A stretch of DNA of 64,000 nt from Acidimicrobiales bacterium (GTDB lineage: Bacteria; Actinomycetota; Acidimicrobiia; Acidimicrobiales; VFJN01), in the NCBI GenBank assembly GCA_036563805.1, contig DATCLS010000102.1, positions 67,903 to 131,902 of the forward strand, given 5' to 3'. The notes beneath the pieces were generated by a model that saw only the letters and a program-made list of their open reading frames with translations, made no database searches and was not told the DNA's origin. The stretch's first letter is position 1, and every line of letters starts with the position of its first letter. A program made the position numbers and the translations under genes. Below, piece by piece: positions 1 to 64,000 of this stretch.

Positions 1-1308
1 GCGGCCGAGCGGGCGGCCGAGGGCGCCCGCTCCCACGAGGTGCATGGCAGCGTGGTCGGCGCCCGCACGATCCGGGCGTTCCGGCTCCAGGACGTCCACC
101 TCGACCGTATCGACGCCCGGTCCCGCGAGTCGGTCCGGTTCGCCGTGGCCGCCGGCCGGGTCCGGGCCTGGTTCTTCTCCCGGCTGAACGGCGCCGAGCT
201 GGTCGGGCTGGGGACCGTGCTCGTCGTCGGCTTCCTACTGGTCCGCAACGGAACGATCACGGTGGGCGCGGCGACGGCGGCCGCCCTCTACTTCCACCGG
301 CTGTTCGACCCGATCGGCGGCCTGCTGCTCCAGCTCGACACCGCCCAGGCGGCCGGCGCCGCGCTGGCCCGCCTGGTGGGCGTGCTGGCGGTCCCGCCGC
401 CACCCGAGCCCGAGCGGCCGGCCACAGTGCGGGACGCCTCGGTGGCCGTCGAGGGCGTGCGGTTCGCCTACGAGCCGGGCGCCGAGGTCCTGCACGGCGT
501 CGACCTCCACCTCCGGCCGGGCGAGCGGGTGGCGCTGGTCGGCGTGAGCGGCGCCGGCAAGACCACGCTGGCCAAGCTGCTGGTGGGCGTCCACTCCCCC
601 GCCGCCGGCACCGTCCGGCTGGGCGGCGCCCCCGTCGACGAGATCGGGCCGGCGGACCTGCGGCGCACGGTCGCTCTCGTCAGCCAGGAGGTCCACGTGT
701 TCGCGGGCACGCTGGCCGACGACCTGCGCTTGGCCCGGCCCGACGCCACAGACGACGAGCTGCGGGCCGCCCTCGACCGGGTGGGCGCCACGCCCTGGGT
801 CGAGGCCCTGCCCGACGGGCTCGCCACCGTCGTGAACGACGGCCCCCACCAGCTGGGGCCGACCGAGGCCCAGCAGCTCGCCCTCGCCCGCCTGGTGCTG
901 GCCGACCCCCGGGTGGCCGTGCTCGACGAGGCCACGGCCGAGGCCGGCAGCGCCGGCGCCCGGCGGCTGGAGGCGGCGGCCGACCGGGCGGTGGCCGGCC
1001 GCACCACGCTGGTCGTGGCCCACCGGCTCACCCAGGCCGTGGCCGCCGACCGGATCGTGGTGCTGGACAAGGGCACGGTGCTCGAGGCCGGCACCCACGA
1101 CGAGCTGCTGGCCGCCGGCGGGGCCTACGCCGAGCTGTGGTCGGCGTGGTCGGCGACCCGGGCCCCCGGCGGGGCTCGCCCGCACGCCGGCGGTGCCGAG
1201 ACCGACGGCGCTCGGACCGACGGCGCTCGGACCGGCGGGGTCGGCACCGCCGGCGCCCGGCCCGGCGGAAACGGGCCCGACGGGGCTCGCCCGCGAGCGC
1301 AATCGTAA
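1..1308 (+). CDS. ABC transporter, fused permease/ATP-binding exporter (5' end outside window)
   Basis: The frame is open from nt 1. The end of a transmembrane domain is followed by an NBD with Walker A GVSGAGKTTL, signature-like LGPTEAQQLALAR, Walker B VAVLDEATAE and H-loop VVAHRL. It has a Gly/Ala/Arg-rich tail; stop TAA 1306-1308. Confidence 0.85.
   Translation, partial: AAERAAEGARSHEVHGSVVGARTIRAFRLQDVHLDRIDARSRESVRFAVAAGRVRAWFFSRLNGAELVGLGTVLVVGFLLVRNGTITVGAATAAALYFHRLFDPIGGLLLQLDTAQAAGAALARLVGVLAVPPPPEPERPATVRDASVAVEGVRFAYEPGAEVLHGVDLHLRPGERVALVGVSGAGKTTLAKLLVGVHSPAAGTVRLGGAPVDEIGPADLRRTVALVSQEVHVFAGTLADDLRLARPDATDDELRAALDRVGATPWVEALPDGLATVVNDGPHQLGPTEAQQLALARLVLADPRVAVLDEATAEAGSAGARRLEAAADRAVAGRTTLVVAHRLTQAVAADRIVVLDKGTVLEAGTHDELLAAGGAYAELWSAWSATRAPGGARPHAGGAETDGARTDGARTGGVGTAGARPGGNGPDGARPRAQS
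1201..1240 (+). repeat. 15-bp tandem repeat inside the ABC tail
   Basis: ACCGACGGCGCTCGG occurs at 1201-1215 and again at 1216-1230, with a diverged third copy from 1231. It encodes TDGAR-TDGAR-TGG. Confidence 0.8.
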
Positions 1309-1322
1309 GGTATACCTATCAT
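1305..1322 (+). promoter_or_regulatory. Copy 1 of cluster-specific 18-bp motif GTAAGGTATACCTATCAT (core palindrome AGGTATACCT)
   Basis: An AT-rich island in GC-rich DNA between the ABC stop (1308) and the KS start (1362). It matches 31454-31471 at 17/18 positions. It contains TAnnnT-type hexamers (TAAGGT, TATCAT). Confidence 0.45.
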
Positions 1323-1361
1323 CATGTTGTCGGGCTGCTTGATTGAGCCGGACGTCACCCG

Positions 1362-2498
1362 GTGACGGCGCAGCTGGCCGGCCTGGGGGCCGTCACGGGC
1401 TACGGCTGGGGCACGGAGCCGCTCCTCCAGGGGGTGGCGGCACAGACGACCGCCGCCGCTCACGCGGAGGTCGACGGCATCCGGGCGCTCGCCGCCCTCG
1501 TCCCCGAGCCGGGCGCCGAGCCGCTCGACCCCAACGAACGCTACGAGCACATGGTCGGCGCCGCCGTCGACGAGGCCCTGGCCGAGGCCGCCGGCCGCGG
1601 CTGGGAGCCGGGCGACCGGGTCGGCGTCCTGTTCTGCACGGGCATCGCCGACATCCGGGCGATCCGCGACAACTTCTTCTCCGGCGGCCGCCCCCGGCCC
1701 AGCCTGTTCCCCCGCATGCTGCACACGGCGGCGGGCTCGGCCCTCGCCCAGCGCCACGGCTGGACCGGGCCCAACCTGGTGGTCAACGCCGCCTGCTCGT
1801 CGGGCAACGCCGCCCTCCAGCTGGCCGACGCCTGGCTCCAGGGCGGCCTCGCCACCGACGTCGTGGTGGTCGGCGCCGAGCTGTGCGTCATCGCCGAGAT
1901 CGTGACCGGCTTCCGGCGCATGCGCGTGCTGCTCGGCGAGAACCGGTCGGCCGCCGACTGCCGGCCGTTCCAGGAGGGCAGCCGCGGCTTCTTCCTCGGC
2001 GAGGCGGCGGTGGCGCTGGTGGTGACGAACCGGGCCGACAGCGGCCGCGCCACCTACCTCGGCGGCGCCACCACCCACGACGCCTACCACCTGGTGGCCC
2101 CCGAGCCCGAGGGCCGCGAGCTCGCGCGCTGTTTCGTGGACGCGCTGGCCGCCGCCGGCGCCGCCCCCGGCGACATCGCCGTGATCAAGGCCCACGGCAG
2201 CGGGACCCCGATCAACGACGGCATCGAGGCCGCGCTGGCCGACCGGCTGTTCCCCGACCGCACGCGCCTCTGTAGCTACAAGCCGCTGCTCGGCCACTGC
2301 ATGGCCGCCGCCGCGCTGGCCGAGCTCGCCGGCCTCCTCGCCGGCTACGAGGCCGGCGCCCTGCCCGCCCGGGTCAGCGACGACCCCGCGCACCCCCGGC
2401 TCGCCGACGGCGAGCCCCCGCCCGACGGCCTGGTGCTGTGCACCTCGGTCGGCCTGGGCGGCACGAACACCGCCGTCGTCCTCGACATCCACCGGTGA
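1362..2498 (+). CDS. Stand-alone beta-ketoacyl synthase (KAS I/II-like, Cys-His-His)
   Basis: 378 aa from GTG 1362. Active-site motifs are NAACSSGNAAL (Cys), KAHGSGTP (His) and LLGHCMAAAA (His); a DAYHLVAPEP motif is also present. Confidence 0.85.
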   Translation: MTAQLAGLGAVTGYGWGTEPLLQGVAAQTTAAAHAEVDGIRALAALVPEPGAEPLDPNERYEHMVGAAVDEALAEAAGRGWEPGDRVGVLFCTGIADIRAIRDNFFSGGRPRPSLFPRMLHTAAGSALAQRHGWTGPNLVVNAACSSGNAALQLADAWLQGGLATDVVVVGAELCVIAEIVTGFRRMRVLLGENRSAADCRPFQEGSRGFFLGEAAVALVVTNRADSGRATYLGGATTHDAYHLVAPEPEGRELARCFVDALAAAGAAPGDIAVIKAHGSGTPINDGIEAALADRLFPDRTRLCSYKPLLGHCMAAAALAELAGLLAGYEAGALPARVSDDPAHPRLADGEPPPDGLVLCTSVGLGGTNTAVVLDIHR

Positions 2499-2514
2499 CC
2501 CAGGGAGCACGAGC

Positions 2515-2799
2515 ATGACCACGACCGCGTCCGCCGCCGACGTCCTCGCCAAGCTGCAGAAGAGCTACGACCTGGTCGTGTCCGGCGACGAGCCCCGCCG
2601 GCTGCGCCTCGAGGACGACATCACCGAGGACCTCGACCTCGACTCCATGGAGTTCATCGACCTGGTGTCGGTGCTCGAGGAGGAGTTCCCGGCCGATGTC
2701 ATCGACGCCGTGATCGAGCGGACGCCGGACATCCGCACGGTCGGCGAGCTGGTCGACGCCTTCCTGGCCGCCTCCGCCGCCTCCGCCGCCTCCGCCTGA
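2515..2799 (+). CDS. Acyl carrier protein
   Basis: 94 aa. The phosphopantetheine attachment motif is DLDLDSMEFIDL (Ser44 codon 2644-2646). GGGAG lies upstream of the ATG. The C-terminus has an Ala/Ser repeat. Confidence 0.85.
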   Translation: MTTTASAADVLAKLQKSYDLVVSGDEPRRLRLEDDITEDLDLDSMEFIDLVSVLEEEFPADVIDAVIERTPDIRTVGELVDAFLAASAASAASA

Positions 2800-2808
2800 C
2801 GGGCCGCC

Positions 2809-3587
2809 GTGACCGTCCTCGTGTTCGAGGGCCAGGGCGCGACCGCGGTGCCCGGGGAGCCCGAGACCGACCTCACCGCGCTGCCGCCCGCCGAGGCCCA
2901 GCGGGCCATCGTCGTTCATCAGCTCGGCCGCGCCCGGGCGGGCGCCGAGGGACGTGAGCGCATCGACGGCGTGCTCGGCCAGAGCCTGGGGGAGGTCAGC
3001 GCCCTGGTCGTGGCCGGGGCGCTGAGCGAGGAGGACGGCCTGCGGTTCGTCCGCCTGCGGGCCGCGCTGCCGGCCCGCCTGCTCCCGCCCCGGCCGTGGA
3101 CGATGGCGTCGATGACCCGGCTCCGGCCGGCCGCCGCCGAGGAGGCGACCGAGGGGCTCGACGTCTGGGTCGCGGGCCGCAACGGGCCGGCCGACTGCGT
3201 CGTCGTCGGCGCCTCCGGCGACTTCGCCACCTTCGTCGAGCGGGTCGGCGCCCTGCCCCAGACCTACCGCGAGCTGCCGGTCACCGCGCCCTACCACACG
3301 CCGGTCATGGCCCCGGTGGCCGAGGCCCTGGCCGCCGAGGTGGCGGGCTTCGACGTCCGCGACCCGGCCGTGCCGGTGTGGAGCCCGACCGGGGTCACGG
3401 AGGTGCGCACGGCCGCCGACGTCCGCCGCGTGCTGATCGAGGCCCTCACGTCGCCGGTGGCGTGGGCGGAGACGCTGGCCGTCGCCGCCGGCCGGTGGCC
3501 CGACGCGCCGTGGCGCGAGTGCGGACCGTCGTGCTCGCTGCACCGCTTCGTCTGGAAGAACGGCCTGAAGCTCGACTGGGGGGAGGC

Positions 3588-3591
<4 letters not shown>
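2809..3591 (+). CDS. Stand-alone acyltransferase (FabD/malonyl-CoA:ACP transacylase-like, short)
   Basis: 260 aa with motifs [15 protein letters not shown] (a GHSxG variant with His->Gln; the Ser is kept) and APYHTPVM. Its stop TGA 3589-3591 overlaps the NRPS GTG 3588-3590. Confidence 0.8.
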
Positions 3592-27403
<23,812 letters not shown>

Positions 27404-27407
<4 letters not shown>

Positions 27408-28477
27408 CCGACTCCCGACCGACCGCCGGGCCCGGGTCCCGGCTGCTCGCCCTCCTCCTCGCCCTCGCGGTGGCTGCAGCCGCCTGCGGGTCCGGGTCCG
27501 GCGACGACGCCGGGCCGGATGCCAGGGGCGGGGCAGCGGCCGCCGGCGCCCACCCGGACGCCTACCCCGTCACCATCGAGCACACGTACGGCGAGACCAC
27601 GATCGAGGAGCCGCCCGAGCGGGTCGTGACCGTCGGCCTCACCGACCATGACGCCGTCCTCGCCCTCGGCGTCGCCCCGGTCGGGGTCACCGACTGGTTC
27701 GGCGACCAGCCCCACGCTGTGTGGCCGTGGGCGCAGGACGAGCTGGGCGACGCCGAGCCCGAGATCGTCGGCACCACCGAGGGCATCGACTTCGAGCAGG
27801 TGGCCCGGCTCCGCCCCGACGTGATCATCGGCCTCTACGCCGGCCTGACCGACGACGACTACGAGACGCTCTCGCAGATCGCCCCCACCGTCGCCCAGCC
27901 GGTCGACCATCCCGACTTCGGGATCCCCTGGCAGGAGCAGACCCGCACGATCGGGCGGATCCTCGGCCAGCCCGAAGAGGCCGACGAGCTGGTCACCGCC
28001 ATCGAGGACCGGTTCGCCCGGGCCCGAGCCGAGCACCCCGAGTTCGCGGGGCGGACCGCCGTCGTGGCCACGCCGTACGCCGGGTCGGTGTCGGTGTTCG
28101 CGCCGACCGATCCCCGGGGCCGCTTCCTCGACGCCCTCGGGTTCGAGCCGGTGGACGAGATCGTCGACCTGGTCGGCGACGGCTTCAGCGCCGACCTGAG
28201 CTACGAGCAGGCCGAGTTGCTCGACGTCGACGTGCTGGTGTGGATCATCGAGGACGCCGAGGCCGACATGCCCCAGGTCCGGAGCATGCCGATCTATGGC
28301 GAGCTCGACGTGGTGCGGGAGGGCCGCGAGGTCCCGGTCGAGAACCTGAGCGAGCTGGGTGGCGCCACGTCGTTCGGGACCGTGCTCAGCCTGCCCGTGC
28401 TGCTCGACCAGCTGGTGCCCATGCTGGCCGCCGCCGTCGATGGTGACCCCGCCACGCCGGTCGAGCAGCCCGGCTGA
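27404..28477 (+). CDS. Iron-siderophore-type ABC substrate-binding lipoprotein
   Basis: 357 aa with lipobox [13 protein letters not shown]. Periplasmic-binding-protein type 2 motifs are [23 protein letters not shown] and [11 protein letters not shown] 27404 overlaps the NRPS stop (ATGA). Confidence 0.85.
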
Positions 28478-28546
28478 CCGGACGCGGCTGACCGGCGGGT
28501 CGGGCACGGTCGACAGACCGGGCCGGGGATGCTCGACCCACCCACG

Positions 28547-28573
28547 GGCCGGGGGCGGGCGCCGCCCTCGGCC
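28547..28573. terminator. GC-rich hairpin between convergent genes
   Basis: GGCCGGGGGCGG-gcg-CCGCCCTCGGCC forms a 12-bp stem (one G-T/G-U pair) with a 3-nt loop. It lies between stops 28477 (+) and 28580 (-). There is no U tract. Confidence 0.35.
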
Positions 28574-28579
28574 GGGCGC

Positions 28580-29449
28580 TCAGCCCATGCGCTCGATGGC
28601 CTCGGCCAAGGCCAGCGTGCGCCGGGCCTGCTCGACGTGCAGGTTCTCGACCATCCGGCCGTCGACCGTGACCACGCCCCGGCCCTCCTTCTCGGCCGCC
28701 TCGAACGCCTCGATGATGCGACGGGACCGCTCGATCTCGTCGGGCGCCGGCGCGAACACCTCGTTGCACGGCTCGACCTGGCTCGGGTGGATGAGCGTCT
28801 TGCCGTCGAAGCCCATCTGCCGGCCCTGCCGGCACTCGGCCGCAAACCCCTCGGCGTCCTTGATGTCGTTGTAGACGCCGTCGAGGATCGCCTTGCCCGT
28901 GGCCCGGGCGGCGATCACGCACAGCCCGAGCCCGGTGAGCAGCGGCTGGCGGCCGGGCACGTGCTCGGCGTTGAGCTCCTTGGCCAGGTCGTTGGTGCCC
29001 ATGACCAACATGTTGAGCCGCTCGGACGCCGAGCACACCTCCTCGGCCCGCAGCATCGCCGCCGGCGTCTCGAGCATGGCCCAGATGCGGGTGCGGTCGG
29101 GGGCGCCAGCGGCCTCGAGCGCCCGCTCGATGGCGTGCACGGCCGCGGCCGAGTCGACCTTGGGGACCACGACGGCGTCCGGCCCGGCGGCGGCCGCCGC
29201 CCGCAGGTCGTCGTCGTGCCAGGGCGTGCCGGCGCTGTTGACCCGGATCGTGACCTCGCGGTGGCCGTAGCGGCCCGACGCCGCCGCCTCGGCCACCCGG
29301 TCGCGCGCCTCGACCTTGGCGTCGGGCGCCACCGCGTCCTCGAGGTCGAGGATGAGGGCGTCGGCCGGCAGGCCGGCCGCCTTCTCGAGCGCCCGCTCGT
29401 TGGCGCCCGGCATGTAGAGGACGGAGCGGCGGGGACGCAGCTCGCCCAT
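28580..29449 (-). CDS. HpcH/HpaI-CitE family CoA-ester lyase/thioesterase (citrate lyase beta / malyl-CoA thioesterase-like)
   Basis: 289 aa from ATG 29449 (the track ORF 28580-31051 is read-through of this frame). Motifs are LYMPGANERALEKA, LILDLEDAV, VVVPKV, MLETP, MGTNDL and FDGKTLIHPSQV. Confidence 0.8.
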   Translation of the reverse strand: MGELRPRRSVLYMPGANERALEKAAGLPADALILDLEDAVAPDAKVEARDRVAEAAASGRYGHREVTIRVNSAGTPWHDDDLRAAAAAGPDAVVVPKVDSAAAVHAIERALEAAGAPDRTRIWAMLETPAAMLRAEEVCSASERLNMLVMGTNDLAKELNAEHVPGRQPLLTGLGLCVIAARATGKAILDGVYNDIKDAEGFAAECRQGRQMGFDGKTLIHPSQVEPCNEVFAPAPDEIERSRRIIEAFEAAEKEGRGVVTVDGRMVENLHVEQARRTLALAEAIERMG

Positions 29450-29451
29450 CG

Positions 29452-30507
29452 TCACAGCACCCCCTCGTAGGCCTTGGCCAGCTCCGGGTCCTTGGCGGCC
29501 AGCGCGGTGGCCAGGTCGAGCATGACCTTGCACTGCTTGACGGAGGCGTCGTCCTCCATCTTCCCGTCGATCATGAGGGCGCCGGTGCCGTCGCCCATGG
29601 CGTCGACCACCCGGCGGGCGTGGCGGACGTCCTCGGGGTCGGGCGAGAACACCCGGCGGGCGATGTCGATCTGCACGGGGTGCAGGCTCCACGCCCCCAC
29701 GCAGCCGAGCAGGAAGGCGTTGCGGAACCGGTCCTCGCAGGCGACCGTGTCCTTGATGTCGCCGAACGGCCCGTAGAACGGGAGCAGGCCGTGCATCGTG
29801 CAGGCGTCGACCATGCGGGCGATCGTGTAGTGCCACAGGTCCTGCTGGTAGGTGGCGCGCTCGGCCTCGACGTCGCCGCCCGGCGGGTCCTGGCGGACCA
29901 GGTAGCCGGGGTGGCCGCCGCCGACCCGGGTCGTCTTCATGCGCCGGCTGGCCGCCAGGTCGGCTGGGCCCAGCGACAGGCCCTGCATGCGGGGGCTGGC
30001 GCCGCAGATCTCCTCGACGTTGGCCACGCCCCGGGCGGTCTCGAGGATGGCGTGGAGCAGGATCGGCCGGTCGAGGCCCGCCTTCGCCTCCAGCTGGGCC
30101 AGCAGACGGTCGACGTAGTGGATGTCCTCGGGCCCCTCGACCTTGGGGACCATGATGACGGCCAGCTTGTCGCCGATGGCGGGCACCAGCTGCAGCAGGT
30201 CGTCGAGCACCCACGGCGAGTCGAGGCTGTTGATCCGGGTCCACAGCGGCGTGTCGCCCAGGTCGGCCTCCCGGGCGATGCGGATCAGGCCCTCGCGGGC
30301 GGCCTCCTTGCGGTCGGCCTGGATGGCGTCCTCGAGGTTGCCGAGGAGGATGTCGACCTTGGCCGCGATGTCGGGAACCTTGGCGGCCATCTTCTCGTTG
30401 CTCGGGTCGAAGAAGTGGATCATCCGGGAGGGCCCGAACGGGATCTCCCGGACGGGCTCCGGCGCTCCGACGGCGAGCGGGCGGAAGAAGTCCTTCGGCG
30501 AACGCAT
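29452..30507 (-). CDS. mcl: L-malyl-CoA/beta-methylmalyl-CoA lyase-like (HpcH/HpaI family)
   Basis: 351 aa. It is collinear with Mcl proteins as I remember them: [99 protein letters not shown] precedes it. Its stop lies 2 nt from the CitE-like start. Confidence 0.75.
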
Positions 30508-30560
30508 CGAGCCTCCATGTCGACGGACCAGCGCGAGCGAGCCTAGTTACCGACCCCTCG

Positions 30561-31448
30561 TCACCCCCATTCGGGGGTGGCCTGGGTGGCCGCGGGCCGG
30601 CGGGCGCCGGCCAGCAGGGCGGCCAGGTCGATGCGGCGGACGGCGATTTCGACCGCAGCGCCGGCCGGCTCCCCCGGGGCGGCCGGCTTCCCGGGGGCGG
30701 CGAGGCCGTCCCCGACGGCGGCGGCAGAGCGCCCGGCGGGGGTCGGGACGTGCCCCGGGCCGGCCCTGGGGTCGGGGGCGCCGGCGGCGTCCGCGGGGGC
30801 GAGCGCCACGGCGGCGACGAGCCCGTCCCCGGCGGCCACGTCCCGCACCGCCCACCCGTCGGGCCCCGGGCCCGGCGCCGGCCCCACGCCGACGGCCACG
30901 GTCGCCGGGTCGCGGCCGAGGCCGGTGCCGAGGCCCTTGAGGACGGCCTCCTTGCGGACCCAGGCCCGCAGCGCGGCCGGCCCCCGGTCGGCGGCGGGGA
31001 GGGCGGCCAGGGCCCGGCGCTCGTCGGGGTGGAGGGCGGCGGCCAGGTCATCGGCCCCGACCCCGCGGTCGGCCGCCTCGACGTCGACGCCGACCGGCCG
31101 GCGGGCCACCGCCACGGCCGCCACGGCGCCGCCGTGCGCCAGCGAGAAGTGCCAGGCTGCCGGGCCGGCGCCGAGCGCGCCGGCCAGGCGGGGCCGGCCG
31201 TGGGGCGCGCCGCACAGCGGGCACGGCTCGCGGGCGAAGGCCAGCCCGCCTGGCGGGCGGCCGGCGTAGCGGGCGAGGACGGCCCGCAGGGCGGCGTGCG
31301 CAGCCACGTAGCGGTCGCGGTCGGCCGGCCGCCGGAACCGGGCCGCCCGGCCGACCTCCTCGGCGTCCAGCAGGCCGTCGGCCCCCGGGACGCCGGCCAG
31401 GCGGACGATCCAGACGTCGCAGCCGGGGGTGGTTCTGCCCTCCGTCAC
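30561..31448 (-). CDS. Sfp-type 4'-phosphopantetheinyl transferase
   Basis: 295 aa from GTG 31448 (codon 209 of track ORF 30561-32072). Motifs are PVGVDVEAA and WVRKEAVLKGLGTG. It has an Ala/Pro/Gly-rich C-terminal extension of ~90 aa. Confidence 0.8.
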   Translation of the reverse strand: MTEGRTTPGCDVWIVRLAGVPGADGLLDAEEVGRAARFRRPADRDRYVAAHAALRAVLARYAGRPPGGLAFAREPCPLCGAPHGRPRLAGALGAGPAAWHFSLAHGGAVAAVAVARRPVGVDVEAADRGVGADDLAAALHPDERRALAALPAADRGPAALRAWVRKEAVLKGLGTGLGRDPATVAVGVGPAPGPGPDGWAVRDVAAGDGLVAAVALAPADAAGAPDPRAGPGHVPTPAGRSAAAVGDGLAAPGKPAAPGEPAGAAVEIAVRRIDLAALLAGARRPAATQATPEWG

Positions 31449-31453
31449 CGGAT

Positions 31454-31471
31454 GTAAGGTACACCTATCAT
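31454..31471 (+). promoter_or_regulatory. Copy 2 of 18-bp motif GTAAGGTACACCTATCAT
   Basis: It fills the 21-bp gap between the divergent PPTase (start 31448) and acyltransferase (ATG 31470) genes. It matches 1305-1322 at 17/18 positions. Its last two bases are the A and T of the ATG. Confidence 0.45.
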
Positions 31472-32108
31472 GTCCTCGCCCCGCCGCCCGGCGCCGCGGA
31501 CCGGCACCGCGGCGCCGACCGGGGGCTCGGCCCGCCGGCTGCGGCGCCCCCTGGGCCCCGAGGTCGACGCCGTCGGCCCACCCCCGACCCCGCTCCTGGA
31601 CCCGCCGTGGGCCGTCGTCCCGGTGGCGCCGTCCGGGGTCGAGCTCGACCACGTCGTCCGGTGGATGGCCGAGCCCCACGTCGCCGCCTTCTGGGGGCAG
31701 GACTGGCCGCACGCCGCCTGGTCCGCCGAGGTCGCCCGCCAGCTGGCCGGCGACCACTCCCGACCCTGGACGGTGTGGCACCACGGCGAGCGGGTCGCCT
31801 ACGTCGAGGTGTACCGGGCCGCCCGCGACGTCGTCGCCGACGCCTACCCGGCCGGAGCCCACGACCTGGGCATCCACATCGCCATCGGCGACCGGCGGCG
31901 CACCGGCCGGGGCCTCGGGCCGGCCGTCCTCGCCGCCGTGGCCGAAGGGCTGTTCCGCGCGGAGGCCGCCTGCCGCGCCGTGGTCGGCGACCCCGACGCC
32001 GCCCACCACGTGGCCCGGCGGGCGTTCGCCGCCGCCGGCTTCGAGCCGGTGGCCGAGGTCGACCTCCCCCACAAGCGGGCGGCGCTCATGGCCCGCCGCC
32101 GCCCCTGA
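31470..32108 (+). CDS. MbtK/IucB-family N-acyltransferase (siderophore hydroxylamine acylation type)
   Basis: 212 aa. The pattern matches MbtK as recalled: RWMAEPHVAAFWGQDWP, YVEVYRAARDVV, HDLGIHIAIGD, RAVVGDPDAAHHVARRAF, GFEPVAEVDLPHKRAALMA. The N-terminal ~40 aa are low complexity, so the start is uncertain. Confidence 0.75.
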   Translation: MSSPRRPAPRTGTAAPTGGSARRLRRPLGPEVDAVGPPPTPLLDPPWAVVPVAPSGVELDHVVRWMAEPHVAAFWGQDWPHAAWSAEVARQLAGDHSRPWTVWHHGERVAYVEVYRAARDVVADAYPAGAHDLGIHIAIGDRRRTGRGLGPAVLAAVAEGLFRAEAACRAVVGDPDAAHHVARRAFAAAGFEPVAEVDLPHKRAALMARRRP

Positions 32109-32195
32109 CGCCCGCTGTTCCGACGGCCAGCGCCGCCGGGTCCCAACCGGCCCGCCGGCGCCCGACCGACCCGCCGGCGCCCGCCCGCCGGGCGG

Positions 32196-32966
32196 TCAGG
32201 CGTTCTCCCGGAACCAGGCCCGCAGCACGCCCCGGTAGGCGGCGTCGTAGCGGTCGTACTCCCGGCGCAGCGCGGCGCCGGGCCAGTCCGCCGGCAGCAG
32301 CTCGGCCGGGAGCAGCGGGTCGGCCTGGAAGTGGCGGAGCACGTCGGCGCTGAGCACGAACCCCTCGGCCAGGCAGCCGCGGTCCCCCGCCTCCAGCGGG
32401 CCCACGAGCGCGCCCATGCGCCGGCGCAGCTCGCCGGCCCGCGCCGCCCAGGCGTCGAGGTCCCACAGCTCGGCGGCCAGCGCCGCCGGGTCGCCGTCGG
32501 GCACCGACCGGAACCAGCGCACCTCCTCCCCCACGGCCGGCACGGCGTCGTCGCCCAGGTTGTCGGGCCGCAGCCACACCCCCTCGCGCAGCTCGGCCAG
32601 GCGGGCGCCCGCCAGCGCCGTCCGCAGCGCCGAGCGGTCGGCCGCCGCCCGCCGCCCGGCCGCCACGATCACCGCCTGGAGCCACCGACCGTCGGTCCAG
32701 GGCCGGGTCCGGGCCTCCCGGCTGGCCGCCTGGCGGGCCTGGCGGGCCAGCAGCCGGTCGGACGCCAGCTCGTACCAGCCGTCCTGCGCCCGCACCTCGC
32801 CAGCCGCCGCCATGCGGGACAGCGCCGTGCGGGTGGTGCCCTCGGCCAGCCCGAACAGCTCGGTCGTGCGGACCAGCAGCCGCACCGGCAGCCGGGGCGG
32901 GTCGGTGCCGAGCAGCACCGACAGCAGCACCGACCGGGCGGTGAGGGTGTTACGTGATGGCGACAT
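32196..32966 (-). CDS. PaaX-family transcriptional regulator
   Basis: 256 aa. The N-terminal wHTH reads LTARSVLLSVLLG...TALSRMAAAGEV, followed by a PaaX-like C-terminal domain (LRPDNLG, WDLDAWAARA). Confidence 0.75.
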   Translation of the reverse strand: MSPSRNTLTARSVLLSVLLGTDPPRLPVRLLVRTTELFGLAEGTTRTALSRMAAAGEVRAQDGWYELASDRLLARQARQAASREARTRPWTDGRWLQAVIVAAGRRAAADRSALRTALAGARLAELREGVWLRPDNLGDDAVPAVGEEVRWFRSVPDGDPAALAAELWDLDAWAARAGELRRRMGALVGPLEAGDRGCLAEGFVLSADVLRHFQADPLLPAELLPADWPGAALRREYDRYDAAYRGVLRAWFRENA

Positions 32967-33002
32967 GTGCAGAGAAACTGTATTATCGAGAGCGTGGGTG
33001 CG

Positions 33003-34073
33003 ATGATCGCCAAGTCCGCCGAAACCGACAGGACCGACGGAACCGACGCGACCGTGACGACGGCGGCGGCCGCGGGCGGGGCCACCGCCCGGCGGACCAT
33101 GGCCCGGCGCAACATGGTGCCCCCGCCCGAGCTGCTGCCGGACGTGCTGCCCACCGACCGGCTGACGGCGACCGGCATGCCGGTGCCGACACTACGGGCC
33201 GAGCTGCGGCGCATCGACGACCGCCGCAACGTCGGCAGCGTGCTGCTCGCCTGGGGCCAGGCGGCGGCGACGATCGGCCTGGCGGCGTGGCTCGCCCACC
33301 CGCTGGCCTACGCGGCGGCGGTCGTGCTCATGGGCCCGGCCTTCGCCCGCTTCGCCATCCTCGCCCACGAGGCCGCCCACAAGCTGCTGTTCACCAACAA
33401 GCGGGCCAACGACCTCGTTGGCCGGTGGCTGCTGGCCTACCCGGCGTTCGTGCCGTTCGAGGCCTACCGGCGCAGCCACTTCGCCCACCACAAGGAGGAG
33501 TTCGGGCCGAACGAGCCCGACCTCAACCTCTACACCGGCTACCCGGTGACCAGGGCGAGCCTCCGGCGGAAGCTGATCCGCGACGCAGTCGGCATCTCGG
33601 GCTGGAAGAACCTGCGGCCGCTGCTGCGGGCGCTGCTCTCCCGGTCGTCGCGGCCGTTCGCCGCCCGCATCGTCGCCGCCCAGGTCGTGCTGCTGGGCCT
33701 GTTCACCGCGGCCGGCCGGCCCGAGCTCTACCCGCTGCTGTGGCTGCTGCCATGGATGACGTCGTGGCGCGTCCTCAACCGCCTGCGGGCCATCGCCGAG
33801 CACGGCGGCATGGAGCGCAGCCCCGACCGGCGGCGCACCACCCACCACGTCCGCCAGTCCCGGCTGGCCAGCTTCTGGCTCGTCCCCTACAACACCGGCT
33901 GGCACCTCGCCCACCACGTCGACATGGGCGTCCCGTGGCGGAACCTGCCCAAGCTCCACGCCGAGCTCGTGGCCGCCGGCTGGATCGTGCCGGAGCTGGA
34001 GTACCCGAGCTACCGTGCGCTGTGGGGTGCGCTGGCGTCCCGCGTAGAGTCGGAGGTCGCGACCGCTCCCTGA
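33003..34073 (+). CDS. Membrane fatty-acid desaturase family protein
   Basis: Three His boxes are present: HEAAHKLLF, HFAHHKEEF and HLAHHVDMG, with hydrophobic segments between them. Start ATG 33003 was chosen; GTG 32967 or 32994 are possible. Confidence 0.8.
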   Translation: MIAKSAETDRTDGTDATVTTAAAAGGATARRTMARRNMVPPPELLPDVLPTDRLTATGMPVPTLRAELRRIDDRRNVGSVLLAWGQAAATIGLAAWLAHPLAYAAAVVLMGPAFARFAILAHEAAHKLLFTNKRANDLVGRWLLAYPAFVPFEAYRRSHFAHHKEEFGPNEPDLNLYTGYPVTRASLRRKLIRDAVGISGWKNLRPLLRALLSRSSRPFAARIVAAQVVLLGLFTAAGRPELYPLLWLLPWMTSWRVLNRLRAIAEHGGMERSPDRRRTTHHVRQSRLASFWLVPYNTGWHLAHHVDMGVPWRNLPKLHAELVAAGWIVPELEYPSYRALWGALASRVESEVATAP

Positions 34074-34180
34074 AGCCCACCGGTCGACGACCGCCGAGGA
34101 TCACGATGACGATCGCCCCCGACAACGTCGAGCCCGCCCCCGTCGCCCGGACCGACCGCGAGGGCTGCTGAGGCGGGATC

Positions 34181-34618
34181 GTGGAGGTCCACGACGAGGT
34201 CAGCGTGCGGCTGGCCGCCGCGGGGCACCGGTACACCGCCGGGCGCCGCACGCTGGTCGACGTGCTCGCCGCCAGCGGGCGCCCGCTGACCGTCCCGGAG
34301 ATCATCCGGAGCGTCGGCGCCCAGGGCCTGCCCCAGAGCTCCGCCTACCGCAACCTGACCGTGCTGGTCGACGCCGGCGTCGTCCGCCGGGTGGCCGGCG
34401 GCCCCGGCCACGACCGGTTCGAGCTGGCGGAGGACCTGTCCGGACACCACCACCACCTGCTGTGCACGTCGTGCGGCGTGGTGGCCGACGTCCCGACGTC
34501 GCCCCGGCTCGAGCGGGCGGTGGCCGAGGCGGCCAAGCTGGCGTCGGCCGAGTCGGGGTTCGAGGTCGCGGGCCACCGCATCGACCTGGTCGGCCTGTGC
34601 GGCACCTGCCGGGGCTGA
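34181..34618 (+). CDS. Fur-family metalloregulator
   Basis: 145 aa with a wHTH (RPLTVPEIIRSV...SSAYRNLTVLVDAGVV), an HHHHLLCTSCG motif and a C-terminal CGTC. Confidence 0.85.
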   Translation: MEVHDEVSVRLAAAGHRYTAGRRTLVDVLAASGRPLTVPEIIRSVGAQGLPQSSAYRNLTVLVDAGVVRRVAGGPGHDRFELAEDLSGHHHHLLCTSCGVVADVPTSPRLERAVAEAAKLASAESGFEVAGHRIDLVGLCGTCRG

Positions 34619-34712
34619 CCCGGCCGCCGACCGGTCGCTGACGCGGCGCCGACCGCCACTCCCCGTGGGGGTTACTTCCGGTTACCGTGTCGGGCGAGGG
34701 GAGGCTCGATCG

Positions 34713-35909
34713 ATGGCACACTCGTCCCGCAGGCGGTGGCTGGCCGTGGCGCTCGCACTGGCGGCGTTCGGGGCCGCGGCGTGCTCCTCCGGGTCCGATT
34801 CGGGCGGCGACCAGGCGGCCGACTCCGACGGCGCGCGTGCAGACCGCGCGGAGGCCGCGCCCGTCCCCGAGGCCGCCCGGGGCGCCGTCTACCCGGGCGA
34901 CGCGTGGGAGCGCGGCGACGCGGCCGAGGCCGGCTTCGACCCGGCCCGCCTCGAGGCGCTGGCGGCCGAGGCCGAGGCCGCCGACTCGAACTGCCTGGTG
35001 GTGGCGCGGGACGGGCGCATCGTCGCCGACTGGTACTGGAACGGCACCGAGCGCGAGACGGTGCAGGAGGTCTTCTCGACCACCAAGTCGATCACCAGCA
35101 CGCTCGTCGGCATCGCCCAAGCCGACGGCGCCCTCGACATCACCGACCCGGCTGCGGAGTACATCCCCGAGTGGGCCGACGGGCCGGCGTCGACCGTCAC
35201 CGTCGAGAACCTGCTGAGCAACGACTCCGGCCGGTTCTGGACCTTGGCCAACGACTACGTGACCCTGATCCAGACCGCCGACCGCACCGCGTTCGCCATC
35301 GGCCTCGAGCAGAGCCACGAGCCGGGCGAGGTGTGGGTGTACAACAACGCCGCCATCCAGACGCTCGACGCCGTGCTGGAGGAGGCGACCGGCGTCGACC
35401 CCGCCGAGTTCGCCGAGGAGCGCCTGTTCGCGCCGACCGGCATGCGGCACACCGCCATGTCGCACGACAACGCCGGCAACACCAACACGTTCTTCGGCCT
35501 CCAGACGACGTGCGAGGACATGGTCCGGTTCGGCTACCTGTTCCTGCGGCGCGGGCACTGGGACGGGACGCAGGTCGTGCCCGAGGAGTGGGTGGAGGCC
35601 GCCACCGGAAGGCCGTCGCAGGACATCAACGAGGCCTACGGCTACCTGTGGTGGCTCAACCGCCCGGCCGCGGCGTCCAACCCGGCCGAGTCGCTCCCCC
35701 GACAGGAGGCGGCCGAGGCGCCGGTCCGCCAGACGGCGCCCGAGGCCTCCGAGGACATGTTCTGGGCCCTCGGCCTCGGCGGCCAGGTCGTCCAGGTCGA
35801 CCCGGCGACCGAGACCGTCGTCGTGCGCTTGGGGCCCGGCAACCCGACCGCCCAGTTCGGCTCGGCGCAGACCGCCCGGGTCGTGACCGAGGCGCTCGTC
35901 GAGCCCTGA
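34713..35909 (+). CDS. Beta-lactamase-fold serine hydrolase, lipoprotein
   Basis: 398 aa from ATG 34713 with lipobox LALAAFGAAACSSG. It has SxxK (FSTTKS) and YxN (VYNNAA) motifs. Confidence 0.8.
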   Translation: MAHSSRRRWLAVALALAAFGAAACSSGSDSGGDQAADSDGARADRAEAAPVPEAARGAVYPGDAWERGDAAEAGFDPARLEALAAEAEAADSNCLVVARDGRIVADWYWNGTERETVQEVFSTTKSITSTLVGIAQADGALDITDPAAEYIPEWADGPASTVTVENLLSNDSGRFWTLANDYVTLIQTADRTAFAIGLEQSHEPGEVWVYNNAAIQTLDAVLEEATGVDPAEFAEERLFAPTGMRHTAMSHDNAGNTNTFFGLQTTCEDMVRFGYLFLRRGHWDGTQVVPEEWVEAATGRPSQDINEAYGYLWWLNRPAAASNPAESLPRQEAAEAPVRQTAPEASEDMFWALGLGGQVVQVDPATETVVVRLGPGNPTAQFGSAQTARVVTEALVEP

Positions 35910-36094
35910 GCCGGCGACGGGCCCCACGGGCCGCGCCGCGGCCGGATCGCCTCGCGGCGACGCCCGGGGTCGACCGACGGCGTCGGCGGGCGACCCGACG
36001 AGCAAGAACCGAACCGTCCGTGAAAGATCTGTACGTTGGGGGAACGGCCGGTGCGCCATACTGGCGACTATGCGAGGCGAAGGAGGCACGAAGC

Positions 36095-36973
36095 GTGAGC
36101 GATGACCGGCGCGGACCGACCAGCGGCGGCGTCGCCGACGTGCCCCAGACCCGCGAGGCCGTCGACGCCCGACCGGTCGAGATCGACGGCAGCACCGCCC
36201 GCCCCGCCCGGGTCTACGACTACGTGGCGGGTGGCCGGGACAACTTCTCGGCCGACCGCCGGGTCGCCGAGCACGCCGCGGCGGCTTACGGCGAGGTCGG
36301 CCTCGACCTCGCCAAGGAGGCCGTGAAGGCCGACCGCGAGTTCCTCGTCCGCGCCGTCCGCTACCTGGTGGCCGAAGCCGGCATCCGCCAGATCCTCGAC
36401 ATCGGCACCGGCATCCCCCACCAGGACAACCTCCACGAGATCGCCCAACGCCTCGCCCCCGAGTCGCGGGTCGTCTACGTCGACGACGACGCCGTCGTGC
36501 TGGCGCACGCCCATCGGCTGCGGCGGAGCACGCCCCAGGGCCGCACGGCCTACATCGACGCCGACCTGCGCCAGCCCGACAAGGTGCTGGGCCGGGTGCC
36601 CGAGACGCTCGACCTGGCCCAGCCGGTCGCCGTCACGCTGTTCGGCACCCTGCACCACGTGTGCGACGAGGACGGCCCCCACGAGCTGGTGCGCCGGTTC
36701 GTCGACGCCGTGCCGTCGGGCAGCTACCTGGCGCTCTCGCACATCACCAACGACGTCCTCACCGAGGCGGTCGACGAGGCGGCCCGGCGCATCAACGAGA
36801 CCGGCACCGGCTTCCGGCTCCGGGTGCGCGGCCGGGCTGACGTCCTGCGGTTCTTCGACGGGCTCGAGCTGGTCGAGCCCGGGCTGGTGACGCCCGACGA
36901 GTGGCGCCACGACGACCCGCCCGCGCGCGACTGGGAGGTGCCCTACTACGTGGGCGTCGGCCGCAAGCCTTAG
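36095..36973 (+). CDS. SAM-dependent methyltransferase (actinobacterial DUF574-type)
   Basis: GTG 36095 lies 8 nt after AGGAGG. The hallmarks are YDYVAGGRDNFSADR and ILDIGTGIP. Confidence 0.7.
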   Translation: MSDDRRGPTSGGVADVPQTREAVDARPVEIDGSTARPARVYDYVAGGRDNFSADRRVAEHAAAAYGEVGLDLAKEAVKADREFLVRAVRYLVAEAGIRQILDIGTGIPHQDNLHEIAQRLAPESRVVYVDDDAVVLAHAHRLRRSTPQGRTAYIDADLRQPDKVLGRVPETLDLAQPVAVTLFGTLHHVCDEDGPHELVRRFVDAVPSGSYLALSHITNDVLTEAVDEAARRINETGTGFRLRVRGRADVLRFFDGLELVEPGLVTPDEWRHDDPPARDWEVPYYVGVGRKP

Positions 36974-37063
36974 GGCGCGACCCACTCGCGCGCAGCGTGA
37001 CTTGGGGGTTGGCCGGCCCGACGACGTAGCGTCTACGGACGGTGACGCTGGGGAGGCCGGGGA

Positions 37064-37927
37064 ATGATCAGCCCCTACGTACGTCGCATGCGGCTGGCTG
37101 CCGAGCTGAAGGCTGCGCGCGTGGACGCAGGACTGACGCACAAGCAGTTGGCGAAGATGATCGGCCAGAGCCGGGCGCAGATCTCCCGGCTCGAGAACGG
37201 CCACACCGTCGACCTGGGCGACGTCATGCAGATCCTGGACGCGCTCGGCATCGACGGCGACGACTGGATCCGCATGGTGACGATCGCCCGCGACGCGGCC
37301 ACGCGCGGCTGGTGGGACTCGAACAAGGCCATGGGCCCGCGCCAGGCCCTGCTGGCCGACCTGGAGGCCGGGGCGGCGACGATCCGCGAGTTCCAGCCCA
37401 CGTTCGTCCCCGGGCTGCTGCAGACGCCGCAGTTCACCCACGCCCGGGTCGAGGCCGAGCGGCTGGCCGGCCAGACCGCGTCGGTGCCGGCCAAGGAGGT
37501 CGAGGCGTGCAGCGGTCGCCAGCGGATGCTGCGCCGGCCGGGCGGGCCGACCTACGAGGTGATCCTCGACGAGGTGGCGGTGCGACGCCTGGCCGCCCCG
37601 CCCGAGGTGGTCAAGGCGCAGCTCTACCACGTGGCCGCCGTGCTCAACCGCTACCCCAAGTTCAGCCTGCGGGTGCTGCCGGTCGACGCCGTCGTGCCGA
37701 CCTACAACATGCCGCGCACGGCGTTCTCGCTGTACACGTTCCCCGACCCCGACGACCCTGACGTGGTCGTCGTCGACGTCGCCACCGACCACTTCGTGCT
37801 CAGCGACGTCGACGACGTCAAGCGCTACGACGAGCTGTACGGCCAGCTGCGCGACGCGGCCTGGGACGAGGACACCAGCGTCGACTACCTGATCGAGGTC
37901 GCCGCCGAGCAGGACGAGCCCGGCTGA
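37064..37927 (+). CDS. XRE-family HTH regulator with DUF5753-like C-terminal domain
   Basis: The HTH reads LTHKQLAKMIGQSRAQISRLENG. The C-terminal domain has FQPTFVPGLLQTPQF. Confidence 0.8.
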   Translation: MISPYVRRMRLAAELKAARVDAGLTHKQLAKMIGQSRAQISRLENGHTVDLGDVMQILDALGIDGDDWIRMVTIARDAATRGWWDSNKAMGPRQALLADLEAGAATIREFQPTFVPGLLQTPQFTHARVEAERLAGQTASVPAKEVEACSGRQRMLRRPGGPTYEVILDEVAVRRLAAPPEVVKAQLYHVAAVLNRYPKFSLRVLPVDAVVPTYNMPRTAFSLYTFPDPDDPDVVVVDVATDHFVLSDVDDVKRYDELYGQLRDAAWDEDTSVDYLIEVAAEQDEPG

Positions 37928-38038
37928 CCGGGCCCGCCGGGCCGGTGCGCTCGGCAGTGCCCACCGGCTGCGGGCCCACCGGGTGCACCGATCCCGCCTC
38001 CGGTGGGCCCGCCGGAGGCGGTCCTGGCCGAGGCGGGC

Positions 38039-40009
38039 CTACCAGATGCGGACCCGGGCCTCGGGGGCGAGCCACATGCCGTCGCCCTCCCGCACCCCGA
38101 AGGCCTCGTGGAACTCGTCGAGGTTGCGCACGACGTTGGCCCGGAACTCGGGCGGCGAGTGCGGGTCGATGGCCAGCCGGCGGATCTGCTCCTCCTTGCG
38201 GGTCACCGTGCGCCACACCTGGGCCCAGCCGATGAACAGGCGCTGGCTGCCGGTCAGACCGTCGATCACCGGCGGCTCCTGCCCCTCGAGGCTCAGCAGG
38301 TACGCCTTGTGGGCGATCTGGATGCCGCCGAGGTCACCGATGTTCTCGCCGACGGTCAGGGCGCCGTTGACGTGGTGCCCCTCGAGGCCGGCCGGCTCGA
38401 AGCCGTCGTACTGCTCGATCAGCGCCCGGGCCCGCTCCTCGAACCGCTTGCGGTCCTCGTCGGTCCACCAGTCGGTGAGGTTGCCGTCGCCGTCGTAGCG
38501 GCTGCCCTGGTCGTCGAAGCCGTGGCCCAGCTCGTGGCCGATGACCGCCCCGATGCCGCCGAAGTTCACGGCGTCGTCGGCGTCGGGGTCGAAGAACGGC
38601 GGCCGCAGGATCGCCGCGGGGAAGACGATCTCGTTCATCCCCGGGTTGTAGTAGGCGTTGACCGTCTGCGGCGTCATGTGCCACTCGTCGCGGTCGATCG
38701 GCTTGCCGATCTTGGCCAGGTTGCGGTCGGACTCGAAGGCGGCGGCCCGACGCACGCTGCCCAACAGGTCGTGGCGGTCGATCTCGAGCGCCGAGTAGTC
38801 GCGCCAGCGGTCGGGGTAGCCGATCTTGGGCGTGAACTTGGCCAGCTTGGCCAGGGCCCGCTCCTTGGTCTCGGGCGACATCCAGTCGAGCTGCTCGATG
38901 TCGACCCGGTAGGCCTCGACCAGCCAGCCGACCAGCCGCTGCATGTGGGCCTTGTGCTCGGGCGGGAAGTGGCGGGCGACGTACAGTCGGCCCACCGCCT
39001 CGCCGAGCGCCTCCTCGATGACGCCGACGCCGCGCTTCCAGCGCTCCCGCAGCTCGGGGATGCCCGACAGCCGCGTGCCGTAGAAGGCGAAGTTGGCCTC
39101 GACGAACCGGGACGACAGGTACGGCGCCGCCGCATGCACGTGGTGGAACGTCAGCCACGCCTTCCAGTCCTCCAGCGGCAGCTCGGTCAGCAACCGGCCC
39201 GCGGCCTCGATGGCGTCGGGCTGGTGGACGATCACCTCGTCGAACGCCCCGGGCGGGGCGGCCAGCCCCTCCAGCCAGGCGTCCCAGTCGAAGCCCGGCG
39301 CCATCTCCTTCAGCTGGGCGCGGGTCCGCCGGTTGTGGGTCTTGAGGGCGTCGCGGCTGTCGACGGTCGTCCAGTGGCTCTTGGCCAGGGCCGTCTCCAG
39401 CGCCATGATCCGCTCGGCGGCGCCGGTCGGATCGGGCTCGTCGACCAGCCGCAGCATGGTGGCGACGTGCTCGACGTAGGCGGCGCGGGTCTCGGCGTGA
39501 GCGTCCTCGCGGTAGTAGGCCTCGTCGGGCAGCCCGAGCCCGCCCTGGACGAGGTTGACGATGTAGCGGGTGGCATCGTCGCCGTCGTTGTCGACGTACC
39601 AGTAGACCACGCTCCCGGTGCCGTGCCGCTGGAGCCTCCCCAGCAGGCGGAGGAACGCGCTCGTGTCGGCGACCGCACGGATCTCGGCCAGGTCGTCGGC
39701 CAGCGGCTCGGCGTCGCGCCGCTCGACCTCGTCCTCGTCCATGAACGCGGCCCACAGGTCGCCGACCTTGCGCTCGTCGCTACCGGGCGGGGCGTCGCCG
39801 GCCGCCGCCTCCTCGGCCAGCGCCCGCACGTCGCGCTCGGCCTGGTCGTGCAGCTCGTAGAACGCGCCGTGGGAGGCGCGGTCCGGCGGGATCTCGGTCT
39901 CGGCCAGCCACCGGCCGTTCACGTGGCGGAACAGGTCGTCCTGCGGGCGCACGTCGTCGGACAGCTCGTCGACGGCGATGCCGCTGCGGGTGCTGGCGCT
40001 CGTGGGCAT
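38039..40009 (-). CDS. M13-family zinc metallopeptidase (PepO/endothelin-converting-enzyme-like)
   Basis: 656 aa with HELGHGFD (HExxH), GENIGDLGG and a C-terminal W. Confidence 0.9.
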   Translation of the reverse strand: MPTSASTRSGIAVDELSDDVRPQDDLFRHVNGRWLAETEIPPDRASHGAFYELHDQAERDVRALAEEAAAGDAPPGSDERKVGDLWAAFMDEDEVERRDAEPLADDLAEIRAVADTSAFLRLLGRLQRHGTGSVVYWYVDNDGDDATRYIVNLVQGGLGLPDEAYYREDAHAETRAAYVEHVATMLRLVDEPDPTGAAERIMALETALAKSHWTTVDSRDALKTHNRRTRAQLKEMAPGFDWDAWLEGLAAPPGAFDEVIVHQPDAIEAAGRLLTELPLEDWKAWLTFHHVHAAAPYLSSRFVEANFAFYGTRLSGIPELRERWKRGVGVIEEALGEAVGRLYVARHFPPEHKAHMQRLVGWLVEAYRVDIEQLDWMSPETKERALAKLAKFTPKIGYPDRWRDYSALEIDRHDLLGSVRRAAAFESDRNLAKIGKPIDRDEWHMTPQTVNAYYNPGMNEIVFPAAILRPPFFDPDADDAVNFGGIGAVIGHELGHGFDDQGSRYDGDGNLTDWWTDEDRKRFEERARALIEQYDGFEPAGLEGHHVNGALTVGENIGDLGGIQIAHKAYLLSLEGQEPPVIDGLTGSQRLFIGWAQVWRTVTRKEEQIRRLAIDPHSPPEFRANVVRNLDEFHEAFGVREGDGMWLAPEARVRIW

Positions 40010-40039
40010 GGCGCCAGCGTAGAGGCGGGGACGCCCGTC

Positions 40040-41275
40040 TCAGGCTCGGAGCGCGGTGGGCCGCGCCCGAGCCTTCCGCTCGGCCCGCCTGCCCCGCTCG
40101 GGCCGCGGGACCGGCCGTGGCGGCGCCTGGCCGTTCCGCGGCGCCCGGCCGTTCCGTGCCGGCGCCGGCCGGGACCCCGGCCGCCGGACCGGGCGCGGGG
40201 CCGGCCCGGAGGCCGTGCCGGCGTCCCGACCGTTGGCCCGGGGCGACCCGTCCCGGGGCGGCCCCCCGCCGGTCGCTGGGCCCGGCGCCCGGTCGGCGCC
40301 TGCGGGCGGCTCGGGGCCGGGACCCAACCCCGTGTCGTCCCCGGGCGATTCCGGGCTCAGCGCGGTCTGGACGAGCCCGACGCCGGTCAGGACCAGCACA
40401 GCGCCCGCCAGCTGGGGCCCGGTCAGGACCTGGCCCAGCCACAGCCAGGCGACGGCCCCGGCCACGACCGGCTCGAGCATCCCGACGATGCCGGTGGTCG
40501 TCGGCGCCAGGTGCCGCAGGGCGGCGACGTCGAGCGTGTAAGGCAGGAGCGTGCCCAGGACCACGACCCAGGCCACGGCCGCCCACACGGGGACCGACAC
40601 GCCCGCGAGGCTGCCGAGCAGCGAGGCCGAGCGGGTCAGCACCGCCGGGTCGAACGACCACCACGGCTGGACGACGGCCCAGAACCCGGCGGCCACCACG
40701 AACATCCAGAACGACACCGACAGCGGGTCGTTCTGGGCCAGCGTCCGCTTGCCGAGCAGGTAGAACGTGGCCAGGCAGGCGGCGGCGGCCACCGCAGCCG
40801 CCACGCCGACCGGGTCGAGGCCGGTGTCGCGCCACACCTGGGCGACGAGCGCCAGGCCGGTCAGCGCCAGGCCCAGCGCCAGCCACACCCGGCGCGGGAC
40901 CAGCTCGCGCAGCACCGCCCGCGTGTAGACGGCGACCATCAGCGGGCTGGCGAACTCAAGCAGCAGGGCGATGCCCACCGGCAACCGGTCGATGGCGATG
41001 AAGTACAGCCACTGGATCAGGGCGGCGCCGCTGAGGCCGAGCGCCACCAGCGCCGGCAGGTCGCGCCGGTCGATGCGCAGGGCGGCCGGCCGGGTCAGGC
41101 CGAGCACGGCGAGCAGCCCGAGCGCCGAACCCGTGCACCGGAGCGCGGCGAGCCGGGCCGGCTCGATGCCCGCTGTGAGCACCACCTTGGCCACGCTGGC
41201 GCTCACACCGAACAGAGCCGCGCCGACCAGCACGTACGCGTAGCCGCGCGCGGGGGAGTAAGGGGTGTTACGCAC
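40040..41275 (-). CDS. EamA/DMT-family transporter with disordered C-terminal tail
   Basis: It has about 10 hydrophobic helices over ~300 aa, then a Pro/Arg/Gly-rich tail of ~110 aa. GTG start at 41275. Confidence 0.75.
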   Translation of the reverse strand: MRNTPYSPARGYAYVLVGAALFGVSASVAKVVLTAGIEPARLAALRCTGSALGLLAVLGLTRPAALRIDRRDLPALVALGLSGAALIQWLYFIAIDRLPVGIALLLEFASPLMVAVYTRAVLRELVPRRVWLALGLALTGLALVAQVWRDTGLDPVGVAAAVAAAACLATFYLLGKRTLAQNDPLSVSFWMFVVAAGFWAVVQPWWSFDPAVLTRSASLLGSLAGVSVPVWAAVAWVVVLGTLLPYTLDVAALRHLAPTTTGIVGMLEPVVAGAVAWLWLGQVLTGPQLAGAVLVLTGVGLVQTALSPESPGDDTGLGPGPEPPAGADRAPGPATGGGPPRDGSPRANGRDAGTASGPAPRPVRRPGSRPAPARNGRAPRNGQAPPRPVPRPERGRRAERKARARPTALRA

Positions 41276-41277
41276 TA

Positions 41278-41313
41278 GACTCCTGACACTACGGGCCCAG
41301 TATGTCAGGAGTC
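41278..41313. promoter_or_regulatory. 11-bp perfect inverted repeat GACTCCTGACA-N14-TGTCAGGAGTC
   Basis: The arms are 41278-41288 and 41303-41313. It lies immediately upstream of the EamA start, in the EamA/CGNR divergent region. Confidence 0.4.
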
Positions 41314-41342
41314 AATTGCGTTTAGACCATGACAGCGAGCAC

Positions 41343-41873
41343 GTGCTCGCCGAGCTGACCGACCTGGTCAACGGCGACGGCCGCGACGGCGGGCCCGACG
41401 TCCTCGCCTCGCTGGACTCGCTCGTCGCGTTCCTCGACGCGCACGAGATCAGCGGCTCGCGCCCCACCACCGAGTCCGAGCTGCGGGCCGTGCGGCGGCT
41501 GCGGTCCCGCCTGCGCGGCGTGTTCGAGCGGGCGGCGGCCGGCGACCGCGACGCGGTGGTGGCCGAGATCAACGCGCTGATCGCCGAGGCCAAGGCCGTC
41601 CCCTACCTCATCGAGCACGACGGCAACCCGCTGCACCTGCACTACACCCCGCTCGACGCCCCCGTGCACCACCGGATGGGCGCCGAGATGGCGATCGCCC
41701 TCGCCATCGTCGTGCGCGACGGCGGGCTCGAGCGCCTGCGGGTGTGCGCGGCGCCGGGCTGCGGCAACGTGGTCGTCGACCTGTCGCGCAACCGGTCCCG
41801 GCTGTACTGCGGCGCCCAGTGCGCCAACCGCCAGCACGTCGCCGCCTACCGGCGGCGTCGGGCCTCGTCCTGA
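41343..41873 (+). CDS. CGNR zinc-finger / ABATE-domain protein
   Basis: The C-terminal zf-CGNR-like motif is CAAPGCGNVVVDLSRNRSRLYCGAQCANRQHVAAYR. GTG 41343 is preferred because the track start 41265 would overlap the divergent EamA start. Confidence 0.7.
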   Translation: MLAELTDLVNGDGRDGGPDVLASLDSLVAFLDAHEISGSRPTTESELRAVRRLRSRLRGVFERAAAGDRDAVVAEINALIAEAKAVPYLIEHDGNPLHLHYTPLDAPVHHRMGAEMAIALAIVVRDGGLERLRVCAAPGCGNVVVDLSRNRSRLYCGAQCANRQHVAAYRRRRASS

Positions 41874-41952
41874 CGGGCCCCGGCCTGGCGGCGCGGCTCG
41901 GTTGCCGGGCCGGGCCTCCGGTTCGGGCGGCCCGGCTTGAGCTCGCCGGCAG

Positions 41953-42828
41953 CTACTCGGGTTCGGGTGGGCGGCCGCCGATCGCCTTGGTGACGGTGGC
42001 GGCCGCGTCGAGCAGGCGCTCCCCCAGCTCGGGCACCTGGTCGGCCGCGGTCTGGCCCGGCAGGTCGAACAGGGTGAGGGCCAGCTCGACGTTGCCCTCG
42101 GGCCCGAACACCGGCGCCGCCACCATCGACAGCCGGTACGAGTGGGCCGGCTCGAGCTCGAGCAGCAGGTAGTCCTGCCGCCCGAGCTCGCCCAGCACCT
42201 CGCCGATCGGGCGGTCGCCCTCGGCCAGGGCCCGCTCCAGCAGGACCCGGGCGTCGGCCTCCAGCGACACCGCGTAGCCCCGGCGCCGGACGGCGGCCAG
42301 GGCCCGGCGGTAGCGCTCGAGGTCGTCCTCGCTGGCCTCGGGCCCCAGGCGGCGCAGCCACCGGTCGATCACCGCCGGCGAGGCCCAGGCCAGGAACACG
42401 GTGCCGACCGGCGGGGTCAGGGGCACCCGCTGGCCCGGGTGGACGTGCACGCCGAGCGGGCGGGCCGCCCCGGCCACGGCCAAGAGGACGATCTCGTCGC
42501 CCCGCACGGCGCTGGCCACGACCTGGACGTCGAGGTCGTCGGCCAGCCGGCGCATCTCGCCCCGGGCGTAGTCGACCAGCTCGAGCTGCCGGGCCGCGGC
42601 GGCGCCGGCGACCGCCACCAGGCCGGGCCCCAGCGTGTACGTCTTGTCCAGCGGGTGCCGCAGCAGCCACGCCTTCTCGGTCAGCGACGCCAGCAGCGCG
42701 TGGGCGGTCGCCTTGTTGAGGTCGAGCCGCCGGCACACCTCCGTGAGCGAGAACCCCCGCTCCGGGTGGGCGGCCAGCAGCTCGATCACCGCCACCACGC
42801 GGTCCACCGACGGCGACGACCGGGACAT
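41953..42828 (-). CDS. IclR-family transcriptional regulator
   Basis: 291 aa from ATG 42828. The HTH reads FSLTEVCRRLDLNKATAHALLASL, followed by an IclR effector domain. Confidence 0.85.
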   Translation of the reverse strand: MSRSSPSVDRVVAVIELLAAHPERGFSLTEVCRRLDLNKATAHALLASLTEKAWLLRHPLDKTYTLGPGLVAVAGAAAARQLELVDYARGEMRRLADDLDVQVVASAVRGDEIVLLAVAGAARPLGVHVHPGQRVPLTPPVGTVFLAWASPAVIDRWLRRLGPEASEDDLERYRRALAAVRRRGYAVSLEADARVLLERALAEGDRPIGEVLGELGRQDYLLLELEPAHSYRLSMVAAPVFGPEGNVELALTLFDLPGQTAADQVPELGERLLDAAATVTKAIGGRPPEPE

Positions 42829-43889
42829 CAGCCGGCTCCGGCCCCGCTCCCGTCGTCGGCGCCCGGGCCGGCCGCGCCCACGGCCGTCGCCACCGCCCCG
42901 CCGAAGGCGGCGGCCAGCGCCGCGTGCCCCTCGTCGCCGGGGTGGATGCCGTCGGGCAGCTGGTCGGCCGTGAGCAGCGGCCCGCCCCGCACGAGCGTGA
43001 GCCGGGCGTCGCCGGCCGCCTGCCGGGCCTCGACCACCTCCTCGATGGCGGCGCGCAGGTCGACCAGCGTCGCTCCCAGCCGGTTGGGCGTCTCCTCGGC
43101 GTCGGGCCGCACCACCGGGCTGCCGACCACGATCGGCGTCTCGGGGTGTCCCTGGCGGAGGATGTCGAGGAAGGCGGCCAGGTTGGCCCGCATCTGGTCC
43201 ACGCTGTGGGGGATGCGGGTCCAGCAGTTGGTGCCGTGGGTGACCGAGACGACGTCGGCCGGCAGGGCCGCCAGCTGCTCGGCCGAGGCGATCTCGCCCC
43301 GCGCCGAGCCGGCGTAGCCGAGGTTGACCACGTCGAGCCCCCACCGGCGGGCGGCGACGGCGGGCCACGCCCGCCCGGGGCCGCTGGCCACCCAGCCCTC
43401 GGCGATCGAGTCGCCGTAGCACAGCCACCGGGGGCCGGCCGGGGCCGCCTCCAGGGAGCCGTCGACGGCCCGCACGGCGTGGAGGCGGGGCCGCATGCCC
43501 TCGGGCACGTGGACGGTCACGGTGCCGGCGGTCGACCCGGGCAGCGCCAGGCGCACGGTCGACACCCCGTCGGCGAGCACGGCCGGCTGCTCGTCCAGCA
43601 GGTCGTCCCCGCGCCAGGCGGTGAACGTCGTGCCCGCCCCCGCCCCCCGGTAGCCGAGGTCGTCGGTGGCGCAGGTGTAGTCGACCTCGACGGCCTCGGC
43701 GTCGCCCACCAGCTCGAGCCGGACCCCGACGGGGAGCAGCGCCGTGCCCCACGTGTCGGCGGGCAGGCGGGCGGCGTCGGCCGGATCGGCGCGGGGGTAC
43801 GGCACCTCGTCCGTCCCCGGCCAGGCGGCGCCCCGCAGGGCCTTGGCGAGATCCACATCGGTGCCGCTGGTGCCGCTGGTGCTGCTCAC
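42828..43889 (-). CDS. SGNH/GDSL-family hydrolase
   Basis: Motifs are CYGDSIAEG (block I), GTN (block III) and DGIHPGDEGH (block V). Its stop overlaps the IclR start by 1 nt. Confidence 0.8.
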   Translation of the reverse strand: MSSTSGTSGTDVDLAKALRGAAWPGTDEVPYPRADPADAARLPADTWGTALLPVGVRLELVGDAEAVEVDYTCATDDLGYRGAGAGTTFTAWRGDDLLDEQPAVLADGVSTVRLALPGSTAGTVTVHVPEGMRPRLHAVRAVDGSLEAAPAGPRWLCYGDSIAEGWVASGPGRAWPAVAARRWGLDVVNLGYAGSARGEIASAEQLAALPADVVSVTHGTNCWTRIPHSVDQMRANLAAFLDILRQGHPETPIVVGSPVVRPDAEETPNRLGATLVDLRAAIEEVVEARQAAGDARLTLVRGGPLLTADQLPDGIHPGDEGHAALAAAFGGAVATAVGAAGPGADDGSGAGAG

Positions 43890-44695
43890 GACGCCTCCTC
43901 CGGCAGCGGATAGGGGAACTTGGCGGCGACGCCGCCGTCGACCACGAGCGTCTGCCCGTTGACGTAGCCGGCCAGGTCACTGGCCAGGAACAGCAGCGCG
44001 GCGGCGATGTCGGCCGGCAGCGCCACCCGGCGGAGCGGCGCGTTGTCGCTGTTCTGGCGGCGGCCCTCCTCGCCCAGGTAGGCGGACACCCGGGGCGTCC
44101 ACACCACGCCGGGGGCGACGGCGTTGGCCCGGATCCCGAGCGGGCCCAGCTCCAGCGCGGCCGACCGCACCAGGCTCATGAGCCCGGCCTTGAAGGCGCC
44201 GTACGCCGCGTGCTGGGGCGCGCCGGTCAGCCCCGAGACCGAGGCGACGAACACCATGGCGCCGCCCGAGCCGGCGGCCATCCGCCGGCCCAGCACCTGC
44301 ATGGCCAGCCAGGCGTGGCGCAGGCAGATGTCGTGCTCCCACTCCCACAGCTCGTCGCTGGTGTGGAGCAGCGACGAGTACTGCGCCATGCCGATGATGT
44401 CGACCAGGCCGTCGACCCGTCCGCCGAGGGCGGCCGCGGCGTCGTCGCCCAGGCGCTCCACCTCGGCCCGCTGGGTGGCGTCGCCAGCCCAGGCGGTGCC
44501 GCCGACCTCCTCGGCGATGTCGGCCGCCAGGTCGGGGTCCTTGTCCACCAGCACCAGGCGGGCGCCGGCTTGGGACAGGGCGTGGCTCGCCTGGCGGCCG
44601 ATCCCCTGCCCGGCACCGATCACGACGAACCCCCGACCGTCGAGGCGGAGCAGCCCCGGGTAGTCGGGGACCGCCGTGTCGTCGGTGCGGGTCAC
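43886..44695 (-). CDS. Short-chain dehydrogenase/reductase
   Basis: 269 aa from GTG 44695 with VIGAGQGIGR and YGAFK (YxxxK). GTGA overlaps occur at both ends. Confidence 0.85.
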   Translation of the reverse strand: MTRTDDTAVPDYPGLLRLDGRGFVVIGAGQGIGRQASHALSQAGARLVLVDKDPDLAADIAEEVGGTAWAGDATQRAEVERLGDDAAAALGGRVDGLVDIIGMAQYSSLLHTSDELWEWEHDICLRHAWLAMQVLGRRMAAGSGGAMVFVASVSGLTGAPQHAAYGAFKAGLMSLVRSAALELGPLGIRANAVAPGVVWTPRVSAYLGEEGRRQNSDNAPLRRVALPADIAAALLFLASDLAGYVNGQTLVVDGGVAAKFPYPLPEEAS

Positions 44696-45879
44696 GACGA
44701 CGCGCTCCCGGCGGGGCTGCCGGCCGCGCCGGTTGCGGCGCCGGCGGGCACCGTGCGGGCGCTGACCGCGACCTCGCGCTTGCGCAGCTCGGGGATGATC
44801 TCGGTGCCCAGCAGCTCGATCGTCTTCATGATCGACTCGTGGCTCAGGTAGCCGAACTGCACGTAGCACAGCAGCTGGTCGACGCCGAGCTCCTCGTAGC
44901 GCAGCATCTTGCGCAGGCACTCCTCGGGGTCGCCGACGATGATCATGTCGGCGTCCGCGAACTCGTGGGGGTCGAAGTCACCCTGCATCTGGCGCTCCAG
45001 CAGTGGGAAGGCCGCCTGGGCCTCCTCCGGGGGCAGGTTGGGGAACTCCCACTCGATCGTGAACTCGGCCAGGTTCTTGTACCACCACCACAGCGAGTCC
45101 CAGATCCCGTTGGCCTCACACTCGGCCATCGACTCGGCGCAGTGGACGAGCGTGTAGGCGGCGACCCGGTTGTTGACGACGCGGGTGATGGGCTCGGGCT
45201 CGGCGATGGCCGCACGGTACTGCTCGATGGCTGACGCCATCGCCTCCAGCGGCTGCATGATCGAGAACGACAGCAGGCCGAGGCCGTAACGGCCGGCCAG
45301 CTCGGCGGAGCCGGCGCTGGTGGCAGCCATCCAGGCGGGCGGGTGGGGGTCCTGCACCGGCTTGGGCGTGACCATGCGCCGGGGGAAGTCGAGGTACTTG
45401 CCGTGGAACTCGAAGTACTCCGACTCCCACATGCTGACGATGGCCTCGATGGCCTCCTTGGCCTGGGCCCGGCTCTCCTCGCGGTCGACGCCGAACGCGG
45501 TCTGCTCCATCGGTGTGGAGCGGCCCGTGCCCCACTCGACCCGGCCGCCGGACAGGATGTCGGCCGTCGCCACCTTCTCGGCCACCCGCATCGGCGGGCC
45601 GAAGCCGTGGGGCACGAGCGTGACGCCGAAGCCGAGGCGGATCTGCTCGGTGATCTGCGACAGCGCGCCGATCAGCACCTCGGGGGCCGGGCAGTGCGAC
45701 CGGCCCTCGCGGAAGTGGTGCTCGACGTGCCACGTCGTGTGGAAGCCGAGCTTGTCGGCCAGGCGGATCTGCTCCAGGGCCTCCCGGTAGGACTTCTGCT
45801 CGGCCCGGCGCTGGCCCCACGGGTGGGTGCCCTCCCACGGCTTGGGCACGTCGATCTCGTACAGCAGGTCGAGCTTCAC
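44692..45879 (-). CDS. Luciferase-like (LLM-class) flavin-dependent monooxygenase
   Basis: 395 aa from GTG 45879, after a GGAGGAGG RBS. The TIM-barrel LLM pattern is present (HVEHHF, GRVEWGTGRS, PKPVQDPHPP). Confidence 0.8.
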   Translation of the reverse strand: MKLDLLYEIDVPKPWEGTHPWGQRRAEQKSYREALEQIRLADKLGFHTTWHVEHHFREGRSHCPAPEVLIGALSQITEQIRLGFGVTLVPHGFGPPMRVAEKVATADILSGGRVEWGTGRSTPMEQTAFGVDREESRAQAKEAIEAIVSMWESEYFEFHGKYLDFPRRMVTPKPVQDPHPPAWMAATSAGSAELAGRYGLGLLSFSIMQPLEAMASAIEQYRAAIAEPEPITRVVNNRVAAYTLVHCAESMAECEANGIWDSLWWWYKNLAEFTIEWEFPNLPPEEAQAAFPLLERQMQGDFDPHEFADADMIIVGDPEECLRKMLRYEELGVDQLLCYVQFGYLSHESIMKTIELLGTEIIPELRKREVAVSARTVPAGAATGAAGSPAGSASS

Positions 45880-45915
45880 CGGCTCCCCCTCCTCCGGTCG
45901 TGGTTCGCCGTCATG

Positions 45916-45950
45916 GTTCGAAATAGCGAACCTAGTTCTATATCTCGAAC
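45916..45950. promoter_or_regulatory. Two adjacent GTTC-N8-GAAC dyads
   Basis: GTTCGAAATAGCGAAC (45916-45931) and GTTCTATATCTCGAAC (45935-45950), plus an extra GGTTCG at 45902-45907. They lie 37-71 nt upstream of the LLM start. Confidence 0.45.
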
Positions 45951-46283
45951 AGTGTCGTGCCTGGCGGGGCCGTGCGCAAGCTGTTCCGGCGACGGGCGCC
46001 GCACTCGCCCTCGGCCGGGCGCGGCGCCCCCGGTCGGCCACCTGAGCGGTGGCCTCGATCGTCAGCCCCCCGCCCCACGCGGCCGGCGAGCAGATCGGTG
46101 CGGGAGGCGGCCCGGCCGACGCCGCCCGGCGAGCCCGCGCTCCGCCGCCCGGCTTCGGCCGCTTGCGCCCAGGTCGGCGGCGAGTCGATGGGCCACGACG
46201 TCGGGGGTGAGCTCGGCGCGGGCCCGGTGGGTCGTCGACGATCGGCGCCCGGCCTCCCGGGCGCGGGCGGGGTGGGGCCGGCA

Positions 46284-46330
46284 GCCGATCGGCCTCGGGC
46301 CTGCCGCCGCAGGCCCGAGGCGCGATCGGC
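46284..46330. terminator. Long GC hairpin downstream of S1 protease gene
   Basis: The inner stem is CCTCGGGCCTGC-cgcc-GCAGGCCCGAGG (12 bp). It is extended by outer GCCGATCG/CGATCGGC pairing with small bulges. It lies ~40 nt after the stop at 46371. Confidence 0.4.
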
Positions 46331-46370
46331 CGGGCCGCCGCATGGCGGTCGTGACGAGTGGAGCGAGGGG

Positions 46371-47168
46371 TCAGACGGTGCGGAGGGCGACCGGGAAGCC
46401 GTCGGCGGCGGCGTCGGCCAGCATCCCCTGGAGCGAGACACCGCCCTCGCCGGCGGTGATGACGGTCAGCGCGTCCTCGACCGCCCCCACGCCCAGCGTG
46501 TTGACGATGCCGAGCGCCCGGTTGCCGTCGGTGATGTCGCCGACCGGGCCGCCGGAGTCGCCGGGCGTCACCGCCCCGATCACGTAGTGCTGGGTGCCGT
46601 CGTTGTAGTTGAGCACGCCGACCCGGCTCTCCTGGGTGAGCGGCAGCAGATGGAACCCGAGCCCGTGGCCGGAGAACTGGATCAGGTCCCCGGCGCCGGC
46701 CGACCCGGTGGTGGACACGCCGGTCGGGAACTCGGGGTGGCCCTTCATCGCCGGGCTCACCAGGCCGCGGTGCTCGGGCCGGACCTCGATGAACGCGTAG
46801 TCGAGGTCGTCGTCGACGTAGGCGACGTCGCCGAACGTGAGGATCGGGTCGCCGGAGGTGCCGGCGGCCAGCGCCACGTCCTGCCCCACGCCGCTCACGC
46901 AGTGGCCGGCCGTGCCGGCGAACACCCGACCGGCGTTGGGGCCGGTGCCGTCGTAGATCCAGTTCAGGGTGCAGTAGGAGCCGCCCATCGTGATCGACGC
47001 CCCCGGCTGGATCACCGCCTGCGGGGCCGCCTGCGCCGCCCGGCCCCCCGTGGCCTCCGCCACGCTCGCCTCCCGCGCCGCTCCGGCGGCGCCCGCCGCC
47101 CCGGCGTCGACCACCATCGTGGCGGCCGCGACCGCCGCCAACATCACCGCACCTCGCACCCGTCGCAC
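46371..47168 (-). CDS. Secreted S1 (chymotrypsin-fold) serine protease
   Basis: It has a signal-like N-terminus and the catalytic motifs TAGHC, DYAF and GDSGGPV. A GGGGGAGAG RBS precedes GTG 47168. Confidence 0.8.
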   Translation of the reverse strand: MRRVRGAVMLAAVAAATMVVDAGAAGAAGAAREASVAEATGGRAAQAAPQAVIQPGASITMGGSYCTLNWIYDGTGPNAGRVFAGTAGHCVSGVGQDVALAAGTSGDPILTFGDVAYVDDDLDYAFIEVRPEHRGLVSPAMKGHPEFPTGVSTTGSAGAGDLIQFSGHGLGFHLLPLTQESRVGVLNYNDGTQHYVIGAVTPGDSGGPVGDITDGNRALGIVNTLGVGAVEDALTVITAGEGGVSLQGMLADAAADGFPVALRTV

Positions 47169-47285
47169 CCGGCTCTCCCCCCTGGGCTCCGTTCAGTTAG
47201 GCGTCATGTTTGCGACTGCGACCGTAATCGATGTTCTTGGCGGTGTGTCCCCACTCTCAGAGATCCACCGCTCCCAGAGACGCCT

Positions 47286-47675
47286 CTAGAGATCGGCGGT
47301 GGCGGCGGCCGCCACGACCGGGTCGTACCACTCGCGGGTGAGGCAGACCCGGCCGTCCCGGAACCGCCACAGGCCCACGTACGTGTTCGCGTACGGACGC
47401 CCGGTCGGCACGACCCGGCCCTCGCTCGTGTACTCGGCCACCAGGTCGCCGCCGGCCAGCTCGTGGACCGCGGTGAGCGCCAGCTCGAACCGGAACACCT
47501 CGAACGCCCGGCGCAGGTACTCCTGCACCGCCGCCCGGCCCTCGACCCGTACGGGATCGGGCTTGGCGAACGGCAGCTCGAGCACGTGGTCGTCGGTGTA
47601 CAGCTCGTCGAGGGCGGCCACGTCGGCGGCGCCCAGTGCCGCGAAGACGCGGCGCAGCACGTCGGTGTTGGTCAT
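47286..47675 (-). CDS. SnoaL/NTF2-like small protein
   Basis: 129 aa from ATG 47675. The start overlaps the stop of the upstream membrane-protein gene (ATGA). Confidence 0.7.
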   Translation of the reverse strand: MTNTDVLRRVFAALGAADVAALDELYTDDHVLELPFAKPDPVRVEGRAAVQEYLRRAFEVFRFELALTAVHELAGGDLVAEYTSEGRVVPTGRPYANTYVGLWRFRDGRVCLTREWYDPVVAAAATADL

Positions 47676-49735
47676 GCCCCGGAGTCTTGCGGAGCGGTGA
47701 GGAACACGGCGGTCTCCAGCGGCAGCGCGCCCAGCCGCTGCATGTCGGCGACGGCTGCGTCCGGGACCCGGGGGTCGGCCGCGGCGGCCATGAGGTTCTC
47801 GTCGACCAGCGGCACGACGTCGCCAGCGCCCGCCGCCCGCAGCTGGCGGGCGATGTCGGCGCGCAGGCGCCGGGCCTCGGCCTCCTCGGCCGGGGTCGGA
47901 GCGGCGGCGGCCACCTCCACCGCCGCGGGGTCGGCCCGCCACAGAGCCAGCGCCGGCCCGGACACGATCGTGAGCTCGGCCGTCGCCTCGCCGGGCGTCA
48001 GGGTGCGGAACGGCCGGACGCCGACCCGGTGGCCCTCCCCCAGCCCGGCCCGGAACCCGTGCCGCTCCAGTGCGACCACCAGCCCGTAGCCGGTCGACCC
48101 TGGGACCCGGGGGTCGACCCAGTCGACGAGGTAACGGCCCTCGCCCGCCGCGTCGCGCCGCTCGAGGGCGGTGACGGCCTCGTCGGCCAGCTCCCCCATC
48201 ACCCGGGAGGCCTCCGGCGTCGCCACCTCGCTGCCGGCGGCGTCGACCGTGGCGGCGGCTCCGGTCACGGCCAGGGCGGTGGCCAGCGCCGCGGCCGCCC
48301 ACCGGGGCCGGCCGGGGGCCCGGGACCGGGCGGCGGACGGCAGCTCGGTGGCGGAGGCGCCGGAGGCCGCCGGCGGCTGAGCGGCGGACGGCAGCTCGGC
48401 GGCGGATTCGGCGGCCCGGCCCCGGACCGCCACGGCCACCGTCCACCCGATGGCCAGGAGCGCCAGCGCCGTGGTCCCCCACCCCCACAGCACCAGGTAG
48501 TCCCAGAGCCGGCCGCTGATCCGGCTGACCGACACCAGCCCGCCGGCCAAGGCCACGCCGACGACGCCGTGCAGGCGGACCAGCTCGGCGTGGCGGAACC
48601 GCCACGCGCCGACGGCGGCCGCCAGCCAGGCGGCCAGCACCGTCGCCCCGGGCACGACCGAGCCCGCGACCCCGATGCGGCCGGCGGCGAGGCGGATCGG
48701 GTCGAGCCGGACGAGCCAGGCCTCCAGCGCGGCCCCCGCCGCCACCCGGGCCTCGACCGGGTGGCGCAGGCTCTCGACCACGATGGCGGCGTTGCCGGGG
48801 TGATCGGTCAGCTGCTCGACCAGCGGCGGCAGCCACAGCAGGGCCAGCAGCCCGGCGGCCCCGGCCGCCCACCGCCACCCGACGCCCCCGCCGGTCGCCC
48901 CACCGCCACCGGGGGCGTGGCGGGGCGAGCGGAGGCGGGCACGCACCGCCGGGAGGACGAGGGCGGCGAGCACGGCTCCGCCGACGGCGGCCACCAGCCC
49001 GGCGTAGGGCAGGTGGGTCTGGGCGCAGAAGCTGCCGGCGACGACCGCCACGGGCAGCGCCCACCGGTCGCCGCACAGCGCCGACCAGCCGGCCAGCAGG
49101 TACGCCGGCCACCACAGCACGGGCAGGTACGGGTTCCAGGGCAGGGTCAGCACCTCGACCCCGTAGCCGTGCACCAGCGCGGCGAGCATCAGGCCCACGG
49201 CCAGGACCAGCCCGGTCCCGCCCCGGCGGCGGGCCAGCGCCAGGGCCACGCCGGCAGCGACCACATGCAGCAGCGCCCCGGCCGCCTGCAGCGCCCACGG
49301 GTCGGCGCCCAGCAGCCGGTAGGTGGGGGCCATGGCCCAGAAGCTGAGCGGGCCCGGGTGGCTGCCCGCCTCCCCGAAGGCGTGGAAGCGCCCCGGGAGC
49401 CCGACCAGCGGCGGGCGCCGGCTGAACACGTCGCGCACCCGCAGCTCGGTCTGGGCATGGTCGAGCAGCGGGTGCCAGGCCGGGTGCCGCTGGGCGGCCA
49501 GCGCCACCACGACCGGCACGGCCACGGCGAGCGCCGCCGCCACCGCCGCCCACGCCGCCCGCGCCGCCGGCTCGGTCCGGACCCCGCCTGCGGCCCCGAA
49601 CGCGGCGGTGCCCCGGCCGTTGCTGCCGGCCGCGCCAGCCGGTCGAGCCAATCCGACCGCCCCGACCGTCCCGGGCGGCCCGACGGCCCCGCGCCGGCCG
49701 GCCCCGCCGGCGGATGTCGATCCGACGTGCCCCAC
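47672..49735 (-). CDS. Large polytopic membrane protein with C-terminal soluble domain, function unknown
   Basis: 687-aa ORF with many hydrophobic segments in the first ~430 aa and a ~230-aa non-membrane C-terminal region. The start is uncertain because the N-terminal ~60 aa are Gly/Ala-rich. Confidence 0.55.
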   Translation of the reverse strand: MGHVGSTSAGGAGRRGAVGPPGTVGAVGLARPAGAAGSNGRGTAAFGAAGGVRTEPAARAAWAAVAAALAVAVPVVVALAAQRHPAWHPLLDHAQTELRVRDVFSRRPPLVGLPGRFHAFGEAGSHPGPLSFWAMAPTYRLLGADPWALQAAGALLHVVAAGVALALARRRGGTGLVLAVGLMLAALVHGYGVEVLTLPWNPYLPVLWWPAYLLAGWSALCGDRWALPVAVVAGSFCAQTHLPYAGLVAAVGGAVLAALVLPAVRARLRSPRHAPGGGGATGGGVGWRWAAGAAGLLALLWLPPLVEQLTDHPGNAAIVVESLRHPVEARVAAGAALEAWLVRLDPIRLAAGRIGVAGSVVPGATVLAAWLAAAVGAWRFRHAELVRLHGVVGVALAGGLVSVSRISGRLWDYLVLWGWGTTALALLAIGWTVAVAVRGRAAESAAELPSAAQPPAASGASATELPSAARSRAPGRPRWAAAALATALAVTGAAATVDAAGSEVATPEASRVMGELADEAVTALERRDAAGEGRYLVDWVDPRVPGSTGYGLVVALERHGFRAGLGEGHRVGVRPFRTLTPGEATAELTIVSGPALALWRADPAAVEVAAAAPTPAEEAEARRLRADIARQLRAAGAGDVVPLVDENLMAAAADPRVPDAAVADMQRLGALPLETAVFLTAPQDSGA

Positions 49736-49790
49736 GTTCCCCAGACCTCGCCGCGCACCCTAGTGGCTGCCGGCCCGCGACGATGGGGGT

Positions 49791-50414
49791 GTGCCTGCCC
49801 CGAACCGGGTGACGCCGTTCGGCGAGATCGTCGCCCTCGACCAGCGGGGATCGTTCATGGGCAACCGCGGCTGCATCCACCGCGCGCCCTACGAGATCGC
49901 CCGGCCCTGGCAGGTCCGGCGGTGGATCACCTGCCGGCTGTCGTACAAGGACTGGGTGGCGCCCCGGTGGGAGCCCAACCGGTGGACGGCCCTGTTCTTC
50001 TGGGACGAGGCGGTCGCCCTGGCCGCCGGCCACCGCCCGTGCGCCCTGTGCCGCCGGCCCGACTACGAGGTCTGGCTGGCGGCGTGGCGGACCGCGTTCG
50101 GCACCTCCTCCTCAGCGGACGCCATGGACCGCCGGCTGCACACCGACCGACTCGTCGGGCGCACCCAGCGGCGGCACGCCCGCCCCTGGGCCGACGTGCC
50201 GCCCGGCGCCTTCGTCGCCGTCGGCGACGCCGACACCGCGGCGCTCGTCCTCCGCGACCGCCTGGTCCCCTGGTCGCCGGCCGGCTACGGACCCCCGCTC
50301 GACCGCCCGGCCCGCGGCGACGCCACCGTCCTCACGCCCCGGGCCACGGTCGAGGTCCTGCGCGCCGGCTACCGCCCCGCGCTCCACCCCACCGCCGGGG
50401 CCGACGGGTCCTAG
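49791..50414 (+). CDS. Hypothetical protein (Cys-containing, no recognised family)
   Basis: 207-aa ORF with coding-like composition (GNRGCIH, CALCRRPDYEVW). It is divergent from the membrane-protein gene. Confidence 0.5.
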   Translation: MPAPNRVTPFGEIVALDQRGSFMGNRGCIHRAPYEIARPWQVRRWITCRLSYKDWVAPRWEPNRWTALFFWDEAVALAAGHRPCALCRRPDYEVWLAAWRTAFGTSSSADAMDRRLHTDRLVGRTQRRHARPWADVPPGAFVAVGDADTAALVLRDRLVPWSPAGYGPPLDRPARGDATVLTPRATVEVLRAGYRPALHPTAGADGS

Positions 50415-50461
50415 GGGCCGCCGGGCGACCGACAGGCGCCACGGCCGACGCCGCCCGACCC

Positions 50462-51505
50462 TCAGCCCTCGATCCGCTCCGGCAGGCCGAACTCGGGGAA
50501 GAGCTCGGGATAGAGGAAGTTGTGGTGGCCGACGATCTTGCCCCCGGCCACCTCGATGACCTGGATGGCCCACGGCTCCCACACGCCGTCTGCCACCTTG
50601 TGGTAGCTGCCGAACCCGGGCGAGCCGTTGACCGACACCGGCAACAGCTTGCCGTCCTTGCACTCGATGCCCGGGCCGAGACACCAGGCCACGAACTCCT
50701 CGGGGCCCCGCAGCCAGACGTCGTATGGCGGCATCGACATGACCATGTCCTCGCGCATGAGCTCGACGAGGCGGGACATGTCGTAGCTCTCGAACGCCTC
50801 GACGTACCGGGCCAGCAGCTCCTTCTGCTGCTCGTCGCCGACGGTGGGGTCGAGCCTCTCGTCGCCCTGGAGGTCGGCCAGCGTGGCCCGGGCCCGCTGC
50901 AGGGCGCTGTTGACCGAGGCGACGCTGGTGTCGAGCAGCTGGGCCGCCTCGCTGGCCTGCCACTTGAGCACCTCGCACAGGATGAGGACCGCCCGCTGCC
51001 GGGGCGGCAGGTGCTGGAGGGCGGCCACGAACGCCAGGCGGATCGACTCCCGCGCCTCGGCGACCGAGGCGGGGTCGCCGTCCACGTCGATGACGCGCTC
51101 GTCGGCGATGGGCTGGACGAACGCGGTCTCGGGCAGCGGCGCCCCGAGCTTGACGTCGGCCGTGTGGCTCGACGGCCCCATCTCCATGGGCCGAGCCCGC
51201 CGCTGGGGGCTGCGGGCCATGTCGATGCAGACGTTGTTGGCGATCCGGTAGAGCCAGGACCGCAGCGACGACCGTCCTTCGAAGCGGTCGATCGAGCGCC
51301 AGGCCCGGACCATCGTCTCCTGCACGGCGTCCTCGGCCTCGGAGCCGGCGCCCAGCATGCGGTAGCAGAAGCCGGTCAGCTCGCGCCGGTAGCGCTCGAG
51401 GGCGAGGCTGACCTCGACCTCGTCGAACGTCCCGTCGGCCGAGCGGGTGCCGGCGAGGTCGGAGGGGACCGCCCCGCCCGGTAGCGAGGTTCGACGCGCG
51501 GGCAT
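50462..51505 (-). CDS. ECF-type sigma-70 factor with SnoaL/NTF2-like C-terminal extension (SigG/SigJ-type)
   Basis: 347 aa from ATG 51505. Region 2 reads RSWLYRIANNVCID. Region 4 reads LPPRQRAVLILCEVLKWQASEAAQLLDTSVASVNSALQRAR. An extra C-terminal domain of ~130 aa follows. Confidence 0.85.
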   Translation of the reverse strand: MPARRTSLPGGAVPSDLAGTRSADGTFDEVEVSLALERYRRELTGFCYRMLGAGSEAEDAVQETMVRAWRSIDRFEGRSSLRSWLYRIANNVCIDMARSPQRRARPMEMGPSSHTADVKLGAPLPETAFVQPIADERVIDVDGDPASVAEARESIRLAFVAALQHLPPRQRAVLILCEVLKWQASEAAQLLDTSVASVNSALQRARATLADLQGDERLDPTVGDEQQKELLARYVEAFESYDMSRLVELMREDMVMSMPPYDVWLRGPEEFVAWCLGPGIECKDGKLLPVSVNGSPGFGSYHKVADGVWEPWAIQVIEVAGGKIVGHHNFLYPELFPEFGLPERIEG

Positions 51506-51591
51506 GGTCCTGCACCGTAGCCGTCCCGGTAGCCTCGGCGGCGATCCGCAAGCTGGTGGCGCCGGCGAGAACCGGGGAGCGAGGGGGACAC

Positions 51592-52473
51592 GTGGACGTC
51601 GGGTTGTTCGTGCCGCTGGGCAACGGGAACGCCTCACCGGACCTGGTCCGGGCGGTGGGCCGCGAGGCCGAGGACCGGGGCTTCGAGTCGATCTGGCTCC
51701 CGGAGCACGTCGTGCTGTTCGACGAGTACGCGTCGTCGTACCCGTACGCGCCCGACGGGCGGTTGCCGACCGGGCCCGACGCCGGCATGCTCGAACCGCT
51801 CAACGCGCTGACGTTCCTGGCCGGGGTGACCGACCGGGTGCGGCTGGGCACCGGCATCTGCCTGGTGCCGCAGCGCAACCCCGTGTACACGGCCAAGGTC
51901 GTGACCGACCTCGACTCGCTGTCGGGCGGCCGGGTCGAGCTGGGCGTGGGCGTCGGCTGGCTGCGCGAGGAGTTCGAGGCCGTGGGCATGCCGTTCGAGC
52001 GGCGCGGCCAGCGCACCGACGAGCACCTGGCCGTGATGAAGACGCTGTGGTGCGACGAGGTGTCCGAGTACCATGGCGAGCTGTACGACCTGAAGCCCTG
52101 CCGGATGTACCCCAAGCCGGTGCAGACGCCCCACCCGCCGATCCACGTCGGCGGCGAGAGCGACGCCGCCCTCCGCCGGGTGGCCCGACTCGGGCAGGGC
52201 TGGTTCACCTTCAACCGCCTCCCCGACGACCTGCCCGGGGCGCTGGACCGGCTCGACGCCGCTCTGGCCGCCGAGGGCCGCAGCCGGGACGACCTGACGC
52301 TGTCGGTGTCGCCCTACCTCCACCCGCTGGAGCCGGGCATGGTCGAGCGCTACGCCGACCTCGGCGTGGACCGGCTGATCGTGATGTGCCTGGCCTTCGA
52401 CGTCGACATCCTCCGCGCCCAGCTCGACCAGCTGGAGGCCACCGTGCTGCGCCCGGCCCTGGCCCTCAGCTGA
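51592..52473 (+). CDS. LLM-class (F420-dependent-type) oxidoreductase
   Basis: 293 aa from GTG 51592 with motifs GFESIWLPEHV, GRVELGVGVGW and PKPVQTPHPPIHVGG. Confidence 0.8.
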   Translation: MDVGLFVPLGNGNASPDLVRAVGREAEDRGFESIWLPEHVVLFDEYASSYPYAPDGRLPTGPDAGMLEPLNALTFLAGVTDRVRLGTGICLVPQRNPVYTAKVVTDLDSLSGGRVELGVGVGWLREEFEAVGMPFERRGQRTDEHLAVMKTLWCDEVSEYHGELYDLKPCRMYPKPVQTPHPPIHVGGESDAALRRVARLGQGWFTFNRLPDDLPGALDRLDAALAAEGRSRDDLTLSVSPYLHPLEPGMVERYADLGVDRLIVMCLAFDVDILRAQLDQLEATVLRPALALS

Positions 52474-52493
52474 CGGGAACGGGAACGCCTGCG

Positions 52494-52569
52494 GCGCTCA
52501 GGACGCCGGCGCCCTGGAACCCGCGCTCAGGACGCCGGCACCCAGGAGCCCCGCGCTCAGGACGCCGGC
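52494..52569. repeat. Three tandem ~30-bp repeats carrying GCGCTCAGGACGCCGGC
   Basis: The 17-mer is identical at 52494-52510, 52523-52539 and 52553-52569, with similar spacers (GCCCTGGAACCC / ACCCAGGAGCCCC). The third copy contains the real stop of the minus-strand dehydrogenase gene. Confidence 0.85.
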
Positions 52570-53708
52570 GCCGGCTCGACGGCGAGGATCCGGTCGTCGT
52601 CGGGGGCCGGGACGCCCCGGCCGTCGCGGTTGCTGGTGGCGACCCACAGGGAGGCGTCGGGCCCCTCGGGCGCGACGACCACGGTCCGCAGCCGGCCGTA
52701 CTCCTCCTCGAGCAGGGCCCGGGGCTCGCCGACCGTGCCGTCGGCGTCGACCGGCAGCTCCCACAGTCGCTGGCCCCGCAGGGCCGCCGCCCACAGCGAC
52801 CCGTCGGCGAAGGCCAGCCCGCTCGGCGACGCCTCGGAGGTCGGCCAGGTGACGACCGGGTCGGTGTACAGGTCGTCGGCCTCGTCGCCGCCGACGCCCT
52901 CGACGACCGGCCATCCGTAGTTGCGGCCCGGCTCGATGCGGTTGATCTCGTCCCAGGCGTTCTGGCCGAACTCGGTGGCGAACATTCGGCCCGCATCGTC
53001 CCAGGCCAGGCCCTGGACGTTGCGGTGGCCGTAGCTCCACACGGGCGTGCCGAACGGGTTGCCGGGCGCCGGGTCGCCCTCCGGCGTCAGGCGCAGGATC
53101 TTCCCGCCCAGGGAGCCGAGGTCCTGGGCGAGGCCGGTCTGGCCGGCGTCGCCCACGCCGGCGTACAGCATCCCGTCGGGGCCGAAGGCGATGCGGCCGC
53201 CGTTGTGGATCACGCCTTTGGGCAGGCCGTCGATCACGACCTCGGGTTCGCCCAGCCGGCCGTCCTCGTACCGGGCCCGGACGATGCGGTTGTCCTCCGC
53301 TGCCGTCAGGTACAGGTACACGTACCGGTCGGCGGCGAAGTCGGGCGACACGGCGATGCCGAGCAGGCCGCCCTCGCCGGCCGGCTCGACCCCCGTCACC
53401 TCGCCCACCTCGGTGACCTCGCCGGCGGCCGAGACGTGCACGACCCGGGCCCGGTCGCGCTCGGCGACCAGGGCGCCGCCGTCAGGCAGGACCGCCACGC
53501 CCCACGGGACCTCGAGCCCGGCGGCCACCGTCCGCACCTCGGCGCCGGGGGCCGCCTGGGCGTCTGCCGGCGACGGCCTGAGGGCGGTCACCGGGCTGGA
53601 CGCACCCGGCGGGCCGAGCGTGGCCACCCCGCTCAGGCTCAGCACCGCCGTCAGAACGATCGTTATTCGGCGAGTCAACAAGATGCCCGGGACGCTACCG
53701 CCGGTCAA
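52557..53708 (-). CDS. PQQ-dependent (soluble glucose/sorbosone-type) sugar dehydrogenase
   Basis: It has a signal-like N-terminus and beta-propeller motifs GLLGIAVSPDF, HNGGRIAFGPDGMLY and YGHRNVQGLAWD. The TTG start at 53708 is uncertain. Confidence 0.8.
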   Translation of the reverse strand: MTGGSVPGILLTRRITIVLTAVLSLSGVATLGPPGASSPVTALRPSPADAQAAPGAEVRTVAAGLEVPWGVAVLPDGGALVAERDRARVVHVSAAGEVTEVGEVTGVEPAGEGGLLGIAVSPDFAADRYVYLYLTAAEDNRIVRARYEDGRLGEPEVVIDGLPKGVIHNGGRIAFGPDGMLYAGVGDAGQTGLAQDLGSLGGKILRLTPEGDPAPGNPFGTPVWSYGHRNVQGLAWDDAGRMFATEFGQNAWDEINRIEPGRNYGWPVVEGVGGDEADDLYTDPVVTWPTSEASPSGLAFADGSLWAAALRGQRLWELPVDADGTVGEPRALLEEEYGRLRTVVVAPEGPDASLWVATSNRDGRGVPAPDDDRILAVEPAPAS

Positions 53709-53723
53709 CAGCGACAGGGCGGA

Positions 53724-53738
53724 TTCATATGATATGAA
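53724..53738. promoter_or_regulatory. 15-bp perfect 7-1-7 palindrome TTCATATGATATGAA
   Basis: It sits in the middle of the 36-bp divergent gap between 53708 (-) and 53745 (+). It is a purely AT-rich island in GC-rich DNA. Confidence 0.5.
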
Positions 53739-53744
53739 CCGGCC

Positions 53745-54878
53745 GTGGAGCCGTTCCGTGTGTCCGTCCCCGACCGCGACCTCGACGACCTGCGCGACCG
53801 GCTACGCCGCACCCGCTGGCCCGACGAGATCGACGGCGCGGGGTGGGACTACGGCATCCCGCTCGGCTACATGCAGGACGTCTGCCGCTACTGGGCAGAG
53901 GGCTACGACTGGCGGGAGCGCGAGCGGCGCCTGAACGCCTTCGACCAGTTCCGCACGACGATCGACGGTGTCGGCATCCACTTCCTCCACGTGCGCTCGC
54001 CCCGGTCCGACGCCTTTCCCATCATCGTCACGCACGGCTGGCCCGGTTCGGTCGTCGAGTTCCTGAAGGTCCTCGGGCCGCTCACCGATCCCGTGGCCCA
54101 CGGCGCTTCGGCCGAGGACGCCTTCCACGTCGTGTGCCCGTCGCTGCCCGGCTACGCCTTCTCCGACCGGCCCACCGAGCGGGGCTGGAACGCTGGGCGC
54201 ACGGCGCGCGCGTGGGCCGTGCTCATGGACAGGCTCGGCTACGCCCGCTATGGCGCCCAGGGCGGCGACTGGGGCGCGCTCGTGTCGACGTTGCTGGCCA
54301 AGCTCGACCCCGAGCACTGCGCCGCTCTCCACCTCAACATGCCGGTCGTCCCGCCCGACCCCGAGACGATGGAGGACCTGACCGAGGCCGAGCGCCGGTC
54401 CCTCGACGACGCCGCCGCCTACGACAAGTACGACTCGGGCTACATGAAGCAGCAGAGCACCAGACCCCAGACGCTGGCCTACGGGCTGGTCGACTCGCCG
54501 GCGGCCCAGGCGGCCTGGATCCTCGAGAAGTTCTGGTCGTGGACCGACTGCGACGGCCACCCCGAGAACGTGCTGAGCCGCGACGAGCTGCTCGACAACG
54601 TGATGCTCTACTGGGTCACGGCCACCGGCGGGTCGTCGGCCCGTATGTACTACGAGACGGTCGGGGCCCGCGGCCCCGACCTGTCGGACGGCGTCGCCGT
54701 GCCCACCGGCTGCTCGATCTTCCCCCGGGAGATCCTCCGGCCGTCGCGCCGGTGGGCCGAGAAGCGGTTCAACATCGTCTACTGGAACGAACCGCCCCGC
54801 GGCGGCCACTTCGCCGCCTTCGAGCAGCCCGAGCTGTTCGTCGAGGAGCTGCGGGCGTTCTTCCGGCCCTTCCGCTGA
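53745..54878 (+). CDS. Epoxide hydrolase (microsomal-type N-terminal domain + alpha/beta hydrolase)
   Basis: 377 aa with RWPDE, HGWPGS and the GGDWGA nucleophile motif. Confidence 0.85.
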   Translation: MEPFRVSVPDRDLDDLRDRLRRTRWPDEIDGAGWDYGIPLGYMQDVCRYWAEGYDWRERERRLNAFDQFRTTIDGVGIHFLHVRSPRSDAFPIIVTHGWPGSVVEFLKVLGPLTDPVAHGASAEDAFHVVCPSLPGYAFSDRPTERGWNAGRTARAWAVLMDRLGYARYGAQGGDWGALVSTLLAKLDPEHCAALHLNMPVVPPDPETMEDLTEAERRSLDDAAAYDKYDSGYMKQQSTRPQTLAYGLVDSPAAQAAWILEKFWSWTDCDGHPENVLSRDELLDNVMLYWVTATGGSSARMYYETVGARGPDLSDGVAVPTGCSIFPREILRPSRRWAEKRFNIVYWNEPPRGGHFAAFEQPELFVEELRAFFRPFR

Positions 54879-54881
54879 GAC

Positions 54882-56183
54882 CTACCCCGGCGCGGCGGGC
54901 TCGGGCCGGAACACCACCGGCAGGCCGGTCGGCAGCCGGAAGCCCAACCCGGTCACGTGCGGGGGCCCGGCCTCGGGGTCCAAGCGCAGGTCGTGGAGCA
55001 GGTCGAGCGTCCGGTTGAGCAGCACCCGCAGCTCGGACAGCGCCAGGTTCACGCCCAGGCACCGGTGGATGCCGAACCCGAACGTGAGGTGGCGGTCGGC
55101 GTTGGGCCGGCGGACGTCGAACCGCTCGGGGTCGGGGAACACGGCCGGGTCGTGGTTGGCCGCCGCCATCACGATGTTGACCGGGCACCCCCGGGGCACC
55201 GGCACGCCCTCCACCTCGGTGTCCTCGGTGGCGAGCCGGCCCAGGAAGGCGATGGGCTGCTCCAGCCGCAGCGACTCGTGGATGGCGCCGTCGACCAGCG
55301 ACCGGTCGGCCCGCACGGCCTCGAGCTGGTCGGGGTGCAGCAGCAACTGGAGCATGAGGTTGCCGTAGGCCCGGTAGGTGGTGCCGGCGCCGGCGATGAT
55401 CAGCAGCCGGACGAACGCGTTGACCTCCTCGTCCGACAGCGGGTGGGTGGCGCCCGCGTAGCCCTCGGCGGCCCGCTCCTCCTCGGTGATCTCGGCCGTG
55501 ACCAGGATGCTGATGAGGTCGTCGCCCGGATGGCGCCGCCGCTCGGCGATGAGCGGGGCCACGTAGTCGGCGACGGCCCGGCCGGCCGCGAACCGCTCCT
55601 CGGGCGGCACCGCGCCCGAGGTCATGGTGACGGCCCAGTCGAAGAACGTCTGGCGGTCCTCGGCGGGCAGGCCCAGGCCCCCGGCGATCGTCAGCGTCGG
55701 GACCTTCGCCGCCACCTCGGCGTACAGGTCGGCCCGCCCCCGGGGTAGCAGCGCCCGCAGGTGGGCGTCGACGGTCGGACGGATGATCTCGTCCTCCCAC
55801 CGACGCATGGCCCGCTTCGAGAACGCGTCCTTGAGCAGCATCCGCATGCGGTTGTGCTCCGGCTCGTCCATGCCGATGACGGTCGGGCCCACGAACGCGG
55901 TCAGGCTGGGGTCGTACCACCGGGACGAGAACGTGCGCGCCCGGCGGAACACGTCGGTGCAAGCCGCGTAGCTGAGCACGGTCATCTGGTCGCGGTCGGC
56001 GTACGCGTCGGGGGTGGGCGCGGCCGGGAAGTGCTCTTCGACCGTGCCCGGGCGGACCGGCGCCTCCTCCCGCAGGCGGTGGTACGTCGGGTAGGGGTCG
56101 TCGACGACGCCCGCGCCGAACAGGCGGTTGCGCTCGGCATCCGCGTCGGACGCGCCGGTCGTCCGCTCCAAGGGCTCGGTCAT
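54882..56183 (-). CDS. Cytochrome P450
   Basis: 433 aa with the heme-binding loop FGFGIHRCLGVNLA, ExxR (ESLRLE) and an AGAGTT I-helix motif. Confidence 0.9.
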   Translation of the reverse strand: MTEPLERTTGASDADAERNRLFGAGVVDDPYPTYHRLREEAPVRPGTVEEHFPAAPTPDAYADRDQMTVLSYAACTDVFRRARTFSSRWYDPSLTAFVGPTVIGMDEPEHNRMRMLLKDAFSKRAMRRWEDEIIRPTVDAHLRALLPRGRADLYAEVAAKVPTLTIAGGLGLPAEDRQTFFDWAVTMTSGAVPPEERFAAGRAVADYVAPLIAERRRHPGDDLISILVTAEITEEERAAEGYAGATHPLSDEEVNAFVRLLIIAGAGTTYRAYGNLMLQLLLHPDQLEAVRADRSLVDGAIHESLRLEQPIAFLGRLATEDTEVEGVPVPRGCPVNIVMAAANHDPAVFPDPERFDVRRPNADRHLTFGFGIHRCLGVNLALSELRVLLNRTLDLLHDLRLDPEAGPPHVTGLGFRLPTGLPVVFRPEPAAPG

Positions 56184-56208
56184 GGTCTCCCGCTCCTGCT
56201 GCGCCCGC

Positions 56209-56982
56209 TCATGCCGGCATGTACTTGCCGCCGTCGATAACCAGCACCTGCCCGGTGACGAAGCGGGCGTCGTCGCTGGCGAAGAACACGGCCGCGCCGG
56301 TCAGGTCCTCGGCCGTGAGCACGCCGGGAACGGCCTGCTGCTGGGCGAGGGTCTCGATCGTCGAGCTGGGCACCACCCGCCGGGTGGCCTCGGTGTCGAT
56401 GACGCCGGGGGCGATGCAGTTGACCGTGATCCCCCACCGGCCCAGCTGGGCGGCGGTGAACTTGGTCAGGCCGATGACGCCCCACTTGGTCTGCTGGTAG
56501 TTGAAGGCGTTGAGACCCTGGAAGTCGGCGGTCGGCAGGCTGCCGTAGTTGTAGGCGGCGCCGGACGACTGGTTGACGATCCGCCCGGTCCCTTGTTCGA
56601 CCATGACCGGGGCGACGGCCCGCGTCATCAGCCACACGCCGTGCAGGTTCACGTCGAAGACCCGCTTCAGGTACTCGAAGCTCTGGTCGGCCATGTTCCA
56701 GTCGCCGTAGAGGGCGGCGTTGTTCACGAGGATGTCGATGCGGCCGAAGGCGTCGCGCGTCGCCGCCACGCACGCCTCGGTCGAGGCCGGGTCGGACACG
56801 TCGCACCGGGTGAAGGCGGCCCGGCCGCCGGCGTCGAGCTCGGCCAGGGTCTTGGCCCCGGTCTCCTCGTCGACGTCGGCCAGCATCACCGACGCCCCCT
56901 CCCGCAGGAAGCGCTCGGCGTAGGCCCGGCCGATGCCGCGGCTCCCCCCGGTCACGATCGCGACCTTGTCTTCCAGGCGCAT
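56209..56982 (-). CDS. Short-chain dehydrogenase/reductase
   Basis: 257 aa from ATG 56982 after a [11 protein letters not shown], with TGGSRGIG, NNAA and YQQTK. Confidence 0.85.
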   Translation of the reverse strand: MRLEDKVAIVTGGSRGIGRAYAERFLREGASVMLADVDEETGAKTLAELDAGGRAAFTRCDVSDPASTEACVAATRDAFGRIDILVNNAALYGDWNMADQSFEYLKRVFDVNLHGVWLMTRAVAPVMVEQGTGRIVNQSSGAAYNYGSLPTADFQGLNAFNYQQTKWGVIGLTKFTAAQLGRWGITVNCIAPGVIDTEATRRVVPSSTIETLAQQQAVPGVLTAEDLTGAAVFFASDDARFVTGQVLVIDGGKYMPA

Positions 56983-57005
56983 GGTCGGTTCTCCCTCCGG
57001 TGCGT

Positions 57006-58244
57006 CTACCGCCGGCTCGGCGGCTCCGCGGGGGTGAACCGGAACAGGCGTTCCGCGTTGCCCCGCAGCAGCTTGTACTGGACCTCGCGTGGCAGGTCGG
57101 ACACCTGCCCACGGGCGAGCTCGATGCAGTCCGGCCAGGTCGAGTCCGTGTGGGGGTAGTCGGTCTCGACCATCACGTTGTCGACGCCGATGCGCTCGAG
57201 GCTGTCCATCCCGTGGACGTCCTCGATGAAACAGCCGTAGACGTGGTCGCGGAACAGCTGGCGGACGTCCAGCCCGTCGAGGTTGTTGTCGGTCCGGGCG
57301 TGCTCGGTGCCGTAGCCGGTGAACGACTCGCCGCGGCTCGCCCAGTAGCGCTGCTTGTCGACGACCTGCTCCGCCCGCTCGAGGAAGTACGGGATCCAGC
57401 CCACGCCGCCCTCCGACAGGGCGACCTTCAGGGTGGGCAGGCGCTGGAACCAGCCGCTGAACAGCCACGACATCATGGTCCCGGCCGTCCGGACGGCGCC
57501 CCAGGCCATGTTGGCCAGCGGGGGCGAGTCGGAGGTGATGGCCGGCAGCGTCGACGACGAGCCGACGTGCATGCAGACGACGAGCTCGGCCTCGGCGGCA
57601 GCCGCCAGCACCGGCTCCCAGTAACGGCTCGGGTGGTGGATGCTGGGCAGGCCGAGCGGCTCCGGGTTCTCGGAGAAGGCGATGGCCCGCGCCCCCTTGG
57701 CCGCGCACCGCTCGATCTCCGCCACGGCCAGGGCCGGGTCCCACAGCGGGAACAGGACGAGCGGGATGTAGCGGCCCGGCGCCGAGCCGCACCACTCGTC
57801 GATCATCCAGTCGTTGTAGGCCCGGACGCACAGGAGCGCGAGCTCCTTGTCCTTGGCCTCGTGGAAGACCTGACCGCAGAACCGGGGGAACGACGGGAAG
57901 CTCAGCGAGGCGAGGATGCCGGCCCGGTCCATGTCCTCGATGCGGGCCCGGGGGTCGTAGCAGCCGGGGCGCATCTCGGCGTAAGTCACCGGCTCGGTGG
58001 TGAACTCCTCCTTGCGCTTGCCGGCTGCGGCCGACAGGCCCACGGTGGGCTGCCGCTTGCCGTCGTAGACCCAGGCCTCGCCCCGGTCGTCGGTGATCAG
58101 GCGGGGCGCCTCGTCGCGGCGGGCGGCGGGGACCCGGTCCTGCCAGACGTGGGGCGGTTCCAGCACGTGGTCGTCGACCGAGATGAGCCAGTCGAGGTCG
58201 AGCTCGTCGGCGGCGCGTGGCTCACCGGCGCCGGTGGCCGTCAT
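57006..58244 (-). CDS. Amidohydrolase-2 family metal-dependent hydrolase/decarboxylase
   Basis: 412 aa from ATG 58244 (codon 29 of the track ORF) after an AAGGAG RBS. Motifs are SVDDHVLEPP, MHVGSS and VETDYPHTDS. Confidence 0.75.
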   Translation of the reverse strand: MTATGAGEPRAADELDLDWLISVDDHVLEPPHVWQDRVPAARRDEAPRLITDDRGEAWVYDGKRQPTVGLSAAAGKRKEEFTTEPVTYAEMRPGCYDPRARIEDMDRAGILASLSFPSFPRFCGQVFHEAKDKELALLCVRAYNDWMIDEWCGSAPGRYIPLVLFPLWDPALAVAEIERCAAKGARAIAFSENPEPLGLPSIHHPSRYWEPVLAAAAEAELVVCMHVGSSSTLPAITSDSPPLANMAWGAVRTAGTMMSWLFSGWFQRLPTLKVALSEGGVGWIPYFLERAEQVVDKQRYWASRGESFTGYGTEHARTDNNLDGLDVRQLFRDHVYGCFIEDVHGMDSLERIGVDNVMVETDYPHTDSTWPDCIELARGQVSDLPREVQYKLLRGNAERLFRFTPAEPPSRR

Positions 58245-58346
58245 GGCGTCTCCTTTCGCACGGGGCGCCGGGCGGGCCTGGGCCGGGGCCGTCACCGGCC
58301 GCTCCCCCGGCGCGCCCGGCGGCCGCACGGCGGGGCGGGACGCCGC

Positions 58347-58778
58347 TCACCGGCTGCCCACCAGGGGGTCGGCCAGCGGCACCTCGTTGTGCTCCCAGGT
58401 CGGCCGGCGGCCGTAGAGGTCGGCCAGGTGGCGGACGCTCTGGAGCGCCATGTCGACCTGGGCTGTCTCGGTGAGGACCCGGGGGCAGCCGGCCTCGGCG
58501 ATCACGGTCTCGACCAGCACGTCGCTCCGGGCGTCGAGGGCGTTGGCCAGGCGGAGGACGGCGGCGATGCGCTCGGCCGGGTCGAGCCCGGGCCAGGGCC
58601 CCGCGTCGAACGCCCGGCGGGCGGCGACGATGGCCTGCTCGATGTGGGCCGGCGACGCGGCCTCGACCTCGGCCACCGGCTCGGTCGTGGACGGCGACCG
58701 CACCACCAGGGTGCCGGCCTCGGCCGACCGCCACTGCCCGTCCACGAACGGCCGCGGCGCGGCCACGAGATCGGTCAC
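58347..58778 (-). pseudogene. Truncated aldehyde dehydrogenase (N-terminal ~143 aa only)
   Basis: From GTG 58778 it reads FVDGQWRS...VVRSPSTTEPVAEVEAASPAHIEQAIVAARRAFD..W....PAERIAAVLRLANAL, a typical ALDH N-terminus. It stops after ~143 aa, whereas ALDHs are ~480-500 aa. Only ~100 nt remain before the next gene. Confidence 0.6.
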
Positions 58779-58858
58779 CCGGTCTCCCCCCTCGTCGTGC
58801 CCCTCTCGGGCTCTGTGCCCTGCTTGGCGTCGTGCCCTGTGGGCGTATGAACCCTCCC

Positions 58859-58890
58859 TATCGGCCAGAATACTAGCCTCTCGGCTGATA
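58859..58890. promoter_or_regulatory. AT-rich dyad region TATCGGCC-N16-GGCTGATA
   Basis: The arms pair at 7 of 8 positions. It overlaps the near-palindrome GGCCAGAATACTAGCC (58863-58878). It lies between the divergent ALDH remnant and the IclR gene. Confidence 0.35.
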
Positions 58891-58953
58891 TCCAAGCCGA
58901 ATGGCACCCAGGCGGCCTGCGCCGGTGGTATGAAGCCCGGGAAGGGAGGCACC

Positions 58954-59856
58954 GTGCCGATCAAGCCGTCGCCGGCAGTCCTGCGGGCGTCCGACATCCT
59001 CGAGTTCCTCGCCCGGCGGCCCCGGGAACCGCAGTCGCTGTCCGAGATCGCGCGCCGCACCGGCGTCAGCAAGGCGACCTGCCAGTCCCTCCTACTCGGC
59101 CTCGTCGAGGCCGGGCTGGTGGCCCGCCACGAGTCCAGCCGGCGCTACGGCCTCGGGCCCGTGCTCATCCCCCTGGGCTCCGCCGCCGCCGAGGGGCACG
59201 AGGTGGCGCAGGTCGCCCTGCCCGAGATGGAGCGGCTGAGCGAGGCGCTGCTGCTGCCCGTCCTCGGGGCCGTGCAGGCGGGCGCCCGGCTGGTCGTCGT
59301 GGCCGCCACCAGCTCGCCCCGCCCGTTCTCGGTGGGGCTGCCGACGGGCCAGACGGTGCCGTTCGTCCCGCCGCTCGGGGCCCCGTTCGTGGCCTGGTCC
59401 CCCGCCGAGGACGTCGAGGCGTGGCTGGCCCGGGCGCCCGAGCCCCTCGACGAGCAGGGCCGGGCCCGGCTGCTGGCCGCGCTCGACCTGGTGCGCCGGC
59501 TCGGCTTCGGCGTCACGCTCGACAACACCGTGCGGGTGTCGCTGGGCGACGCCGTGGCGGCGCTGGCCGAGAACCCCGACGCCGACGACGTGCGGGCCCG
59601 GCGCGACGACCTGATCCGCCGGCTGTCGCAGGTCGAGTACCTGCCGACCGAGCTGGCGCCCGACGTGCCCTACCGGTTGGCCCAGATCTCCGCGCCCGTG
59701 TTCGACCACAACGGCGAGGTGGTGATGATGGTGGCGGCCACGCCCCTGGGGGTCGAGCTGGGGCTGGCGGGCATCCGGCAGTACGGCGAGGCGGTGCGGG
59801 CCACCGCCGACCGGGTCACGGCGTCGATCGGCGGGGCGCCGCCGGCGGCGGCCTGA
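58954..59856 (+). CDS. IclR-family transcriptional regulator
   Basis: GTG 58954 lies 6 nt after GGGAGG (alternative ATG 58930). The HTH reads QSLSEIARRTGVSKATCQSLLLGL, followed by an IclR effector domain. Confidence 0.85.
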   Translation: MPIKPSPAVLRASDILEFLARRPREPQSLSEIARRTGVSKATCQSLLLGLVEAGLVARHESSRRYGLGPVLIPLGSAAAEGHEVAQVALPEMERLSEALLLPVLGAVQAGARLVVVAATSSPRPFSVGLPTGQTVPFVPPLGAPFVAWSPAEDVEAWLARAPEPLDEQGRARLLAALDLVRRLGFGVTLDNTVRVSLGDAVAALAENPDADDVRARRDDLIRRLSQVEYLPTELAPDVPYRLAQISAPVFDHNGEVVMMVAATPLGVELGLAGIRQYGEAVRATADRVTASIGGAPPAAA

Positions 59857-59867
59857 CCGGGACGCCG

Positions 59868-61226
59868 GTGGTCGACTTCCGCTTCTCGGCCGCGGCCGAG
59901 GCGTTCCGGGCCGAGGTGCGCGCCTTCTTGGCCGGCGCCCTCTCCCCCGACGCCGTCGCCGGACACGACGACCCGACCGACCTCACCGGCCTGGGCGAGG
60001 ACGTCGAGCGGCGGCTGCACCGGGCCGCCGGCGAGCGGGGCTGGCTGCGCCTCGGGCTCGAGGGCGACTGGGAGCGCCGGGCCGTGTTCGACCACGAGGT
60101 GGCCTACGCCGACGCCCCACTGGTCGACACGGCGGTCACGCTGGCCGGCCAGGCACTCGCCGCCTTCGGGTCCGGGTGGCAGCTCGACCTGCTGGAGCGT
60201 ATGGCCGCCGGCGAGGTGACGGCCTGCATCGCCTACAGCGAGGAGGGGGCCGGCAGCGACCTCACCGCCGTCGAGGCGACGGCCACGCCAGTGGGAGCGA
60301 CGGACGGTTCGGGGGCGACGGAGGCGTCGGGCCCCTCGGGGGCGCCGGGGTCCGCCCCGTTGCCCGAAGGCTGGGTGCTGCGGGGGACCAAGGTGCTCGT
60401 CACCGGCGCCCACAAGGCCGACTGGTGCCTCACGATCGCCCGGACCCGGCCGGACGAACCCGCCCGCCGGGCCCTGAGCATGTTCGTGGTCGACATGCGG
60501 GCACCGGGCGTCGAGGTCGTCCGCCGGCCGACGATGAACGGCTGGACGCTGGGCGACGTCGTGTTCCACGACGTGCGCCTGGGGCCGGAGGCGCTGCTGG
60601 GCACGCTCCACGGGGGCTGGAAGCAGCTGGTCGCCGCCGTGGCCGCCGAGCGGACCGGCATGTTCTGGATCGGCTTCGCCCGGCACGCGCTCGACCTGCT
60701 GGTCGAGCACGTCCGGACGGCGGAGCGCGACGGACGGCCGTTGGCCGACGACCCCCTCGCCCGCGACACGGTGGGCCGGCTGGCCCTCGACCTGGAGGCC
60801 GGCGACCGCCTCGCCCGCCGGGCGCTGTGGTCCCAGGCCCAGGCGGACGCCCCCGGCCCGACCCCGCCCCAACCCGCCGCCGGTACAGGCGGTGCCGTCC
60901 CGGGCGGCGACGACGCGGGGGGCGGCGGCCCGGTCCACTCCGGGCGGGGCGTGCCGGCGCCGGCCCTGGCCGCCATGGCCAAGGTCGTCGCCACCGAGCT
61001 GCTCCAGGACATCGCGCAGGCCGCCACCGAGCTGGCCGGCCCCGCCGGGCTGGCGTGGGCGCCGCCGTTCGCCCCGCCCGACGCCGTCCCGCCCGGGGCG
61101 GCCGCCGGCGGGCGCCTGGCCTGGGAGTACCTGGAACGGGTTCACGGCACGATCAGCGTCGGCGCCAACGAGCTGCAGCGGGACACGATCGCCCAGCTCG
61201 GCCTGGGCCTGCCCCGGGGAGGATGA
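59868..61226 (+). CDS. Acyl-CoA dehydrogenase family protein (large subunit-like)
   Basis: 452 aa from GTG 59868 with an ACAD pattern (IAYSEEGAGSD, GTKVLVTGA, ELQRDTIAQ). Two Gly/Pro/Ala-rich insertions are present. Confidence 0.75.
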   Translation: MVDFRFSAAAEAFRAEVRAFLAGALSPDAVAGHDDPTDLTGLGEDVERRLHRAAGERGWLRLGLEGDWERRAVFDHEVAYADAPLVDTAVTLAGQALAAFGSGWQLDLLERMAAGEVTACIAYSEEGAGSDLTAVEATATPVGATDGSGATEASGPSGAPGSAPLPEGWVLRGTKVLVTGAHKADWCLTIARTRPDEPARRALSMFVVDMRAPGVEVVRRPTMNGWTLGDVVFHDVRLGPEALLGTLHGGWKQLVAAVAAERTGMFWIGFARHALDLLVEHVRTAERDGRPLADDPLARDTVGRLALDLEAGDRLARRALWSQAQADAPGPTPPQPAAGTGGAVPGGDDAGGGGPVHSGRGVPAPALAAMAKVVATELLQDIAQAATELAGPAGLAWAPPFAPPDAVPPGAAAGGRLAWEYLERVHGTISVGANELQRDTIAQLGLGLPRGG

Positions 61227-62191
61227 CGGTGGACCTGTCCCTCACGCCCGACCACGCCCGGCTGCGCGCCGCCGCCCGGGCCGCGTTCGCGGCCGGCGGC
61301 GACCCGCCGCTGGTCGCCGGGCCCCTGACCGAGCTCGCGATCGTGGCCCGGGAGCTGGGCCGGGCCGCGGTCCCGTCGCCGTTCCACGCCGACGTCCTGG
61401 CCCGCCTGCTCGGCTGGGACGACCCGGACCGGGCGGCGGTCGCCCTCGACGTCCGTCCGCCGGCCCCGTCCCGGGACCCGACCGGCGTGCCCGGCGGGCC
61501 GCCGACGCTCACCGGCGTCGCCGACTTCGTCCCACACGCCGGCGCGGCGGCGTGGCTGCTGGTTCCGCTCGGGCCCGACGCCGTCGCCCAGGTCGACCGA
61601 CGGGGGCCGGGGGTCGCCGTCACGCCCCAGGCGACGATCGCCGACGACGCCCGGTGTCGGGTGGAGCTGTCCGGCGCCCCGGTGGTCCGGACGTGGGCGG
61701 CCGACGTCACCGGCGCCACCGCCCGGGCCGCGGTCGTGCTGGCCGCTGACGCCGTGGGGGCGGCCGAGGCGGCCCTCGACGCGGCGGTGGCCCACGTGTC
61801 CGAGCGTCGCCAGTGGGGTGCGCCGCTGGGGACACGGCAGGCCGTCCAGCACCGGTGCGCCGACATGCTGATCGACGTGACCCAGGCCGCCGACGCCGTG
61901 TTGGACGCCGCCGGGGTGGCCGACCGGGGCGCGCCCGAGGCGGAGGTCCGGCTGGCCGCCTCCGCCGCCAAGGCCACCGCTCTCCCCCGGTGCCGCCGGG
62001 TCACCGCCGCCGCCCACCAGCTGGCCGGTGGGCAGGGTGTCCTGGCCGACCGGCCGTTCCACCGCTGGTACCGGCGGGTCAAGGCCGCCGAGCCCACGCT
62101 CGGCGACGTCCGCGCCCACCGGGACGCCGTCGCCACCGCCCTCCTGGCCGGGGAGACGCTCTCGAGCCTCGCCGGAGGAGGGACGCCGTGA
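61223..62191 (+). CDS. Acyl-CoA dehydrogenase family protein (small, partner-subunit-like)
   Basis: 322 aa. ATG 61223 overlaps the upstream stop (ATGA). It has an ACAD C-terminal helical domain pattern (RRQWGAPLGTRQAVQHRCADM, AHQLAGGQG). Confidence 0.65.
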   Translation: MTVDLSLTPDHARLRAAARAAFAAGGDPPLVAGPLTELAIVARELGRAAVPSPFHADVLARLLGWDDPDRAAVALDVRPPAPSRDPTGVPGGPPTLTGVADFVPHAGAAAWLLVPLGPDAVAQVDRRGPGVAVTPQATIADDARCRVELSGAPVVRTWAADVTGATARAAVVLAADAVGAAEAALDAAVAHVSERRQWGAPLGTRQAVQHRCADMLIDVTQAADAVLDAAGVADRGAPEAEVRLAASAAKATALPRCRRVTAAAHQLAGGQGVLADRPFHRWYRRVKAAEPTLGDVRAHRDAVATALLAGETLSSLAGGGTP

Positions 62192-62419
62192 GGAGCACGG
62201 CACCGACCAGCTGCTGGCGCTGGGTATGGCGGTCCACGACGCATCGATGCCAGGGACCTGGCCCGCCTGAGCAGCTGTTCGCCCCGGCATCGTCCGGCAC
62301 GCCCGGGGGCGAGGTCGGTTTCGAGGCCGCCCGCCGGGTGGTGACCGAGGCGTTCGCCGCCGACCCCGACACCCCGGGGCGCCGGCACCCGGCCCGCCCG
62401 CGGCCGGGTCGTGAGCCGC

Positions 62420-63148
62420 TCAGGCGGGCGGCGGGGCGGCCGGGCCGAGCGGATCCGGGTCGGCGACCGAGCGGATGCGCTCGGCGCGGGCGGGGACGCC
62501 GCGCTCGACCCGCTCCCATCCGCCGCCCCGCCGCACCAGGTAGGCGGCGAAGGCGCAGGGGATGCCGGCCATGCGGTGGGGGTCGTCCGAGTCCATGAGC
62601 TGGAAGTGCAGGTGGGGCGCGGTGGAGTTGCCGGTGTGCCCGACGCGGCCGAGCACCTGGCCGGCCCGGACCTCGTCGCCGGCCGCCACCGCCAGGCTCC
62701 CCGGCACGAGGTGGGCGTAGAGGGCGTACGCCTCGGCGCCCCGGACGATCACGTGGTTGCCGGCCACCGCGGCGACCCCGTCGCGGTCGGGGTCGAAGCG
62801 GCGGGCGTGGCGCAGCGCCGCCAGCGCGTCCCGCAGCGGGCGGACCCGCTCCCGCTCGGGCACGCCGTCCACGGCCGCCACCACCATCCCGCCGGCGGCG
62901 GCGTGCACCGGCTCGCCCCAGCCGTAGTAGTCGCGGGTGCGCCCGCCCAGCAGCCCGGCCCGCAGGGCGCTGCCCGGCCGGAGGTGGAGGCCGCGCCGCC
63001 CGTCCGGCCGGACGAAGTCGAACGCGTACCGCTGCCCGAACCGGTCGGTGCCGTGGCTGGGCACCCGGTGGGCCGGCGTCCGGACCGCCACCCACTCGCC
63101 CCGCAGCGGGAACGCCACGGTGACCGGGCGGGCAGAGGGCGCAGCCAT
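62420..63148 (-). CDS. M23-family metallopeptidase-like protein
   Basis: 242 aa from ATG 63148, with GNHVIV and GHTGNSTAPHLHFQL. Confidence 0.75.
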   Translation of the reverse strand: MAAPSARPVTVAFPLRGEWVAVRTPAHRVPSHGTDRFGQRYAFDFVRPDGRRGLHLRPGSALRAGLLGGRTRDYYGWGEPVHAAAGGMVVAAVDGVPERERVRPLRDALAALRHARRFDPDRDGVAAVAGNHVIVRGAEAYALYAHLVPGSLAVAAGDEVRAGQVLGRVGHTGNSTAPHLHFQLMDSDDPHRMAGIPCAFAAYLVRRGGGWERVERGVPARAERIRSVADPDPLGPAAPPPA

Positions 63149-63198
63149 GCCCTCATCGTCGCACGGCGGCGGGCGGCTGCCCGGGCAGGGCTGCTGGG

Positions 63199-63672
63199 CT
63201 AGCTGACCGGGTCGGGCGCCCCGTCGGCCCAGCGCTTCTTCACCTCGTCGGTGATCTCGCCCATCTCCGGGGACGGCTGGGTGATGCGTCCCTGGTTGCC
63301 GAACGGGTCGCGGAAGCCGCAGTCGATGCCGTAGGGCTGCTCGGTCGGCTCGTCGAGGAACTCGACGCCCTTGGCCTTCAGCTCCTCGTAGGTCGTCCGG
63401 CAGTCGTCGGTGGTGAGGATCATCGACAGACCGAGCGCGCCCTTGCTGACCAGGTCGCGGATCTGGGCCGCCACCTCGTCGGTCATCAGGGGCGGGCCGG
63501 GCTTCTGCAGCAGGATGTGGTGGTCGTCGCCCGGCACGCACACGGTGAGCCAGCGCATGAACCCGAGGTCGGAGTCGGCGCTCACCTCCAGCCCGAGCTT
63601 GCCCACGTAGAAGTCGAGGGCCTCGTCCTGGTCGAACACGTAGATGCCGGAGTGGCTGGTCGCGTTGAACAT
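63199..63672 (-). CDS. VOC (glyoxalase/bleomycin-resistance/dioxygenase) family protein
   Basis: 157 aa from ATG 63672 (alternative GTG 63681), with HSGIYVFDQDEALDFYVGKLGLEV and GFRDPFGN. Confidence 0.75.
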   Translation of the reverse strand: MFNATSHSGIYVFDQDEALDFYVGKLGLEVSADSDLGFMRWLTVCVPGDDHHILLQKPGPPLMTDEVAAQIRDLVSKGALGLSMILTTDDCRTTYEELKAKGVEFLDEPTEQPYGIDCGFRDPFGNQGRITQPSPEMGEITDEVKKRWADGAPDPVS

Positions 63673-63682
63673 GGCGGGCACG

Positions 63683-64000
63683 CTACGCAGGCAGCCGCCG
63701 GGGGGCTTCTCCGAAAGTGCTCGGTCGCGCCCACGCCTTGACGAAGCACGTGGGCACCGGGGCGGGGCGCGGCGCCCGGCGGCGGAACTCCGACGGCGAC
63801 AGCCCGACGACGTCGCGGAACGTCCGGCTGAACGTGCCCAGGCTGGAGAACCCGACCGCGAAGCAGATGTCGGTCACGCTGCGGTCGGTGCCCCGGAGCA
63901 GGGCCATGGCCCGCTCCACCCGCCGCCGCTGCAGGTAGCGGTGGGGCGTCTCGCCGAACGTCTCGCGGAAGGTGCGGATGAAGTGCGCCCGGGACACGAG
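63683..64000 (-). CDS. AraC-family transcriptional regulator (C-terminal HTH part; 5' end outside window)
   Basis: AraC HTH pattern: SRAHFIRTFRETFGETPHRYLQRRRVERAMALL...ICFAVGFSSLGTFSRTFRDVVGLSPSEF. The frame is open to the window edge. Confidence 0.8.
   Translation of the reverse strand, partial: LVSRAHFIRTFRETFGETPHRYLQRRRVERAMALLRGTDRSVTDICFAVGFSSLGTFSRTFRDVVGLSPSEFRRRAPRPAPVPTCFVKAWARPSTFGEAPRRLPA

What the first reader, a model, noticed from the sequence alone, without database searches (positions are those of the whole stretch)
1305..1322. 18-bp AT-rich motif GTAAGGTAYACCTATCAT seen at both promoter regions of the cluster
Copy 1 (1305-1322, GTAAGGTATACCTATCAT) lies between the ABC stop and the KS-ACP-AT-NRPS-SBP operon. 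Copy 2 (31454-31471, GTAAGGTACACCTATCAT) lies between the divergent PPTase and MbtK-like genes. The two agree at 17 of 18 positions.

The core is a 10-bp palindrome, AGGTATACCT (8/10 in copy 2). Both copies are followed within 0-2 nt by an ATG. In DNA this GC-rich, two such AT-rich 18-mers are unlikely to be chance.

The motif looks like a shared operator and/or promoter (TAAGGT and TATCAT fit the actinobacterial TAnnnT -10 pattern) co-regulating both halves of the cluster. It does not fit the 19-bp IdeR/DtxR iron box or the Fur/Zur boxes as I know them, so the cognate regulator is unclear.
Basis: seen in the sequence. Interest (0 to 1): 0.7.

Follow-up and report, generated by a model that had tools for sequence, protein, structure and literature searches.

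The report
Single-dimer iron-box operator at siderophore promoters
The repeated 18-base motif is a real, evolutionarily conserved control site in front of both halves of a siderophore gene cluster, and it most likely is a short "half" version of the known actinobacterial iron-repressor (IdeR/DtxR) binding site fused to the promoter.

Summary
GTAAGGTATACCTATCAT (1305-1322) and GTAAGGTACACCTATCAT (31454-31471) are the only matches in the window, with none expected by chance.

The window comes from an Acidimicrobiales MAG with 77% GC. The motif sits in front of the sORF-KS-ACP-AT-NRPS-SBP operon, and it fills the 21-bp gap between a divergent PPTase and an MbtK-like GNAT.

The same element lies in front of GNAT, KS or SBP genes in 13 related metagenome or MAG loci (52-81% protein identity). 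AGG and CCTA are invariant across these sites and the 4-bp spacer varies. A relaxed pattern gives 18 hits in 175 kb, all at cluster promoters.

The conserved core TAAGG-N4-CCTAY is the published 14-bp single-dimer IdeR half site, TTAGGNNNNCCTAA (PMC8464063). It is not the 19-bp double-dimer box, because no site has a complete second-dimer pair. GNAT homologues in other actinomycete genomes (Spirillospora, Actinomadura, Mycobacterium and others) mostly carry canonical 19-bp boxes near the gene.

The left half, TAAGGTA, is a symmetric TANNNT -10 element placed for a leaderless PPTase transcript and a short-leader GNAT or sORF transcript.

IdeR binding is inferred, not shown, and no IdeR gene is in the window. 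I rate this a new variant of a known kind, of moderate interest.

The parts
1305..1322 (+). Motif copy 1, GTAAGGTATACCTATCAT. The half-site core TAAGGTATACCTAT is 1306-1319. The -10-like TAAGGT is 1306-1311. It overlaps the ABC transporter stop codon TAA (1306-1308).
31454..31471 (+). Motif copy 2, GTAAGGTACACCTATCAT. The half-site core TAAGGTACACCTAT is 31455-31468. The symmetric -10 TAAGGTA is 31455-31461 (TAAGGT on the plus strand, TACCTT on the minus strand). It fills the 21-bp PPTase-GNAT gap.
1324..1365 (+). 13-codon sORF (MLSGCLIEPDVTR*). It starts 6 nt after the CCT of copy 1, and its TGA overlaps the KS GTG start (GTGA). It looks like a relic of the 5' end of an ancestral GNAT gene, probably kept for translational coupling.
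   Evidence: The same layout occurs in L065 (19-codon sORF, GTGA overlap).
1362..28477 (+). Operon downstream of copy 1: KS (1362-2498), ACP, AT (2809-3591), NRPS (about 3744-27407) and a siderophore-type substrate-binding protein (27404-28477).
28580..31448 (-). Minus-strand unit leaving copy 2: Sfp-type PPTase (30561-31448, GTG start 7 nt after TACCTT, which is leaderless geometry) followed by two HpcH/HpaI-family genes (29452-30507 and 28580-29449).
31470..32108 (+). MbtK/IucB-type N-acyltransferase (Acetyltransf_8). Its ATG lies 3 nt after the CCT of copy 2.
40..1308 (+). ABC exporter-type transporter whose stop codon lies in copy 1. It may be read through into the operon, and its own promoter is outside the window.

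Best explanation
Each copy is a compact promoter-operator module of a siderophore-type NRPS/PKS cluster.

The palindromic core (T/A)(A/T)AGG-N4-CCTA(Y/A) is a binding site for one dimer of an IdeR/DtxR-family metal-dependent repressor. It is a 'half site' made of two inverted CCTAA-type quintets with a 4-bp spacer.

The left quintet plus spacer, TAAGGTA, doubles as a symmetric TANNNT -10 element. Read on the minus strand (TACCTT-N6/7-GTG) it gives a leaderless PPTase-HpcH-HpcH transcript. Read on the plus strand (TAAGGT, predicted start at the invariant A of CCTA) it gives a transcript with a 3-6 nt leader. That transcript begins with the GNAT gene at copy 2, and with a relic sORF translationally coupled to KS at copy 1.

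When the repressor carries its metal it sits on the -10 element and start sites and shuts off both directions. Under iron limitation it leaves, and the whole roughly 31-kb cluster is expressed from just two sites.

Shown here: the motif, its conservation, its conservation pattern, its specificity to cluster promoters, the fit to the published half-site rules, and the geometry.

Inferred: that IdeR is the protein that binds, that the response is to iron, and where transcription starts.
For: 1. Real and non-random: 2 matches against 0 expected.

2. Phylogenetic footprint. Sixteen sites with the motif core lie in front of GNAT or KS genes: the 2 window copies and 14 sites in L002, L006-L008, L010-L012, L058 and L064-L068 (52-81% aa identity). 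AGG and CCTA are invariant in all of them. The spacer varies (TATA, TACA, TATG, TAGG, TCCA, TCCG, CATG), as expected for TTAGG-NNNN-CCTAA. Two further sites fit the pattern: L005 has a perfect TTAGGGTTACCTAA (spacer GTTA) between GNAT and NRPS, and L064 has TTAAGAATGCTTAA in front of its SBP gene.

3. In L064, ATAGGCATGCCTAA (before KS) and TTAAGAATGCTTAA (before SBP) share only the quintets with the other sites. They lack the flanks and the TAAGGT -10.

4. A relaxed half-site pattern gives 18 hits in 174,843 bp of family loci, all at cluster promoters. Shuffles give a mean of 0.76 and a maximum of 4.

5. Published rules. Each IdeR subunit binds one CCTAA quintet, and a dimer binds quintets 1+3 or 2+4. 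A designed half site binds one dimer with KD 78 nM, and a natural one (nuo) with KD 102 nM. The authors proposed the 14-bp consensus TTAGGNNNNCCTAA. Each quintet needs T at position 3 and C at position 1 or 2 (PMC8464063). Both quintets pass this rule in all 17 sites tested, and no site has a complete second-dimer pair at +5 or -5.

6. The quintet-PWM dimer score is 11.1 bits for both window copies. This is above the 75th percentile (9.8) of dimer subsites inside validated C. glutamicum boxes, and the next best window 14-mer scores 6.7.

7. Homologous position. GNAT homologues in Spirillospora, Actinomadura, Streptoalloteichus, Mycobacterium and other genera mostly carry canonical 19-bp boxes scoring 14-26 bits near the gene, in many loci within about 200 bp upstream of it. 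Eight of the 40 loci have none at 11 bits or more. The Mycobacterium sp. ACS4331 box TAAGGTAACCCTAGCCTCA is 15/19 identical to copy 1 in the same register.

8. Iron context: an MbtK/IucB-type GNAT, a FepB/FecB-type SBP, an NRPS and an ABC exporter.

9. No regulator gene is consistently linked to the motif, which favours a global regulator.

10. Promoter geometry. In TAAGGTA the -11A and -7T pair reciprocally on the two strands, as in the published bidirectional-promoter configuration with start sites 18 bp apart (PMC10268837). The PPTase GTG lies 6-7 nt after TACCTT in all divergent cases. Four other window genes show TANNNT-N6-8-start, although TANNNT occurs only 39 times in the window.
Against: - No DtxR-family gene is present in the window or in any fetched locus. 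The MAG genome could not be searched.
- The site has 2 mismatches to the strict 14-bp consensus (TAAGG, CCTAT).
- A 10-position pattern carries little information. In 7 of 40 mononucleotide shuffles of the window, some 14-mer scores at least as high.
- IdeR uses indirect readout, and minimal CNTNN sequences did not bind in vitro. Sequence fit therefore does not guarantee binding.
- Extra invariant positions (G before TAAGG, T6 A7 in most sites, C15 A16) are not explained by the half-site model alone.
- The plus-strand -10 leaves a 3-6 nt leader, which is unusual for truly leaderless initiation.
- An E. coli-type promoter scan finds nothing.
Confidence: 0.55

Rival explanations
1. The palindrome is the operator of a different dimeric regulator that is not in the DtxR family. 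It could be a lineage-specific regulator of this cluster or another global factor, and it happens to prefer AGG-N4-CCT.
For: - The outer symmetric positions G(-8)/C(+8) and the usually AT-rich spacer are conserved beyond what the IdeR half-site consensus specifies.
- No IdeR gene was seen.
- The full DtxR PWM scores are weak, 4.9-13.5 bits.
Against: - No regulator gene is consistently linked to the motif.
- The variation pattern, with invariant quintets and a free spacer, is what the IdeR model predicts. It includes TTAGG...CCTAA, ATAGG...CCTAA and TTAAG...CTTAA variants.
- Orthologous positions in other actinomycetes carry canonical iron boxes.
Confidence: 0.2
2. The element is only a core promoter and translation-start module, with no repressor. 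It would consist of a symmetric bidirectional -10 (TAAGGTA), a start-site region and an immediately adjacent start codon. The palindrome would be a by-product of promoter symmetry.
For: - TAAGGTA fits the reciprocal -11A/-7T configuration.
- The PPTase start lies 6-7 nt after TACCTT.
- A start codon always follows 3-6 nt after CCT, and sORFs are retained to keep this arrangement.
- Leaderless geometry occurs elsewhere in the window.
Against: - The right arm (CCTA) is invariant, yet neither -10 reading needs it.
- The L064 KS and SBP sites and the L005 site keep the two quintets but lack TAAGGT.
- The left arm is conserved even where there is no divergent gene (copy 1, L012, L064a, L065b).
Confidence: 0.15
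3. It is a degenerate but ordinary 19-bp double-dimer IdeR box (register 1306-1324 and 31455-31473).
For: - Copy 1 in this register has 5 mismatches to TWAGGTWAGSCTWACCTWA and scores 10.4 bits, the best hit in the window.
- It is 15/19 identical to a mycobacterial box at the same position.
- The fourth quintet is CAT.. in 11 of the 17 sites, which meets the minimal C-N-T rule.
Against: - The second quintet fails in every site, so no complete second-dimer pair exists.
- Scores lie below the lower quartile of validated sites, and copy 2 (7.3) is within the range reached by shuffles.
- Conservation stops at position 16-17 of the 19.
Confidence: 0.06
4. The element has no function. The two copies are alike only because one is a recent duplicate of the other, or the motif acts at the RNA level as a hairpin or Shine-Dalgarno sequence.
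For: - Copy 1 carries a relic of the GNAT 5' end, so the copies are paralogous by duplication.
- AAGG could pair with the 16S rRNA 3' end 10-13 nt before the start codon.
Against: - The flanks of the two copies have diverged completely while the 18-mer is kept.
- Orthologues at 52-81% protein identity keep the motif.
- There is no Rfam match.
- The only possible RNA stem is 3 bp, and folding of the copy-1 segment and of the minus-strand segment is no better than shuffles; the z = -2.1 of the copy-2 plus-strand segment comes mainly from an 11-bp GC stem downstream in the GNAT coding sequence.
- The PPTase has no SD-like sequence at a usable distance.
Confidence: 0.04

Closest known systems
IdeR half binding site (single-dimer site, 14-bp TTAGGNNNNCCTAA; Marcos-Torres et al. 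2021, PMC8464063)
   Same: Two inverted CCTAA-type quintets are separated by 4 bp. CCT is intact in both quintets. No partner quintets for a second dimer are present. The site lies in a promoter region of an actinobacterium.
   Different: The quintets read TAAGG/CCTAY, which is 2 mismatches to the strict consensus. Here the half site is the only operator of a classical IdeR target (siderophore biosynthesis). It is conserved across a lineage and fused to the -10 element. The one natural example described so far is at the nuo promoter of Saccharopolyspora erythraea, and its role is unknown. Binding has not been tested here.
Canonical 19-bp IdeR/DtxR/DmdR iron box (TTAGGTTAGSCTAACCTAA) upstream of mbtK-like and other siderophore genes
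   Same: The genomic position is the same, in front of the MbtK-like GNAT or NRPS genes. The quintet sequence is the same, and so is the expected logic: repression when the metal is bound, with the box overlapping the promoter. The Mycobacterium sp. ACS4331 box is 15/19 identical to copy 1.
   Different: Only two of the four quintets are present, so one dimer is expected instead of two. The full-box PWM scores are 7-10 bits, against 14-26 bits in the other actinomycete loci.
Symmetric bidirectional bacterial promoters (Warman et al. 2021; PMC10268837)
   Same: TAAGGTA gives TANNNT on both strands, with reciprocally paired -11A/-7T. The predicted start sites are 18 bp apart, and the divergent start codons are 22 bp apart.
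   Different: This is a high-GC actinobacterium with leaderless or short-leader mRNAs, and the same bases form a repressor site. No TSS data exist.
Fur/Zur/PerR boxes (7-1-7 palindromes)
   Same: They are AT-rich palindromic metalloregulator sites, and a Fur-family gene lies 2.7 kb away.
   Different: The match is poor: 8 of 19 mismatches to the Fur box and 5-8 mismatches to the 15-mers. The best registers differ between the two copies. The Fur gene is not conserved near the motif in relatives.

Membership tests
IdeR/DtxR single-dimer half site | Two inverted CCTAA-type quintets separated by exactly 4 bp (AGG-N4-CCT) | tested here: met
   TAAGGTATACCTAT and TAAGGTACACCTAT. All 17 family sites have the same spacing.
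IdeR/DtxR single-dimer half site | Each quintet has T at position 3 and C at position 1 or 2 (minimum base contacts, PMC8464063) | tested here: met
   Both quintets pass in all 17 sites.
IdeR/DtxR single-dimer half site | At most 1 mismatch to TTAGGNNNNCCTAA (the search criterion used by the authors) | tested here: not met
   The window copies have 2 mismatches (T2 to A, A14 to T). They have 1 mismatch if the W positions of the DtxR consensus are allowed. L005 (0 mismatches) and L064b (1 mismatch) meet the criterion.
IdeR/DtxR single-dimer half site | No usable quintet pair for a second dimer at +5 or -5 | tested here: met
   No site has both partner quintets.
IdeR/DtxR single-dimer half site | Metal-dependent binding of one IdeR dimer | not testable with these tools
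   This needs EMSA or footprinting.
IdeR/DtxR single-dimer half site | The host genome encodes an IdeR/DtxR-family regulator | not testable with these tools
   None is present in the window or in the fetched loci. The rest of the MAG was not available.
Canonical 19-bp IdeR/DtxR iron box | Four quintets in a 19-bp palindrome, with a score in the range of validated sites | tested here: not met
   The PWM gives 10.4 and 7.3 bits against a training median of 15.2 and lower quartile of 12.8. The best score in shuffled windows averages 7.7. The second quintet fails everywhere.
Fur-family box | 19-bp GATAATGATAATCATTATC or a 7-1-7 palindrome | tested here: not met
   The match has 8 of 19 mismatches to the 19-mer and 5-8 mismatches to the 15-mers, and the registers differ between the two copies.
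Symmetric bidirectional promoter | Reciprocally paired -11A/-7T on the two strands (TANNNTA) | tested here: met
   TAAGGTA occurs at 1306-1312 and 31455-31461. The configuration is described in PMC10268837.
Symmetric bidirectional promoter | Divergent transcription start sites about 18 bp apart | not testable with these tools
   No transcript data exist. The divergent start codons are 22 bp apart (31448 and 31470).
Known structured RNA (Rfam) | Match to a covariance model at the gathering score | tested here: not met
   There were 0 matches in the whole window. The only stem the motif can form is 3 bp; two of the three folded segments are no better than shuffles, and the z = -2.1 of the copy-2 plus-strand segment comes mainly from a GC stem downstream of the motif.

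The most novel reading that the evidence does not exclude
In this Acidimicrobiia lineage the classical iron-box architecture may have been replaced. One reading is that siderophore promoters are controlled solely by single-dimer half sites built into a symmetric, bidirectional, leaderless promoter. That would be the first natural case where a half site is the primary operator of a canonical IdeR target. The more radical reading is that the palindrome is read by a regulator that is not IdeR at all, meaning the iron regulon has been rewired. The probability given is for this more radical, non-IdeR version.
Probability: 0.18. Interest if true: 0.6.

Novelty: new variant of a known kind. Interest (0 to 1): 0.4.

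Why it matters
The 2023 IdeR review lists two open questions (PMC10317159): whether half sites exist outside Saccharopolyspora erythraea, and what IdeR does at them. This element bears on both. It is a lineage-wide, conserved half-site-type operator at the most classical IdeR target, siderophore biosynthesis. Relatives with full 19-bp boxes near the homologous gene provide a natural comparison.

It offers ready-made probes for asking whether one dimer is enough for iron repression. It also shows that regulon searches using the 19-bp box will miss iron-regulated clusters in deep-branching Actinomycetota.

The module is compact: operator, symmetric -10 element, leaderless start and a relic sORF that keeps translational coupling. 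That makes it a tidy example of how promoters are packed in 77% GC genomes.

It does not reveal a new kind of system.

Tried and rejected
- Literature string search for the core 10-mers. The hits were primers, plus one hit in a SloR (DtxR-family) site of S. mutans. On reading, the SloR element is a 6-6-6 AATTAA motif and the AGGTACACCT inside it is coincidental. The M. smegmatis hit was a mutagenesis primer.
- Fur, Zur and PerR consensus boxes match poorly.
- Cluster-encoded regulators (PaaX-like 32196-32966, Fur-family 34181-34618) are not conserved next to the motif in relatives. NCBIfam places the Fur protein far below every equivalog cut-off.
- E. coli-type sigma-70 promoter and terminator scans of both regions found nothing.
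- RNA-element idea: there is no Rfam match, the motif itself can only form a 3-bp stem, and two of the three segments fold no better than shuffles. The third (copy 2, plus strand) gives z = -2.1, which comes mainly from a GC stem downstream in the GNAT coding sequence.
- The window's own genome was not among the GTDB representative genomes retrieved. Specificity was assessed instead on 175 kb of related loci.
- L004, L009 and L013-L015 (GNAT relatives in other gene arrangements) carry neither the motif nor a clear iron box near the gene.
Full report
**Observation**

With up to three mismatches they are the only matches on either strand of the window, and none appears in 100 dinucleotide-preserving shuffles. 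The window is 72-80% GC. Only eight 20-mers reach 40% GC or less, and two of them are these copies.

**Context**

The window is part of ENA contig ERZ4232226 NODE_220 (106,645 bp). NCBI labels the same protein as coming from an Acidimicrobiales MAG.

Copy 1 overlaps the TAA stop (1306-1308) of an ABC exporter gene. It precedes KS (GTG 1362)-ACP-AT-NRPS (to 27407) and a siderophore-type substrate-binding protein (27404-28477).

Copy 2 fills a 21-bp gap. On one side is a Sfp-type PPTase (30561-31448, minus strand, GTG start) followed by two HpcH/HpaI genes. On the other is an MbtK/IucB-type acyltransferase (31470-32108).

The ATG after copy 1 (1324) is not the KS start. It opens a 13-codon sORF (MLSGCLIEPDVTR*) whose TGA overlaps the KS GTG in the sequence GTGA.

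**Conservation**

I collected relatives of the GNAT protein and read the DNA around them. In 13 loci from metagenomes and MAGs with 73-79% GC and 52-81% protein identity, the same element lies directly upstream of the GNAT gene. The loci are L002/L003, L006, L007, L008, L010, L011, L012, L058, L064, L065, L066/L067 and L068.

The family consensus is cGTAAGGTAtaCCTAyCAt. The start codon follows 3-6 nt after CCT in every case. Where a PPTase is divergent, its GTG lies 6-7 nt beyond TAAGG on the other strand.

In most of these loci the layout is PPTase, then the site, then GNAT-KS-ACP-AT in the other direction. In the window, GNAT has been separated from KS and each keeps a copy of the site.

The sORF after copy 1 resembles GNAT N-termini (VSSGDLI.., VSSGHLR..). 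L065 has the same arrangement: a second site, a 19-codon sORF and a GTGA overlap with KS. The two window copies are therefore paralogues by duplication. Their flanks have diverged while the 18-mer has not.

**What is conserved**

Across 16 sites with the motif core (two in the window and 14 in related loci), AGG and CCTA never change. The four bases between them do: TATA, TACA, TATG, TAGG, TCCA, TCCG and CATG. Two further sites fit the same pattern. L005 has a perfect TTAGGGTTACCTAA (spacer GTTA) between GNAT and NRPS, and L064 has TTAAGAATGCTTAA before its SBP gene.

L064 is the most informative locus. Besides the usual site before GNAT, it has ATAGGCATGCCTAA before KS and TTAAGAATGCTTAA before the SBP gene. 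These share only the two inverted pentamers with the other sites, not the flanks and not TAAGGT.

A relaxed pattern, WWARG-N4-CYTWH, hits 18 times in 174,843 bp of these loci. Every hit is at a GNAT, KS, SBP or NRPS promoter of the cluster. Shuffles give a mean of 0.76 hits and at most 4. The sites are orthologous and so not independent. The absence of any off-target hit is the point.

**Comparison with the iron box**

The window contains no canonical 19-bp IdeR/DtxR box. The best matches to TWAGGTWAGSCTWACCTWA are the motif copies themselves, with 5-6 mismatches.

I built a PWM from the 31 experimentally supported C. glutamicum DtxR sites (PMC1382209). It scores copy 1 at 10.4 bits and copy 2 at 7.3 bits. 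The leave-one-out median for the training sites is 15.2 and the lower quartile is 12.8. The best score in shuffled windows averages 7.7.

The literature gives a better frame. In IdeR-DNA crystal structures each subunit binds one of four CCTAA quintets. [quoted passage not shown] A designed half site binds a single dimer with KD 78 nM, and a natural one (nuo promoter) binds with KD 102 nM. The authors proposed the 14-bp consensus TTAGGNNNNCCTAA. Each quintet needs T at position 3 and C at position 1 or 2 (PMC8464063).

The motif core TAAGG-N4-CCTAY has exactly this architecture. Both quintets pass the rule in all 17 sites tested, and in none is there a complete quintet pair for a second dimer at +5 or -5. 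A quintet PWM scores both window copies at 11.1 bits. That is above the 75th percentile (9.8) of dimer subsites inside validated boxes and far above the next window 14-mer (6.7). However, 7 of 40 shuffled windows reach that score somewhere, so sequence fit alone is weak evidence.

**Homologous position in other actinomycetes**

I retrieved 40 GNAT loci from GTDB representative genomes. Most of them carry canonical boxes of 14-26 bits near the gene, in many loci within about 200 bp upstream of it. These include Spirillospora, Actinomadura, Streptoalloteichus, Crossiella and Mycobacterium; eight loci have no box at 11 bits or more. The Mycobacterium sp. ACS4331 box TAAGGTAACCCTAGCCTCA is 15/19 identical to copy 1 in the same register. 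So the Acidimicrobiia element occupies the place of a full iron box and retains half of it.

**Promoter reading (inferred)**

TAAGGTA reads TAAGGT on the plus strand and TACCTT on the minus strand. The -11A and -7T positions pair reciprocally, which is the configuration described for bacterial bidirectional promoters with start sites 18 bp apart (PMC10268837).

On the minus strand this puts the start at 31449, one base before the PPTase GTG. In L010-type loci it falls exactly on the GTG. That is leaderless geometry.

On the plus strand it puts the start at the invariant A of CCTA (1318 and 31467). This leaves 3-6 nt before the GNAT or sORF start codon.

TANNNT occurs only 39 times in the window. 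Four other genes have TANNNT-N6-8 directly before a start codon (32994, 40009, 51505, 63672), so the geometry is used in this genome. An E. coli-type scan finds no promoter. No transcript data exist.

A repressor dimer on the palindrome would cover the -10 element and both start sites.

**Alternatives**

- No regulator gene is consistently linked to the motif. The neighbours are PaaX-like and Fur-family genes in the window, SBP in L002, HxlR in L006, MarR in L064 and ArsR in L066. This argues for a global factor.
- Fur, Zur and PerR boxes do not fit.
- There is no Rfam match. The motif can form only a 3-bp stem. Two of the three folded segments are no better than shuffles; the z = -2.1 of the copy-2 plus-strand segment comes mainly from a GC stem downstream in the GNAT coding sequence.
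- A pure-promoter explanation does not account for the invariant right arm. It also does not account for the L064 and L005 sites that lack TAAGGT.
- A non-DtxR regulator cannot be excluded. No DtxR-family gene is in the window or in any fetched locus, and the rest of the MAG could not be searched.

**Verdict**

The motif is a genuine, conserved promoter-operator module that governs the whole cluster from two sites. It is best explained as a single-dimer IdeR/DtxR-type half site fused to a symmetric -10 element.

My confidence is about 0.9 that it is a functional cis-regulatory element and about 0.55 for the IdeR half-site mechanism.

This is a new variant of a known kind. The 2023 IdeR review lists as open questions whether half sites occur in other species and what their role is (PMC10317159). 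I found no later paper addressing this. Interest is moderate, at 0.4.

Noticed in passing
window 1324-1365; L065 10583-10642: There is a short sORF between the operator and the KS gene: 13 codons in the window and 19 in L065. It starts 6 nt after the motif and ends in a GTGA overlap with the KS start. Its first codons resemble GNAT N-termini (VSSG..), so it looks like the relic of an internally deleted or duplicated GNAT gene. It may be kept so that KS is translated by coupling on a leaderless or short-leader mRNA.
   Followed up: partly
window 1305-32108 versus L006, L008, L064, L066, L068: The cluster has been rearranged. In relatives the order is PPTase, then the site, then GNAT-KS-ACP-AT in the other direction. 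In the window GNAT and PPTase lie 30 kb downstream of KS, behind the NRPS, and each part has kept its own copy of the site.
   Followed up: partly
window 32981-32996: TATTAT is followed after 7 nt by an in-frame GTG (32994), which suggests a leaderless start for the desaturase/hydroxylase-like gene. The public gene call starts 9 nt later, at ATG 33003. The divergent PaaX-like gene starts at 32966, so this is another very short divergent promoter region.
   Followed up: no
window 45915-45932: An AT-rich inverted repeat, GGTTCG-AAATAG-CGAACC, lies near the 5' end of a luciferase-like monooxygenase ORF (44692-46041, minus strand, true start unresolved). It is a possible operator of an unrelated regulator.
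   Followed up: no
window 53724-53738: A perfect 15-bp palindrome, TTCATATGATATGAA, lies in the 36-bp gap between a divergent glucose/sorbosone dehydrogenase gene (52557-53708, minus strand) and an epoxide hydrolase gene (53745-54878, plus strand). It is a likely operator.
   Followed up: no
L064 6698-6720 and 9037-9059: Two paralogous promoter modules sit in one cluster: ATAGGCATGCCTAATAGCTAAT before KS and TTAAGAATGCTTAATAGCTAGT before the SBP gene. Both have a half-site-type palindrome followed by a shared TAGCTA. The second uses CTTAA quintets, the C2-to-T2 variant that still binds IdeR in vitro (PMC8464063).
   Followed up: partly
L045 10003-10011, L048, L049, L051, L016-L018 (between the iron box and the GNAT start): Mycobacterial orthologues carry a second conserved element, GGTAGGCTC, about 8-10 nt downstream of the canonical iron box and about 10 nt before the start codon. 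It could be a partial extra quintet or a promoter element.
   Followed up: no
window 34181-34618: A Fur-family protein gene lies downstream of the desaturase-like gene. It scores far below every NCBIfam Fur, PerR or Zur equivalog cut-off (58 bits against cut-offs of 146-220). Its metal and its targets are unknown, and no Fur-type box was found near the cluster promoters.
   Followed up: partly
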